Shown piece after piece: positions 1-64,000 of a DNA stretch of 64,000 bases. How positions within the stretch are numbered: the stretch's first letter is position 1; every line of letters begins with the position of its first letter. The notes under the pieces were generated by a model. It made no database searches and was not told where the DNA came from. It was given only the letters and a program-made list of their open reading frames with translations. The stretch spans positions 758,917 through 822,916 of the forward strand of contig OZ316892.1 in NCBI GenBank assembly GCA_973895155.1, in the 5' to 3' direction. This DNA is from Marsupella aquatica. Lineage: Eukaryota > Plantae > Marchantiophyta. Position numbers and translations under genes: made by a program.

Positions 1-876
1 CCTTTGCCAGACTCTGTTGTCAATAGTGGATTCACAATAGACTTCCCTTTGGTGGATTGCTCTTCCAAAATTGTTTTGCCCTCTTGGATCTTGTTTGATT
101 AGCATTGTTCTTCTGCGCTTGGCTCTGTGCAAGTTTTATGACATTTGCTTGTCTATTTTGATTATCCAACAGGTATCGATTGTGAGGTGCAAGGCGACGT
201 ACTGAGCTAGAGGAGAAATCAGTACCTTTTGTGAACCAGCATCCACATGTGCTAAGGTAATTAATGAATCTGGTTGAGAAAGCTTGCATCGGGAGCGGAG
301 GACCTTTCCCATGATGCTAAGTTAGCAATGATCTTGGCTTGTCAACCACACATCCACTCTGACCAAGCATTCTAGGCTTTCTACTCCCAGGATATCACTT
401 TTTCCATAGCCATCTTCCAGAGTTCTTAGCATAACCTTCAACTCCTCCTGCTATTTGAGTTGCAACTTAGCTTCAACTTGAGCAGCAGTCAAGTCAGTAG
501 ACTATTCACAATTGAGTCTCCCTCAAAAAAATTGATCGAGTAGACCAACGCAAATCAATGGTCAACGAGGGGAAGCAAGGACTTCCGCCGCTATGACTTA
601 AGAGGGTTGTTCTCCGATTGGGTAGGGTCACCGAGAGACGACCCCAAATTGAAGAAATGTTCAGGACAGATCTAGCGATCTGCAATTGTCATAGGAGACT
701 ACTTTAATTGTTTAATTGCTTTAATTTAGTACACTCTGCCTACTTTGCCTGCTCATTTGCCTGTCTGCTTTCTTCTGACCTACGGTGTGTTTTAGAGGTG
801 GCACGTGGATCCGGTCGAGGGCCAGCCATGGAAGGCACCCTTGAAGAAACAAGATTGTTGGAATAGAGGCAATCCT

Positions 877-1020
877 TCTTGCTGCTTCTCAGATGTCAAT
901 TGTTGCTTCTCAAACTTCAATTGTTGCTTCTCAAAGGTCCATCGCTGCTTCTCAAACTTCAATCACTGCTTCTTGAATGTCAATCGCTGCTTCTTGAACA
1001 TCGATTGTTGCTTCTCCAGG
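877..1020. repeat. 21-bp tandem repeat (~7 copies); encodes heptad/coiled-coil-like LEKQQL/FEKQRL peptides on the minus strand, probably a decayed TE ORF
   Basis: Units such as tcaattgttgcttctcaaact / tcaatcactgcttcttgaatg recur every 21 bp. Confidence 0.6.
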
Positions 1021-4000
1021 TGCCAAATCTAGAATGATGGTCTCCATGACCAGTTCCAAACTTTGCTGCAAATTCTTTGGCTTCCTTATCAATCACAAGC
1101 TCCCTGTGAACCTTCTTCAGCTCTTGCAATTCTTTAGCTTTCTTGGAAGCAGCATCTATGGAGAGTTGTTCTTCTATGATGATCGCTTGCCTCTTGGCCT
1201 CAAACTTAATTCATTTATTAGAAGGTTGTCTACAAGCTTGCCCGCAAGCTTGTCGGCAAGGCAACAATTCTCCTTGTCTGCCTATTGCAAATCAGCTATG
1301 GTGTCTTGTTGTTGCCTTTGTAATCGAGTAGAGGCATCTACGATAGTGCTACCTGTGCATGGATGGCTTCTTCTGCGTCCACCTTTGATTGCGCTGCAAA
1401 AGTAGGACAATGATTGAGATCTGAATCAGCAGCCCAAAAGTCACCCCACATCTTCTCCATTTCCAGCACATTTGCCTCTAACTATTGCCTGAGCTCTTCA
1501 TTGGATCTCTACAATTGTCGCAAATCCTCACGCGATATTGTTCCTGTGCTTTTTGGCTTTTGGCTTTTGTTCATATGACAACCCAGAGGATGCTTTGTGG
1601 ATTTTTCCGTTACAACAATGAGAAAAACCCATTGATCTGATATATTCACTTTTTGGCTTTTTTTGGTTATGGCAATGAGCAAGCCCCTTGCTCTATTCAC
1701 TTCATGATCTCCAATAATAGATAATAATAACGCGATCAAAGTCTGGTAGGCTTTTATACAGGCAATGTATTGCCTCCCTTATTACTTTCATGAAACAAAT
1801 ACAACTCCTAGCGCTATTATCAAATACATAATTCCAAGACCCCTTCTTTCCTGTGGTCAAAATACTAATTCCAAAACTGTTCCTTCCCCCTGGTCCGGGC
1901 TAAAAAAGCACAACATCGTTGATAGAGGAATAAGCTTTGCCATTGAACGCACGAGGGACATCACTTGCATTGTTGATGGGAGGCTGGCGCTCGATTTGTG
2001 GGCTTTTGGATTTGAAATATCCATGGTGCTTACGACATAGTTTGTGTTGCGTCCAGGAGTCCCTACTGAACCCTGGGCTACTCATTCATTGCCTGATCCC
2101 CTATTCCCCATTAATTTTCCGATTGTTGAAGTGACCTCTCAACTAAGTCTATATTCCTTTCTTTCTCCCCATGATCTGACCAAACCTGCTCCCAAGCATT
2201 TTGATTCATTTCCATCGCACTTTCATCTTTGCCGGAACCTCTTTATGTTCCTTAAACCTTGCCATATGTTTTACATTTGCTAGTTTTTTGTGATTGTTGA
2301 ACAAATAACGATTGTTAGCTGCAAGATGATTGTGCCAGAGGACAAATTGGCAGGTTTTGTGAACCAGTTTGAGGTGTTTACAAAAGAAGCAAAATAGGAA
2401 ATAGGAGTTACTAACAAAAACTTGTAACAGGAAAATGGGTGGAACATTATTTTGAAATTTTTTTGAAATTTGTTTTTGAGAAAAAAAAAAGGTTTTTTTT
2501 TGGTCGACCAGTTTTTTTTGCTAGCGCCCAACACTGCTAATAGTAGCGCCCAAAGCTAGCCAAAAATGTTGCATTGTTAATTTTTTTTGAAAATGACATG
2601 TTTTAGAAGACATTTTTAAATTGTCATTTTTACCCGTCACAGTGATTTTTTCCTGGTAACAACATATTAAAAACAGGAAAAAAAATTCATGTTTACCTGT
2701 TTCTTGTCTCCGTCGCTAGACCCACCAGTTTTTCCATAGGTGCTGAGGTAATGCTTATTCATTTCTCATGGCTGCTTTGTCATTCACCTGCTTCATTCTT
2801 GGAAGGGTTGAGGAGGTTTTGCTCTTTGTACAGTGGTCCATGTGGAAGAATTGGATTGTTGTCAATTAATGGGCATTGCAAAGTTGTTGGATGGTAGTTG
2901 GATTGTTAGATATCTTACAATATCTATCATTGCAGGATTTTGTAACCTACAAGGAGAGTTGTGATCTAGAGGACAATTGCTTGTTGTAGGATTGCCACTT
3001 GCTGCAAGTTCTCATCGCGTCATTTGATCAAGTAATTAAATTCTTGCTCCCCAAGTGTCCTTTTAGAAAGGGTGCCCTTTGTGAATGCATCATTTTATTA
3101 ACATGTGTACTCATTGGCACTAGTAAATTTTATCTAGTAATGCTTCTCAAATCCCTCCACATTATTTTCTGAGGTTTTGTTCTCTATTATTGTTCATGTG
3201 ATCAGCAGCTGCTTGCAGTAAATCTTCATTCTAGGCAGTTCAACAGAGTATTTGGAGAGTGCCAGAGAGATCAGCGGTCACCTATTAATCTCCAATTTTT
3301 TTGCTACATCTCAGTTTTCTTCCTGCATTTTGGACCAAAGTATTGGCTTTAACAACAGATTTTTTTGGCATTTGGCAAATCATGGTAAGAGAATATGGAT
3401 GTTTTCTTTATGATTTCCTTTTAGCTTTGTCTTTCCGTTATTGCAAGTGTGGGTTTGCAGGTTTCTTGAATTCAAGTGCGACCCCAAGGAAGTAATGCCC
3501 CTGGTGGAGACTGCTGGATTTCATCACCAGTTGTCTAGCGCTCCTTTGAGGAGAGGCGGGTTTCCCGAGAGGGGGGCCTTGGATTTGATCACCAATGGCA
3601 ATGAGAGTTAGAGCCAATCATACTATTTGGGTGGTCCAAGATCTCTGGTCCAAGTCAAACTTTTTGAGAGATTTCTGTGAGTTAATTGCACAGGGCACAC
3701 CATGTTGGAGGAGAGGGATTGGAGTGGAGGGCTTGGCCCTGACTCCATGTGTCTAGCACAATTGGACATTTGCAGATCCCATACCTTCTTGTGCTGATCG
3801 ACATTGAAATAGGAGTCCTTGTCAGCAAAGGGTACGTCCCTTCCCACCCGACTATAGTCGGAGAAAGTTGCATGGATCTGACCAGTCAATCACCAAGAGA
3901 AATGGCCGGGATGGGGCAAGGCTCTCTTGGGATTGGTCCTGTGGATGTGGTCTCCAAATTGGAGTCTCTTGAGGTCTGTCTCTATACTTAGTTCGCCTCT

Positions 4001-5144
4001 TGTCTATCCCATGAAACAACTTTAGGATGATGGTTTTTTTTGTGAAATTTTTGCAGGCTTGACTCAATGCCCTCAACAACTATTTTTGATTAGACAGTGT
4101 GTCTGCGGATCCTAAACCTGTAGGATCCATTAATTACAAGATTGATGACACATTTGCTGATGCCAAACTGAAGCTAGAGACTCTATGTCTCTTTAAGTTT
4201 GAGTTTGAGTTTTATGATGTTAGTCTCAGTAGTCGAATGGAGGTGAAATGGGAGAAAGCCCATATTATAGATGAATGTGGAAAGAAAATCATTGTTATCC
4301 CCAAACATGATTTTCAGGATGCAGGTGAAGATCAACATCTCTTAGGTAGCAACAAAGCTTCCAATGGTCCCTGACCCACTTTGAGCTTGTCAGTGGATGA
4401 CCTTATCATGCCAGGTCCACCATTGGACCAACCAATTATAGACAGCCCACCCATTGTGGACATTGAAACCCCATAAGTAGAGATTGATCCACAAGCAAGT
4501 TTCAAGTCTTTGTGTATGCCAAAAGATCTTGTCAAGGTCTGGCAAACACAAGTGTGAAAAGTTGAGTGATTACATGAAACTTATTCAATGTGAAGATCAT
4601 CAATGGAACTAGGTGAACACATGGGACAATGAGAATGTGGCTCGGAATGTGACATCTGAGAAGATAGAATGCTGTGAATGTCATGTCCGTGTGGATGGTG
4701 CCTTAAAGTCAGGTAGCATGGACAAAGCTAGCATTACTAATGCCTTTACCAACTTCAAGAACAAGCATCTTATCACACCCAAACATAGCAGGAGTGTTGC
4801 TAAAAACAGAGGCCAAAGATTGGACTCTATAGAGATAAATCATTAAGCTGCAACATCTGTCTTGAGTGACAAAGCTACTCTTGAACAACATGTTCAAATA
4901 GTGGAATCTGTGAATGATTCACAGTCTGTTGGGCAAAAAACTTTCAAAATTGCTAGTGATCTCAACATGGAGCCAATGGAATTGCACAAGTTTAAATTGT
5001 TTTGCATTTTTTGCTGTGAACACATGGTGATGGTACCCAAACAATGAAACCTTGAGGCCAATCTCCAGGCTCATTGTGTTGGTGTCAATCATGTAAATGT
5101 AGTATCTAAAAGCCAGAGAGTGCATGAGTAGCAATACTCCTATT

Positions 5145-8100
5145 TGTAGTATCACACTAGGGACATAAATAAACATTTAAGATCCAAAACTCGGTATTCA
5201 TTCCCATGGAAGAACATGTAAGGAATGATTTTATATGATTTAGCACTTATGAAAGACTTAAGTATTTAACAAAACACAAAGTTGAGCCTTTTACTATGAT
5301 TGCTCAACAAGGCATAGTTTTGAATGTTTGCTTAACATTGTAAATAAAATTAACAAATGGAAACAATTAATAAAACACAATAAAAATCTTGAGGTATGGT
5401 GAGGGAGTCTGGAAAATACCAAGGTAACTTCTCAACAACACTTAATTTGAGATGATTTAAGGTGAGGAATCCGCAAGGATATTTCTGGAATGGAATGCTT
5501 TACTAGGATGGTTTATTAAAGTGCCATCAACACATCTCAACCTTTCCTTCCAAGGTACTAAGTTAGGATTAACAACCAATCACTTCAACATCCAATTGGT
5601 ACTTTGTGTCACGAATATCAAGCACCATCATCAACAACTTAAAGTCATAGGTAATTGGGTGATAACATTCTTTGCACCTCGTGCACAAGCAATGTTATGC
5701 CAAAAACATATGCATCAAGAACTCAAGAATGTATAGCCTTCACCAATTAAGGAATCTATCTTCACACATTCAAAAGATTAATCAATCACAAAGTTTTACT
5801 TCTCTGGTCTGAAATCTCAACATTCAAACACAAGGAAGGGGAAGAAATCCTCTGTATTAAGTACTCATATGCAATGGAGTTCTCTTTACAAGGTGGAGGT
5901 AACAAAGTTGCAATCTTGCAACTAAGCGCTCATGAAATTCCTTCCCACAAAAAGTGACATAAAGTCTACTACATATAGGCTAGCAGGAGCTAATTAAAGG
6001 GAAAATAGATAATGAAAGGACATGCCCTTTCCTTGGAATGGATTTTTTATAAATTTTAATACCGTGAAACCCCACGAATAGGGGGGGACAACAAAGGCCA
6101 ATGCAGCCAGAACCTAACAACACAGCAGGGGCAACAGTCCGGGGCCAACACACCCCAGCAGCCCCATACCCCCAACAGGGCCCCTGGGAGCCCAAGAAAA
6201 CTAATGAGCAACTAACAATGACACTACCACGCCAAAAGACATCACTCCACGCCACCACCAAAGCAAAGCCGACCAGCCCGAAACCAATCCTGACGATGAA
6301 AAGCAAGCCATTCGCCGGCCCGGCTCACCCGGGCATGACGCTTGCCAAGCGGAAAATGGCAGTCCACAACAAACAAGTGATCTGCCGTCTCAGTGAGCAC
6401 CAAACCAAAATCGAATTTCCTACCAGCACCGGCCCGGAACATATGATCATTACGGGCCCTCCAAATCATCCACAACATTTGGTAAAGCATAAACAACTTC
6501 ACAAAATGAGTAACTTCCCTCCCCAGGGAATCATCCAATAGGGGCAGTAGACCAACACCGAAAGGCACCCGCAGAGTCCCAAGCACATCCCTATACATCT
6601 GCCAGCACCTGATAGCAAACTTGCATTGAACAAACAGATGTGGCATCGACTCCAGCAGCCCACTGCAATACTTGCATTCGCCGTTACTAGCTTTAATTCT
6701 AAGAGCCCTCTCACCCGTGAACAGACCCCCAACAATCACCCTCCATATGAAGGTCTTGGCCCTGCAAGAGAGATCGGACCTCCACAGCTGACTCCATCTC
6801 TTATTCCACTCCATCTCAGTCCCATTCGATGACCAGATACAGTTCAGACGCTCATAGAATGACACAAATGGTCTAAGAAACTCATACACCCTGCAATTTG
6901 CAATATCAAAGTTCTTCAGGGGCCCAACCTTATCAGCCCATCTCCACCTCCGAGCCCCAGGGTCCAGGTTCAGGGTACAGGAGCCAGACGCCCAGATCTT
7001 CGCCAAAAATGCCTTAGTCAAACCGCGTTGCTCCTCAGAGAACCCCCTCATTTGATGCCACCACAGGGGCATCTCCTTCCAACCAGCACTCTCCGTACAC
7101 CATCCATCCCTAATACTTCTCAAGCCCAGCCTGCCACAAATGGCAGTGATCCCTAATATATCCTCGTTTGGCAGCGAGTTAAACTCTGTAATGCATCTCA
7201 GGGTATCCTGAATGCTCCAGTGCCCTGGAATACCCCACATCCCAGGTTCGAACGAGAGATGTGCTCTCACCTGCTCCCAGGCCTTCCACAGACCAGCGGT
7301 ATATGAAAGACCACCTCCGGTGCGGGGAGAACACAGCAAAAGCTTATCCTTGAGCGAATACTGATTCCTGCGTATGACTTTGTAATTCAACCAGCCCATT
7401 AAGGAGAGGTTTGCAGCAAGCATTCTAGCTTTTGCATAAGGATCATAAACTAAAGTATGAAAGTATGAAAATATGTTATAAGAGTACTCAAGGTTCACTA
7501 GAATGCTCCTGGAATGAAAACTAATCAAAAGTGATCCTTAGTGTAAACTGGAATGAAAGTGTTTTTGCACTTTTGTTGTAAAACTAACAAATAACAACGT
7601 TGTCTGAATTTTAATTTCTAACATAAAGGTCAGAATGAGATGAAACTTTTCTAGGTGGAAGATTTACATACATGCTGGAAAAATTTTAGACTTTTCTGAG
7701 GTGTCTAAGTGCCTTAATAAAATCGGTGAAAAGTGCTGTTGGATATAAAATACATTTTTCCGGAAAATTTTGTAAGTGTCGGAAGCGCCGTTGCGCCGTT
7801 GCGCTTTGGAATAGTAGCGCTGTTGTGCCTTTGCGCACTCATGCCACTGCAAAACTAAAAATTCTATAACTTCTAAACTAAATGTTGGTTTAAGTTGATA
7901 CTTTCAAGGTATGGTCTGCTACATAAGGGCTATCTCCTGAAAAAGTATGAGACTTTTCTAACTACTTCAACTATTTAACTGAAAGTGCGGAGATCGGCTG
8001 GTCTTTACTATTGTCGTAGGAGAACTAATCTTGTTGGAGTAGTGATGTCTGATCTGGTTGCTGAACTCTTGTGTAGGTATTCTCTTGTATAGCTTCTTGA

Positions 8101-8319
8101 ATTACATCCATGTCTTGAGTGTGATGCCGATAGAACGATAAAGTCTTTTGCTGTCGTTCAAGATCCAGAACAAGAAGTAGTCTCCGGTGTAGCATGACAT
8201 TAGGTAAAGTGTTCAGTTGGTCTAAATTGCTACAAAAGTAACTATACTGCACCTTTGAGTTAGAAAAAGTTCAAAATTTATAATTTTTCTATCATTTCTA
8301 ACTAATGTACTGTATTACA
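5145..8319. mobile_element. Solo LTR, copy 1 (interrupted by an L1 fragment)
   Basis: Begins TGTAGTAT and ends GTATTACA; identical 5-bp flanks CTATT at 5140-5144 and 8320-8324; colinear similarity to 41833-43840. Confidence 0.9.
6042..7410 (-). mobile_element. 5'-truncated L1-type LINE (ORF2 C-terminus with zf-RVT-like zinc finger) nested in the solo LTR
   Basis: ORF 6242-7528 has W..LW.......KTFIWR and CKYC....ESMPHLFVQC motifs; A-rich tail at ~6042-6058 on minus; absent from the sister LTR; 5' boundary approximate and no TSD found. Confidence 0.85.
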
Positions 8320-8429
8320 CTATTCTCTCAGGTTGTGCCAAAAGACCACGTCAAGTTGATAAGAGGGATAAATGTCAGAAGACCATTCAAGGTTTTCTAA
8401 CTGTCAATTGAGTCAACAAGGCTCTAGCA

Positions 8430-11400
8430 ATGTCTCAGTCTAGCCTATCATTGTCGGGTAAGGGCAAAGGTAATACTGATGATCTGTCGTTGTTGTGTTG
8501 GGATTAATTATGGCAAACTCAGTGGATATATGATAACCAATCCAGGCCTGTCAAGGATATCCTTAAATACCAACTTAAAGAAAAAAAATTGTGGTATCCA
8601 GAGCCTTTGGCAAAGGCTAAAGTGTGGTGTGAAGAGATTGATACAATTTGTGTCATTGAAGGTTTGTTCACACATAAATTGTGTACTAGGATATCAAGAC
8701 TTGGTGGTGGATTCATAGAGTTGACGTGTTCAGACCATTGTTTCACCATACCTAGTCTAACAGACTTTAGATTACGGGCGTTCAGAGAGGTCATTGCAAT
8801 GGAAAAAGAGGTCAAAGCTCAAGGACAGGTCAAGGTAGGCGGATAGACTACCTCACAACTGAGGAAGTTCGAGAGCAAGCAAAGAAATACCGTAGAACTA
8901 TCAAGAAGGAGAGGAAACTAGCAAGGAGGTTTCAGCATTGTTTGCCGATGCTCACAGCTAAAGAACCATCTCTGGAAGAGATGTGCAAGGAGGCCATAAA
9001 TAGGAAGGACATAATGAACTTTTGTAATTATGTTGCACTAGCACACAAGAAAGGGGCCTTTGGTGGCAGACAAGCATTATGGGATATGCTTCAAGATGTA
9101 GCTTCCAACTTAACCCGAAGCAAGGAGGGTCATCGATGGAGGAAAGGAACAAAGCTCCTTTGTCCGACACTGTTTCTACATGGTGGTAAGCGGGTAGTAG
9201 ATTGTCTCCAAACAAATGGTTTGGGTCCAAGTTTGAATACTCTACGGAGAGGTAAGCGTAGCATGTTTGTGTTTCATGCTGGTCTGCATGCTTCACAATT
9301 CAAGTTAATTGCTCAGGTTTACTCAAATTGAAGAGTCGACTTGGAATATTTAGACCTATTCCTTGCTATTTGGCAGAGGGTGAAACCTATGTGAAGAGGA
9401 CAGTTAGGTGGCAGCCTAAGGATGATACACTTATTGGATTTTGTGGAAAAAAGGACAATCATACCTTGTGGTGTTGGTCTAGCAATAAAAGTGGGAGAGG
9501 GTAAAACTGACCTCAATAACATTGTAGAGGCCTTTGACACTAATGTTATAGGGCACCAAGCCAGGTGCATTATGGTAAATCCCCTTTTTGAGAAGTTTCC
9601 TCGCCTCTGTGCCATGGGCATTGGTATTGGTACATGTGGTCAATTTGGTGCTGATTATATTAGGGAGCAATGGACTGAATTACAATCAATGTGGGCTACT
9701 TATTGCTTGGAGGCTGTTGGACCTTTGAACATTGGGCCATGCTAGTGATGGGGACTCAAGAAGAAGGATGTTAATGATAGAAGATTACACTAGAAGAGGA
9801 ATTTCAGGCTCGGGGGGGGGGTCACTTCCACGGAAGTGGCACATCACGTGCAACAAAGTATAGGCCCATTTAAATGGGTGTGGCGAAATACTTCCAAAGT
9901 TTGGTGGAAGAACACATAGGGCGTGTTTTATTGACTGGTTGACTTTAAAGAACACATAGGCCTATTTAATTGCAAAAATACTTTCTTTAAAGTTTTTAGG
10001 GGTTTTTAATAAAAATGACAAAATTTAAAGAAAGAATGAGCTTTGCAAAAAAATATTTTTCACTTATAAGTTAGGGGGCTCAAACCCTAAAACATTGCAC
10101 ACAATGTATGGCCCTCCATATAATGACCCCCCCAAGATTCCAGGCCCTAGACAAAATCTCAAGTGGGAAGGATGGTTACTAACCCACTCTATGATCACTG
10201 TTGGAATAGTCTCTCATACTTATGGACTTCATGATCAAGATTTTATCCACAATGGAAAGAAACTTGTGAATCCATTGGATTCAATCAAGAGAGTGATGAA
10301 ATTAGGGGTAGAAGTAGTTGCTTTCAGTCACATAAACCATGTGTATGAACTATAGGATGTTAAAGATCATGCAATGAATCATGAAGATGTTCTACAATCA
10401 GACAGGCATAACTGGACTAGTGCCCAACGACTTTGCAGTCAAAAATTGATTAACACACTCCAGATGTTATGAAATCAACCAGATGCCAGACAAGAGATGA
10501 CTCTTGGCTTAGAAGTTTATTTAGGAATATGTGCCGATTATGTGGATATATTCTTGAATACAAGCTTGAGCTTGAGGCAGAGGATTGTTCTTTGTGGCAA
10601 ATTAAGTGAGGCTCTTTTTCAGACTTTGGCGAATGTGGTGTTTTCCTGGGAATCACCCTGTACGTGTTAATACACAGCCAATAAGTTTTAAGCAAAACTA
10701 CATCTCTATGCAAACATTTCTTGACATTCAAATGTGTGTGCATTTTGTGTCATTGTTGATTATCCAATTCAGAGATCACTTCCTGAGTTGCCTATGACTC
10801 TACATCTGACTGGATCAAATAGTTGCAAACAATGTTGTTCAAAAGTTGGAGGCATGCATGAATGGTCATGAACAAAGTTATGGTCTGGCTGAGCTGGTTG
10901 ATTGTGCAACCTCTTTGAACCGGTTGGCAACAATGGACTTGAGTGAAGGAATAGTGGAAGCTGGTCACAGTCACAAAAAGCACAGAAATATTTGGATGAA
11001 ACTTCACCCTGTATCACATGGGTCTCCTAGAAAAGCGAGTCAAACAAACTACACAAGAATTGAAATTGATGTAGATGTTGTGAGGGCTTTACATGAAGGC
11101 TTTTTGCTAGCCAAAGATGTTGCTCCACTTCAGCCATAAATACCACCATGTGGTGGAATTTTCCATGGAAAATAGAGTCAAAAGGTACACACCATGAGGA
11201 TGGTGTGATATTAATGTGGAATCCTTAGAGGTTGATGAAGATGCAACATTGGTAGATAGACCTAACTTACCCTAGACAAATAACAAATACACTACCTATT
11301 CTAGAAGGTCCATTTACAGTAGCTGGATCCTCCACTATAGCAACTGAGGAGGCAAATTCAGCTTCCATGATGGGATACTTGAGGATGGGGTGCCTGATGT

Positions 11401-11668
11401 ACACATAGCTCAAGATAATTGCTATGCTCTAATGTTTGATATACACACAGACTTGGTGTATGGTGAGTTTGCTATCACAATTGTTCCCACTATGAGTTTT
11501 GAGAGTCGGATTATGTACAAGAGTACTTTAGTTAGTCAAATGGTAGGGAACCCCTACCTTAGCAAGGACCGTCTGACACGGGTGAAGCAAAGTCTTTATT
11601 TCAACAATTTGGTGGATAAACTAAAAATGCGGGTTGGTGCTCCAACTATGATGATGAGTGTTGGTAGT
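8430..11668 (+). pseudogene. P-element-like DDE transposase, 5' part (many stops and frameshifts)
   Basis: Motifs in order: HASDGDSRRR (~9740-9770), DQDFIHNGKKLVNPL (DxxH), DRHNW..AQRL, FFRLWRMW, TGSNSCKQC.SK, YKSTLVSQ.VGNP.LSKDRLTRV; continues in frame at 32321. Confidence 0.65.
9809..10136. mobile_element. MITE-like insertion (328 bp) with poly-G/poly-C termini
   Basis: Ends CTCGGGGGGGGGGTCAC and TGACCCCCCCAAG are inverted; flanks ATTTCAGG (9801-9808) and ATTCCAGG (10137-10144); removal restores the frame DYTRRG-IPGPRQNLKWEGW of the host transposase. Confidence 0.8.
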
Positions 11669-12056
11669 AACCCCAATTTAGACAAAACCAGAATTTATTA
11701 AGTCCGGAATTCATAGTGTATATTATTTAATATTATATTTAATTATGATTGTATTATACATGTATTTTTTTGGTATATGATTCTCTTTAAACCATACACA
11801 AGGATAATACTTTCACAATCCATGGAGCGTAGCAATAAAAAATATCCTGTTTGTGAACATATAGTGTACATAGTACATGGAGGTTTACTCGGAATGAAAA
11901 ATTTAACATAAACATCAAATTCATTTGCAATAGAGAGTAATTCAAGATAGAGCTTTAAGATAATGTAACTTGGACACTTTTTATTATAGTGAATGTAGTA
12001 TCACAGACAATATGAAACATAGTCTTTAATCTAAAACCAAATTTAAATAACTCTAT

Positions 12057-12680
12057 TTAATCTTTGTAAATAGACACCTTAATGTCTCTACTTTTTTGGA
12101 ATTCTTCTCTAGGCCTCATTGACCACAATGGATAGTTGGATTTAATAAATCTATGTGCACTAACCTTTGAGTGAGCAAGTCTTAGAAGATAGGGCATGAG
12201 AGTGTTTTCTAAAAACTGGTCACCTAGATCACCGTAAAAGGGTTTTGGATGAAGTGCAGCATAATATGGAGAATCAAAACTTATAGATGCTGCCTCTCCT
12301 AAGAGTACTACATTTTCATATAAATACCCAGGGGCTTCTTTCATAACAATCTTGATATTCATTCCACACTGATTTGACTTAAGGTCGTCTTGTCGGCACC
12401 ATAGTATCTTAAAACTTTCAAGAGCCTTCTCAGTGAGAAGTGGATCAACATGATCGGCCACTTCATACCAATCAGTATGATTCCGGGACCAAAATCCAAT
12501 GTCAAAGTTTTCAGAGCAAAATTTTAAAAACTCTTGAACAAATGGTCTAGGAAAGATCATTTTCTTCTTAACGCAGAAGGCAGTCGAATTTCTTAAATGC
12601 CTTGAGAACCCAGCGGAGAAGACGAGAATGCTTTCAACATGGAAAAGAAGTAATTTTCGGGTAGAAACAAATTTTATAAT
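12057..12680 (-). CDS. FCP1/NIF-like HAD phosphatase-fold domain, copy 2 (catalytic Asp lost); probable terminal exon of the cargo gene
   Basis: RKLLLFHVESIL...IFPRPFVQEFLKFCSENFDIGFWS...ENVVLL...HPKPFYGDLGD; acceptor tgtgcag immediately upstream. Confidence 0.75.
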   Translation of the reverse strand: MIKFVSTRKLLLFHVESILVFSAGFSRHLRNSTAFCVKKKMIFPRPFVQEFLKFCSENFDIGFWSRNHTDWYEVADHVDPLLTEKALESFKILWCRQDDLKSNQCGMNIKIVMKEAPGYLYENVVLLGEAASISFDSPYYAALHPKPFYGDLGDQFLENTLMPYLLRLAHSKVSAHRFIKSNYPLWSMRPREEFQKSRDIKVSIYKD

Positions 12681-12796
12681 CTGCACAACACAAAACATGT
12701 CAGCAATTGAGCATTAAATAATACAAAACAAAAGAGGCAATAAACTAAATAAAACATTAACATTAAATATGCATGAGAAAAAAAGAGTCCTTACAT

Positions 12797-13489
12797 TTAT
12801 TGAAAAACAACGTCAGCGTACTCATTAAATCGTTTGAGGTGATGTGGGTCACTCTCTAACCTCACAGTGTCATTAGTTGACCAGATCATTCTATTTTCTT
12901 CCCAATCTTCAACTAGTGCAGACAATGACCAAGTAGGATATTTGTTTTGTATGGTTTTGTGCATTGTTTCGGAAGAGTTCAGGAGTGTTTTGAGGTATGG
13001 AATAAGAGTGTTGGGGAAAAAATTGTCCGCTATCTGTCCAGAATACGGTTCAGGGTAGAGAGAAGAGTAAAATGGATTTAGGCACGTTTTGTAAGGAGAG
13101 TCATCAATGAGTATAATGTTTTCACTATAATAGTCATTTTCTAGTTTCGAACGCAGATTTTTCAACTCTTTCAAGAAAATTGGTTTTTGGGTTTTGAAAT
13201 GGTTGCCAACTCGAACTGTGTCCTGTTGAGTAGCAATAAATTTTAACTGTTTTCTGTCATCACTAGTCAATACAGTTTGAAGGATAGGCTTAAGATTGTG
13301 CCATTGCATGCAGGACCAAATTGCAACGTCGAAGTTTGCTTTGCAAAAATCTAGAAACTCGCGCAAATACGGCCTCTTGTAGATGAACTTAGACCCGACC
13401 CGAACTCCGGCACTTTGGTCAAGTAGTTTGGTAGAATACACACTTAACAAAATAACTTTGTTTACATCAAGAATAATGAGTTTTTTCAC
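12797..13489 (-). CDS. FCP1/NIF-like HAD phosphatase-fold domain, copy 1; probable internal exon of the cargo gene
   Basis: KKLIILDVNKVIL, YKRPYLREFLDFC..NFDVAIWS, KPIFLKEL, ENIILIDDSPYK..LNP; acceptor gtacag precedes the ORF start and donor gtaagg follows the end. Confidence 0.85.
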   Translation of the reverse strand: MKKLIILDVNKVILLSVYSTKLLDQSAGVRVGSKFIYKRPYLREFLDFCKANFDVAIWSCMQWHNLKPILQTVLTSDDRKQLKFIATQQDTVRVGNHFKTQKPIFLKELKNLRSKLENDYYSENIILIDDSPYKTCLNPFYSSLYPEPYSGQIADNFFPNTLIPYLKTLLNSSETMHKTIQNKYPTWSLSALVEDWEENRMIWSTNDTVRLESDPHHLKRFNEYADVVFQ

Positions 13490-14349
13490 CTGTACATCAA
13501 GAAAAAAAATAATGAGAGAATTACAGTTTTATAAAATCTATGCAAACAAAACTAAATTTTTGCAAGACCCCATTTCTACTCTTTGAAGTAGCTGCTTTTT
13601 TAGTTGATATATCTCATCACAAAGTTATGATGTGTATCCCATTTCTGTCCGATGCAGAAATTCTCTTTCTGAAAGTGGGAACATCCTTTACCTGGTTGCA
13701 TGATGAGGTGATTTGATATTAGAATAAGCTCAAAAATATAAACCAGAGGCGATGAAATAAAACTAGACAGTACATTAAGGCTACTTAGGATAATAGAAAG
13801 TTTACCTTATGCCCTTGGAAAGGTAGTGGCATATTGAGCAAAACATCGGCGTATGCTTCATCTGTTTCATTTTCCTGTTCTTCATTGAGAGAATTTGGTT
13901 CCATCTGATCACCTTCGTTGCCATCTGACCTCGCATCTGACGGCCCATGGGTTGTAGCTAAAGAAGTATCTTCATTCAACTTTGCCCAAGCATGATCGCA
14001 TCGGGTCATGTCAATTAAAGCATTCTCCTCGGCCATCAAGCTAATGGAGGGCTCTCCAATCCGACCGCAAGCTTCTTCCATAAATATTTTATTCTCTCGA
14101 ACTCTTTTCTCTCTGAAGGTGTTATTAGAGTTGAGATATCATTCAAAACAGTAGTCCAAAATTGTCTCCCATTCCAAGCATGAAGTTTCAATTCATCGGG
14201 GAAGTATACTTCCCAGTCTGCAACCGAAATGTTATCTGGCCGAGTTGTGTCTTCAAGACTTACTACTGATCGAAAATAATTCCGGATATTTAGTTTCACA
14301 ATATCATTATCACCGGCTTTGTTCCAGTAGTTTTCTTCTCTTTCTCCAT

Positions 14350-14900
14350 CTTCTGTTACATTTTTCCCCTTGTATCCATCGCTCTGTTTGTTGCTCTCCT
14401 CCTTGTCATCACTACCTCGGTCTCCTTCCTTGTCATCACCACCTCCATCTCCTTGCTTCTCATCACCATCTTCATCTCCTTCACCATCCAGCTTCGTTTT
14501 TCCCTGCTCCTCATCACCACCTCCATCTCCTGCACCACCTCCATCTCCTTCCTTCTCATCATCACCTCCATGTCCTTCCTTCTCATCACCACCTCCATCT
14601 CCTTCCTTCCCATCATCACCTCCATGTCCTTCATTCTCATCTCCTGCACCACCTCCATGTCCTTCCTTCTCATCATCACCTCCATGTCCTTCTTTCTCAT
14701 CATCACCTCCATGTCCTTCCTTCTCATCACCACCTCCATCTCCTTCATTCTCATCTCCTGCACCACCTCCATATCCTTCATTCTCATCACGATCACCATC
14801 TTCATCTCCTTCACCATCCAGGTTAGTTTTTCCCTGCTCCTCATCCGCCCCTCCTCCTTCTTCAGTGTATGTAAATTGCCTTTGCTCTTTCTCATCTGCT
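14350..14900 (-). repeat. Coding minisatellite (GGDDEKEGH / GGGAGDENEG units) in the acidic region of the cargo gene
   Basis: 27-36 bp units of catcacctccat(g/c)tccttccttct; stop-poor, which explains the stacked ORFs. Confidence 0.9.
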
Positions 14901-17900
14901 TGCTGTTTTTGATCTTGTTTTTCTTTCATCCGCCGCTCCCTCCAATTGTCATCAAACTCCTGTTCGGAGTCATCGGTACCGCTGGTTGGTTTCTGCTTCC
15001 TTTTTGTATACTTTTGACAAGTATCAACTCGTCTCCTGTTTTGACTTTTCTTATGCTGTAAAGTCTCCATGTCACTTTCGTCACCCATATTCTTCCGCTT
15101 CTTTGAATGATTGTCTGCACTCATGGACTCATTTGAGCTCTCGTCTTGGTTTCCAGATTCTGACCCTGGTTCTTCATCATCGTCTTGGTTTTCAGATTCT
15201 GACCCTGGTTCTTCTACATCGTTTGGCTCCTCCTCACTTGATTCATACTCTCCAGTGTTGATTTCATCTTCAAAGATAGTAGACTTCTCATCTGAAACAG
15301 AGGAACAACAATCAGATTTCAAAATTTCATTTGTGCAATCAAGTTAGTGAATGTATTAAAATTAATCAAGTATATGGTTTCGGCTGACTAACCTTTAAGT
15401 GGTCCAACTGGCATCTTTGATGGGAAATAGTATATCCAATTCTGGCTGAGGAGGTTACTCAATTCATACTCTTTTAAAACTCTCTCAACGTTTTCATCAC
15501 TATATGTGAGCATGCTTTTACAATGATCAATTACATCTTCTTTGACTTCTCTGAAGGTTTTTCCTCGAGATATCTTCGCATTCATCATTGCCTCAAGCCT
15601 TTTTCTGTCGAGACATGGTGCTTTACTGGGATACAAGACACCAAAATACCCACTCATTTCTGTGTGAAATGATCGTTTACAATAAGATCTAACCTTAACT
15701 CCTTCTTCCTGGAATAAACAAGCAAGATGTTAGAGGAACTTAAGATAAGGTTAAAGCTATTCAAAAATAGAATTGTAATAATACTTGAAAGCTTACCAGG
15801 AGGCATTTGACCAAGTTTAGCCCTTCTCCAAAACAGACAGCACGCTTTCCGTTGTCGAGAAACAGTCGAGTCAAGTATTGGAAAAAGAGAATACTTTTCT
15901 CACCAGGGAAAGACCTAGCAGCCTGATCCTCTTTAGACTCCTGAAAGTTAAGGAGAGTTCCCCGAGTTTGTAGACTGGACTTAATTGCTTCCCCTATCTT
16001 TGTCATGTCGGTAGATTTTGATAAGAGAGGTTGACAAAATGCATATGTCACAGTATATGTAACATCCCGCTCTGTGTTAAAGAGGGAAATATGAGACTTT
16101 TCGGTGCCTCTTCTCTGGACGTAAGTTGTTTGGAATGGGAAATATCCTGGAGTTGACACTAACTCTCTCATCATGAAAATAGACTCAATAGGATCTGAGA
16201 CATGGACAAGGACATGATTTACCGTCCCCATCTGTTTAATTGCTCTGATGAACATAGAGTAAAAACTGGATATGAATGGACCGTCATCAGATAGAATAGT
16301 GGAGTCAAAATAGAAAAAGTCTACCCGTTGTCTCAGGGACTCAGAGATTTCGTCAAGAAATTTCTTTGTTTTCAGACCTTTCCGCGAGTGTAACTGAAGG
16401 ATATCCTTGATTTGGGGAGGCTTCAGGTTTCCAAACTCGTCAATGCAGTTCTTTGTTGCGGCAATTAAGCTCTTAAAAGCCTCTGGGAGAAGACTCTTCA
16501 TTGTTCCAACACTGGTTGTTTTCTGCGACGCCTTGTTGAGATACTCCTCTCCTAGTGAATCCCTGATCCTGCTCAGCTTTTCTTTATTAAGATGATACCT
16601 CTTGCACAAGATATCAACCTCAACTTTCCTCTCAATCTTTTTCAGGCTATTCAATTCAATACGTTTCATGCCACCGTCACCCAAGTTCTCCAACAGATCT
16701 ATCTCAAACATTCGCTTATGCTTCTTGTTGACACAAAATTCTTCCATGGAAATAAACTTTTCGGCTTCTTCAGCATCATAATCTTTTGAATGGGGTCGGT
16801 CCTTCAAAAGAGATATCTTTGAATTCTCCAACAAGTAGGCGGCAACCTTGTCTATGTCAGCTTCCTCCATCCCTTGTAGATCTCGGAAGCATCGCCTATT
16901 CAGTTGCCAAGTCTTCCGGTTACTGTAAGTTATTGCCTGAGCTTGCGTTTTACCATTGAACGCTATAAGGGATCCTGTACGAGACTTCTCATATACCCGC
17001 ATCCATTTGTTGAATGTTGCATCGCTCATATGAAAGATAAACGGATTGAGCTCGGTAAATGAAAACATTTTCATCTGCCGTGCCCATGGAACAATAATCT
17101 TGGCAGCTTCAAGGAACACCTGAATATAAAACATTACAAAATATAATATTAGAACCCTACAGAAAATACAGATTCAAGTCATTATGTTCAATGTTACCAC
17201 ACAAACCACGGGTTGTAGGGCTCATGCTATCTAGAAGTGTCTGATAATTTACCTTCCATTTTGACCCCTTTGCCTGAGCATTCTCTTTTCTTGGACTTCC
17301 AAACTCTTTCCATACTGCACGTGCTTGGGACGCTATCAACGGAAAGTTAGTCTCGTCAAGTTGAGTTCTCTGGATATTGTTCAAGGCTCGAGAGAGTCCC
17401 ATCATCGTGAGGTTTTCTTTCAAACTGTATGGGGACCAGAACATAATTGCCTGAACCTTGCGAAGATCCTCCCGAAATGTGCATCGCTTATCATCTTCCT
17501 TGAGGATCGCCTTGTATGCCATTATTGTGTGCTGCCCACCAAGAATCCAGAAGTGACAAGTGTTGGTAATATCATCACTCTGCGGTGCCTCTTTTAGAGG
17601 AGTTCCATAGTAACCTTTTGATTTGTTCTTTGAGTCCCATGTTATTGGGACAAGAAAGCAGAGAGTTTTTTGAAAGGTTATCGAGGAGTAGCCAAAGAAA
17701 GCAGCCTTCAGTTCGGTGGCATAATCTTCATCAAAGTCATGACATTTTATGTGATTTGGTGCCAGGTGACATCTCTCAATAGGCACCTCAAAAGTCTTGC
17801 TCTGAAAGATGTTCAGATGAGAGTATGATTCTAGAAAGCTGCAAAATAATTCATCCACGTTCTCCGTCGTGATATCCTTTGGAGGATTTGATGCCAAAAT

Positions 17901-18564
17901 CCCCCCTTTCCCGGTGACAGAAAATATTTTGGTGAATGGTTGTTTTGAGAACTCCAAAATGGCATTGATGTATCTGGAGATACTTTCTGGATCTGGAACC
18001 AATGGTGCAATGGGAAAGCCCTCCCAACAATTCGAACCAAGCAATTCTGAACTTGAGGTGAGATATTCTGTGACTTTCCGCTGGGAGAAAGTTCCATAAT
18101 CCATTCGATCAAAGCAAACCCCAATTGTTTCTCCAGTTTCTCTTTCGTCAAAGAGAAGTACCAATGCTTCTTGTAGGTCATCAAGCCCCATATTTCGCTT
18201 GAAGATGCATCCCACAATTTCTGCATCCATGACAATATGTAACGTCTCCTTGTGCGTGAAACATATTCGCAATTCCTTATTCTGGAGTACTAATCCCCAA
18301 TCAAAGACGTTGCTTGACTTCACTCTATAAATTGAGCTGGCTTCCGGTGAGGTAAGGTCCCGTATCTTTTTCCCTCGATATGTTTTGATCATTTTCATCT
18401 TATCAAGCTGGTCAACAATTGAGCTTTCGGTCTTGCTCTTTGTTTGGGAGCTGCCATTTCTAGGAGCCATATCTGGAGTCACACAAAAAACAAGGAATTT
18501 TGTTTAATTAAAAAGGAAGGTCTCTCTATAGTTAGTTTGTTTGAATGGATGACAAACACAGCCA

Positions 18565-19133
18565 ACAGCCCGCGGGTGGTGAGGTATGCTAAACAGTTGA
18601 TCCAAGTGAGCCTCAGGGCCCGTGGGTGGTGGGGTGTTCTACACAGTCGGTCCAAGTGATCCTCACGACCCGCGGGTGGCGAGGTATGCTAGACATCCGG
18701 TCTTAGTGAGCCGCACTGCCCGCGGGTTGCAAGGTATGCTAGATAGTAGGTTTGAGTGAGCCTCACGGCCCGTGGGTGGTGAGGTATGCTATATAGTCGG
18801 TCTGAGTGAGCCTCACGGCCCGCGGGTGGCAAGGTATGCTAGAGTGTAGGTCTGAGTGGCCTCACGGCCCGTGGGTGGTGAGGTATCCTATACAGTCAGT
18901 CTGAGTGAGCCTCACGGCCCACGGGTGGCAAGGTATGCTAGACTATAGGTTTGAGTGAGCCTCACGGCCCGTGGGTGGTGAGGTATACTATACTGTCGGT
19001 CTGAGTGAGCCTCACGGCTCGCGGGTGGTGAGATATGTTGAGCTTTTAGTGAGTTGCACGTACAACCCGCGGGTGGTGAGGTATGCTAGACAGTCAATCC
19101 AAGTGAGCCTCACGGCCCGCGGGTGGTGAGGTC
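18565..19133. repeat. 50-bp tandem array (~12 copies), each with a 24-bp imperfect palindrome CCTCACGG-CCCGCGGG-TGGTGAGG
   Basis: CGCGGG/CGTGGG/CACGGG cores at ~18571, 18621, 18671, 18721, 18771, 18821, 18870, 18920, 18970, 19020, 19068, 19118; lies ~100 bp upstream of the cargo ATG. Confidence 0.95.
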
Positions 19134-21989
19134 CTCTCTTGTTTTATGAGCCTCCTAAGCCCCCGGATCAATAGTATACTCATTAATCAATATATTCATT
19201 AGCAATTGACCCAAAATCTAGTTAGCTAGGCTCGAGAGGGTGTGATTGAGGGGCTAGGATTATGTGACGGACAACCCTTCATAGTTTATATATGATTGAT
19301 CTATATTTTGGCTAGAGTAGCCCCTGTGGATCAAGAATCATTACCCTTCTTTAATAGTGATAGTACTCATTACAAACAATTGCTAATCTCCTGATAACAG
19401 TCTTTCCTCATAATCTCTTTAATATTGGTGGCAATTGCGTACAATTCATGGACGAGTTCAACTCTACAATCTTTACTATGAACCAGACAATGAGTTCCAA
19501 AAGCTCTTACCTCAAGATTTTTGTTCCCGGATTTTGTTGGGCTCTAATCTCTTCAAACTTCAGCAGATTGTTGTTTCAGTGTGTAAGATTGAGGCATCGC
19601 AGGTAGACTATACCCCGCACAATGCTTGTCAAGGATGTAGGCAGGAGAAGCACTAGAAACCTGCAAAACAAATTGACACACTTGTTTTTTTACGCAGAGT
19701 GATGCAGTTGCGGTAGATGTACCAACTACGGGCAGAAGGAATCACATTGAGATCAAGAAGATCGACAGACAGATTGAAAATTTCAATCTGGAAACTAAAC
19801 AAATTAACAAATGTGCATTGATACAATAGGATTTTATCACAACAACATTGGGTATGAATAGTGGATGCAATCACGGATAGTGGATAGTGGATGCAATCAT
19901 GGATTAACTAGTCAGTGGATACTGAAATTTTGACATCTTCATTACATTTAGATATGACACCAGGGGCTTACCTATAATTATTCCAAGGGTGCAAATTTTT
20001 GAGGAGCAGGTCGGAGTAGATGCTTGGGACGATTAGGCCAAATTGTTGTTAAATCCCTGGCGGCTATGGAATCTGAGCACCATGGACCTGCACAACATTT
20101 GACCCAAAGCCAGAGTGAGACACAATCTCAATCACAGGAATCATCCATACTCACTTATCTGATTAGGAGGCCATGGATTTCATCTTTGACAGAGTACTTG
20201 AAGGGAAGGAGTAATTAGTACAGGAGAACCAATCTCAACAGCACAGTACTCACAACATATTGAAACAAAGAGCCGAGAAACTTTCGTGCCTCCCAAATTT
20301 CCAAAAATAATGACATTTGGCTCAGTGACCTACTGTGTACTTGTAGAGGGCCCACATAGCTGGGCTCTCTGGACTACAATAGCAATCTATGAAACCAATG
20401 AATTTGAGAACAAGGGCAGCAGGGTTTAGGATACTATTAACACCAATCGCTGTACATTCCAAAACAACACCTCATTTCAAATAGATCCCTACCTGACAAC
20501 CTCTACCTATGGGATTACATAGCTCAATGAATGATCGGCTGACCTCAAACTAAAAATGTCATCTTTACATATCCAGATGAACGATGATGAATGATGAACG
20601 ATTTCCAGATATCTAGATGAACTATGAACGATTGCCAGATGAATGATGTCTTTGAAGAAAGACAATTGATGATCTTTGAATTTGGAGCTACTTGACTACC
20701 TTGATTGCAGGCAGATTAGAAATTATTGGGATGACTAATGTCACCTTTAACAAAGAAACAACAGATTTGGTGCAACCGGGGTTGCAGCTTAAGTTATCAG
20801 GAGGCACACAAACGGACCAACTTGACTGCTCCACAACTATGAAAAATTAAATTCGAACAACAACCACAACACAGGCTTTAAGGACTACTACCCTAAACAA
20901 CTACGTTCCTTCTCCTCTATCAAGCATCAAGATTGAGAACGATAACATTATTTGACAACATTCCATAGACCCATGCAAACATAGACTTCTCACAGAATAA
21001 GCGGCCTGCGAGAGATCCCAAATGCGACTATCTTGCTTGTTGACATAGTAGATCATGATCATTCACATAGCAGATCACGTATTATGGCAAACACATCATT
21101 TACTGTCCAATGTAGTCTCCAACAATGAGTCGAGCAATACAAGGCAAGGCAATCACACCTGGATGGATTATTGACAATGGATGGATACCGCTCTCCACAA
21201 CGTGGTCACCACAAAATCCGTAGTCAACAATGGATCATCCAGGCTCTGTCACGCACATTTGCATCTGAAATCGCAAAAAGCATAGTCAACATACTTAGGG
21301 AGAAGGGGCTCGAAGGCTGACAAAAGTCTGAGAAGTCTAAAAGGAGAAGTCTGAAAGCAGGAAAGCATTCCAAGAAGCACAAGGCTAGGAAAGCATTCGA
21401 CAGGAGGATTGACAAGCCTTTGAACAATATATATATATAGGTGAGTTTTAGTACCTTTCAGAGCTTGTACATACAAAGACATCGTGCCTCACTCCCGCGA
21501 CGTTTGCTCTCAACCAACGCAAAACACATTGGTGCCTCCAAAAAACGCAACCTAGCAACACAAAACTCCTCATTCATCAATTCACTTTCGCACTTGCCAT
21601 CCAAACGGCATTTCAACCCAACGGTGTCCGACCCACTAAAAGTCACTACCGACGGTAATTAATTCCCCTCCTTTCTTGCTAGAAACAATGATACTATTCC
21701 GATTGTTGAAGATATACTCTTGCGACTTCACAAAGTGAACCAAATGAAATGATTTAGGTTCCAGTCAAGGTGTTGCATACCTCAAATGTCTAGCTCATTT
21801 TTGGAGAAAGAGAGCTCCTTGCCCCGACACAAAATAGTATCAGTACAAAGCAATCCAGTTCTCAATTGAACACCTCATGAATGCTTTGTACGTTCGTCCG
21901 CAAAATAGTATCAGTTCTCAATTGAACACCTCTTGAATCAAATGGTAGTCTCTAGAATCGCCATATCGATCAACCTCATATAGATCCTC

Positions 21990-22200
21990 AATCTCCCTTC
22001 CGCACAATGTCGACGACTCCCTTCAGTCTCCCTTCCGCACAATGTCGACGACTCCCTTCAGTCTGACTCGTTCGCTTCAGTTCTTCCGCACAATGTCGAC
22101 TCGGTGTCTTCGACAATCTGACTTGTTCGATTCAGTTCTTCCGCACAATGTCGACTCGGTGTCTTTGGCAGTCTGAATCATTTGATTCAGTTCTTGAACG
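21990..22200. repeat. Short degenerate repeats ttccgcacaatgtcgac (4 copies)
   Basis: Copies near 21998, 22033, 22084 and 22139. Confidence 0.8.
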
Positions 22201-22329
22201 TGATCGGTAGTACTCAAACAGGCGCGAGTGGGGAAAAACGTCGCCATCATCTAGTGCGCGCGCGAGTGAGCAAACACATCACCATCATCCAGTTCACAAT
22301 ACCCGTCCTGCTGTACGTTGATGCTATCA

Positions 22330-25300
22330 CTTGATTGAGTACGTTGATTCCCTGGATGGAAGTATACTTAAATGCCAGGGGTTTATCAGGTAGCCCTATG
22401 CTCCATGTTTGGGTAAATAATGGACAGAAGTCTAATTTAATGGAAGGGTTTAGCAGGTATTGCTATTCTCCATGTTCATTGTGCAGCCCTCGATGGAAGT
22501 ATAATTTAATTGAATTAGGGGAGTTTAGAAGGTATCCCTAATATCCATGTTAGCTAGTCAAACCCTAGCTAGAAGTATAGTTTAATTGATTGAAGTGGGA
22601 TTTATAAAGTATCCATAAGTATACATGCTCCATGTTAGTGCAACCCTACTGGAAGTACAATTTAATTCAAGGGGTTTATCACGTATCCCTAGCCTAGGTT
22701 CCATGTGTGTGCAACATGGAAGGAACCTGGGCAATTTAATTCGAGGGATTTCATAAGGTAGATCCCTATTTCCCATGGTGGTGCAACCCTGGATGGAGGT
22801 GCAATTCAATCCAAGGGGTTTTATATGGTGTTGCTCTGCTCCATGCATGTTACTTGAAGGCGTGGGGTTTGATAAGGTATCTCTACGCTCCATGTTAGTT
22901 GAAGGGGGTTTATAAAAATACCTATGCCCCATGTTTGGGCAACCCTATAAGGAAGTAGAACTTAGTGCAAGCAAGGTTTAATAATGTATATAGTTTAATG
23001 GAACTAATTAAGGGGGTTTTATAAAGTATACCTATGCTCCATGTTAGTGCAACCCTGGATGCCTGGAAGTATAATTTAATGCAACTGAGGGGTTTTAAAA
23101 CGTATATATATCCCTAAGTCTGCTCCATGTATGTTAGTTCAACCCTACCTGGAAGTAGAATTACGTTGGAGGGGTACCCTAGTAGAAGGAAGTAGAACTT
23201 AGTGCAAGCAGGGTTTTATAAGGTACACCTAGCTACTAATTATGCTTCATGTTTGGGAAACCCTGGATGGAAGTATATCATTGGTTTAATGGAACTCGGG
23301 GTTTAGAAAATATACCTAGTATGCTCCATGTTAGTGCAACCCTGGATGCCTGGAAGCATAGTTTAACGCCGGAGTGGGTTTACAACGTATCCCTAGTATG
23401 TTCCATGTTAATTAGCGCAACCCTAGCTGCATATCTAGTTTAATAAAGGGGGTTTATAACGTATACCCATGCTCCATGTTAGTGCAACCCTGGATGCCTG
23501 AAAGTATAATATAATGCAAGGGGTTTTAAAACGTACGTATATATATATCCCTAAGTCTGCTCAATTTTATGTTAGTTCAACCCTACCTGGTCCAGGAAGT
23601 AGAATTACGTTGGAGGGGTACCCTAGTAGAAGGAAGTAGAACTTAGTGCAAGCAGGGTTTTATAAGGTACACCTAGCTACTAATGCTTCATGTTTGGGAA
23701 ACCCTGGATGGAAGTATATCATTGGTTTAATGGAACTCGGGGTTTAGAAAATATACCTAGTATGCTCCATGTTAGTGCAACCCTGGATGCCTGGAAGCAT
23801 AGTTTAATGGAGGGGGTTTACAACGTATCCCTAGTATGTTCCATGTTAATTAGCGCAACCCTAGCTGCATATCTAGTTTAATAAAGGGGGTTTTAACGTA
23901 TACCCATGCTCCATGTTAGTGCAACCCTGGATGCCTGAAAGTATAATATAATGCAAGGGGTTTTAAAACGTACGTATATATATATATCCCTAAGTCTGCT
24001 CAATTTTATGTTAGTTCAACCCTACCTGGTCCAGGAAGTAGAATTACGTTGGAGGGGTACCCTAGTAGAAGGAAGTAGAACTTAGTGCAAGCAGGGTTTT
24101 ATAAGGTACACCTAGCTACTAATGCTTCATGTTTGGGAAACCCTGGATGGAAGTATATCATTGGTTTAATGGAACTCGGGGTTTAGAAAATATACCTAGT
24201 ATGCTCCATGTTAGTGCAACCCTGGATGCCTGGAAGCATAGTTTAATGGAGGGGGTTTACAACGTATCCCTAGTATGTTCCATGTTAATTAGCGCAACCC
24301 TAGCTGCATATCTAGTTTAATAAAGGGGGTTTTAACGTATACCCATGCTCCATGTTAGTGCAACCCTGGATGCCTGAAAGTATAATATAATGCAAGGGGT
24401 TTTAAAACGTACGTATATATATATATCCCTAAGTCTGCTCAATTTTATGTTAGTTCAACCCTACCTGGTCCAGGAAGTAGAATTACGTTGGAGGGGTACC
24501 CTAGTAGAAGGAAGTAGAACTTAGTGCAAGCAGGGTTTTATAAGGTACACCTAGCTACTAATGCTTCATGTTTGGGAAACCCTGGATGGAAGTATATCAT
24601 TGGTTTAATGGAACTCGGGGTTTAGAAAATATACCTAGTATGTTCCATGTTAGTGCAACCCTGGATGCCTGGAAGCATAGTTTAATGGAGGGGGTTTACA
24701 ACGTATCCCTAGTATGTTCCATGTTAATTAGCGCAACCCTAGCTGCATATCTAGTTTAATTGAAGGGGGTTATAACGTATACCCATGCTCCATGTTAGTG
24801 CAACCCTGGATGCCTGGAAGTATAATTTAATGCAAGGGGTTTTTAAATGTACATATATATATATCCCTAAGTCTGCTCCATGTATTTAGTTCAACCCTAC
24901 CTGGAAGTACAATTAGGTTGGAAGGGGTACCCTAGTAGAAGGAAGTAGAACTTAGTGCAAGCAGGGTTTTATAATTAAGGTACACCTTAGAGCTACTAAT
25001 GCTTAGTTCATGTTTGGGAAACCCTGGATGGAAGTATATAGTTTCATGGAACTAACGGGGTTTTAGAAAATATACCTGTACAGTAGTACATGCACCATGT
25101 TCGTGCAACCCTGGATGCCTGGAAGTATAGTTTAATGGAGGATGGTTTACAATTTATCCCTAGTATGTTCCATGTTAATTAGGGCAACCCAAGCTAGAAA
25201 TCTAGTTTAATTTAAGGGGTTGGGTTTATAACATGTCGCTATGCTCCATCTTAGTCCAACCCTTGTCGCTATGCTCCATCTTACTCCAACCCTAGCTAGA

Positions 25301-26085
25301 TATATCTAGTTTAATTGAAGGGGCTGGTATTAATTTATAACGTATCCCTATGCTCCATGTTAGTTGAAGGGGGTTTATAAAGTATTAAGGGGGACAGTTA
25401 CCCGGACAGTTAGCGCAACCCTACTAACTGGAAGTACAATTTAATTATAACATGTCGCTATGCTCCATCTTAGTCCAACCCTTGTCGCTATGCTCCATCT
25501 TACTCCAACCCTAGCTAGATATATCTAGTTTAATTTAAGGGGCCGGTATTAATTTATAACGTATCCCTATGCTCCATGTTAGTTGAAGGGGGTTTATAAA
25601 GTATTAAGGGGGACAGTTACCCGGACAGTTAGCGCAACCCTACTAACTGGAAGTACAATTTAATTCGAAGGGTTTATGAGGTAACTATCCTGAGTGATGC
25701 TCCAATGCTTCATGTATGTGCAACATGGAAGGAAGTGCAATTTAATTGGAGGGATATTATAATAAGGTATCCCTATGCTCCACTTTGAAGGGGGTTTATA
25801 AAGTATTAGTACCTATGCACCATGTTTGTGCAACCCTAGAAGGAAGTAGAACTTAATGCAAGCTAGAGGGATTTTATAAGGTACACATGGGCTTCATGTT
25901 TGGGAAACCTTGGATGGAAATATAGTTTAATAAATGCTGGATATATATATATATATAGTTGAAGGGGGTTTGATAAATTATCTCCATGCTCCATGTTAGC
26001 GCAACTCTAGCTGGTCCGGATATATAGTGTAATTGAACTAATTAAGGAGGTTGTCTTAAGGTATCCCTATGCTCCATGTTTACAA
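22330..26085. repeat. Satellite: ~55-70 bp monomers organised into ~440-bp higher-order repeats with diverged monomeric flanks
   Basis: Monomer core ctatgctccatgttagtgcaaccctggatg...ggaagta...gggtttata; near-identical short ORFs start at 23249, 23690, 24129, 24568 (period 439-441). Confidence 0.95.
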
Positions 26086-27693
26086 TAATATATACCATAG
26101 TAATATTACAGTACATTTAATATCCCAATCATATATTTAACGTAACTGAAATAATATTTAGTTTGTATGTTGGAAGGTAACGTATTGTCAGATTGAAAAA
26201 GCAATGTTGAAAGTATTGACGTAATTGCAAACATAGTAGATCCAACATCGTATTTTTATAACGTCTACAGTATAAGCAAAACGTGGATCCGGCCGTCAAA
26301 TTGCATCCAAGTTTTCCCTCCAAGAGAATTGTATTTGAAATTTGAATTTGAATGATGCTCAGAGTGAGCGTGAATCATCATGCAGACTCTTGCACCGGCC
26401 TCAATCTTCAGTTCTCGCCGAGGTTTCTTTTGTAAGGCCTTGCACCAGCCTCAGTCGACTTCAGTCCTCATGTTTCTTGTGTACCCGCTTGTGTAAGGTC
26501 GCGTTAGTCTCGCTTGTCTTGCAATCTCTTTGTTGTGGTCACGATACTGGCTTATTTCACATTGCGCATTCATCTTCAATCAATCCTCGTCTGAGTTTCA
26601 AGTTTGAGGTATAGCAATTGTTTTAGTGATACTTCTTGGTCGAGAGCTTGATCGGTTAAGGCTCTCTCCCATAATAGCTTAAAACTTGCGGGAGAGAGCT
26701 CAACCGGCTGAGCTTGATTAGAGGAGAGGAGTCATTCAAGAGGAGAGCACTACCGGCTGAGCTCATTTAGATCGAGGAAAGTCACCCACGTCGAGACAAT
26801 TCGATCAGAGGACCGAGAGTAATCTAGGGAGAGCTCGATTACCTGAGGAGATCGATAAGGAGCTAGCTTCTCTGGAGTGATCGGGAACAACATTCAAGCT
26901 ACAAGAGAGTGTCGTCACTCAGCATAAGGTATGCAGTCTACTTTCAAATCCCTAATTTATTGTTTGGTTCATTGTGTATAATTTGTAACCTGTTTATATC
27001 TCTTCTGGTTGAGTCTGTGTGTTAAATTTCTTCGATCCCGTGACTGATCAAAGCAATTTTGTTTCTAATGTGATGAACGTAAACTCTATTCATGTACTCA
27101 GATTCAATTCATGTATTCAGATTCAATTCATGTACTCACATTCAATTCATGTTCTTTGTGAAAGTTCGAATCGGATACAATATTGTATATGCTCTAGAAA
27201 TGGATTTTGTTGTACGCAAATCTAAAATTTTGGAGTAACTACTAAACCCTAAAATTCTTTAAAACACAAAATCTAAGATCACAATTTCACCTGAAGACTT
27301 GACCAGTTGCTGGAAATAATTAAGTTTGCTGCTCACTTGAGGTGAAGTGTTTCTCATTTTATGAACAAACAACATCAATCATCTGTTCAGATAGTAAACC
27401 AATTTTAAATAGCCCTTCATAATTTTGAATAGCCCTTATTAATTTTCATAATATTCAGTCAGGGAGTGAGATCTCAACCCTAAAATTGAACTCCTGACCA
27501 CATCCGAACATCATGTAACAAATTAAACAATTTAATCAGGAAATCAAATCTAAACCGTTTGATAAGCCGAATAAACTCAAATCTAGTCTGAACCCTTGAT
27601 AACTACTATCATGTGTCAAAAGGGGACAATATTCATTATTAATATCATAATTTCTTGTGACCCTAATTTGGAACCCGTGAGGAAATAGGGATA

Positions 27694-27717
27694 TTTAGGG
27701 TTTAGGGTTTAGGGTTT
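27694..27717 (+). repeat. Short plant telomeric-type (TTTAGGG)3 tract / telo-box
   Basis: tttagggtttagggtttagggttta. Confidence 0.7.
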
Positions 27718-28405
27718 ATATATCCACACCCGGGGTCCTAAAATTTGTACACTGCACAACCCACAGGCTGTAGGGTCCTCCATCTCTGATTGATAGAATT
27801 CAAGAGAATTTCTTGTAATGTTTTCATAAAAATGTTATTACATTCTAGTTATTGATAAGGTTTATCAGCCGCCAGCCTACTGATGGTCGATGAATTTGTG
27901 TACCCTGCAACCCGTGGGTTGTGGGGTATTGAGTTGATTGTTGGGTACACAATGATACTTGGTGTCAAAACTTACTAGAGCCAGTTAATCCTTAGCTAGA
28001 CACCTTTTGTAGATGTTGCACATATATATATATATAACAAAGAATATTGTTTCTTGGAGGGAGCATCTCTTGAATGAAGCGAAATCAATGTTGTTCACAA
28101 CCCACGGGCGGCAGGGTACTGATACCTCAATAAGTATTGTTCACAACCCGCGGGCGGTAGGGTACTGATACCTTGAGTTAAGTTAATCAACAAAGCCCAG
28201 ATGCAGGGCACCTTAAATTCCAATCTGAGCTACAAAGATGACATAATATCCAAAACATTATTCTCTGATCTTTAGAGAACCTTCTTTTTTTAGAAAGTTT
28301 TGTGATAGAGTGGCATCGTTTTGGGATTCGGATAATTTGAGATAAGGGCAACCGAATAATGTAAAGTGGCTAACAAATATTATATATTGCTATTGCAGAA
28401 CTAAA

Positions 28406-31400
28406 ATGTCTACGACCATCCTGTCTTTTGAAGTGGGTGACATGGTCGGATTGTTTGGCTCAAAGATATTGGTTGGGATGGGAAAGATTTTTAGTAGTGA
28501 TCCCACCAGGATTTGTCACACGGTGGAGTTAGGTCCGGATCATGTAATGGTGGAGGTTATTGAATGTTTGGATGAAAAGTTCATATTTTCTGATGGAGAA
28601 TACTTGAAGCATTTGATTGGATCCTTTCTTGTTTGGGATAAAAATGATCTCAGAGTTCATCCCTTTAGAGAGAAACACCCTGAAGTCCATGTTGATGAAG
28701 TTGACAATATTAACAGTGCCCGTGATAGTGTCCCTGGGGAAGTTGATCCTAGCACTATCCGACGAGTTGTACCACAAGTTGGGATGGTTGTGAAAGTGTT
28801 TGATGAAGCAAATGTTAATTTTGCTGTAGCGCTGATTACTTTTGTGACCCAAGGATCAACATTAGGGGAAATTATCATCGGAGACACACACATTGGGATA
28901 CTCATTACTGATTTTGTTGATGGCGCGACAAATGAGCACCTTAGATACAGGAATTGTCTTGTCCCTTGGCCTCTCAGCTTGTTGCGAGCTAGTGAAGGTC
29001 ATATGTTGAGCTTTCCAAACAAGGGCACTATTCCTATAGAGATTGATGCATCCAGTCGAAAGCGATCTTATGTGAACATTACAAGGAGAAGTAAAGTAGC
29101 CAACATTTCACTGTCAAAGAAAAGCAAGTTTCTAGACCGTGAGGATGCCAAAAACATTAGTAAGGTGGATTGTTGTGAGGAACAATGCTGCCAATTTTTT
29201 AACCGTGACCTTGCACATAATCTCCGAGAGAAACATTGGGCAAAGAGCTATCAGATGCGGAAGGAAGATGAAGTTACTGCTATTGTGAACTCACTCCATG
29301 ATGTTAGCGGTAGAGTGATAGTTGGTATGGAGGGAACCAATGGGAGAGGGGTTTGTCTGGAAGCGTGGAGGGTGATATACGGAAAAGGAAGAAGTCAGTT
29401 TTATGAGGTGAAGAAAATGGTAAGGGCAGGGGCAAGTATGTGTACTCATGGGAATCTTGGAAAACGATGAATGTCTGAAAGAGTTTCCCAAGCGCTTATG
29501 TCAATGAAAGGGATTATAGACGAATGCGCAGATAACCATCCAGCTAAGTTACGAACTATGAATGACAATACCCGCCAAGTACTTAGAGAACTTCCAATAG
29601 GTTTGAATTGGGAGAATTTGAGAAAGAAGGTGAACTCTAGGAACAAAGAGTTTGGTATTGGTCCAGTTTCCCAACCGACTATGAGTGTTCTGCGAAACAA
29701 TCACGTTAAGGAGGTGGGGATAAAGAAGAAAGGGAGTAACTTCTCAAAGTGCACGACTTGTTGTGAGTTAAATGAACGCAAATCCAAAATGACTGGAGGA
29801 AGAGAGGAAAGGGAACTTTTGAAGGTTGATGAGGACAGACATCACAAAGATCATACCGAAGGGAGAATGTTGTATCATGCTTGGAGGTTTGAATCGGTGC
29901 ATAGGCCAAAGGAGGTCTTGTGTATGATTCACGACAAGATGGATCATTGCAAGACTGCACTACCGAGAATGCCATGATGCCCAAAATCGTTGGATGGTGT
30001 GCAGAGGGTCCCGGTTACTCTTACTGGTATCTTGACTCATGGTCATGGTCCAAAAGCAATTGCCCAGTATAATATTGGAGTGTGGCCGGCTGATCCTAAT
30101 GCCTGCATTGGTTCCTTGGATTCAATATTTCGAATGCTAGAAAATCCGGTACCAATGGTGAAATCATTGCTTGAAGGACCAGATTCTACAGAGCTTTTTT
30201 CAAATTTGTTAATTGGAAGAATGCCCGTCTTGGGAGAAATGGTTCAAGATGCATTCAAGGAAGACATAGACTATGCATTCTTCCAATTTGTTAATTGGAA
30301 GAATGCTCTACCATAGGTAAGTACACGCATTGATTAGGTGTAGCAACTAGTCTATCCTTCTAGGAGTGAATCTCATCTTCTAATCGCATTTTTTAAATTA
30401 ATTTCTAGATCCAAAATATTAGCCTCTTAGAAAGGCTACAACCCGTGGGCTGTGGGTAAATCTCAAATATTGTTTTGGTTGAGATTGAGTAATAGTGTGT
30501 TTGAGATTACAATCTAGATGCATGTCATTGTTCTGATTGTTAAAATTTCTTATTTTTCAGGGGCTTTTGAAACATCATCTTTGACACAGCTATATAGACC
30601 ATTGCCAAGGATCTTGAAGTTACAACTTGATAATTGTGCTGGAGATAACAAAAACAGATTCATTTTGGCATATTTGTCACTTTTGACAGCGAGAGAGGTG
30701 TTCGAAGAAGTTCATTTGGGATTTCTGATGGTCAGACATACTCATGAAGATGTTGATGCAATGTTTGGTAATTTTTCGGAAGCTCTAATGAGGCAGCCAT
30801 CGTATACTCTCCCAGATTTAATGTCGCTACTAATGAAATCACGAAAACCAAATCCTGTTCCCCATTTTGTACAAGAAGTGCCTGATTTTAAAAGTTACTT
30901 AGCACCTTATATGTTGAAAGGGGGAGATACATTGGTGGGCCATTTGAAACCTTGAGTGTTTCGACTGTATGTTCGAGAGGATGGCATGCCTTGCATGCAA
31001 TACAAGCTAAAGGCAATGGATCAAGGGTGGCTTCCGAATGGCGGAATTGAAATGTGGTCATGGACAGTCAAGAAACGTCCTAACCTTCCAACCGGAACAC
31101 CAAAGAGGTTACCAATGACAGAGGTTAAAGTGTTGGAGGAGGTTCGAGAAGGTCTACTGAAGCAAGTGCACTTTTTTGAATTGATCATGAGGAGAAGTCA
31201 CATTGTGGAGGAACAAAAAACAAGTTGGGAGTCACTGATTGAATATTGGAACCGTGTGAGAGGCACTTTGGGTATAGAAGTACAATATTTTCCGGAAGAT
31301 GGAAATGAGTTGGTGCACGGATTTTGGCCTGTATCCAAATGGAGGGAGCATGTTCCATTAGCATACCGTAATGTTGCGTGTGAGTTGGATGCACAAATAG

Positions 31401-31874
31401 ACTATGTGGGGCCTCGGAAGGATAAGCCACGTGAGGTTTTTAACCCACGGATTGATGTTACAAAGGGTGTTTATGTCATGGTGAGACCAGACACCCACGA
31501 CTTGGATACTTACCCAATCTATTTGGGAGAAGCGGTGAGTGATGTGGAAGAGGGAAGTCCAAATGATCACAACCAGATAGAACACATGTGTGAGATGGTT
31601 ACGACCTGTCATGCAAAAAAAACGAGGTCAACCAGCATGTGAGCAAGCAAAAGTACGATGGCTCAATTGTTGGAACAAGAAATGGGAATGTGATCCTGAG
31701 TATGAAATAGAGAGAATTAGTGTGAATACTGTGCTATGGTGTTTCAAATCGCGATCTACTGGAAAATCTGGTTTGATTTCAATTCCAAAAAGACATACTG
31801 AGAAAGCACAAAACAATCTTACTAGATGCATTGAGAGTGAGGTACCAGGAAATGGAGAAGAAAATGTTGAATAG
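28406..31874 (+). pseudogene. Sola-like DDD transposase (three in-frame TGA stops, one frameshift, one intron ~30317-30560)
   Basis: FSKCTTC, MIHDKMD..KTALP, LQLDNCAGDNKN, FLMV(R)HTHEDVDAMF motifs; consecutive in-frame ORFs 28406-29470, 29471-29977, 29990-30316, 30561-30955, 30956-31642, 31590-31874; acceptor ttgcag just 5' of the ATG. Confidence 0.85.
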
Positions 31875-32320
31875 ATCTGCTTGGATATACAAAATGATTG
31901 TTATTACAAGATAGTACTTACTTAGTGCAGCTGCAGTATTAAGTATCATTATTATGATACACTGGTAAATTTAGTTTAATATGTACTTGACAAGTATAGC
32001 TTGACGCCAAAGATTTCAGGATTATTGTAGGCAATACAACCAACCATGGATTGTACATGTTTCCTTATTTCTATGTAAATGACCCTTACTATAGCTCAAG
32101 GTCTCGCTCAAAAGTGTGCAATTTGAGATTAAAGATTTGAGTACACATAATTTGTTTAATCAATGACAATGACAACACAAGTGTATGATTGATTTATAGA
32201 ATATCATTATAGGTTTGAATGGGGCTTAATGTATTTAATTGTATTTAATTGTATTTAATTGTATTTAATAAAATCCGGAAATTATCCAGAAGTCCAATTT
32301 TGTCTAAATTGGGGTTTAGT

Positions 32321-32779
32321 GATTGTGGAGTGTTTTTTGTGGATGAGAAGGTACAGGGAAGAGTGACAAGAAGCACTGAGACCACACAGAATGGCAAACA
32401 GAAGCGAAGGAGGCCAAGTGGTTTGCCAATTCCAGTTGTGTCGGTAACCAATAGCCCCAAATATGTTTGGTGGATAGGGAGGGCCCAAACTATTCAACAA
32501 CCACATGGAAATACAAGCGAGAGATCACGAGAACCAGTGGACTTGCTTGATAGGTCTGGTCCAGAAGTTGCATGCAAAGTGTTCTTTAATTGGTTTACTC
32601 CGATTGGTAACAATAAGGAAATGTTTAGATACTCTGTGTGTGATCCTCAATGGATTGATTTAGATTGTGTGATATCAACAGTCACCCTTGAAGTCAATCC
32701 TTTGCATCCAAAGGTCTTCAAATTGCATCCAGATGATGCAATTGCATTGGATAATTTTATAAAGAGCAAGATTGATTAA
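32321..32779 (+). pseudogene. C-terminal continuation of the P-like transposase split by the 20.6-kb insertion
   Basis: DCGVFF...WWIGRAQ...REPVDL...NWF follows the right TSD in the same frame as ...MSVGS before the left TIR. Confidence 0.8.
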
Positions 32780-34539
32780 TTTGGTAAGCACAATATGATA
32801 GTTGGTAAGTATATTTTCAAATTGACTTCTTGTCATTTTGCAAGGAAGTGTGTCTAGGTTCAATATCTGGTTTTGAATGTCATCCAATGTTAAGTTTGCT
32901 TTTACTCAACTTGTGAGTCTTTTCATGTTCAAATGTTGATATGTATGTGATTTCTTGTTATTCAGGTGCATCATAATGATGTTTTTTAGAGGATCAACTA
33001 AGTTGCGCATGGGCTGGCTTGCTTGGCCCCCAAAGAAGAAGGATGAAGTCAACAAAGGAGTTCAAGGCGTGTTGCTTTGATGGGGATTTTAGAATGTCAA
33101 TCAAATAGAGAGATTATTTCAAACCAGAGTCACTTATGTACCTCGATACAGATTTATCACTTGTAGTGAAAAGTATTGGTTTGAATGTAGAAAAACTTTC
33201 ATATAAAAGTTGAACTTTGAGACTGAGCGTAATGTCTTTGCAATTTCCATAGATGATAGTGTAGAATTATTAATCCAACTTAATCTTGATACTTGCATGG
33301 GGGAGAGTTTGACTCTTATGTGTTATGTGCCTCACTATCTTCCTTGAGGAAATGTGGATATAAATGATATATTATTCACTTTATTGCTTGTGAAATGTGT
33401 ATTCCCTTGTTTACTACTTTGAATCTGTTGAAACTAATTTTTTATAACATCTGAAGGGCATGTTTAATGTACTTTTGATTATGATAATAATAACCTCAAG
33501 GGCTTTCTTAATGTTCCAAAAGTAATTTGATTAATACTAATAAGAGGTTTTTAAAAAAGCAAAAATAGTATCAAAGGGTTTTGGAGGGGAGGCTGTTCAT
33601 AGGTGGGTTCCGTTAATATACACGGAGTGAAGGCCTAGGGAGTTCAATTGTCCATTTTTGGTACCAATTCCTTTCAAGAGGAAGCCATCTTGTTGCTTCA
33701 CTGGCTGAAACCAACCTGCAAAAGTACAAAGCCGAGAAGCATTACAAATGGCTTATTCGTCTACTAGGCGGTTCCCACTGGATCAATGATTTTGGTCTCC
33801 CCATTCGAAAGCAAGTATTGTAGGGAAGACAAGATCACTCAATTCTTCTTTGAAGGAGAAAAGTACATTGGCTTTGGAGAATCCTTGCTCTGTCTCCTTG
33901 ACAAAGTCTTCGGGATCCCTGGAACCATAGACTTGCAATGACACCATTTTGATGACATACCCGCTCGAGTACAGTCATTCATCAACTGTAGATTTGGCAT
34001 GGCCCCAACTTTGGCTTGACATCAAGACCCATGGCACCTCCTTAGCAGCACCAATAGCCAACCTTCCCGGGGATGGCCAGACTCAAACGCCACCCCGAGC
34101 CCCCTCAAGCCGCTCCCCACTGCTGACTGTACTGCCCGTATTTGATTCAAGTTGAAATATATACAGGTTTTTTTGCTTTATCAATAGAAAATCACCGACG
34201 AGGTATTGAACTAATGCCAAAAGTAAAGCTGCAAGTAGAAACAAAGAATAACTAATTATGATGAGCATAAAGAACCTAATAAAATGTTGTTTTGGGTGCA
34301 GTCTATGGTAAATGTGGTAAACTTGAGCTTGAAAGATGAGGAGGTCATCCCCCTTGTGCGCAACCCACCTGCGACCCGATGAGGATCACCCCAATGCCCC
34401 AACAAGCATGAACCCGGGAGGCAACCTCGGTAGACACTACGGTCACAGTTGCAGCCCCGACGTCCGTGCTAGTGGCAGTAGCAATACTGTCACCACTAGA
34501 ACAAGAGGAAGGCCAGTTGTCACCCTTGACAAGTCACCC

Positions 34540-34915
34540 TAGAAGCCACTTCCAAGGTAGGAAGAGGAAGGAACTGACCTCAACAGCTGGCTTGCCCAGT
34601 GGCCAAACTCACTATGCACCGGATGGGGGAGAATGTTCATAAAAACATCCTCCATCTTAAACATGCATGCTACTTGAAGATCCAAGAGTTTGAGCACCTC
34701 TCAGCCCTTCCATGGAATACTTGCCAGTACTACGGGCAGGACATGACGGAGTTTATCCAAAACTTTGACAAGGCCTGCCAGGAAGCCCGTGCACAAGGAT
34801 GAGTGATGTCCTTGTCCGAGGCACAACTCAAGCTCATCTTTGGCCTACCCAAAGGAAGGGATTGAGTGGAATCATGGGCACCAGGTAGCAAAGGAGCCAA
34901 GTACTACTCGTCCTT
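34540..34915 (+). repeat. Dispersed repeat (decayed retroelement accessory ORF), copy A
   Basis: gacatgacggagtttatccaaaactttgacaa...ctcaagctcatctttggccta...aatcatgggcac shared with 41110-41460. Confidence 0.7.
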
Positions 34916-36319
34916 CACTATCATAATATATTTTAGAACTTCAACTTTCAAACAAACAAAGCCTCGACCATGGAGAAGAGTTCTTTCCCTCTTATATTAA
35001 GGCCTCAAATCAGCCTTATTACTCTTCCACATTCCTCTATGATTGCAAAGGAAACTGTCACCAACTACAACTTGTGCAGAAAAAATCGCCGCTTCTAATT
35101 TCTTCACAAAATGACTATCAATCTCTCCACCTTCTAAGGAGCCAAGACCACAACCTTGGGAGAGAACTCATCCATTACACTTGCTTCACCATCCTCTTGG
35201 TTTCTAAGAAGAGCTTTCACTCCTCCAAAATCTACTCACAAACTCCCTTAACAAAATTTTGTAGCACTTAAATTGTGTGAAAACAATTGACATCCCTTCA
35301 TCATTCAAACCCTACCTTAAATAGCATTTGGGAGGGCCCAAGAATTATTCACCCCCTTCACTTATGATTTTAGTAATCCATTTTAGATCAATCATATCCA
35401 GCCGTTGGAATGAAAACTGCCCAAAACTTTAGCAAATGGTGGGCCACAAAGTAAAGTTTGATCCATTTTGGAGAGGGCTCGACCTTTTTTATCCTAGAGT
35501 AAATAATATCTCTTGTATTTCATCCCTAGATTTCCTCCAACCAAGATCCATTCCTTATTTGTTTGCAAACCCAAAATTGTCAACTTACTAGTTTAATAAT
35601 TCTTTTTAACTTTAGTAAGAAGGGATGGCCATTAGTGCCATGCCATAACCCTCTTTTTCACCTATCTAAGTTTGTCTTTCACTCCAAAGCTCAAGCCCTA
35701 CCTCTTGCACATATTCACCTAACATTTGTCTCTATTTTATTTGATTGCAAACTGAAAAATGCCACCTTACCGATTTAACTAGCATTTTAACTTGAGTAAG
35801 ATCAATGAATAGGAGGTAGCCAACAAGTCATCTTTGACCCTCTTCTTTGAACTTCAAACCTTGCCACCTCCCTAGCTAGGCACTTTAACTATGATTAATT
35901 ACTCCAAATATTCTTATCTTCTTCAAAAGTTCTAAGAATAAGCTTTGTACATAATTAATGGATAAATAAATATCCATTATTAAAATATTAAATAAAAATA
36001 TGGAGTGACTCTATCTTTTTTGTCATTGGACCTTAAATTCCTGTTGATATCCCATTGGTCAAACTAATCTTGCCAATTTGTTCCAATTTTTTGTTACTAA
36101 AAATAGTAAGAAATGCAAAAACTTCTTTGTCATTGATCTATTTTTGTCAAACATACTCAACTTCATTAGAAAAAAAATACCAATGAAATTCAATCATGTA
36201 AAACCCGCTGGCAACCAACTCCTCGTTGGTTCAAAATTATTATCATAATACCATTTTTTATTTATCCATGCACAAAGTTGCATGTTTTAATCTTTTTTTT
36301 TCTCTTCTTTTGCACAAGG

Positions 36320-37540
36320 TAAACATGAGGATTTCTCCTTTAGGAAGAAAACCTCATGATAATATGACGACTAAAGAGATTTTGCAATGGAGGAAGGAAA
36401 CCACATTGAGAAAATGGTTTACAACACATGTTAATGATCCCGAGGCACGATAATATAAATACCATAAATATCTATTTCATTATAGTTAGAACAAAAACCA
36501 AAATAATGGATCATTTATAAGCAAAAGATTAGAGGCTGTGGATATTCCATTGATCATTTATATTTGACTCATCCAGGTATTATTTGCATCTTGATTTAAT
36601 AGTTCTCAAATAATTGAATTTATTATGTTTATGTTCAAAATATGCATTTTAATGAATTTTTATTGTGTAGGTTACAAAAAAAATTCATTGAATGTGGTTA
36701 CTTCTTCATCATATTAAAGGGGCTATTGGATATGACAGTTTGAAAATAATTGATAGCGTAATCATGCCCACTTTTAAGCAAACAACAATTAAGTTAGGAC
36801 TCTTGGGAGATGGTTCAGAGGTTATTGACTGTTTGAGGGAATGTTTAGAGATTTGGATTGGACATGCAGTATGCCAACTTTTTGTCATCATTCTTCTCTA
36901 CAACACACTTGCACGCCCTAAAGAATCATGAAATCAATTTGTAACATCCATGACAAAGGATCTAATGTATTTAAGACGTTAGGTATTATTTTCTACACAA
37001 ATCCAATCTTCCTTAACATGCTGTTATCAATAATGGACTATGAAAAATTGACCATTATTTACAAGATCATAACAAAAGATTGTCTAATTTTTGTGACATG
37101 TATCAAATAAATTTTACTTGCAACAAAGAAGCTAATTCTCATTTGAAGCTAGAAGAACTCTCATATGATTGTGTTGCACTACATTCATGTGCATTGGAGG
37201 GAGAAAAAAACTAAATAATTGATAAAATATAATTTGACAACAAATGAATAATGTTTATGAGACCATATTGTAAGGTGAATCTCCTCGGGTAAATATATAC
37301 ATTACCTTTCAAATAATTTGGAACATGATTATGAGATGCTTTATTTGACATTATCAATGATTTTCATATATCTTTAACTCAAGGTTTAATTTATCTAGGA
37401 GCATCTATTCTTTATTGATGGACCAGGTGAAACTAGAAAGATATTTTTATATAATCTTCTACTAGCACGGGTCAGATGTGAGAGGCACATCGCTCTTGCC
37501 TTGGCATCATTGAGAATTGCAACCTTACTATTATAGCTCT
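36320..37540 (+). pseudogene. Helitron RepHel remnant (linker and PIF1-like helicase motif I region)
   Basis: LLLHHIKGAIGYDSLK...TFKQ...LGLLGDGSE...CLRE and FIDGPGETRKIFLYNLLLARVR...IALALASLRIATLL. Confidence 0.75.
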
Positions 37541-38029
37541 ACTTACATGTAAAAACTTAAAATTATGTTGATCATATAGTGAAATTGAGTCCATTAAAAA
37601 TACTAATTTATGATATTTTGAATACTGGGGTAGAGAGATCAAGCGACCATCATTTGAGCCACATTCAAAAGATCTTCTATATAGTCAAAGATAAAAGTGA
37701 TGAGGCTAATTAGAACATGAGAGTAAAAACACTAGAAAATATATCATATTATCAAGAATTGCTTTATATGTATATTTTATACTTAGTGTGTTATGATATT
37801 TATAGAGTATCATTTTCACTCGTTATTTTATGGAATGTTAATTTATCTTAGCACTAACTTCTCCATGTTGGAATAAGTAAATATATACATCTTTAATATT
37901 TGCTTCAAAAAAATTGATAACTTGGATTTTTTTATACGTAGAAGAAGAGGCATTTGAGCAACAAGGCTTTAATGATTGGTTACTAGCAATTGGAGTGATC
38001 ATATTGATCAAAATAGGGTCTTCCCATCT

Positions 38030-38640
38030 TTACTTCTCTCGGACACAATCAGCCAACCTCTGGTAATACTCATCAAACTCAACCACATGACCATCCAACT
38101 CAATTATGTAAACATTAGCTTCCACATGTGAAGAGGATGCCTCTCCACTTCTCTTGCTAGTTTGCCTCTCAGCCAATGCTTTCATCCCTCCCTTGTTTGA
38201 GTTGAAGGGAATCGACTCTTTGTTATCCAAAAATAATATCTTCTTTTGACCAAGCTCTCCAGTGAATTTCACCAGCCCCTTATCAGTTGCTTCCTTGAGA
38301 TCTTGACATTCCCTCTTGTCATGATCCTCATTGTCGCACCACATGCATGACCAATTTTGGTTTTCTTGCCTCCTCTCGGGGACACATCCAGCCTTCAGCT
38401 TTGGATTCTCAGCCAAATGTGCAGTCAAGATCTTCAAGTTTTGTATCATTTCCTCAAGATCATCTATCATCGACAATGCTTCCTCTTTGACTAGTTCCCG
38501 TTTTGCTTTAACCAATAGCGGTTCAAGCACCTTCAGCTCGTGAGTCATGACATCCTTGTTCAACTCTTGCCTCCGGTGCCAATCGCTCACTTTTGACACC
38601 GCCATTTCTACTTGGTTCTAATCGTTCGACAAGGTCACTC
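38030..38640 (-). pseudogene. Ty3/Gypsy-type gag fragment with CCHC zinc knuckle
   Basis: CMWCDNEDHDKREC (CX2CX4HX4C) in ORF 38030-38605. Confidence 0.7.
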
Positions 38641-39039
38641 TAGTCGGTTCCATTACATTTTCCGATTGAGATCTTCATCCGCTGCTCTGAAGAAGAGAAT
38701 GGAGCACTGCATCTTTATGATCCCAACATCATGCTTTGGCAACTGAGACACCTTGCGCTTAAAACTCCCTTGGCAATTTTTGTGGACCCTTCAACTTCTT
38801 GTTACGATCATTCACCCAATCAAGGAACGTGGCTTGAGTGACTTGATCAGCGTACTTAGCCTGAAACTTCTCCTTCATCCTAGAGTCAAAATCCTCTCAA
38901 CTCTCAACCAAATCAACAATCAACTTCACCGTGGACCTCAACTCTCACTTGACCAGAACTAGAAACTCTTTCACAGTGTCGTAAGGAAATTACAATATAT
39001 AAAGAATAACTTAGTTTTGTATGAAAATATAAAAGTAAA

Positions 39040-39345
39040 GATTTTCAGTAAGATTTATATAGTAACAAGTAGATTTTTGGTTTTTACCAAGTAAAACTGT
39101 AAGTCTTGGTAATTTTCAAAATTTACCATAGTAAATAATTATTTTTAGAATTTACCATAGTAAAAAGGTAAATTTTGGTAACTTCTAAAATCTACCATAA
39201 TAAATAGTAATTTTTAGAATTTATCATAGTAAAAAGATAAATTTTGACAACTTTTATAATTTATCATAGTAAAAAAGTAAGTTCTAGAACTTATTGTAGT
39301 AAAAAAGTAAGTTCTAGTAAATTTTAGTAAATTTTAGTATCTTCT
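39040..39345. repeat. Degenerate AT-rich tandem repeat (tttaccatagtaaa core)
   Basis: About 8 copies of att(t)a(c/t)catagtaaa...tt(c/t)taga. Confidence 0.65.
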
Positions 39346-40338
39346 AGGATACTCTTGTAAAGGGACCAGTCTGGTCTGGCCTCAACTGTAAATAAGAGGG
39401 AGACTCGCTCTCCCATGGGAGTCTATTTTCCAGCATTTTAATCGTATGAGTGTGAGGATAGAGAGTGCATAGAGTGCATGTTGTGTGCATTTGTATTGGA
39501 GGACTACTTGAACATAGGTTCTAGGACTAAACATAATGGTTATGTAGTCAGTTTTTATGGTAGAAAGATTCTAAGTTTCTTGATTCTTAGTCATGAAAGG
39601 CATTGCCACCACCCGAGTACCTTGAAGATGAAGCTTTGAATTTGGCAAGGTCGACTAAGCCGCCAATACCATAGATATAATGTCCACAAACCTATGATCA
39701 AGTAGGGACGACTCTGCCACTGAACCTCTCTTAGTTAGAAAACATACAGGAAGTATGAATGTCAATTTTGATTTGAATGACAGTGCACAAATTCTGAATT
39801 TGCGTTCTATTGTGAGCATTAAGTTGATAGTAAAGAGGAAAGTAGATATTAGGTAGGTTCTTACACAGAAGTTTGGGGAAGAAGGATACACTGTAATTAT
39901 CGCATTGTTGGATCCATTAATACTCTATAGATGCACTAATGAGGATGTGAGTGTTTTCATAATAGTGTAAATAGATGAGAGATCATAGTCAAGAGTTGAA
40001 AGAAGCACGTAGAGAAGATTATCGCTCAAAAAATAGATTTGTGGAGTGTGAGCCTAGCCCCGACTACTCTAGTGTTATTGCCAATATTTGGAGTAGATCA
40101 CACATATTTCTTGGTACCAAAAGTGTTTAGGAGTCCTTGCAAAAAAGGGTATGCCCTTCCCACCCAACTTATTTGGAGAAAATCGCAAGAGGCACAAGGG
40201 AACCCAAGAAACTTGAGAAATCGTTGGGAGGGGACAAGGCTCTCAAGGGAATTGGTTCTAAGCATGAGGTCTCTTACAAGTGATAAATAGCATAATTAGC
40301 ACATGCAGCCAGACACCCGATGTGCTCTTGAAAGCTTA

Positions 40339-40560
40339 CTATTTCCAAGACAACGGTGTCTCCTCATTGAACTTGTAGACAATTGCTTCTATCAAGTAAC
40401 TCTTTAGGTAACTCGTCACATTCTTTCCATCAAATTGGCCCTTTCCTTCATAAGTCATTATGCCCGCATCTTTGGTCTCTTTTTCAGCCTCAATCTCTTC
40501 CTTCTTTATAGTCTGCATCATTGTCATGATAATGTGGGAAATTGATCAATCTCATTGTTA
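40339..40560 (-). pseudogene. Gypsy-type gag N-terminal fragment
   Basis: GKGQFDGKNVTSYLKSY resembles the FDGxNxTxFLxxY gag motif. Confidence 0.5.
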
Positions 40561-41109
40561 TCATTCATCTCTCCTAATCGCCCCAAGGTATCCCCAATAT
40601 GGTTGCCAATATTGCATGGATTGAAAGTAGGGATTACCTTGGGTAAACAAATTGTTTATGGCTACGATCAAGACAAGTGATGAACAAAATTTTGGGTCCA
40701 AACTCAAACACTTTTATTTTTGAAAGTCACGATCACTACAATGAGTGCCTTTAAGCAAGTCACTTGTAAAAGTCTGATGTCTGATCCTGTGATAGGCCAC
40801 TATCTATCTTCCATTGAGTTCTCATTCTCTCAAAAAGCTATCAAGTCCAAAATCCACAAAAAGTTCAATTCCTCAAGTGCTCAAGCTCAAAACTTTGATC
40901 ATACTCAAGATCTATGGGATCTCATCACCAACGGTCCAAAACTCAAGCTTATTGGCTCACGATTAGTAGCATCCAAACTCCAAACTCCACAAAATGATCG
41001 ACTCCACTAGATTGAGCCAAAGCCCAGCCCTCAAATACGCCTTAGAAATAGCATCCCCACCCAACGAGCCACCGCCAAGCGGGTTCATCTTGGAGGGAGT
41101 CAACCTCAG

Positions 41110-41832
41110 CAATCGGCTTGCCCGTGGCCACGTACCATTGCGGTTGCCAAACTCACTATGCATTGGATGAGGGAGAATGTCTATAAAAACATTCTCCATT
41201 CAAAAAATGCGTGCCACTTGAAAGACCCAAGGGGTTGAACACCTTTCTGCCCTTCCATAAAACACTTGTCGGTTCTACGTCCAAGACATGACGGAGTTTA
41301 TCCAAAACTTTGACAAAGCCCAACACGAAACCCGTGCGCAAGGACAAGTAATGTCCTTAAACAAAGTATGTCTCAAGCTCATCTTTGGCCTAGTACTAGA
41401 AGGAAGGGATTGGGTAGAATCATGGGCACTAGGAGGCAAGGGAGCCAAATATCATTTGTTCACACCCAATGGATCAGTTGACAATGGCTTCCTTATGCGG
41501 AGGTGTTTCATCCTAGAGGTAGTAGAGCGGCTAGAGTTTCAGTGGTATGCGCTCCACATGATGGAGCCACGGGGAGAGATATCCGTTGCCTAGGTAATTC
41601 AGGTAGAGAATTATTGGCCTAGGAAGTGGGTCTCTTGCTTTGTTAAGAAGTTTCACGAGGAGATGGAGCAGCAAAGAAAGAAAGGCGTACCTAGCCACAC
41701 ACATCAAAATCATCATGGAGTGGTACACTCATTTTGATCGTCAGAATTTCTTTGATACAACAATCCCAAGATCATCCAATCCCGGTGGGTTTTCCCAGTT
41801 TTGGAGAGACAAGCCCAACCCGAAGCCCAAAC
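41110..41832 (+). repeat. Dispersed repeat (decayed retroelement accessory ORF), copy B, cut by solo LTR 2
   Basis: MTEFIQNFDKA...LKLIFGL..GRDWVESWA shared with 34540-34915; the Pro-rich sequence resumes after 43840. Confidence 0.65.
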
Positions 41833-43840
41833 TGTAGTATTGTACTAAGGACATAAATCAGCATTTAATATCCAAAACTCGGTATTCGATCCCATGGAAG
41901 AACAAGAAAGGAATGATTTTCTATCGTTTAACACTTATGAATGACCAAGGTCACAAAAAACACAGGTTTGAGTCTTTTACTATGATTGCTCAGCAAGGCA
42001 TAGATTTGAATTTTTGCTTAACATTGTAAATGCAATTAATAAAATGGAAACAAATAACAAAACACAATGAAATCTTGAGGTATGATGAGGGAGTCTGGAA
42101 AACACCAAGGTAACTTCTCATCAATACTTCATTTGATGTGATTTGGGTGGTATATCCGTAAGAACATTTCTGGAATGGTTTACTGTACTAGGATGATTAC
42201 TAAAATGCCGTCAACACGTCTCAACTTTTCCTTCCAAAGGTACTCAGAAGAAACTAGTAATCAATCACTTCGATATCCAGTCGGTACTCTGAGTCACGAA
42301 TAATAAACACCATCATGATCAAATTGAAGTCACAGGTAATTGGTGAGTAACAATCTTTGCATCCCATGCACAAGCAATGTCACGCCAAAAACTATGCATC
42401 AAGAACTCAAGAAGATGGGTTGTCACCACTTAAGGAATCTATTCCCTCATACTTCTGAGATTCAACTTCATACAAGTAATTTTACTTCAATGATCTAAAC
42501 TCTCAATCATTCAGACCAAGGAAGGGAGAAGAATTCCTTTTGCATTTGCAAGCAAAGGTGATTCCAGTGCTGCAGCACATGCCACAGGCACTACTTTATT
42601 TCTTCACACATGAAAATGACACAAATTCTACTTCATATAGGTTAGCAGGAACCCAAGGAGACTGAGATACTGAAAGGACATGCCCTTTCATATCTAAAGG
42701 GTCTTGAATAAACTTAATGACGATCATCCTTGAAAAGTGAATGGACACTGCTGAAAGTGTCAAAAATGCAGGGGACGCTTCTCAAAGCGTCGAGGTTTGA
42801 GCGGACGCTTTGCAAAGCGTCGGTGTTTGCGGTAAAACTAATAAATAGTGATCTTAATCTAATTTTAACTTCTAAACTAAGAGGCGGAAGGAGTTGAAAC
42901 TTTTCTAGGGTACTCTACTACATATAGTCTATATGCTGGCAAAGTTTCATACTTTTCTGAGATCTCTAAGTGTCTCAAATAAATCGGTAAAAGTGGCGCG
43001 GTGTTATAAAAGTGCGAAAACTGAAAAATTTTCTAAGTGTCGGGAACATAGTGGACGCTTCAGAAAGCGTCCAAACCTACAAAGGACTTTTGTGGACGCT
43101 TCAGAAAGCGTCGGCTGAATTTCGAGGTTTGGTCACAGCGTCCGTCTTCTGGGCTCCGGGCGGTACGCTTCAGTGGGCGTCATAGTGTCGAGGTCACCTT
43201 CGGGGTAGCAGACGCTTCTGTGGGCGTCGCTCCTCATGTGGATTGCAGAGCGTCGGAGTACAACTGGTTGGGTGGTGGACGCTTCAGAAAGCGTCGTGGT
43301 CTTTGGGTGGACGCTTTTCAAAGCGTCCAAAAATACAAGGGACGCTTTACAAAGCGTCGGCGAAGTTGCGGCTATGCGAAAACAGCAAAACTAAATTAAT
43401 TCTAACTTTCAAACCACATGTCGGTTTGAGATGAAACTTGCAGGGATGATTTTACTACGCAACTACTACCTCCTGAAAAAGTATGAGACTTTTCTGACCA
43501 TGATAGCTATTTAACTAAAATAGCAGAGGTCGGCTGATTGTGATAATTGTATACAGAGTTCATTCTTGTTGAAAAAGTGTTTTGGAGGCCGGTTCTTGAA
43601 TCTTCTAGTCTGCATTGCTTCTCCAATGATGTCCAGTCTTCTTTCTTGGTAGCATGTAAAGAACAAGGATTTATATTGGCGATCCTTGTCCAATACAATA
43701 GCCTCCGATGAAGCATAACATTAGGTTAAGTGTTCAGTTGATCTAAATTGCTACAAAAGGTAACTAGATTGTACCTTGAGTTAGAAAAAGTTTAAAATTT
43801 ATAAAATTTCCATCATTTCTAACTAATGTACAGCATTACA
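41833..43840. mobile_element. Solo LTR, copy 2 (2008 bp)
   Basis: TGTAGTAT...GCATTACA with identical 5-bp flanks CAAAC at 41828-41832 and 43841-43845; homologous to 5145-8319. Confidence 0.92.
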
Positions 43841-45498
43841 CAAACTCTAGCACCTGCGGCCCCCACCCCTGCTCTGACCCCAAAGCTGGCTGATGAAATT
43901 CCCCCTTCCTTGCCAGGCACCATGGTTATTGCAGCCTTGGAGGCGCAAAAGCAGGCCTGGGCAATCATCTTGGACAGCCCCCTAGTAGTTGATTCCGTGC
44001 CCAAGGACCCCTTCACGGAGGAGACACCAGTATCCCCCACATTGGTCTCGACCAATCCCTCTCCCTCAACAGAACCACCGCTCCTCGTCCACACCACCTT
44101 ATTGTTGGACTTATCCACCCCCTTCCCCGACCAAGCAGAGGTAGGGCCATGCCTGAACTCCGGTGGGCATAGTCTGGTGAACCTTCTGTAATATGACAGA
44201 CCTAGGTGACGCAGTGAGAGGTTGAGTTCAAAGACTCCTATTTCAATGGTTGAATCTCCTAATAAGAATGAGGTAGAGGATTGCACGCTTGATGTTGGTG
44301 ATACAGAATATGATCATGACCAAGATCCAAATGCAAGTGTGAGCATGTTAGAGGATGATGACATGCCAAATCCTATCCCTCCACCAAAGTCTACTTGTAG
44401 TAAGGCAACTAGGGGGACTTTTGTGAGATCTTGGCCGACACCCTCTCTATACTCAACCCAAGCCCCAAGCAACGGCAATTGCAATAACCCGCAATTTAAT
44501 GCGCACAACTACAACTGGTCGCAAGCACGACAGGTGGGCACTAACTATGGCGGGTCTATGGGTGTAGGCCCCTCTTCCAACTATATGGGTCCGAGTTGGC
44601 CAAGTAAGGAAAACCATTTTTGTTTGATGTTTTCATTGAGCATAGATTGGTTGATTGTGTTCCTCAATATATGTGGGGTTGAGTATGACGGTTTGGCATG
44701 TTTGATGTGAATGGCAGACCCAATGTGGGACTATATGCAGCCCACAAATATGTATGAAGGAGGGTCAATGGGACCATCGGGGCATTTCATGGGAGGTCCT
44801 ATCTCAATGGGGATAGGATGGCAAGGTTATGGTGGGTACAATGGGAACCCAACACTAGCACCTTTAGTCCACCCAACAGAAAGTTTGCGAAAGGGAGGAG
44901 GTAGTTTCTACAATAATTCTAAGTAAAGTAATGAAATCAGGTAGTTGGCATAGACCATAAAATATTAATGCCAGTGTTAATTGCATGTCTCGTTACAGAT
45001 AACCCTATCACGCCCGCCAAGGCCATGGGGGAGGAACTCATGGATCATTTGCAACACCAAGTAGTGCGTCCAGGAGCACTAGAAGAGGTGAAGTGTGAAG
45101 ATGGATACTGTTGAAGTTGATGATGAAGATCGGATCACAACAGTGAGTAATGATGGCTCCTACAGTTCACGTCTCTGCGACAATTTGAACTTCTGGTTAT
45201 CATGGTCTAGCAAGCAACTGAAAGCAATTAAACCACAAGTACTACTACAAGAGACTCCGGGTTACCCGGAGTCTTCATAATTTCCCTCATGTGTGGCCTG
45301 ATCATCTTGAAGCGCAGTTGTGCCTCTCCTAAGCCATTGGATTTTCACTTATAGCTCCACCTATCCTACGCCATCCAATCCAATCTATGGTTCAAAACGT
45401 AGATCTCCAAGAGATCTCGTTTCACATAAAAATGAGAGAAAAAGATTCAATATTTCGTGAGAAAATATGGAAAAACAAATAGTGTAATATGATTGGTC

Positions 45499-46991
45499 GA
45501 GGTTAAGTGGAGAAATTACAAGACTGTCCGAAGAAACAAATACTCTCTGGTTGATAAACTCTTATTGGTCCGCTTACATATATTGGTCAATTGTGGAGTG
45601 CTTGGGAGAAGGTTCGGCGCTACATGATTCCTGTGACACGTGATAATGCCATTCTTGGACACTGGAGTGTGAAAGACATGATTCGTTGTTTGCGGGAATT
45701 TCACAAGGTAGCGGAAGAGAGACTTGTGGAGGTGATCACGATCTGTGGGCAATTGGGGATTCAAAGGATGAGTGATTTCTGGTGCACTAAGTGCCACATG
45801 TGGAAGAATCTGTAGTCTAGAACAGATCAATTGCGTGGCATCTCCACTGGAGACTTTAATCTATGTTGCTCTTTATTTGTTTGGTTCAAGCTTATACTTT
45901 TAGGGGTGAGGGATTTGATTCCCCTACCCATCTTTGGCGGTGGATTGACTTGGATTGTGCAATTTATCTATTTGCAATACCGAACTATAGATTGTATGAG
46001 ATGTTGCGCCCTAAAGGTTTGGATTCGACAAGATTGAACAGGATTTGGGAAATTTGCTTTACTGAAGAGGATTGGAATGGTCTTTGGAAGACCCTATGGA
46101 TGCCGGATATTTCAACACGAGGGAAAATATTTATGTGGAGAGTCGTAGACCAGGGTCTCTTGTATGGCTCTCGGGCACTGAAGATTGGTAAGTTGAACGG
46201 GAATTGTCTCCTATGTACGGATATCTTGGAAACCATCCCCCATCTCTTCTCCCACTGCCAGCATGCGCAACGTTCCTGGAGAGAGGTACAAGGCTGGATA
46301 AACGGGCTGCTTTTTGGTAGCAATATGTCACTGATAACTTCATGCAGGCGCAGACTACCCTTCACTATCTTTTGGATGTTTGTGCTGTACCAGGTCCTCT
46401 GGCATTTATGGTTGGGCATGAATACCCAAACTTTTGATAGGACTAGAAAGAGAATTTTCAATCAGCCTCTGATTATTTCAGAAACCCTTGATCACATTGT
46501 TGCAGTTTCTTCAGTTTCAGGGTCCTCTCTCAAGCACTCATGACTGATTGGTGCCCAGACCTTGTTGAAGACGGAACAAATTTGAATTTTTGGCTGAGGA
46601 TTTCGATGCATTGAATCTATTTAGATTGGCGGCCACTCCTGTTGCGGATTTGCTTTGCTTTTGTATGTAGGTTATTCTTGGCCTCACCATTCAGGTGGCT
46701 TATTCAGACTCGCTGAAGATAGTTTAGATATGATGGAACCAGACGATGTTAGGCAGAATTGAGCGGTTGTGCTATATTTTTTGAAGCTCTTTTTTCCGCT
46801 GCCTATTCTCTCTGATAGACTACTCTTAGTGCATTGCATCAATAGTGATCTCGTTGGTGGCTGTGGATTCCCTTTGGGACTGTGTACATTTCCTATTGCC
46901 TTTTTGGCCTGTCTGCCGATTGGCCTGCTGGCTCCCCTCATCCGTGGGGTTCATGTGAAAATAAAAGTGATTTTTAAAAATAAATAAATAA
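45499..46991 (+). mobile_element. 5'-truncated L1-type LINE with zf-RVT-like region, A-rich tail and 13-bp TSD
   Basis: TSD AATATGATTGGTC at 45486-45498 and 46992-47004; WKTLW...KIFMWR...CLLC....ETIPHLFSHC; tail aaaaataaataaataa. Confidence 0.92.
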
Positions 46992-47363
46992 AATATGATT
47001 GGTCAAATTCAAAATTTTAATGTTGGGGGGAAGAGGAGATATGCTCTTATCATCTCGTGAACCTCATCCGTCCACTTTAGTAGGCAATCTATGGCTCAAA
47101 TGAAAGATATCAATGAGATCTACAGATGCATTTTTTCTATTTTGAAAATGGTTGAATAGTTTTCAAATGAAAAATAAAACAAATCCAAGCCTTCCCGACG
47201 GTCAATTTGGTCTATGCTGAAATCTATAGTGTTCATTATTTTCTGCTAATAAAAATACTTTCCATCCACATAAAATGGCAGTCTACGACGCAAATGAAAG
47301 ATTTGCAACAGATCTACAGCCAGCCGTAGTGTTTTCCGTTCCGTAGTATTTCCGTTTCAAAAA

Positions 47364-50300
47364 CTAGCCCTGATTACCCATTCTTTGAACGTGAATAGCG
47401 GAGAGAACAATAAAAGAATTATCAAAATATTTTTTTGATTCATATTCTTTGAAAATTAATGAATGATAAAAAACCCATCATTTTAATAGTCATATATAAT
47501 ATATCATTCTCCTTGATGTGCACAGGCTTTTTGTATGCACATCCATGTTCTATGCGCATATGTTGTGGTGAGGCCATACTACTTATTTTTTTTAATGTAA
47601 ATATTTAAAAATTATCACATAAAATTGGCATGTATATAGATCATAATCATGTCATAAGTTTTTCCCATGTATACGATGACCATGCACATGATGACCGTAG
47701 AGTTACGGTCTAGAGGCTTCACTCTAGACCCTAGGTTGTGAAAAGTAGGTTCTAGTTCGCGCTTTATTAGTAAGATATAAATATAATATAGTAACATAAA
47801 AGCATGATATATAAGTAATTGAAATCAACGCACCTGCGATATGTCGGGTATCCATCCTCGTTCAATGTGGTGTGGGAGGCAAAAGGTTTTGGAAAACCTT
47901 TTGAGCACACTCCATTTTTCATGCATGGAGCATTTCGCATTTGGGCACCACATGGTCCATGCATCATGAAAGTAACCACAATTTGATAAAGACTTGGATG
48001 CAAAATAGGATCTGGTATCTCCGCCGAAATAACATCATCAATCTCAGTAGCATTTTGTGGATATATTGTCCTCATAACCCATGCACATCAAAAGATGAAT
48101 GTGGCAAACCTCTTTTTTGAAATTCTATAGTATGTATCTTTGCCACACAATTACCCAAAATCTTCTGATTTTTTAGCAAATCTAACAATGTCTTCTTCTT
48201 TTGTTCAAACACCCGAGCAATCAAGTCAGAACGATTAGTTGCTTTTTGATTGCTACATACCAGCTCATCCGTGATCTCCTTCCATGTAGGATTGCATGTC
48301 ATTGTCAAGAAATAATCAGGCTTACCAAAATGCCTAACAATAGCCATGGCATCTTGAAATAATTGGTGCATATGACATGGACCTCCTATAAAGCTTGAAG
48401 GTAGTATGATGCGTCTTCTAATATCTGCTGCATGATCATGTCTCGTCACTGCATCTTGAACTCCCTGATATAGATGCGCTCTTAACTGAGGTTGATGGGT
48501 ACGTATATAGGTCAACCTCTGGCTCTCAATAGTGGCATACACATCCACCATGTACTCCTGATAAAGCTATCAAAATGTGTCAACCTACTATCATCCATGC
48601 ACTCCATAGGATTATCTTCTCGTGTATGAAGCCTAAATGAGGCAAACTCCAAAGGGGTAACATTCTTTGTGTATCTGCATGTGCATCGTTATCCATGACA
48701 TTGTCGTAGGCCCTCTCGTGAATAATATTCTCCACCACTTCCTCTTTGCTTTCCATAGCAATAGTCTCTTGCAATATAGAAGAATTATGTTTTCGAATGC
48801 CTATATGCCATCCTGCCTCACCATATGGAAATAGGAGAAGAAAATGCAAAGGAATATATGCCTGATTGAGATCAGATATACGACGTACCCCTCCTCCATG
48901 CAAATATACAATGATATCACGTGGACCAACCTCCTCACTTCCATCTCCAAGAATAATGGTTGCGACCTCCGATGCTACCGGCAAGTTATAACGTCTAGCA
49001 TCAAGACCTCTCTCACTAGCTTTCAATACAATGCGCACATTTTGACTACCAACTTCACATGCTATAGCTTGAAAAGATCGCACATATGCATTATGCTCAC
49101 GCATAAGATTCTATAATCCTCTCAAGGTCTCAATCTCAATACCATCAGTAATTACCCTGCCTCTATTTTCTATCTCGTGCTCAGTGTCATAAATGTAAAG
49201 TTGAGCAAATTTTGGGGGTTGTCCTACCTCAGGATAAAGAGGACCAATAGAATGATAGATCCCACCTTGAATGCAAAGATGTTTTATGCCACCATGTACT
49301 TCTCCGGCCATGTTAGCACCGATGGATGCAAGCTGAAGTGCTGAGTTATAAGCTCGAATATGACTCAAGAACTTCTTACTTGTTGGTCCCTCACCTGAGA
49401 CCAATGTTGCCAATAATGGAGGAAGAGATTGCAATGGTGGTAAATCCACCCTACCATGACTACAACACTTGCCAAATGGAGAGTCCTTAAATTTTGTAGA
49501 ACTCACCTTCTCTGCTGTCCAGTGCAAGGCTTTACATGATGGGCACACCACATTCATGCGTCCAAGGTAATGGTGACCACTGTCTTGATTTGTTTGACCT
49601 CGTAGTTTCAAGTGAAACACATGATACTCATCAAATGTGCGACGACGTGCTAGGTTGCTGAAAAACCAATCAAAACCAAAGATAAGCCAATTATCTCATG
49701 TTTCTTTTAAATAATCAATTCCTCAAAATCCTGTCAAATCCTAGAAATAATAAACTATTAGATCTAATAAATAGTCCAACAATAAACTTTAACAAAGTAG
49801 AAGTTTGAACTGTAAAATCAAAGAGTTCTCAACATACATAGTTGGCAGAAGGGGAACACGACTTGTGCGACGGCGTGGTGGGTTGATTGTAGTTTGTGGA
49901 GGCACTATATCATCTTCATTGTGAGACGGTTCCCTAGTGGAGAACAATAAACAACATCAAGTATTATTTACATTTCAAAGTAGAATTATATTTTGATCAT
50001 GATGTATGCAAAGAAAATAAATTTTGCTTCATACCTAGAGGTAAACCCATGTCGTGTCATAAGAGGCCAAATTTAGGCTCATTAGTTATCCTTGCACGTA
50101 TGTTTCTTTGCCCCTCGGCTCTAGCCAGCATTTGTTAATCTCGGAGGCTTCTTCGAATGAGAGGCATGGGTAACCTGTAATAATATCAATCATTCACGGT
50201 CATTTTTAAAAATGGTTGCATCATGAAATTCCAAAAAATAATAATATCTTGAAACTTACGTCGGAGATGGGTCATTTGCAACCGGTGTTAAACATTGATC

Positions 50301-53300
50301 TGAAGAAGGAAGTTGTGGAGGTTCTTGAACATTGTCAACAATAATTGGGTCCTGTGTAGTAACAAAAATGTAACTCATGAAATTATATCACAATAAGTTA
50401 TGAACTTCAATGTAAAAATTTAGTATTCCTAATGACTTGAGTAGTTGAACATGAAGATCAAATATAAGGTTTTTTTAGAAGTGCATGCAAAAAACAATAT
50501 CAAGATCTTTTAGAAAGGAAAGTTTACATGGGCACCAATGCTAAACAATTTGAATCCAAAAGTTGTGGTGGTAATTGTGCATCTCCAACAATGGGTAATT
50601 CCCTATCAAAATATATAATTAAGATTGAAATAAATATTGATAGAAATGTAACCTGGATGCAAACACACATTAAATTTTGTAAGCAAAAAGTAATATCTGA
50701 TATGAAACATTTCTGAATCCTCTGCAACAACATGAATGTTCCTTGTTTTTTCAATTGCGCGTTGATCCTTTTGTTGTCTAGCTCGTTTAGCTACTTTTTT
50801 TGCCATGATAACCTTAGCAACTTCTCCGTCTACTTGTGCGTCTAATCTTTTGGCTCATTGCCATGCACGCCATTCTCGCATATATTTGGCTTTATTTGCC
50901 TTTCTCACAGTGTCAACAGTCTCGCCAACTCTCAATGATGCTCGTGCTAGTCCCTCAAATTCATACGGCTCTTCAACTTTAGATGAGAGATCTACTCTTG
51001 CAATCGGAAGACATTCTTCTCGTGTTGGTTCATTGATCCGAATAGTTTCCCTTTCATTTATGATAAGGGTAGAATCAACATGCCTAAAAATAAAATAAAA
51101 AGTTAAATTAGATATACTGTATGATCCATTTTCAATAGCAAACAAAATTGAATTATGCATTTTGCTTATAAAATAGAGAAGAGGAGTGATGAAATTAATA
51201 ATATCTATATTAATACCTTGGAGAAGAAATGACTTGTGAAACCGTGGCTGACAAATTAGTAATATCATTCAAAACCCTTTGGTTTGCCATTGTTGTACAC
51301 ATCTAGATCATTTATATCTACAAAATAAAAGAGAACAAATTCGCCATAAGAACATGTATCAAGCATAAATGATTGCTCAAATTTATTCATAAAATGATTG
51401 TGATGCACAATCACATACAAAGCCCTGTTTTACAAGACTCAACTATTTTCTATCTCAGATGCCTCTATCTCGGACCAACATTTATTTCAGATGCCTCTAT
51501 CTTGGATGTCTCTATCTTGGACCAAAATCTATAGTTTTAGCAATCTAAACTCTGTCACTAATTCAATATGCTATGATGGTCACTTCACCATGATATCTCA
51601 CTTTGTCTTGGTGAAAGGGATAAAAGAAAAGGGTGGAGCGGAAGTGCTCAGCTCACCGCTCTCTTGTTACTGACTACTCTTTTGCATGCCCTCTAAATGG
51701 CGCTGTCTACTCTACTGTTGCTGCAACTATCGATGCCAGTGTCTCTGCAACGACCAAAAATCCATTGAGCTGGTACCAACTTGCTTCCAAGTTTGATACT
51801 ATCTCTCGACCATGAACTGCAGCACCAACCTCCTTTCTCCTAGACACAATGGCACCCATTAGCTCTAGGACTATCAACCTAGGCACCAACCTCCTCGCAC
51901 TATCAACAGGTACCAACCTCCTCGATCTTGGATGATCACCGGGAGACTGAGAAGACACTCACTTGTCTTCCGTGAATTTCCAGCTTGAGCACAGCTCTAC
52001 TCACTGAACTCTTGCCACCGGCGACCCAGTTCGCTTTCTGCTATCAACCAAGCAACAATAAAGGCCTTAAATGGTGCAAGAAAATGAATTTGATTCGAGG
52101 GCCGAATCCAAAATGCTCCATTCGCCGGGCTGCACATAAAATTGGGAGCGGACAGGGTGGAGGGAGTAAACGGAAAATACCTGAATCTGGTTGTCTGCCT
52201 GGCCAATGAAGTCAAACTCCAAACCTTCACCTCCTTCTTCAAGAATGCCTTAGTCCGCCATCGTCTTCTTCACACAGATGAAGCCACAATCTGTTTCAAT
52301 TGCACTCAAACTCCAGGAATGAAAAGTAGAGTCTCACTAGGAATGAAAAGCGAAGTGGGCATCTGGGTCCACAGCAACCATCCCAGCCTCTCCTCTCCTC
52401 AATTCTCACTCCCTTGAACACGCGGCCTTCACCTCCTTGAGTCCAGACAACACTTGAACCTAGACTCGCTACCTGCTTGAATGCTGTAGCCTTGGTTCTT
52501 CCTTCACCAAATGCCTGCCATAGCTCTCCACCTCCAAGGCTATTATGTAATTCCTCTGCAGCGCAACAGCAGCATTAGACCGGCCGAATCTTCTTTGACG
52601 TCAGGTTTGATTTATAGAAACTTCATTTTGTTTGAGGCTTCACCAAGCTAGAAGCGGGAGACATCGACTACAACGATGTAGCTCTGAACCATGGCAAAAT
52701 GACAATGTGGAATTGGAAGCAGGGCGAAAGCACTGACAGAAACATTGTAGAAGTGAGAACTGAAAAGCCGAACGCACACACAAAAAGCCATAGCGGGAAT
52801 CTTTTGTAACTGCAATTCAAAACGATTAGCCTTTTGGTGGCTGTCACAACATCCCGGTAGTACCACTGTAGCACCGATCCAGACAACACCTAAGCCTAGA
52901 CTCGCTACCTACCTGAATGCTTGCATGCTTGGGTTTGTCCTCACCAAACGCCTGCCATAGCAAGAATCCTTCACAACTGCAATTCAAAATGATCAATCTA
53001 ATAAGCAAATCTTCCTGAGTCCCTCCCAAATCCCTGCAACAAATCTTCCCGAGCTGCTCCAAGATCCCTATAGGAAATCTTCCCGAGTCCCTCCCGAATC
53101 CCTGCAACAGATCGTAACCAAGAAGAGTGCTTGCCAGCCAGCTTACTATAAGGTCTAGAGCGTTGCAAGGATAATCAAAGCACATCAATCGATGAATCGG
53201 GCAGGGCCGGCTGATGCTTCTTTGTTGCTTGCTGAAGAAAGTTTGATGACGGCTCAAGGAATTGGTCGGGCGAGATGGGCACCGACAGCAAGGAACGAAT

Positions 53301-54722
53301 GAACGAAGGCTGAATGCTTTTAACATTATTCATTCATAGCTTGCAGAAAGGCCGGAGAATTGGTCTTCAGTCGCGTCCTCCCCCTTCACTGGTTTTCCTC
53401 GATTCCGTTCGCTGCCGAGAAATTCTCCAGAGTTTATCACTGGATTTCCTCATTTGCAACCACCCATTTGAGTAACTCGACTTGGTTCATCGGATGCACA
53501 CCAACACCTTTGGCCGCGCCGGTCTTCAGAACAACTTCACACGCATTCGATATCTCTTCATTCACGTGGCTCTGTCTTCTTCAGGAATGACATACTCTCT
53601 CAAGCCGCACACGGTGAAGTTTGGAGAGCAACAGCTTCAACTACAGAGCTGGGTTCAAGGAATCCTTGAATCCGTGCCCCGGTCCTCTTCGGTGTTTGTA
53701 CGATAGTTTCCCCAATCCCGATCTCTCTCTCTCTAGTCAGACTGAACTTACTCTAGAAAGGACGGCATTCTTCGGAAAGGTAGGCTGTGCGCGAGGTTGT
53801 GAAGCTGGATACGGAAGATAGCGCGAGCCACAGATTTCTTTGGGAGGACATAATCTGCTGGACGAAACCTCGGGAAACACAGGAACGATAGGATCTCAAA
53901 CTCGGATCAGCTTACTGCCAACCTTACTGCCGACGTTTCAAAGCAAAGAGGGGTTAAGAGAGATGCGCAACTGAAGTGGCCCTGCTGGGATCATAGTTGG
54001 CGATGGAAGGCAGAGCACTCAATGGAAGGCAATGGACAATGACTAACTGATAGCTATTCTATCAGTGAAGGTAAGCAGTGACATGACAGAGTGAGAACAT
54101 TTGTGCAACATTACCAAATGTAGGAAGGTGGTCCTGCGGCCTCGATTCTTCCAGTCTCCGGCTTACTTGCTATCCTTATCGTCCAAAGCAAAAGCCGCTC
54201 ACAATAAATCTGTAAATCTGCAAACAACGATGAATCCTAATGAGCAGTCCAGTCACGCAAATTCAAAATTGAACGGCAAAGCAAAATCAAACGGCAAATT
54301 GAACATCAGATTGAGCTTCGACTTCCCTTGCATTCACGTGCAGCCCCCTGCTTTTCCATGTGCCATCGCCGATCCACTTGCATTCCCACACATAACCCTG
54401 CTTTTCCATGTGCCATCGCGATCGATTTGCATTCTCGACTCGCATTCTCATGCAGATCCCCTTGCATTCCTGAGTGCCGCCGCGCCGCTACTTCTAAACC
54501 CTGGCTACTATTACCCGCTCACATCCTCCGCCGCGCCGCTACTTCTAAACCCTGGCTACTGTTACCCGCTCCCATTCTTCCCCATTCTCTCCAGAGTATA
54601 GTGGCTCACCCTTACGTTACACACCCCCAATTTTCTTACGCCCCCAGAGTTACGGGCTAGAGGCTTCACTCTAGGCCCTAGGTAGTGAACAGTAGACTTT
54701 AGTTCGCGATTTACTAGTAAGA
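47364..54722 (-). mobile_element. Composite Helitron (5' TC at 54722, internal second 5' end at 47775, 3' CTAG at 47364)
   Basis: Minus strand reads A|TCTTACTAGTAAA at 54722 and A|TCTTACTAATAAA at 47775, both followed by the same ~70-bp sequence; ends ...GGGTAATCAGGGCTAG|T; Rep ORFs inside. Confidence 0.7.
47810..49660 (-). pseudogene. Helitron RepHel N-terminal/Rep domain, frameshifted and truncated before the helicase
   Basis: LGRMNVVCPSCKALHW...CCSHG, IRAYNS, RRYNLP, ILPSSFIGGP, GKPDYFLTMTCNP, IEFQKRGLPH, ISAEIP, HGPCG, GYPTYRR. Confidence 0.92.
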
Positions 54723-54834
54723 TGAGTACATTTTTTTTAAATAAAAATAAAGTAATTGTACTGTTCTCTCCTCTTTCTCCTGCCCGATACGTTCTTTCAC
54801 TAAAGTATGATACTCCTTTGTGGACGCACTGTCA

Positions 54835-54976
54835 CACAGCTCCTTAAATACTAGGAGTTGTGGTTTAAGGAAGTCGCCGGTGTCTTCCCCAGTCCCATGC
54901 GATTTCACAGCTCCTTAAATACTAGGAGTTGTGGTTTAAGGAAGTCGCCGGTGTCTTCCCCAGTCCCTTGCGATTT
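54835..54976. repeat. 71-bp tandem duplication just upstream of the NAC-alpha ATG
   Basis: ctccttaaatactaggagttgtggtttaaggaagtcgccggtgtcttccccagtccc at 54840 and 54911. Confidence 0.9.
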
Positions 54977-55034
54977 CTCCAGACAACACTTTTGTTAGTG
55001 AGATCCCTCACTTCACTCGGGAAGTTTTGCAAAG

Positions 55035-56346
<1,312 letters not shown>

Positions 56347-56485
56347 ATCTACTGTATGGAGTAATTGTGGTGCATAATGACATGTTTCCTACGTGACAAG
56401 AGTATTATCTAACTCCCTCCCAACCAGATTTGCCATCAAGTGAGCTTGCTTGTCTTTTAATTTCCACTTTCACCTATCGATTTTG

Positions 56486-56519
56486 GTTTAGGGTTTAGGT
56501 TTAGGGTTTAGGGTTTAGG
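56486..56519 (+). repeat. Telomere-like (TTTAGGG)n tract downstream of NACA
   Basis: gtttagggtttaggtttagggtttagggtttagg. Confidence 0.8.
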
Positions 56520-58030
56520 CGAGAAGGGAATCCTGTGGTTCTTCAGTCCAAAAAAGGAAACTGCTAGCGTCTTGTTTTTGAGCAATCTACCTCTTTCCTG
56601 TCTGCATGAGGAGATTTTTCCACTAAATTTCATTGCGTCTATTACCGGCCATGATGTTTTGAAGACGTTTGGGATTGATCGTAGTGAGCCTCTCAAGCCT
56701 TGTTTTAGACCGGATTCCCCTGTGGACTCTTCTGGTGCTATTGACTGGTTTGGAGATTCTCACTGTTACGAGGTTTTGATACATAACTCAAGATTGAGGG
56801 ATGAGGTGTTTGCACACGGGTCACGTAAAGCAGCCGAAAAACTCTGGTTTTAATTATTTATGTTCACGGACTGGGCCAGGAAAGTAGACCCCTGATCTGC
56901 CTTGTCCTCTAATGAGTCAAGACAACGTAGACTAGGGCGTGAGTTGAGTGTAGTAATTGTCTACTTTCACAAATTCGTGTACGTCCAAATTGAGAGCAGG
57001 GGCTGGTGACACTGAACGGTCACCGCCACTTTTACGTAAGTGCAAGGAGATGCTCACTAATAGCAATTAAGTGTTTTTATGATTGAAAAGCTGGTCTCAC
57101 CACATTTTTGTACTTTGGAGAAGCCACACCAATACGCAAGTGCAGTCATAGGAGATTGGCAGACAATTAAGTAAGGGCATTTCCCATAGTTGCGGACTTT
57201 AAAAAAAATTGATTAGGGCGAGGAGGTTTCTGAGGGCAATCCTATAACTGAACGGGGCTTCACTTTTGTCACTAAATACCGGAGTGACAAAAGTGAAGCT
57301 AAGTGACAAATATGTACGAGCGATCCAAGGCTAATCAAGTAAAGATGACTAATTGAACTTTGTAGACCCACGAGAGCACTACTAGCAATGTCAAATGAAA
57401 CCGCCCATTTTAATTGGTGTTACTAAACTAAACCTGTAGAACCAAATTTTGGCCTCTATCCAAGTATCCTTGTTAGAGTCTTAGTGATACTAAGAACAAG
57501 TACTAAGCACGAGCACTTTTGGCCTCTATTGAAGAATTCGTGTTATAGGCTGAGTGTTACTAAGCAAGAGCTCTACACATGCAGCAGTGTATCCTCTCTA
57601 CACCTGCAGCAGCGATACTCTCTTCATGGAGGAGTTTACTGTGGACCGAAACTTTGTTGGTGGGGTTAATGTCTCATGAAATTTCTTGGTAGTCCACTTT
57701 TCACACCCATCTTGTGCGGTGCAGAGGGTTTATAGTTGACTCAGTTTAGTCAGGCACTGTGGGAACACAGTTTGGGCAGGGTGGGAATAGGCAGGATTAG
57801 ATGAATTCGAGTGCCTGTTTGTGGGAAGACTGGAGAGGGCGAGCCAGTATTTTGAGAGCAGGCGAGAAGTTTGACCCACCTGAGAGAGATGTAAAGTAAG
57901 AAACACCCAAGAATGGCCAAGTCAATACAAGACAACACATATAAAAGTCAGGACACCACAAATCTGGTCGAGGAAGCAGTTTTATAGTGTAAGGAGTCTG
58001 GGACCTTCAAGTGAATATAACGGAGTGGCA

Positions 58031-58206
58031 CTTAACAAGTCTTAGGAACATTGGCATTGCTTGCATTATGACATAAATATATCAAATACTTTGTCCTCAC
58101 CTAGTGGTAAGACAAATCTTAACAAGTCTTAGGAACATTGGCATTGCTTGCATTATGACATAAATATATCAAATACTTTGTCCTCACCTAGTGGTAAGAC
58201 AAATCT
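58031..58206. repeat. 87-bp tandem duplication
   Basis: cttaacaagtcttaggaacattggc...ggtaagacaaatct at 58031 and 58118. Confidence 0.9.
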
Positions 58207-58221
58207 GTAGATTGACGTGCA

Positions 58222-58764
58222 TCTTACTTATAAAACACCAACTACATTATAAAACACCAGCTACAAGTTAGAGTTGGGGCCTAGGTTTCTATAGTGAAAC
58301 TTGGTGCATCTTATTTATAAAACACAAGTTACAAGTTAGAGTTGGGGCCTAGGTTTCTATAGTGAAACTTCTACACGTGCATCTTACTTATAAAACACCA
58401 ACTACATCATAAAACACCAGCTACAAGTTAGAGTTGGGGCCTAGGTTTCTATAGTGAAACTTGGTGCATCTTATTTATAAAACACAAGTTACAAGTTAGA
58501 GTTGGGGCCTAGGTTTCTATAGTGAAACTTCTACACCGTAGTTTCATGGCTCACCATGTGGATAATAAAACTTATGGCTATAATATATGTCAAATGGTAA
58601 TTATGCATGTTTTTTTGTCATATTTTTATTTACATTAAAAAATGGGCTTTATGGCCCCACCATACATATGGGCATAAAAAGAGGGATCTGCATAGAAAGG
58701 AGGATCATGACTCTTTTATTGTCCTCTTCACTATTCACGTTCAATAACGGGTAGTTGGGGCTAG
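58222..58764 (+). mobile_element. Non-autonomous Helitron with four reiterated 5' ends
   Basis: a|tcttacttataaaacac at 58222 and 58382, variant tcttatttataaaacac at ~58309 and ~58469; 3' end ...ctattcacgttcaataacgggtagttggggCTAG|T matches the reverse complement of 47364-47420. Confidence 0.7.
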
Positions 58765-60169
58765 TCTTCAAGTAAGATTAGAATGCAATAGAAGCTTGTT
58801 ACATTGCCCATAGGTAGTCTTTCAGCCCCTGTCCCTAGGGTGAATCACATCACGCCAAGCAATGGACAGATTCATGGTGCATGGTTCTGCTACCATAGAG
58901 CCACAGCGGTAATGTGGAGACATGCATCAATGTTAGGTTAGCAATAAAGCTAGGAAACATCCAGACCATAAGATAAAAGATAAGGACCAAACCAGCTGGC
59001 TGCGAGCCATATGCCGAACGTGCAGATGGGAGTAAGTTTGAAATTACTATAGCAGCTTGAGCAAGGAATCTTGTATCAATGCTTGGGTACTTTTTACTGT
59101 ATTGTGAGAATACCATGTTCATATTTTGTAAATGAACTATGATTACACTCCTTTTAGTAAAGATCCTTTTTTCTCGCTCAAGTTTATGATTGACCTTTTA
59201 GGTGTAGAATATTGTACTATAGTGTACATTTTGGAGTTAAAAAGTGTATTATTAGAGACCAAAAAGTGAACTAAATAAAATACACTTTTAATGAATGGAA
59301 AGATAATACAGGATTTCCCTATCTTTCAATTGGCTCTGTAACAATGAGCCTACGCAAATACATATCCCCTGGGCCCTCACTCTTACTATATAAAGTGAAC
59401 CCCCCTGAGAACAGACACCCCCCATGTACCCCTTCTTAATATTTTTGTTCACAAAAAAAATCCCCTTGTTAATGTAAAAATATTAACTTTTCCTATTAAA
59501 TTTTATCCTTTTGTAAATTATAATATACTTTTTCAAGGAATTGAAAACATCCTTGAATTTTTAAAATTGCAAATATCATACTGAAATAGATAAGACTTTA
59601 TTTTGCATAGGGGACTTGTATGTTACGCCTTTGTTTAGGGTACATATTTTATATAGTTAAACAAAATTAGTACCAGAGAATTATAGTTCTTCCTGTAGTA
59701 TACAGACAAGCATGGCTGCACTATCCTCTCAGTGTTCCTAAAGCCCACGAAACCAAACTTGCCTTATGACGACAAATAATTAAATATCTGATTTACTATA
59801 TGAACATGTGCGCAAGTAAAGTGATGACATGTGTGCCAACCATATAGTGACATGTGTACTTGGCATTTTGGGTACCCTTGCATAAGATTAATCTGACATG
59901 TATTTGATAAGAGCCTTATTACTAATATTGTGCTGAATATATATACATGGATGTTGCCTACTTTAAAAACTATTATAAAAATTAGTTTGCATTACATTAA
60001 AAACACCCTTGCGATGTTCGCACGTCCTCCCTGTATTAGTAACACTTAGGGCCCAGGGTACATATCAAATCCAAGAAAGGTACACTAGCAAACAGTTAAT
60101 TGAATTATCAAGTACTTGAAAGCTACTGTGGATCATAGTCTATTGTTTAATGCATATGCACATAAAGCT

Positions 60170-60856
60170 AGATCATTGATGGGTATATAGATGCTGACTA
60201 TGCACAGTATCTGGACCAGAGAAAATCAACAACGGGGTATTGTTCACACTTGCATTGGATGCATAAGTTAGAGGTCTACTTAGTAAAAGTTCATAGCGTA
60301 GTCAGATACTACAAAATTAGAGTATGTTGCAATAGCAGAAGTAACAAAGGAAACAATTTGGTTGGATAGAGTGATCCTCAGATGGGATTGCCACAAGGGA
60401 ATGTGAAACTCATTATTTGTGATAATCAGAGTGTACTCCATCTTGCTGTAAACCAAGTGATGGACAGTAGAGGGAAGCACATTGACATCAAATATTATTT
60501 TATCAAGCAAATTGTCTTCGATAATCTTTTTGAGTTACTTAGTCAAGATTGATGATAAACTCAACCCGGTTGATGCCTATTTTGATTATTTTGGAAAGCT
60601 TTACTAAACACCGTGACGTGTATGTTGTAGGTTTTTCAATTGTGTCACAAGTAGGGTTTTCTTAATATTTATGTAATTATTTATATATGCTCTTGTTCAT
60701 TCCTATGTAATAGGCTACGACTTAGTTTTGGTTTGCTCTAGTTAGAGAGCGGGTTAGAGAAGGGAAACCAATTTGGTTTTCATCCAAAAATTTCTGGTGA
60801 GGAATCATATAGGTTAGTAGTATTACCCTCTCCTGGACCAAAGTGAAGGGGGAGAT
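60170..60856 (+). mobile_element. Ty1/Copia remnant: RNase H region and polypurine tract
   Basis: GYIDADYA..LDQRKSTTGY, CDNQSVLHLAVNQVMDSRGKHIDIKYYFIKQ; aagtgaagggggagaTTG at 60841-60858. Confidence 0.85.
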
Positions 60857-60891
60857 TGCTAGGCATTTACTCTTAGGTTTAGGGTTATGGC

Positions 60892-62230
60892 TGTAACCAT
60901 AGTTAGGTGTGACCTCAATCGCAATGGTGGACCTTACCAACCAGCGCCCTCACCAATCCCAGCACCCACGCCTAAGTGCCCTTGGTGCCCAAACGCCTCC
61001 ACGGAATACCTCAAGCAAGCGACCTAGTGCCCCTTGCACCACCAACGGCCCCTCCCATACGAAGCCGCACTTGCTCTCCAGTACACGACCGCTACTCAAC
61101 GGTCCTCACTATCTGCACAAGCCACCAAGCGTCTCGGTAAGTAATCCTTTTGGATCTAGAACTTGCCAAGTCTAGTATCCTCCCAATGCCATAAGCCAAC
61201 AGACATTGGTAAGTAGGTCTGCAATAGGTCCTCCCAATGCCATAAGCCAAAACTAGAACCCAAGCTCATTGTTCATCCAGAATAGCTTCTTCCTTGGGCG
61301 CGGCCCGGGTTCCCCCTCGTACCTATCCATCACCAACTGACCACCCTGACCCCAGGACATGCTCATGGCCCAAATAGTGTAGCTTGTCTTAAAGCTTGTC
61401 CTAACGCGTCGGGACCAGAATGGCCCTGACTCTAGCAACCAACTCCCAATTCTTGCCTCGCTGATGTTCTAGGGGCCAAGTGCCCTTGGAACTCAACCTC
61501 CATGCCTACTTGGCCTTGCCTCCCCAACGCAAGCTTCTTTGAGAGACTGAATGCGACTTGGCTGTTGTTTCAATAGGATTTGGCAAACGGGCGTGATAAC
61601 ACCCACAAACCTTGAGAACCTATGATGCCTCCAAACCCATTTGAGCTGAAGAGGATGTAGTCCTCCTTGAGATCTTTCCAACGCACCCAAGAAGTCCTCT
61701 AATGGACTTCCCGTTGGGAAGTTATCGCCATTTCCATTTGGCATTTTCTCTTAATGTCGCGACCACCGCGGCTCACGGCCAACTTTGGTCCTCAAATGTT
61801 TGGTCCACAACCCGGATCCTATCCTACATGTCTGGACGTGCCACCAATTGGCAATGCCCATAACTTCCTAGTTAAGCGTTCGCAAGAGGAGTGTCTTAGC
61901 CCGTTGTGATCGAGCCAACCCAATGCTCGTGCCTAGGCCGTCAGATCTCATCGTCGCTTGGGGCCCCCGATCGTCCAGACCCGGATCGGGCCATAAATCA
62001 CGCCCCAAGCGTCTGCTGCCCATGGCGTCAACTCCATTGGCCTTGGGCCCAAGAGTAGCTCTCACTCAAGCCCTCATAACTCAAAGTCTGTCCGGACCCC
62101 TTGAGTCCGGCCCTTTTCCCCCTGACCCGACAAGCTCTCATCTAGTCTAAGTCCCTAGTGTGTGTCACCAGCTTGGCGCCTTGCCTTTGCTAGTGCCACG
62201 TCTCATTGCCCACAAGTCTCCCCCTGCTAA
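60892..62230 (-). mobile_element. Possible 3' LTR with adjacent polypurine tract of another LTR element
   Basis: Minus strand agcagggggagact-TGTGGG at ~62228-62209; GC-rich body; candidate ...GGTTACA end at 60892; no partner LTR or TSD seen. Confidence 0.35.
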
Positions 62231-64000
62231 GTCATCTTCGGATTGCCTATCCGAGCTTGGACCATAAGGGAGCTTGGCGTCGGAGTCAGCGATGCAGGAG
62301 CTAAGTATTAAGGTAGTCGAGTTCTGCGTCTATCACGCACTGGGTTAGGTTAACATTACATCCCAAACGGTGTTTGCTTGGATAGGAGAAACTTAGACTC
62401 ATTGCTACGGAGCCAGCAAGGGAGTCAGTTGAAAGATAGGAAGATCTTGTATTGCGGAGACTCAAGTGGTATGACTGATGGGCCTAGAGTTCAATAAAGC
62501 AATCTCTTGTGTAACAACCATTACCGCAGATTGGGAGCAATGGTTGGCACAACACCAAGCCAACATTAAAATGATTGGCAATCTCAATCATAAGGTGGCG
62601 CATGATCTGCAGGCCGAGGTGGATGACGTCTCCAATGAGGCGGAGGAGTCAACCAGAGATAATAGCACCCTACAGACTCAGGTTACGCTATTGTTGACCC
62701 AAAGGGATGGGTCAGGAGATGCCTTTGACAAAGGCAGCTCTAGGGCCCAACCCGACAAGAAGATAAACCCAGGGCTGATAACATAGCAAAATCAGGGGTG
62801 GTTGAGGGAAAGAGCAATGAGTCAGCAACAATGTACAACATGATGACAGGGGGCGTCTTTGGGCTAATGTTAGTGACAAAACAATTGCCATTAGGCGTCA
62901 ATTAGCGGCACAATAGATAGGATTAGGAAGAGACTCAGTTAGGACCATTGACGTGGGGTAGGATGCTAATCAATGTAGTGCAAGAGGTAGACAGTTAGGT
63001 TCTAGGGATTAGGGTTGCAGGTCAAGTACGCAAGAATATTGACAGTCAATTGCAATAATTATGAGGACAACAACCAGTTAGGTACTTAGGCAAGGATTAC
63101 TTGTTGGAGGTAGTTGGCTCTTTTGTCACTTTGGCAAGTAGTATTCAAGGACTCCCCTGCCCGTGTGGAGGGGGACTTTCTGATTTCTAGATAAGTGGGC
63201 TAAGGCAACGTGATGCACGGGGAGTCCCGGCCTGAGTAGGATTAGAGATCACTTAGGAGTGAGAGCCAGAGTTGAGCTTGCCAGGTGAGAGCTTGACTCT
63301 GGCTCTCGAGTAATTTGTGGGGCTATAATCAAAGGGGAAGGCTAAGTTGATCTTTGTGAGTAATTTGTGTATTGATTATAATTTGCCTCTAACAAAGATG
63401 CCATTTAAGGGATGCACTGGGTGTAGAGTAATGGTTTCGATTGTAAGAAAGTGTATGTTGAATATGTTACGATTTCATATTGTTGGCAATGGCTTGAAAG
63501 CACGCAAGCCAGGAGTTAGTAGGATCACTAATTGTGGATATGCGGTGGATTCAAAATAAACTTGTGATATATACATATGTATAGGGCAGTGTCTTGGAAG
63601 TAGGTTTGTATGTGTAAATCCCCCACTACATCCCTCCTTGTTATTGATGATAAGATAACATTTTATAAAAAATGTTCTTTACCTTGTAACTTGTTAAGCT
63701 TTTTCCAAACAAATAAAATGAATGATCTTTACCTTGTCATTGTTATGTTACTTCAAGAACATAAATAAATATGTTATACTCTTTGGCTTTTTAGGGTTTA
63801 GGTTTTGGATGCAAGAATTAGAATACCATAATTAAAACAAAATCATGTACAATTTAGGGTAGAGAAATGAATTAATCTACCCAAATTTTGACTTCCTTAG
63901 CCCAATTTCAACTCACAACTTTCCAACCATAAGTCTTTGATAACCTACAATTAATTTTTATAGTTAATTTTTGGTTACACGCATGAATGGTCTTAGTGTA

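Follow-up and report, generated by a model that had tools for sequence, protein, structure and literature searches.

A 20.6-kb two-gene segment of the Marsupella aquatica genome as a probable Sola1-type DNA transposon

Does a 20.6-kb segment of plant DNA that holds two genes on opposite strands, separated by about 10 kb of tandem arrays, move as one unit, and to which class of mobile element would it belong? Here we analysed a window, the whole stretch of 64,000 nucleotides from Marsupella aquatica (GCA_973895155.1 OZ316892.1:758917-822916), in which positions are counted from the first letter. We conclude that the segment is, with good probability, a cut-and-paste DNA transposon of 20,648 bp, its type most likely being Sola1, and that it entered a copy of a multi-copy repeat as one unit and duplicated its target TAGT. 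Its ends, with their terminal inverted repeats (TIRs) and target-site duplication (TSD), are as follows.

11665 to 11668, unstranded: left TSD copy, TAGT; a single 4-mer stands at this site in sister copies of the flank
11669 to 11687, plus strand: left 19-bp TIR with an AACC terminus, an inverted pair with the right end
32298 to 32316, minus strand: right 19-bp TIR, an inverted pair with the left end
32317 to 32320, unstranded: right TSD copy, TAGT, adjoining the right TIR

The two copies of the TIR AACCCCAATTTAGACAAAA match at 19 of 19 positions, and a search of the window that tolerated up to 3 mismatches still returned exactly these 2 matches; around 0.03 matches are expected by chance, and 2 matches occurred in 0 of 100 shuffles. 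At the left end, similarity continues imperfectly to about 45 bp past the perfect 19 bp. The element starts with AACCCC and ends with GGGGTT, and an identical 4-mer at both ends would be met by chance in 1 of 256 cases. Excision of 11669–32320 in silico (20,652 = 3 × 6,884 bases) fuses the open reading frame (ORF) at 11348–11668 with 32321–32776 in the same frame, so that the flank reads MMMSVGS up to the excision point and DCGVFFVDEK beyond it. The element boundaries and the 4-bp duplication are base-exact and are not the product of chance.

Logan contigs of four public runs (X1–X4), which come from two studies and carry two organism labels, were aligned to the window. Sister copies of the flank run ungapped across the insertion point, with a loose end at 11661 in X1, and three uninterrupted copies have one 4-mer each, in contigs that diverge before 32318, 32321 and 32326 (X1, X2 and X4). 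The right junction is spanned by record 13 of X2 over 291 nt with 0 differences. In X3, record 17 has 59 unaligned letters ahead of 11668, and record 26 of X4 begins precisely at 11669. In X4, the right end of the element also continues into a different flank at 32317; single contigs support this second insertion site. Contigs of 2.8–4.0 kb run from the accessory gene into the 50-bp array and from the arrays into the transposase gene, and the whole unit is found in runs of both organism labels. The contig cover of X3 has a hole at 32334–32414, which carries no evidential weight.

That no transposition took place, and that the segment arose through segmental duplication or is an assembly artefact with coincidental inverted ends and flanking 4-mer, is extremely improbable. 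This reading would have to accommodate the chance figures given above, a junction reproduced by contigs of runs from two studies, sister flank copies that are ungapped at the exact insertion point and a transposase gene inside the segment. The preliminary description had claimed exact ends, an in-frame flanking ORF after removal of the element and a single mobile unit, and had proposed the search for empty sites that the sister copies now provide; all of these claims are borne out. It had also taken the flank for a host transposase, for which we find no support, with 0 usable Pfam matches to the flanking repeat at E values of up to 10. Ten metagenome loci that contain AACCCCAATTTAGACAAAA were considered as relatives of the element and rejected as chance matches: only 19–23 bases are shared, and 0 of the loci have a transposase match.

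What could have moved the segment is indicated by the gene near its right end, on the plus strand.

28406 to 31850, plus strand: DUF7869 transposase pseudogene (Pfam PF25273, E = 5e-36)
29924 to 29944, plus strand: transposase motif MIHDKMD
about 30317 to 30517, plus strand: predicted intron of the transposase gene, the gene model being a prediction
30620 to 30655, plus strand: transposase motif LQLDNCAGDNKN
30728 to 30757, plus strand: transposase motif MVRHTHEDVD, with AGA (Arg) in place of the Gly of relatives

Searches returned 2,799 relatives of the transposase at E ≤ 1e-3; the best are 60–61% identical, and one of these is from the liverwort Calypogeia fissa. The three Asp-bearing motifs of a DDD-type core (IHD, LQLDN..NKN and HTHEDxD) are kept in at least 14 of 16 full-length relatives and are all present here, as the earlier claim of DN-x-NKN and GHT-x-D motifs had it (DN..NKN and (G)HTHEDxD). 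Which of the Asp residues would be catalytic is assigned by analogy with a printed Sola2 alignment. This copy of the transposase is dead: it has three in-frame TGA stops (29468, 29975 and 30953), a frameshift caused by a 5-bp deletion at 31588 and Arg instead of Gly in the GHTHED motif. The missing TGTGA is retained at 31588 in X2, X4 and part of X3. We considered and rejected recoding of TGA: where this copy has the 30953 stop, its two nearest relatives encode Arg, which fits a change of CGA to TGA, and the remaining two stops fall where alignment to relatives is poor.

The second gene lies on the opposite strand, and unlike the transposase gene it is open throughout.

12057 to 13528, minus strand: two tandem NIF/FCP1 phosphatase-like domains (ORFs 12797–13528 and 12057–12713), in the same gene as the accessory protein or in a separate one
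14041 to 18470, minus strand: accessory gene of four predicted exons (18470–17253, 17119–15797, 15708–15393 and 15291–14041), with GT–AG introns of 133, 88 and 101 nt
15794 to 16411, minus strand: β-class N6/N4 DNA methyltransferase-like domain, from fold comparison of an AF2 model
17253 to 18470, minus strand: exon 1 of the accessory gene, a β-rich N-terminal part followed by a possibly ParB/Srx-like segment, conserved in the relative P0192
17526 to 17549 and within 17754 to 17786, minus strand: candidate ParB/Srx-like motifs WILGGQHT and VPIERCHLAPN, respectively

The borders of exons 1/2 and 2/3 coincide with start and end points of the relatives P0192 and P0195/P0193/P0194. Database relatives of the accessory protein number only 2 and 3, every one on a short contig. 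In exon 4, a 27-nt coding tandem repeat (14395–14801) yields a Gly/Asp/Glu-rich tract.

Several structural comparisons point to a DNA methyltransferase-like fold in the middle of the accessory protein. In an Atlas search, 26 of 30 matches were to PF01555 (score 0.90), and an AF2 model of middling confidence (pLDDT 62, pTM 0.66) had CcrM as its best Foldseek match (7.6e-4); in a VIA wide structure comparison, ranks 1–13 were all N6/N4 DNA methyltransferases (Z 9.6–7.0, with 156–179 of 206 residues aligned). Searches of Pfam, NCBIfam, PHROGs and PDB sequences at E values of up to 10 returned no match to PF01555 or another methyltransferase for this domain. The modelled domain has a Rossmann-type fold with motif IV ahead of motif I: SDPIE (in 16181–16204) stands where the DPPY of motif IV is expected, and FGEG (in 15815–15838) stands at motif I. 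The motif IV position, assigned by reading, is DPIE in two of three relatives and DAVE in the third, so the domain lacks the catalytic (D/N/S)PP(Y/F/W) motif. We infer from the model that the accessory protein has an N6/N4 DNA methyltransferase-like fold that has lost DPPY.

The remaining domains are less clear. Exon 1 had no match of note in Pfam, NCBIfam, PHROGs or PDB sequences and only weak, uninformative matches in an Atlas search, and its AF2 model (pLDDT 44) is below 50 over residues 190–448 and unusable there; the ParB/Srx-like reading is our own assumption from the resemblance of its motifs, in particular a GGQHT box. The two NIF/FCP1-like domains match PF03031 at 2.2e-16 and 1.9e-09 (60.4 and 37.8 bits against a gathering cut-off of 21.8), the second aligning only from profile position 34 onward. 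In HAD phosphatases, the DxDxT motif is essential for catalysis; here its position reads DVNKV in domain 1 (region 13454–13474) and HVESI in domain 2 (region 12627–12650). With DxDxT missing, both domains are likely to be non-catalytic.

Between the two genes lies the array block that the preliminary description had placed there, with divergent genes around some 10 kb of repeats, a plan that the present gene models and tandem arrays confirm.

18568 to 19132, unstranded: 50-bp tandem array of 11.4 copies, each with CCCRYGGGTKG, beginning about 100 bp upstream of the accessory ATG
19133 to 27900, unstranded: intergenic block of tandem arrays, with no ORF of ≥100 amino acids except 22582–22944
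21988 to 22195, unstranded: 35/55-bp array
23005 to 25219, unstranded: 439-bp array of 5 copies, made of 74-bp subrepeats
25226 to 25665, unstranded: 219-bp array of 2 copies
27694 to 27718, unstranded: TTTAGGG, 3.6 copies
27908 to 28154, unstranded: four CCCRYGGGTKG motifs, 250–500 bp upstream of the transposase ATG, containing an inverted pair

All 18 matches to CCCRYGGGTKG in the window fall inside the element, which occupies 32% of it (0.12 expected), and most are directly upstream of the two genes. This shared motif, the decay of the transposase gene and the methyltransferase-like fold are additions to the preliminary description. Rfam and tRNA scans of the window returned no matches.

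To place the element among known transposons, we compared its TSD length, termini, motif pattern and architecture with published descriptions, and by this analogy it is most likely of the Sola1 type. The hallmark of Sola elements is a 4-bp TSD (PMC10741241, PMC3627910), and here TAGT is found on both sides and one 4-mer at sister empty sites. For plants, one review summarizes Sola elements as having a DDD transposase, TIRs of 11–1,124 bp and lengths of 2–9 kb, with some of more than 15 kb, and notes them in the moss Physcomitrella patens (PMC10741241); a literature query for Sola in liverworts found none, its sole match being a fern genome. Family E.10 of Majorek 2014 is, according to a different paper, the counterpart of Sola1.

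The closest published design is Sola1-1_Ec32 of the brown alga Ectocarpus, described as an element of 21,549 bp with a 4-bp TSD, AACCG..CGGTT termini and an accessory gene on the other strand that has ParB-like and N4/N6 methyltransferase domains (PMC12477816). The element described here shares the giant size (20,648 bp), the TSD length, the AACC start and GGTT end (AACCCC/GGGGTT against AACCG...CGGTT, with four bases in common, which is supportive rather than defining) and an accessory gene opposite to the transposase with an N4/N6 DNA methyltransferase-type domain, likened by description. It differs from the algal element as described in several respects: it resides in a land plant, its TIR is perfect and 19 bp long rather than imperfect and 282 bp long, the methyltransferase-like domain is without DPPY and the ParB-like domain only a candidate, and in this copy the transposase is dead, the algal family by contrast being catalogued as autonomous. 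The NIF/FCP1-like domains and the 10-kb array block are additions to the published description. The preliminary name ‘Sola-like’ therefore stands, on the 4-bp TSD, the AACC...GGTT termini, the size and the head-to-head gene; ‘unusually large’ does not, as a two-gene Sola1 of 21.5 kb is published, and nor does the assumption that Sola elements measure a few kb and carry a transposase as their single gene, given that element and the range in the review.

A second comparison is with the Sola2 families DFa and PPa, which have captured Fanzor1 genes (Bao and Jurka 2013, PMC3627910). These elements of 12–13 kb likewise have a 4-bp TSD, short TIRs (12–21 bp) and a second, unrelated gene, although that cargo is a Fanzor gene rather than a methyltransferase-like one. 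The order of the Asp-bearing motifs (D / D..xKN / H.K/H..D) is the same, whereas the printed Sola2 motifs themselves (DFAENY, SDGxxxQYKN and SHGKxxCDG) differ from those found here (IHDKMD, LDNCxxxNKN and GHTHEDxD).

That difference is one reason to ask whether the element, though a genuine DNA transposon, falls in another superfamily, with DUF7869 belonging to Sola3 or to an unnamed group and the 4-bp TSD shared by happenstance. The likeness to Sola1 also comes from description rather than from comparison with a Repbase Sola1 protein, and a search of the published literature for DUF7869 found no mention of it; that DUF7869 transposases are Sola1 is our assumption. Set against this are the hallmark TSD, the fit of termini, size and accessory-gene plan to Sola1-1_Ec32 and the motif order parallel to Sola2, and we regard another superfamily as quite unlikely.

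It is also unlikely that a small Sola-type element was enlarged by later nested insertions or captures, which would make the accessory gene, the NIF-like modules and the 10-kb arrays passengers of one copy lineage. The giant elements of Ectocarpus often contain fixed nested insertions (PMC12477816), the NIF-like domains resemble captured and degenerated host-type domains, the accessory protein has few relatives, all on short contigs, and array length varies between runs (joints 19047>19102 and 20587>20669 in X1 and X3). However, we found no internal TIR/TSD pair or long terminal repeat within the element. Depth is flat over genes, arrays and ends (X3, about 45–52; X4, about 50–68), and because interior depth equals end depth in these two runs, the arrays do not consist of high-copy elements. 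Both genes have CCCRYGGGTKG in their upstream regions, Sola1-1_Ec32 as published is likewise built of two genes placed head to head (PMC12477816), and the whole unit recurs beside a second flank and in runs with either organism label.

A Sola1-type element that entered as one unit is thus the reading we prefer, and it is likely to be a new land-plant case of the giant two-gene design only recently described in the brown alga. Young and resolved to the base, it has well-defined ends and a well-defined target site, and sister copies of the flank show that site empty. For annotation, the case shows that the many ‘hypothetical’ DUF7869 genes of bryophytes encode transposases, and 20-kb blocks around such genes can be single mobile units.

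In the mechanism that we propose, the AACC-ended 19-bp TIRs would be bound by a DDD transposase that a related copy supplies, and this enzyme would cut out the element and reinsert it through a 4-bp staggered cut; with its own transposase dead, this copy would therefore move only in trans. The accessory protein may recognize the DNA of the element instead of methylating it, with candidate sites in the CCCRYGGGTKG arrays that precede the two genes. A dead transposase beside a still-open accessory gene, with one motif clustered before both genes, offers a testable case for such self-binding or regulation. A fuller version is speculative, and we hold it to be doubtful: the accessory protein would be a self-recognition module, a ParB-like and dead-methyltransferase binder on the CCCRYGGGTKG arrays that engages RNA polymerase II through the NIF domains, so that the element would control its own transcription or chromatin. 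The protein would then be a land-plant descendant of the algal ParB–methyltransferase accessory proteins, with catalysis swapped for binding.

The element has an observed-to-expected CpG ratio of 0.53, against 0.35 in each flank, and the insert is therefore younger than the host repeat. Depth also differs between element and flank, at about 56 against 13.6 in X4 and about 50 against 36.7 in X3, a hint of extra copies or mixed samples rather than a measure of copy number.

The ends of the element are marked by a perfect pair of 19-bp terminal inverted repeats (TIRs), AACCCCAATTTAGACAAAA, on opposite strands, as the preliminary description had claimed. This 19-mer occurs only twice in the 64-kb window, even with up to 3 mismatches allowed; around 0.03 matches are expected by chance, and two occurrences were found in 0 of 100 shuffles.

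Ends of the element
11669–11687, forward strand: left TIR, exact 19-mer
32298–32316, reverse strand: right TIR, exact 19-mer

Both ends of the 20,648-bp element are bordered by TAGT, the proposed 4-bp target site duplication (TSD), which is a single 4-mer in sister copies of the surrounding repeat. Deletion of 11669–32320 (20,652 bases, 3 × 6,884) places ORFs 11348–11668 and 32321–32776 in one frame, in which ...MMMSVGS continues as DCGVFFVDEK, and so restores the flanking ORF as originally described. The stretch is present in four public sequencing runs (X1–X4) from two studies with two coded organism labels, and the best-matching run may be the sample of the window itself. Summed depth is 2,098 in the left flank versus around 160–300 in the element interior in X1, and 194 versus around 45–52 in X3; the host sequence is thus a multi-copy repeat. 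The suggested search for empty sites yielded sister copies that cross the insertion point ungapped: one contig in X1 continues after 11661 as CGGCAACAACTATGGAG..., and further sister-copy contigs cross from the other side, ahead of 32326 (X1), 32321 (X1 and X4) and 32318 (X2 and X4). They represent three distinct versions, in which every difference from the window is a transition. These sister copies are paralogous empty sites and therefore fix the element boundaries to the base.

The right junction of the occupied site is spanned by X2 record 13 (291 nt, 0 differences), and by X1 record 6 and X4 record 30, which have 30 and 29 bases within the element, respectively. One X4 contig tracks the element to 32317 and then runs into 255 letters of a different flank, X4 record 26 begins exactly at 11669 and X3 record 17 has 59 unaligned letters ahead of 11668; these contigs provide thin evidence for at least one further insertion site. 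Depth in X4 is 13.6 over the unique-looking right flank (32683–33600), 11.7 at the window-type junction and around 56 in the element, reflecting either several element copies or a mixed sample. Interior depth is flat in X3 and X4, and contigs of 2.8–4.0 kb connect the accessory gene with a 50-bp array, and the arrays with the transposase gene. Two length variants are found in X1 and X3: 22 bases replace 81 at 20587–20669, and the 50-bp array is shorter by 54 bases. The element has a higher observed/expected CpG ratio (0.53) than either flank (0.35 each), a contrast that fits a younger insert within an older repeat.

The transposase is encoded by ORFs in one frame, interrupted by three TGA codons (29468, 29975 and 30953) and by a GTAAGT...TAG stretch of 201 nt that we read as a predicted intron.

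Transposase gene, forward strand
28346–29470: ORF
29471–29977: ORF
29978–30316: ORF
30317–30517: predicted intron
30518–30955: ORF
30956–31642: ORF

The product matches DUF7869 (PF25273; 5e-36), a domain mentioned in no paper found in our literature search, and which we take to be the Sola1 core. An exhaustive HMMER search with 30518–31639 recovered 2,799 proteins at E ≤ 1e-3, of which 612 reach E ≤ 1e-10; the named sources are two liverworts (Calypogeia fissa and Riccia sorocarpa), Chara braunii, amphioxus, a nemertean and a pearl oyster, and the best relatives share 60–61% identity. Full-length relatives are 1,055–1,074 amino acids long, with alignments that begin at the N terminus, and the family motifs IHDKMD, LQLDNCxxxNKN and GHTHEDxD are kept in at least 14 of 16 of them. 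In the window copy, GHTHED has become RHTHED (AGA codon). Recoding of TGA at 30953 was considered and rejected, as the two nearest relatives carry Arg at this position, which indicates a nonsense mutation of the CGA-to-TGA kind. From 31590 on, the C-terminal 86 residues of P0009, a full-length database relative, match another frame; five extra bases (TGTGA) follow 31588 in X2, X4 and part of X3, and their restoration gives the frame EHMCDVRWLRPVMQK (P0009, EHVCFVKWYRPLMPK), so that the window copy has a 5-bp deletion. This copy is a pseudogene. Depth over the last part of the gene in X1 is six to eight times that of the interior, so that related transposase genes are present in the same sample; these could mobilise the element in trans. 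A 35-nt inverted repeat at 30190–30309 directly precedes the predicted intron, and contigs of X2 and X3 (X4 in part) lack 29 bases there, which makes the exon end uncertain.

On the opposite strand, a GT–AG exon chain is open from an ATG at 18470 to a stop at 14038–14040, with a predicted product of around 1,370 amino acids.

Accessory gene, reverse strand
18470–17253: predicted exon 1
17119–15797: predicted exon 2
15708–15393: predicted exon 3
15291–14041: predicted exon 4

The first two exon borders coincide with the start or end points of the few database relatives (two match exon 1 and three match exon 2, every one on a short contig). In exon 1, VPIERCHLAPN and WILGGQHT may resemble a ParB/Srx box; this exon had no noteworthy Pfam, NCBIfam, PHROGs or PDB match, and its AF2 structure prediction is of low confidence (pLDDT 44). 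The end of exon 2 has a methyltransferase-like fold in its predicted structure, and is probably an inactive beta-class domain of this type. Clusters of PF01555 account for 26 of 30 matches in a language-model Atlas (score 0.90), and the AF2 model of the residues encoded by 15794–16411 (pLDDT 62, pTM 0.66) has CcrM, MTA1 and M1.HpyAVI as top Foldseek matches (best E, 7.6e-4). A structure search independent of Foldseek placed N6/N4 DNA methyltransferases at ranks 1–13 (Z, 9.6–7.0). No HMM of Pfam, NCBIfam or PHROGs matched this domain, which has FGEG at motif I and SDPIE, not DPPY, at the assigned motif IV position. Exon 4 contains a 27-nt coding repeat that yields a Gly/Asp/Glu-rich tract. Downstream of it lie two NIF/FCP1-like domains (Pfam, 2.2e-16 and 1.9e-09) with DVNKV and HVESI at the DxDxT position; these could be part of the accessory transcript, through a perfect GTAAGT donor after 14264 and an acceptor at 13489, or could belong to a separate gene starting at 14081.

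The two genes lie head to head with 10 kb between them, and this gap holds only tandem arrays, in agreement with the earlier account of divergent genes separated by repeats. All 18 matches to the motif CCCRYGGGTKG in the window (0.12 expected) lie within the element, and may represent candidate binding sites or promoter elements.

Occurrences of CCCRYGGGTKG
12 in the 50-bp array, whose start lies about 100 bp upstream of the accessory ATG
4 at 250–500 bp upstream of the transposase ATG
1 in the predicted transposase intron
1 at 13944

The gap also includes a plant-type telomere repeat, TTTAGGG × 3.6, at 27694–27718, at which the runs vary (G inserted at 27704; X3 and X4 show loose ends at 27693 and 27723).

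Sola elements are described in PMC10741241 as DDD transposons with a 4-bp TSD (also given in PMC3627910), TIRs of 11–1,124 bp and sizes of 2–9 kb, some of more than 15 kb, with an occurrence in a moss. The Sola2 alignment printed in PMC3627910 has the motifs DFAENY, SDGxxxQYKN and SHGKxxCDG, the same in order and type as those of our transposase family; the motifs themselves differ, and by this comparison the element is clearly not Sola2. The curated Ectocarpus table of PMC12477816 lists Sola1-1_Ec32 as a 21,549-bp element that has AACCG–CGGTT termini, a 4-bp TSD and an extra gene. Our element starts with AACCCC and ends with GGGGTT, and on the likeness of termini, TSD, size and extra gene it is filed as Sola1-type, an assignment made from published descriptions. 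According to the same source, the giant elements of Ectocarpus include KDZ, EnSpm and Sola-1, their transposases are often pseudogenised, implying mobilisation in trans, and the accessory protein of Sola1-1_Ec32 is encoded on the opposite strand (1,104 amino acids, with ParB-like and N4/N6 methyltransferase domains; PMC12477816). The element repeats this plan in a land plant, but its TIRs are short and perfect, its methyltransferase-like domain lacks the catalytic motif, and it has additional NIF-like domains and promoter-proximal motif arrays. A literature search for Sola and liverwort returned no liverwort Sola, only a paper on a fern genome. On this comparison, the two-gene giant Sola1 design was already known from a brown alga, and the element would be a land-plant example of it.

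Within the multi-copy repeat that hosts the insertion (8508–11668 and 32321 to around 34900), long ORFs run in several frames, none with a Pfam match. In ORF 10029–10352, we take a D..H..KKL.N string to resemble P-element/THAP9-type transposases. A second partial copy of the surrounding repeat at 41143–43841 is 70–81% identical to 5145–8320 and 34599–34903; in it, the counterpart of the 34.6-kb part (right of the element) precedes that of 5.1–8.3 kb (left), which suggests a tandem or permuted arrangement. Two zf-RVT (PF13966) ORFs of the plant non-LTR retrotransposon kind lie at 6245–7537 (reverse strand, 2.4e-10) and 45860–46540 (forward strand, 2.7e-13). On the reverse strand, a Helitron_like_N match (PF14214, 3.3e-51) at 48075–49695 is followed by two further ORFs of that strand, split by stops; together these are probably a decayed Helitron. 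The sole clear cellular gene seen in the window is at 55945–56343 (forward strand), where an ORF with NAC and HYPK-UBA domains is likely to be an exon of an ordinary nascent-polypeptide-associated complex alpha gene. Near-perfect two-copy tandem duplications (87, 160 and 71 bp) are also found outside the element, at 58031–58534 and 54835–54976.

Follow-up and report, generated by a model that had tools for sequence, protein, structure and literature searches.

What kind of protein does this liverwort locus encode, and does that protein serve the plant or a transposon? In the segregation systems of bacteria and plasmids, ParB-type proteins form the half that clamps DNA, and to our knowledge they are hardly known in plants apart from sulfiredoxin. 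A preliminary description of the 64,000-nucleotide stretch analysed here (the window) had proposed a transposon cargo protein of prokaryotic origin in which a ParB-like domain is fused to a degenerate DNA methyltransferase fold.

Gene model and exon structure

The gene lies on the minus strand in four exons (18470-17253, 17119-15797, 15708-15393 and 15291-14039), whose borders, read from the sequence and its translations, are GT..AG and in phase; when joined, they give 1370 codons with one stop, the terminal one. Exon 1 (17253..18470; 406 aa) begins at the ATG 18470-18468, a start common to the homologues, and runs to a GT donor at 17252-17251. Intron 1 (17120..17252, minus strand; GT..AG, phase 0) is bridged by P0038, an annotated liverwort relative that spans the junction of exons 1 and 2. 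In the predicted protein, V stands directly after ‘WK’ in 5 of the 7 rows reaching this point (alignment A5, 9 rows), which fits a conserved GT donor at the end of exon 1. The first part of exon 2 (16412..17119, minus strand; exon-2 residues 1-236) is mostly a helical linker (pLDDT 36-78) that is conserved with P0038, and the second part (15797..16411, minus strand; residues 237-441) holds an alpha/beta domain with VDFFYFDSTIL and FPGEKS...CFGEGLN. Exon 3 (15393..15708, minus strand; EEGVKVRSY...VGPLK), which ends in phase 1 and continues in frame into exon 4, would complete this domain. Exon 4 (14039..15291, minus strand) is acidic and of low complexity, with 27-nt repeats, K/R-rich stretches and a short conserved tail before the stop at 14038-14036. 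Contigs from sister genomes (four runs, all genomic) are colinear with the introns.

Taken as a prediction from sequence, the model of exons 1-4 holds. The splicing and introns that the preliminary description had proposed are borne out by the in-phase GT..AG sites, the bridging relative and the conserved donor signal. The peptides that it quoted were all found: FEVPIERCHLAP, DFDEDYATELKAAF, HFWILGGQHTIMAYKAI, VQAIMF and LSRALNN in exon 1, VDFFYFDSTIL and FPGEKSILFFQYLTRLFLDNGKRAVCFGEGLNLVKCLL in exon 2, and EEGVKVRSY at the beginning of exon 3. The interval that it gave, 15393..18470, is part of the gene, which extends to 14039 and in one sister genome to about 12060.

Fold of the exon 1 product and the adjoining palindromes

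An AlphaFold2 model of exon 1, computed with 53 sequences, reached a pLDDT of 86.2 and contains two domains. The first is a beta-sandwich (17931..18380, minus strand; residues 31-180) for which we offer a PH-like assignment as a weak one. The second (17361..17807, minus strand; residues 222-370) has the ParB/sulfiredoxin fold and carries the family-invariant G312-Q313-H314, S360 and N364. Foldseek against the PDB returned ParB or Noc at ranks 1-6 (E 3.2e-3 to 2e-2, probability 0.92-1.00), followed by KorB, PadC and sulfiredoxin; ParB, Noc, KorB, PadC and sulfiredoxin lead three independent fold searches with exon 1. Against BFVD, 11 of the 20 best matches were named ParB, partition or ParB-like, and rank 2 was a phage ‘DNA methylase’. 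On the strength of the model and of ParB and Noc at the top of the Foldseek results, we conclude that the predicted exon 1 product contains a ParB/sulfiredoxin-fold domain, and that the ParB/sulfiredoxin pattern noticed earlier is more than chance. The Foldseek E-values for the ParB fold are modest, the best being 3.2e-3.

Sequence profiles gave a different picture of membership. The ParBc profile matched 0 of the 53 family members at E <= 5, DUF6551 was touched by 2 of the 53 (E 0.05), and for the exons and relatives no ParB match came from PDB sequence and profile searches, Pfam, NCBIfam, PHROG or PADLOC. A lead to DUF3723 (PF12520, a fungal Starship accessory gene) was rejected, as it came from the language-model search only (0.93); PF12520 had no Pfam match in exon 1 at E <= 1 or in the 53 family members at E <= 5.

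The arginine-rich nucleotide-binding motif is GERRxRA in ParB and GCHR in sulfiredoxin. G311-G312-Q313-H314-T315 occupies its position here, with no arginine and with the G, Q and H near-invariant. To judge from conservation across the family (G312 in 28/28, Q313 in 26/27, H314 in 27/27, S360 in 36/39, N364 in 36/37 and R384 in 30/32), the pocket of the ParB-like domain does not appear to be dead. ParB proteins bind palindromic sites sequence-specifically by way of a helix-turn-helix behind this domain; here the helical region at that place was modelled at low confidence.

Twelve tandem units spaced 50 bp apart, each with the 24-bp near-palindrome CCTCACnnCCCGCGGGnnGTGAGG, occupy 18561..19131 and leave 91 bp between the array and the ATG downstream. 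Allowing up to 3 mismatches, the near-palindrome was matched 12 times, against an expectation of 0 from 100 shuffles, and Tandem Repeats Finder gave a period of 50 and 11.4 copies for the array. A related core, ACAACCCRCGGGYGG, occurs in three copies and both orientations at 27900..28165, 180-450 bp upstream of transposase-like ORFs. ParB, with parS, and SopB of plasmid F, with sopC, are partition proteins with tandem sites; by analogy with these, the array likely represents putative binding sites for the ParB-fold product of the adjoining gene. The preliminary description had overlooked the array, along with the NIF pseudophosphatase part treated below and the published algal precedents.

Downstream domains and the state of the window copy

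Two readings of the alpha/beta domain in exons 2-3 have to be weighed. From its sequence it is possibly a degenerate beta-class DNA amino-methyltransferase; alternatively, and with a substantial chance that we place somewhat short of even, it does not derive from a methyltransferase but has another three-layer alpha/beta fold (STAS-, flavodoxin- or GDSL-like), its motif likeness being chance. Beta-class amino-methyltransferases carry motif IV, (D/N/S)PP(Y/F/W), after strand 4, and the SAM-binding motif I, FxGxG. The loss of canonical motifs reported in the preliminary description is confirmed: a DPPY-type motif is wholly absent (FYFDSTIL in the window, DFRFLPTY in P0043, IIDTTHKG in P0056), and FxGxG is absent in canonical form.

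The methyltransferase fold that had been claimed for this domain did not emerge from the searches, which speaks for the alternative. PF01555 gave no match at E <= 10 for exon 2, P0008, P0061, P0038, P0043 or P0056, a local HMM from 36 phage methylases matched nothing in the family, and no methyltransferase was found for the exons and relatives in Pfam, NCBIfam, PHROG, PADLOC or the PDB sequence and profile libraries. Foldseek against the PDB with the low-confidence AlphaFold2 model of exon 2 (pLDDT 51.6) gave no match at E <= 0.001, and VIA-align (wide) placed STAS and GDSL-type alpha/beta folds and no DNA methylase among its best 50; at that pLDDT, however, these matches carry little weight. 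The order predicted by the same model (strand-helix-strand-helix-hairpin...helix-strand) fits the beta-class order.

The HPxxKP and motif I parallel drawn earlier was reproduced by hhalign, which set FPGEKS...CFGEGLN on HPTQKP...DPFxGSG and CFGEGLN on F-x-G-S-G-T-T, but over 40 columns and at P 0.033 and a probability of 1.5%. It is the sole local hhalign match and falls exactly on motif I, with 1 of 120 column shuffles scoring as high, which tells against chance. VLDTFC..STG of P0043 was placed on VLDPFxGSGTT in the same template columns (P 0.024), and unguided MAFFT brought the strand and helix blocks into register across three clades. On the other side, VVDIFSLGYGT of P0056 was picked by eye and had no motif-I match in hhalign, a profile extended by P0043 and P0056 scored no higher (P 0.095), global hhalign with methylases failed to align, and single-sequence hhalign between the middle regions of the clades gave no significance. 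The language-model search with exon 2 was unanimous for N6_N4_Mtase (PF01555) clusters among the matches listed (ranks 1-9, scores 0.84-0.87), yet ten concordant matches also arise for a third of shuffled proteins in this search. A methyltransferase origin would agree with the recurrence of ParB plus N6_N4 methylase fusions in phages (BFVD rank 2) and algal transposons (PMC12477816).

Beyond exon 4 the minus strand continues with an open segment in another frame, frame B (MAEENALID...GHK, 13806..14036; GT donor 13805-13804), whose ATG in the window overlaps the exon-4 stop, and then with two NIF/FCP-like HAD domains. Domain 1 (12866..13489, minus strand; PF03031, E 2.2e-16, 60.4 bits) and the more degenerate domain 2 (12060..12680, minus strand; E 1.9e-9, 37.8 bits; stop 12059-12057) both exceed the Pfam cut-off for PF03031 (21.8 bits) and are 30% identical to each other; the NIF part forms a 492-aa spliced frame without stops. 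Two long relatives, P0043 and P0056, have the domain order of the gene and carry PF03031 at the C-terminus, and P0056 matches the window in its ParB and NIF regions alike, in unchanged order, and is colinear with domain 1. Among solved structures, UBLCP1 (3shq, E 8e-7) comes closest. The nucleophile motif of NIF/FCP1-like HAD phosphatases is DxDx(T/V). This motif is not intact in domain 1, where phmmer aligned L-D-I-D-Y-T of UBLCP1 with L-S-V-Y-S-T and an alternative register gives L-D-V-N-K-V, the second aspartate missing in both; domain 2 reads F-H-V-E-S at the motif.

In the window the NIF-like domains are cut off from exons 1-4 by a 1-bp length difference at 14087..14093 (placed at 14091, minus strand), which creates the stop at 14038-14036; sister contig X1, with an extra base that joins the exon-4 frame to the NIF frame, has no break. 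Position 244 is H in the window and R in X1, X2 and 25 of 27 family members. Divergence from the sister genomes is ~0.5%, and the dN/dS check between them came out near neutral, at a pN/pS of about 0.70 (19 non-synonymous vs 7 synonymous, among 40 of the 62 differences listed). The frameshift before the NIF part, H for R244 and the near-neutral differences suggest that the window copy is probably decaying. That it is by now a functionless relic, irrespective of the family's role elsewhere, is a stronger claim, favoured by the same three observations, by a stop codon and an insertion of 2 bp in the first NIF domain of X2 and by in-frame stops in the neighbouring transposase-like ORFs. We consider it doubtful, as the 1370-codon frame is intact in the window and the X1 and X2 contigs have no gaps over 14743-18776, though at such low divergence intactness is weak evidence in either direction, and the count of differences covers only part of them.

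Genomic setting and comparison with known systems

On the opposite strand, 9.9 kb from the ParB-fold gene and beside the related palindromic core, lies a DUF7869 transposase-like gene (28346..31642, plus strand; PF25273, E 5e-36), whose contiguous ORF segments are split by the in-frame stops, and the surroundings abound in transposable elements. Three inverted-repeat searches found no convincing terminal inverted repeats or target-site duplication in the window. The earlier view of the gene as transposon cargo agrees with the element-rich setting, the opposite-strand transposase-like gene, the shared repeat motif and the near-neutral polymorphism, but not with the missing terminal repeats and duplication, and the case for transposon membership is circumstantial. 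We found no mention of DUF7869 in the literature and do not claim it as a Sola-type transposase. The plus-strand ORFs at 8771-11701, which converge with the gene, had no Pfam or PDB match, and a P-element-like identity considered for them was dropped.

A search of 1.84 billion representatives yielded 53 family proteins at E <= 1e-3, and word-index homologue searches gave 4 close fragments only. The family is very divergent (identities 17-74%) and represented mostly by fragments. Of 20 relatives looked up, the 4 with an organism name come from Ceratodon, Adiantum, Calypogeia and Diphasiastrum (moss, fern, liverwort and lycophyte), and as far as names go the family is confined to these four plants. 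The proposed prokaryotic origin received no sequence hit: these named relatives are all land plants, and neither the prokaryotic genomes scanned nor the metagenome contigs, scanned twice, contained a relative. Our literature search found no prior description in land plants, and algal cases only.

That the locus is instead a host gene particular to non-seed land plants, its product a nuclear scaffold whose ParB-fold nucleotide- or DNA-binding module and NIF-like pseudophosphatase domains would function in the regulation of chromatin or RNA polymerase II, with the repeats as promoter or unrelated satellite, we regard as unlikely: the relatives in the four plants carry ordinary protein annotations and lie on chromosome-scale scaffolds, the gene has one copy in the window, X1 and X2 contig depth stays level over the gene and its flank, the transposon ends were not found in the window and the pocket is strongly conserved over the long term, but against this stand the divergent and fragmentary family, the pN/pS value (from the 40 of 62 differences) with the frameshift, stop and indel in the NIF part, the element-rich neighbourhood, the palindromic core shared with the opposite-strand transposase-like gene, and the algal precedents, all transposon-borne as described (PMC12477816, 10.1101/2025.02.11.637652).

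We favour, at a probability of about 0.5, a plant gene that combines a PH-like domain, a ParB/sulfiredoxin fold and a possible degenerate methyltransferase, its product being a transposon-type accessory protein that would bind the twelve upstream palindromes. In the manner of ParB at parS and of SopB at sopC, a nucleotide would be bound by the ParB-like module, whose conserved pocket carries G-Q-H / S..N / R, and the module would clamp the array or spread along it. An alpha/beta domain without (D/N/S)PP(Y/F/W) and canonical FxGxG would not methylate DNA, and might act in binding instead; the NIF-like domains may hold phosphoproteins as pseudophosphatases. A bolder version, which we think quite improbable, makes the ParB-fold protein and a ‘centromere-like’ array a plasmid-partition-like pair inside a land-plant giant transposon, with a dead methyltransferase shell and NIF pseudophosphatases recruited, tethering or marking its own element on chromatin or the transcription machinery; if true, it would extend to embryophytes a class so far reported from algae only. 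Confirmation of the favoured accessory-protein reading would bear on the self-control or protection of large DNA transposons in haploid-dominant plants and on the reuse of pseudoenzymes as binding modules. No Pfam model exists for the family, so a new profile would annotate proteins now called ‘hypothetical’ in the genomes of mosses, liverworts, lycophytes and ferns.

The gene resembles the ParB-parS and SopB-sopC systems in its N-terminal domain of ParB/sulfiredoxin fold and in the evenly spaced palindromes adjoining it. It differs in lacking sequence-profile membership, in having G-Q-H-T for the arginine-rich GERR, in being eukaryotic and intron-bearing with no ParA partner seen, and in showing no DNA-binding helix-turn-helix in the helical region, modelled at low confidence, that follows the domain. 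Like the phage ParB-N6_N4 methylase fusions (the ‘DNA methylase’ of Mycobacterium phage Vincenzo, BFVD rank 2), it has a ParB-like domain that precedes an alpha/beta domain, and exon 2 has language-model similarity to PF01555 clusters; unlike them, it has a ~270-residue helical linker between the two domains, no DPPY-type motif, no canonical FxGxG and no profile match. Both downstream domains match NIF/FCP1/SCP-type HAD phosphatases clearly in Pfam (PF03031; UBLCP1 at E 8e-7), but with S-V-Y-S-T or D-V-N-K-V for DxDxT.

The closest precedents come from brown, red and green algae, whose giant transposons encode, according to three 2025 reports, accessory proteins with a ParB-like part joined to DNA-modifying domains; the reports propose that these bind and modify their own element. 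ParB-plus-methylase accessory proteins are already published for the algal elements, so the plant locus varies a known type. Sola1-1_Ec32 of Ectocarpus, a 21.5-kb transposon, encodes on the strand opposite its transposase an accessory protein with ParB-like and N4C/N6A methylase parts (PMC12477816). By that description, both proteins are large (1104 aa there, at least 1370 aa here) with an N-terminal ParB-like domain, both genes lie opposite a transposase or transposase-like gene in an element-rich region, and own-element binding is proposed for both. The methyltransferase domain is recognisable there, whereas here profiles detect none and the catalytic motifs are missing; the plant family adds the PH-like domain, the acidic repeat region and the NIF-like domains, in a land-plant host and with element borders undefined. 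In the Plavaka giant transposons of Bostrychia moritziana, the ParB-like PAG3 stands beside tandem arrays of inverted repeats (10.1101/2025.02.11.637652). PAG3 shares with the plant protein an N-terminal ParB-like domain, a second enzyme-type domain and adjoining inverted-repeat arrays; its partner domain is a 2OG-dependent oxygenase, neither methylase-like nor NIF-like, and its transposon superfamily is defined (Plavaka/EnSpm). The liverwort locus would represent a land-plant family with the algal logic and a directly testable cis partner, the twelve regular palindromes adjoining the gene, and it shows a different end state, in which the attached enzyme domains look inactive.

Gene structure and the ParB-like domain

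The main gene lies on the minus strand in four predicted exons, at 18470-17253 (exon 1; 406 aa, N-terminus MAPRNG), 17119-15797 (exon 2; 441 aa), 15708-15393 (exon 3, by translation) and 15291-14039 (exon 4, with a stop at 14038-14036), the last of these outside the extent covered by the preliminary description. All exon borders are GT..AG with reading frames in phase, and the exons joined by script give 1370 codons with a single, terminal stop; the intron-bearing gene proposed in that description is thus upheld as a gene model, and each peptide quoted there was found in the exons. The exon 1/exon 2 junction is spanned uninterrupted by the annotated liverwort protein P0038, and predicted proteins in 5 of the 7 rows that reach the end of exon 1 in a nine-row alignment of the family (A5) carry V directly after "WK", which suggests gene callers reading through into a conserved GT donor; both observations appear to support the junctions. 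Genomic contigs of four runs were colinear with the main-gene introns. Exon 4 contains 27-nt tandem repeats (14395-14801) encoding a repeated acidic G/D/E/K/H nonapeptide, over which contig depth was raised in two runs.

Exon 1 had no match in Pfam, PHROGs, NCBIfam or PADLOC, and PDB searches with its sequence and with the family profile were likewise empty. When 1.84 billion representatives were searched exhaustively with HMMER, 53 proteins qualified as relatives at E ≤ 1e-3, 25 of them at E ≤ 1e-10 and 11 at E ≤ 1e-30; the AlphaFold2 model of exon 1 built from these 53 was confident (mean pLDDT 86.2). Three fold searches agreed on a ParB-like match region at residues about 222-370. In Foldseek against the PDB, ranks 1-6 (E 3.2e-3 to 2e-2; probability 0.92-1.00) were taken by Noc and by the ParB proteins of Caulobacter and Myxococcus, ahead of KorB, PadC and sulfiredoxins, with none of the matches at E 1e-3 or better. 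Against BFVD, 11 of the 20 best matches were named ParB, partition or ParB-like proteins, and rank 2 was a phage "DNA methylase". The earlier assignment of a ParB-like domain is therefore borne out at the level of the predicted fold.

The pocket is conserved across the family at G312 (28/28), Q313 (26/27), H314 (27/27), S360 (36/39), N364 (36/37) and R384 (30/32), while position 244 is R in 25 of 27 members and H in the window. ParB proteins carry an arginine motif where this family instead has a conserved G-Q-H-T stretch. Because the pocket, including this stretch, is kept family-wide, the ParB-like domain does not look dead, and we infer that it may use a nucleotide.

A putative methyltransferase-derived alpha/beta domain

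Among the matches listed for exon 2 in the language-model atlas (ranks 1-9), all were clusters of N6_N4_Mtase (PF01555), with scores of 0.84-0.87 that fall short of the atlas line of 0.9; 148 features were shared, against the 170 usual for true members. Using hhalign, we aligned the exon-2/3 family to 36 phage methylase ORFs from IMG/VR loci, retrieved with E. coli YhdJ. FPGEKS...CFGEGLN fell on HPTQKP...DPFxGSGTT, as the preliminary description had proposed, over 40 columns only (P 0.033; probability 1.5%), and 1 of 120 column shuffles scored as high. In the moss relative P0043 (Ceratodon purpureus, 1419 aa), VLDTFC..STGVA fell on VLDPFxGSGTT at the same template columns (P 0.024). The secondary structure predicted for exon 2 (strand 268-273, helix, strand 302-307, helix, long hairpin 326-362, helices, helix 407-420, strand 428-432, helix) fits the order of beta-class methyltransferases, in which strands 4 to 7 precede strand 1. 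MAFFT, unguided, matched up the window group, P0043 and P0056 (Adiantum nelumboides, 990 aa) over their first strand-helix-strand block.

A main rival is that this C-terminal alpha/beta domain has a non-methylase fold. No methyltransferase match was obtained in a Pfam profile search with the window protein and five relatives (E ≤ 10), in a PDB profile and sequence search with exon 2, or with the methylase HMM run on the family; hhalign on P0056 gave no motif-I match, and global hhalign of the family against the phage methylases yielded no alignment. The structural model of exon 2 was poor (pLDDT 51.6, built from four sequences), and Foldseek with it returned nothing at E ≤ 0.001. The methyltransferase proposal is thus reproduced in its motif-I alignment but not by profile or fold searches, and we put the odds of a methylase derivation at about even. 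The catalytic (D/N/S)PP(Y/F/W) motif is missing in all three clades, in agreement with the loss of DPPY noted earlier; if methylase-folded, the domain would be an inactive enzyme.

NIF domains and the state of the window copy

A Pfam scan of 25 relatives found a domain in two, the long proteins P0043 and P0056: a NIF/FCP-like phosphatase domain (PF03031), C-terminal to the ParB-like part. Just downstream of the main gene the window has two such domains on the minus strand, at 13489-12866 (E 2.2e-16) and 12680-12060 (E 1.9e-9), with 30% mutual identity and linked through a phase-0 GT..AG intron. P0056 matched both the ParB and the NIF region of the window with order preserved. The intact DxDxT motif is absent from both domains; for domain 1, phmmer placed UBLCP1 L-D-I-D-Y-T over L-S-V-Y-S-T, the other register being L-D-V-N-K-V.

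The TGA of exon 4 (14038-14036) overlaps an ATG at 14036-14034 (TGATG), from which the frame runs to a GT donor at 13805 and on to NIF domain 1; the frame leading to this domain is open from 14138. One contig of X1, a sister-genome run aligned to the window, has one extra base at 14091-14093 (length difference placed within 14087-14093), by which, from frame arithmetic, the exon-4 frame passes into the NIF frame. X1 would then carry the entire architecture in a single frame of about 1860 codons, which a 1-bp difference severs between ParB and NIF in the window.

The dN/dS estimate suggested in the preliminary description was made as pN/pS, between sister genomes only. Among the 40 of 62 differences listed, 26 lie in exons 1-4 (19 non-synonymous, 7 synonymous), giving a pN/pS of about 0.70 over 3265 non-synonymous and 845 synonymous sites. 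One of the listed differences is at position 244, where X1 and X2 have the family R. All four coding differences listed for the NIF part alter the protein, including one stop in X2. That nonsense change and a 2-bp insertion, at 13225 and 13112, both lie in NIF domain 1 of X2, whose NIF part is independently broken. On this small sample, at a divergence of ~0.5%, the copies present today seem weakly constrained, and the window copy is, as read from its frames, partly broken. Such damage favours the rival that it is a functionless relic.

Genomic setting and comparison with known systems

A tandem array at 18561-19131, beginning 91 bp 5' of the ATG, comprises 12 units at 50-bp spacing, each holding a 24-bp near-palindrome, CCTCACnnCCCGCGGGnnGTGAGG, of which none is expected by chance. 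Within the window a related core, ACAACCCRCGGGYGG, occurs only in the array and, in both orientations, at 27900-28165, directly upstream of plus-strand DUF7869 ORF segments (28346-32779; Pfam E 5e-36). Single stop codons in frame, at 29468-29470 and 30953-30955, divide these contiguous segments, and we read the locus as transposase-like, the gene being broken or else interrupted by introns; the papers searched yielded no mention of DUF7869. At 27693-27718, inside the chromosome arm, a short stretch of three or four plant-type telomeric units (TTTAGGG) adjoins the palindromic motif copies. A satellite of 439-bp period (23005-25219, and 22400-26100; 5 copies, 94% matches), made of 74-bp subrepeats, separates the ParB-like gene from the DUF7869 ORFs.

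The rest of the window abounds in mobile-element remains: two zf-RVT ORFs from non-LTR retroelements (6242-7537, minus, E 2.4e-10; 45860-46543, plus, E 2.7e-13) and a Helitron_like_N ORF (48072-49695, minus, E 3.3e-51) with two more contiguous ORF segments, a putative Helitron element or remnant. Several plus-strand ORF pieces at 8771-11701, convergent with the ParB/NIF gene, had no Pfam or PDB match. An exon at 55945-56346 (plus), matching NAC and HYPK-type UBA domains, probably belongs to a host gene encoding the alpha subunit of the nascent-polypeptide-associated complex.

The preliminary description had made the ParB-like gene transposon cargo. This mobile-element-rich setting and the core shared with the DUF7869 locus favour that proposal, but repeat searches found no terminal inverted repeats in the window, the gene has one copy there, and X1 and X2 show even contig depth over gene and flank. 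Transposon membership is therefore only circumstantial, and these last three observations would also fit the rival of a lineage-specific host gene. Relatives with an organism name (4 of the 20 looked up) come from a moss, a fern, a liverwort and a lycophyte, and no relative turned up among the prokaryotic genomes and metagenome contigs scanned.

On the best-supported reading, the gene represents a land-plant version of the "ParB-like accessory protein" theme known from algae. We infer that its ParB-fold protein would bind the regular palindrome array beside its own gene; the second domain is possibly a methylase shell without catalytic motifs, and presumably inactive NIF pseudophosphatase domains would complete the architecture. 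The literature searched, which took in article texts but few subscription journals, yielded no land-plant ParB-like accessory protein. A 2015 review lists eukaryotic methylases that trace back to phage ParB-terminase loci (PMC4738411). In two algal studies, the ParB-like accessory protein of Ectocarpus Sola1-1_Ec32, which also has an N4C/N6A methyltransferase domain, lies on the strand opposite the transposase, such proteins being proposed to bind and modify their own element (PMC12477816), and the Bostrychia Plavaka accessory genes include PAG2, an N6A methylase with a SET domain, and PAG3, a ParB-like domain with a 2OG oxygenase, adjoined by tandem arrays of inverted repeats (10.1101/2025.02.11.637652). 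The window family would share this algal theme in a land-plant form.

Follow-up and report, generated by a model that had tools for sequence, protein, structure and literature searches.

A palindrome-cored motif in a liverwort DNA transposon: candidate self-recognition sites for its ParB-like protein

A 20.6-kb DNA transposon in the liverwort Marsupella aquatica carries a tandem array of palindromes beside the gene of a predicted ParB-fold protein, together with single sites of the same motif elsewhere in the element. We tentatively propose that the array and the scattered sites are candidate self-recognition sites for this ParB-like cargo protein. The window analysed here is a 64,000-nucleotide stretch of DNA, to which all positions refer.

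The transposon and its two genes

The element spans 11669-32316 with perfect 19-bp inverted ends and a TAGT duplication. The terminal repeat has just two matches in the window (at most 3 mismatches), versus 0.03 expected, and similarity between left and right goes on inward of the terminal inverted repeats. The open frame that the element interrupts stays open when read across the empty site. The two genes diverge and are transcribed outward from a central non-coding region, the transposase gene on the + strand and the cargo gene on the - strand.

11665-11668, unstranded: TAGT, left target-site duplication (both flanks read directly; TAGT also at 32317-32320)
11669-11687, + strand: left terminal inverted repeat AACCCCAATTTAGACAAAA (19/19 inverted match to 32298-32316)
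12057-13528, - strand: two open frames with NIF (FCP/SCP-type phosphatase-like) domains (Pfam PF03031, E 2.2e-16 and 1.9e-09)
14036-15343, - strand: cargo-gene open frame encoding acidic, Gly-rich repeats (ORF list; 27-nt coding repeats at 14395-14801)
15764-17119, - strand: second cargo exon, a 452-aa open frame that continues exon 1 in frame (acceptor AG at 17121-17120)
17120-17252, - strand: cargo intron 1, 133 nt (GT at 17252-17251, AG at 17121-17120)
17253-18470, - strand: cargo exon 1, with a PH-like domain (residues 31-178) and a ParB/sulfiredoxin-fold domain (residues 221-370) in the AlphaFold2 model
22300-26100, unstranded: a further, complex field of repeats located between the genes (five 439-bp units plus shorter sub-repeats)
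28406-31874, + strand: DUF7869 transposase gene, broken in the window copy (Pfam PF25273, E 5e-36; relatives)
30317-30560, + strand: transposase intron, ~244 nt, approximate limits (GTAAGT at 30317, AG at 30559-30560; between homology blocks e3 and e4)
32298-32316, - strand: right terminal inverted repeat (inverted match to 11669-11687)
32317-32320, unstranded: right copy of TAGT (the interrupted frame resumes at 32321)

The transposase frame contains in-frame stops at 29468-29470 and 29975-29977 and changes frame near 31588; relative to the window copy, sequencing runs have C at 29975 and five additional bases after 31588. Tandem repeats of other kinds are plentiful in the intergenic region of the element. 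The word GCAACCC occurs 24 times in the element, mostly within the 22300-26100 field, and twice elsewhere in the window; this GCAACCC-rich field is at most a candidate relation of the palindrome motif.

The cargo protein contributes the ParB-like part of the proposal. Exon 1 comprises 406 codons, and its relatives end at the same ...KWK. In the AlphaFold2 model of exon 1 (33-sequence alignment, mean pLDDT 80.3), residues 221-370 match 12 ParB/Noc/KorB/PadC entries with Z of about 8.3-9.8 and rmsd of 2.2-3.2 Å over 90-117 residues. The top 8 hits of an unbiased structure search across 48,161 chains all have the ParB/sulfiredoxin fold, and the top 10 Foldseek hits are all ParB/Noc. The predicted ParB/Srx fold of residues 221-370 is thus well supported, and the parallel with ParB drawn by a sequence-only reading of this DNA agrees with the model (Z 8.2-9.8). 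The model shows the ParB N-domain only: residues 371-437, where a helix-turn-helix would follow, have pLDDT <60, and two of the 12 ParB-family structure matches reach beyond residue 370. The invariant motif of the cargo family, FWI[LIV]GGQHT, is read as standing where ParB has its arginine-rich CTP motif, and this replacement makes a CTP-dependent clamp doubtful. Many ParB/Srx-fold proteins are enzymes. Exon 2 has one homologue (P0073, 56% identity) and a language-model lead to N6/N4 DNA methylases (score 0.85); an HMM search found no DNA methylase support for this exon. A fern protein, P0067, has matches to the ParB-like part as well as to the NIF part, in the same order and on the same strand, and the NIF frames at 12057-13528 are probably the 3' part of the cargo gene, continuous with the ParB-like part.

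The array and the single sites

The motif is ~22-28 bp long, has the CpG-centred palindromic core CCCRYGGG, and occurs in one array and seven single sites.

18557-19137, unstranded: tandem array, 12 x 50 bp, each unit with the palindrome CCTCACGGCCCGCGGGTGGTGAGG
13934-13961, unstranded: weak motif site with core CCCATGGG (8.7 bits; 13-mer with one mismatch)
17195-17222, unstranded: motif site in cargo intron 1 (25.3 bits; exact 13-mer CTACAACCCGTGG on the - strand)
27750-27777, unstranded: motif site upstream of the transposase gene (16.4 bits)
27901-27928, unstranded: best palindrome TACCCTGCAACCCGTGGGTTGTGGGGTA, 22/28 (24.2 bits; DNA hairpin of -8.3 kcal/mol, z -4.2)
28091-28118, + strand: motif site, first of a pair 46 bp apart (17.6 bits; inverted partner of the 27901 site)
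28137-28164, + strand: motif site 242 bp upstream of the transposase ATG (21.5 bits; sole CCCGCGGG outside the array)
30432-30459, unstranded: motif site in the transposase intron (10.2 bits; exact 13-mer on the + strand)

Anchoring on the core yields 12 cores from 18569 to 19116 with spacings of 50, 50, 50, 50, 50, 49, 50, 50, 50, 48 and 50 bp, and Tandem Repeats Finder places 11.4 copies of period 50 at 18568-19132 (77% matches, score 615), which bears out the approximately 12 copies at 50-bp spacing originally noticed. The 24-mer first singled out has a single exact match, at 19108, and is 20/24 self-complementary by direct reading; its matches increase to 4, 9 and 12 at up to 1, 3 and 5 mismatches, respectively, all on the + strand and inside the array. 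The array lies upstream of the cargo gene, with 89 bp between the ATG at 18470 and the first unit at 18559. Palindrome columns diverge from the unit consensus by 10.1% (29/288), versus 19.5% (57/293) for the spacer (column permutation p = 0.008). CpG-to-TpG/CpA or similar changes affect six of the 12 cores and are more numerous in a second genomic copy of the array than in the window copy. The CpG decay in the cores and in the second copy points to past methylation rather than to protection from it.

A weight matrix trained on the array units alone and then scanned across the window recovers all six single positions named by the sequence-only reading and adds a seventh at 13934. All 19 sites of at least 6 bits (12 array and 7 single) fall inside 11669-32316, and the scan found none in the 43.4 kb of the window outside the element, a region that includes other genes; within the window, the motif is confined to the element. 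Word counts are likewise above expectation: CCCGCGGG occurs 7 times (6 in the array and 1 at 28147) versus 0.08 expected, CCCRYGGGT 19 times versus 0.79, and the 13-mer CTACAACCCGTGG, with at most one mismatch, 4 times (13945, 17206, 27905 and 30436) versus 0.03. In block-shuffled control windows, the maximum score averages 10.2 and reaches 16.2 at the 95th percentile, and 1.36 sites score at least 8 bits. Because shuffled windows reach similar matrix scores, the two weakest sites (30432 and 13934) rest on their 13-mer matches.

Four motif sites sit 242-656 bp upstream of the transposase start, and one lies in the short intron of each gene (133 nt in the cargo gene and ~244 nt in the transposase gene); the introns hold two of approximately six independent motif placements. 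The initial impression that the motif is exclusively non-coding is correct for the array and for the six sites named at first, which are upstream or intronic; the weak 13934-13961 site falls within the open frame 13785-14138, which is only putatively coding. Similarly, the term palindrome suits the array units (18-20/28 self-complementary) and the 27901 site, but not the other single sites (10-16/28). Because most single sites are poorly self-complementary, their recurring feature is the palindrome-cored sequence motif rather than a hairpin. Such sharing of sequence, and not of hairpin strength, fits recognition by a protein. Even so, DNA of this kind often contains recurrent palindromes: two other families are present in the 43 kb of the window outside the element, and 13 of 66 distant loci have recurrent palindromes as well.

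Possible readers of the motif

What would read these sites? In the account that we tentatively favor, the ParB-fold accessory protein would dock on the motif, probably as a dimer, and thereby deliver its phosphatase-like and possibly methylase-like effector parts to both promoters. Such recruitment would provide element-specific control of transcription or chromatin. The accessory protein may act in trans as well, on cargo-less copies that retain the motif, and the array would have grown by tandem duplication, like the VANC target motifs of Arabidopsis. The restriction of the motif to the element within the window, core words far more frequent than expected, the adjoining of array and ParB-fold gene, the well-supported fold, palindrome columns that are about twice as conserved as the spacer, and the two intronic placements argue for self-recognition. 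The N-domain-only model, the GGQHT motif, the CpG decay and the background rate of palindromes argue against it, as do the excess of transposase over cargo depth and the relatives of the transposase described below.

The main rival, which we consider unlikely, is that the DUF7869 transposase binds the motif via its Cys-rich N-terminal part and auto-regulates the two promoters, with the cargo under the same control. A metagenome contig of 2,977 bases, L011, encodes a distant transposase relative that is ~48% identical in the core and contains an array (47 bp x 6.4) in front of its transposase gene, a single site and copies in the intron, with the same core as in the window. No cargo gene was found on the 2,977 bases of L011, and none of 80 related transposase loci (369 kb) has a cargo homologue; this makes the transposase, the only protein known to be common to the window and L011, a credible alternative binder. 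Consistent with transposase binding, a long transposase frame is preceded, at a distance of 400-1100 bp, by recurrent palindromes of its own in each of L001, L005 and L007. In addition, a transposase variant present in multiple copies in the genome of the window has retained 30425-30463, including the intron motif, as a tandem duplication. The summed contig depth in run X1 is 543-750 for the transposase part versus 44.6 for the cargo. [quoted passage not shown] However, L011 starts inside its own array, and a diverging cargo gene may lie past the contig end. Transposase-binding repeats are usually subterminal, unlike the motif in this element: the outermost 530 bp on the left and 515 bp on the right contain neither a site nor a CAACCC half-site. 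Moreover, the biggest site cluster adjoins the cargo gene, not the transposase gene, and the background rate of recurrent palindromes is sizeable.

It is quite unlikely that the array is a neutral minisatellite generated by slippage from one palindromic seed, with the single sites as functionless relics of this seed. The merely 77% likeness of the units, the CpG decay in half of the cores, a one-unit difference between genomic array versions (joint 19047 to 19102), the wealth of other tandem repeats nearby and the broken transposase, which implies that this element copy may be decaying, are compatible with such an origin. Nevertheless, neutrality does not account for the stronger conservation of the palindrome part, for single sites in two separate short introns and upstream of a second gene 9 kb away, or for the same core in the same arrangement in L011, a relative from another source.

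Less probable still is that the motif serves a host transcription factor as a promoter or enhancer element, which the transposon exploits to drive both genes. In front of each gene, sites lie close to the promoter (89 bp and 242-656 bp from the start codons), the core contains a CGCG or CGTG word, the kind bound by plant CAMTA factors, and the shared core of L011 could reflect a conserved host factor. However, a host factor is at odds with the lack of copies in the 43.4 kb outside the element, other genes included, and with a long motif whose flanks are element-specific, and it leaves the intron copies unexplained. Finally, an action through structure, as cruciform DNA or as RNA hairpins affecting splicing, small RNAs or replication stalling, is very improbable: the array units (z -2.5) and the 27901 site fold better than shuffles and two sites are intronic, but for six of the seven single sites folding does not surpass that of shuffles (z +0.9 to -1.1), and 11669-32316 has no Rfam family match.

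Relation to published systems

The proposed self-recognition by a ParB-like protein has bacterial parallels. In SopB/sopC, KorB of RK2 and ParB/parS, a ParB-fold protein is encoded beside tandem inverted-repeat units, and sopC of plasmid F, at 12 x 43 bp, is close in unit number and length to the Marsupella array. Unlike the bacterial systems, the Marsupella element has no ParA partner among the 11 frames scanned with Pfam, apparently GGQHT in place of the arginine-rich CTP motif, no resolved helix-turn-helix in the model, and a eukaryotic, intron-containing gene within a transposon.

The parallel drawn earlier with the VANC motifs of Arabidopsis VANDAL transposons agrees with their description as almost exclusively non-coding, located in introns and upstream regions, and tandemly multiplied (Hosaka et al. 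2017, PMC5735166). There, an element-encoded protein binds the motif, and loss of methylation is shown. As in Marsupella, a short motif of one transposon family is multiplied as tandem repeats. However, VANC motifs are 8-9 bp, non-palindromic, in one orientation and CpG-free, whereas the Marsupella motif is longer and has a palindromic core with CpG; VANC is not ParB-like and resides on a Mutator transposon.

The sequence-only reading took the system to be the best candidate in the window for an undescribed one, but the same design has been proposed in print for giant transposons of red and brown algae. PAG3 of giant Plavaka transposons in red algae has a ParB-like N-terminal part and adjoining tandem inverted-repeat arrays, and is proposed to bind and modify its own element (Petroll et al. 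2025, 10.1101/2025.02.11.637652). Compared by description rather than by sequence, both PAG3 and the Marsupella cargo are ParB-like accessory genes on large DNA transposons with such arrays. They differ in their other domains (2OG-oxygenase-like in PAG3; PH-like and NIF phosphatase-like, with a weak methylase lead, in Marsupella), in their carriers (Plavaka, and also Zisupton and Fanzor elements, versus a DUF7869 element) and in their hosts (red alga versus liverwort), and the Marsupella motif also occurs in introns and before the transposase gene. Sola1-1_Ec32 of Ectocarpus (21.5 kb) likewise bears an accessory ParB-like gene opposite the transposase, and for this protein the authors suggest binding to, and epigenetic modification of, the transposon that encodes it (Dinatale et al. 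2025, PMC12477816). The Marsupella element resembles it in size (~21 kb) and in the one large ParB-like accessory gene on the strand opposite the transposase. In contrast, the Sola1-1_Ec32 protein has a clear N4/N6 DNA methyltransferase domain, where Marsupella has the language-model lead without an HMM match, and the description of Sola1-1_Ec32 mentions no repeat array. The Marsupella TAGT duplication is 4 bp long, as in Sola1, but deviates from the reported Sola1 pattern AWWT/AWDT (PMC3845634). L011 and the window together show arrays with the core CCCRYGGGTG upstream of a transposase gene and in its intron, and the Marsupella system is a land-plant variant of the transposon design proposed for algae.

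The palindromic motif and its transposon

We take the element to be a cut-and-paste transposon with terminal inverted repeats that spans 11669-32316 (20,648 bp). One exact 19-mer inverted match connects its two sides (11669-11687 and 32298-32316; 19/19), the similarity of the ends extends inward for ~80 bases, and TAGT flanks both ends as a target-site duplication. The terminal 19-mer has only two copies in the window even when three mismatches are allowed. A codon ends at 11668 in the open frame 11348-11701, and a codon starts at 32321 in the open frame 32249-32779; therefore, removal of the element and one TAGT leaves a single continuous frame. This interrupted frame and its neighboring frames matched 0 Pfam families, and the element gave 0 Rfam matches. 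The interrupted frame comprises 11348-11668 and 32318-32776; its right part lies in DNA with a high summed contig depth, and thus the insertion target may itself be a repeat. The window reads as eukaryotic, plant-like DNA: G+C is ~40%, introns are of the GT-AG type, runs of TTTAGGG occur, and for one of its genes the nearest relatives with a name are from the liverwort Calypogeia fissa. Short runs of TTTAGGG, the plant telomere repeat, are located at 27694-27718 and 56485-56519, the former 32 bp before the motif site at 27750 and ~690 bp upstream of the transposase start.

The element carries two divergent genes, an accessory (cargo) gene and a transposase gene, that are separated by a 9.9-kb central non-coding region.

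Gene features of the element (window coordinates)
18470 (ATG) to 17253, minus strand: cargo exon 1, open frame
17252-17120, minus strand: cargo intron 1, 133 nt, between exon 1 and exon 2
From 17119, minus strand: cargo exon 2, open frame
12057-13528, minus strand: two NIF phosphatase-like frames (Pfam), with more open frames between exon 2 and these
28406-31874, plus strand: DUF7869 transposase gene (Pfam DUF7869, E 5e-36)
~30317-30560, plus strand: transposase intron, read from sequence

Between the genes, a complex repeat field at 22300-26100 contains five 439-bp units as well as 74-bp and 110-bp sub-repeats. The field is rich in the word GCAACCC, of which the element has 24 copies and the rest of the window 2; this word resembles the left half of the palindrome at 27901.

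The sequence-only reading had described an array of palindromes at 50-bp spacing and scattered single palindromes in this element, and the motif proves to be both real and element-specific. According to Tandem Repeats Finder, 18568-19132 contains 11.4 copies of a 50-bp repeat, and anchoring on the motif core yields 12 units with the consensus TGAGCCTCACGGCCCGCGGGTGGTGAGGTATGCTAGACAGTCGGTCTGAG, whose 24-bp palindrome is self-complementary at 20/24 positions. Core words of the motif occur far above expectation in the window: CCCGCGGG is found 7 times against 0.08 expected, and CCCRYGGGT is found 19 times against 0.79 expected. A weight matrix derived from the 12 array units alone recovered every single site of that reading and added a seventh, at 13934. 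Five single sites score 16.4-25.3 bits, above the 95th percentile of the window-wide maximum in block-shuffled windows (16.2), and the sites at 30432 (10.2 bits) and 13934 (8.7 bits) score below it. These two sites are secured by the 13-mer CTACAACCCGTGG, which recurs beyond expectation (4 occurrences with at most one mismatch against 0.03 expected). The single-site consensus is YRCRRCCCRYGGGYKGYRGGGTA. A near-perfect 28-bp palindrome is present only at 27901, and the remaining single sites are self-complementary at 10-16/28 positions; therefore, the recurring feature is a sequence motif with a palindromic core. Within the 64-kb window, all 19 sites of at least 6 bits (19/19) are located inside 11669-32316 and none in the other 43.4 kb. 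An unrelated second palindrome family, GACGCTT..AAGCGTC, has 7 copies in 600 bp at 42781-43358, inside another repeated segment of the window (41833-43841 resembles 5145-8320 at 70-81%).

Where the coding status of a site is clear, the motif stays within non-coding element DNA, and it is tandemly multiplied, as in a VANC-VANDAL-type system. Upstream of the cargo ATG, the array begins after 89 bp, and the transposase ATG is preceded by four sites 242-656 bp upstream. Each gene also has one intronic site, which for the cargo is in the 133-nt intron, and the weak seventh site (13934) falls between the cargo's acidic frame and its NIF frames. Within the array, the 24 palindrome columns deviate from the consensus in 29/288 cells compared with 57/293 for the spacer (column permutation p = 0.008). 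The full CGCG has been lost through transitions in 6/12 cores (four CGTG, one CACG and one CTCGCG), and CpG observed/expected is ~0.5 across the window. No site of at least 6 bits and no CAACCC half-site was found in 11669-12200 or 31800-32316, and the site nearest to an element end is 2.2 kb away from it. Subterminal transposase-binding repeats are exemplified by the Spm TnpA sites and the Ac hexamers. Such classical repeats are ruled out because the motif copies are not clustered just inside the ends. A TCP or E2F site was dropped because most array units do not fit the familiar consensus.

The cargo protein and the transposase

In the fern protein P0067 (Adiantum nelumboides, 990 aa), the ParB fold is fused to a phosphatase-like domain of the NIF (FCP/SCP) type, and its matches to cargo exon 1 and to the NIF frames follow the order seen in the window; the cargo is therefore probably one long gene of >1,400 codons with two NIF domains. 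Coding repeats of 27 nt at 14395-14801 yield an acidic, Gly/Asp/Glu-rich low-complexity stretch of the cargo gene. A word-indexed search with exon 1 returned 2 relatives, and 40 were found at E <=0.001 among 1.84 billion representatives, with no Pfam family except the NIF of the fern protein. Relatives of the cargo protein occur in both liverworts and ferns. All were found in short records (Logan, ENA or NCBI), none with DNA context, and a scan of viral_contigs with the cargo alignment A4 detected no homologue.

The AlphaFold2 model of exon 1 was built on a 33-sequence alignment and has a mean pLDDT of 80.3, compared with 44.4 for an earlier 3-sequence version. In the model, residues 221-370 match the ParB N-terminal domain in twelve ParB/Noc/KorB/PadC entries (Z 8.3-9.8; rmsd 2.2-3.2 Å for most of them), which are followed in the fold ranking by a serine kinase, SbnI and sulfiredoxin. 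In a search independent of Foldseek, the top eight of 48,161 representative chains all have the ParB/Srx fold. The accessory protein is predicted to contain a ParB-like domain by fold only, and the cargo frames have no Pfam match to such a domain. Residues 31-178 are weakly PH/PTB-like in the model (Z ~5). Residues 371-437, where ParB has its helix-turn-helix, have pLDDT <60, and 2 of the 12 ParB-family matches extend to residue 407. The arginine-rich CTP-binding motif of ParB is GERRxRA, and we take the invariant stretch of the cargo family, FWI[LIV]GGQHT, to occupy the equivalent place.

The Atlas language-model features of exon 2 point to the PF01555 N6/N4 DNA methylases (0.85, 143 shared features); no HMM match was found at E up to 10, and the sole homologue of exon 2 has no Pfam domain. 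A kinase assignment for exon 2 was discarded, as a PDB sequence search gave weak matches only (E 0.03 or worse). An Atlas match to DUF3723 (0.94, 159 shared features) is likewise a lead only, and a literature search for DUF3723 with ParB found nothing.

The transposase matches only DUF7869 in Pfam, and a literature search on this name found nothing. Block for block, it aligns with metagenome loci and with long relatives that keep a single frame, among them P0015 (1069 aa). The window copy is broken by in-frame stops at 29468-29470 and 29975-29977 and by a frame change near 31588. Contigs from public sequencing runs have C at 29975, are 5 bases longer after 31588 and are without 29 bases of 30275-30307; the transposase may thus be intact at these positions in other individuals or copies. 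The 29-base difference coincides with a 35-nt inverted repeat (30190-30224 / 30275-30309) at the end of exon block e3.

Copies in the genome and relatives elsewhere

Sampled words of 12000-21999 are present at 84-87% in four runs. Near-identical contigs over the cargo, the center and the 5' transposase have depths of 44.6-56.9 in run X1 and 50.3-58.3 in run X2, and the summed depth of the transposase catalytic part reaches 543-750 in X1. The catalytic part is a member of a multi-copy family. For the cargo, there is one extra diverged contig (~85% alike over 16228-16827), and 14223-16228 is missing from a diverged genomic copy. In one high-depth transposase variant, most of the intron is absent, yet the motif segment 30425-30463 is present twice in tandem. 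The 1.1-kb array stretch is covered by 10-42 contigs per run with a summed depth at most ~3-fold that of the flanks, and a genome-wide satellite was rejected on these numbers. A second array version at about half depth has one unit fewer, shows CpG-to-TpG changes in one core and, before 18623, passes into unrelated sequence. In run X5, whose label names a third organism, contigs of 151 bases occur at a depth of 3-13 that are identical to stretches of 17046-19539 and 29520-29670; recent transfer, contamination or a differently labelled sample of the same species could explain them.

Scanning metagenomes with the core of the transposase yielded 80 loci (369 kb in total), and none of them contains a cargo homologue. 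Recurrent palindromes of their own are located upstream of the transposase frame in three of the 14 closest loci (L001, L005 and L007), and others occur, partly inside open frames, in L006 and L012. However, 13 of the 66 loci that are more distant also have recurrent palindromes, and so does the window outside the element, in two cases, so that the palindrome-beside-transposase trend is weak when taken alone. Dense palindrome arrays are present in more distant DUF7869 loci, namely L041 (167-425, for example AGGCCTCCTTAAGGAGGCCT x 6), L038 (12777-13093) and L048 (4018-6876).

One relative carries a comparable motif. The locus L011 (2,977 bases, ~48% identical in the transposase core) has 14 CCCRYGGG cores, and its palindrome CCCACGGGTGAACACCCGTGGG forms a 47-bp x 6.4 array at 51-353, recurs once at 671-694, shortly upstream of the transposase frame of 692 codons, and appears two to three times after 2771 in what reads as an intron. 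The exact L011 palindrome had 0 matches in viral_contigs. The L011 and window array units have the 10-base core CCCRYGGGTG in common, and the likelihood of a chance match is put at ~0.3-5%, an estimate rather than a computed value.

Candidate binders and known systems

What could the array and the single sites be for? They are most likely putative binding sites for an element-encoded protein. As the binder, we tentatively favor the ParB-fold cargo protein over the transposase, because the array adjoins the cargo gene, because published parallels exist and because a trans-acting cargo explains why the motif is kept in cargo-less copies. Binding by the transposase itself is the less probable assignment and is kept alive by L011. 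That the array is a neutral minisatellite is rather unlikely. A host-factor site is slightly more doubtful still, and a structural role of the palindromes is highly improbable.

The closest parallels, as described in the available text of the reports, come from algae. In giant Plavaka transposons, the N-terminal domain of the accessory protein PAG3 is ParB-like, tandem inverted-repeat arrays adjoin PAG3 genes across families, and PAG3 has been proposed to bind and modify its own transposon (bioRxiv 10.1101/2025.02.11.637652, Petroll et al.). Sola1-1_Ec32 is 21.5 kb long and, on the other strand from its transposase, carries a gene for a ParB-like/methyltransferase protein of 1104 aa (PMC12477816, Dinatale et al.). 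The available text of these papers reports no experiment on repeat binding in either case (bioRxiv 10.1101/2025.02.11.637652, PMC12477816). Judged by these descriptions, the window element shares with this kind of transposon the inverted ends, an accessory protein that is ParB-like by fold and, as described for PAG3, an inverted-repeat array beside the accessory gene; further sites lie within introns and ahead of its transposase gene. In the algal elements, the partner domain is a 2OG oxygenase or an N4/N6 methylase, whereas here it is NIF phosphatase-like and the methylase is a language-model lead only. The locus shows the same design as the algal elements, but the partner domains differ and the host appears to be a liverwort. 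The NIF phosphatase-like effector set hints at action on RNA polymerase rather than on DNA bases.

Other known systems overlap in part. The fold of the ParB N-terminal domain in bacterial ParB-parS is common to the modelled cargo protein, whereas a partner ATPase of the ParA/CbiA type was found by Pfam in 0/11 open frames. VANC motifs are located in introns and upstream regions and are multiplied as tandem repeats, as far as the available text describes them (PMC5735166). An element-restricted, tandemly multiplied non-coding motif is therefore common to VANC-VANDAL and the window element; however, neither a Mutator-type transposase nor a VANC-family protein is seen here, where DUF7869 and NIF are the only Pfam matches. 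Sola1 generates a 4-bp target-site duplication with an AWWT/AWDT preference, again from the accessible text (PMC3845634). The length of the duplication fits, but TAGT, seen in one insertion, is outside this pattern.

In its fullest and speculative form, which is unlikely to hold as a whole, a land-plant transposon would have combined RNA-polymerase-CTD-phosphatase-like domains with a ParB module of bacterial type and would have furnished its promoters and introns with a parS-like array. Loading on family members only would rewire transcription or silencing and act in trans on cargo-less copies, in a lineage without a reported system of this kind. Whether ParB-like transposon proteins bind adjoining arrays has been an open question since 2025 for red and brown algae, according to the available text of the algal reports. 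In a bryophyte-like genome, the locus is a compact test case: its site is defined at 28 bp, the array has 12 copies, two short introns contain sites, a ParB-fold domain has been modelled and the effector set is unusual. If binding is true, the ParB-plus-array design would reach land plants, and the element would be a second, unrelated example, beside VANC, of transposon self-marking by tandemly multiplied motifs.
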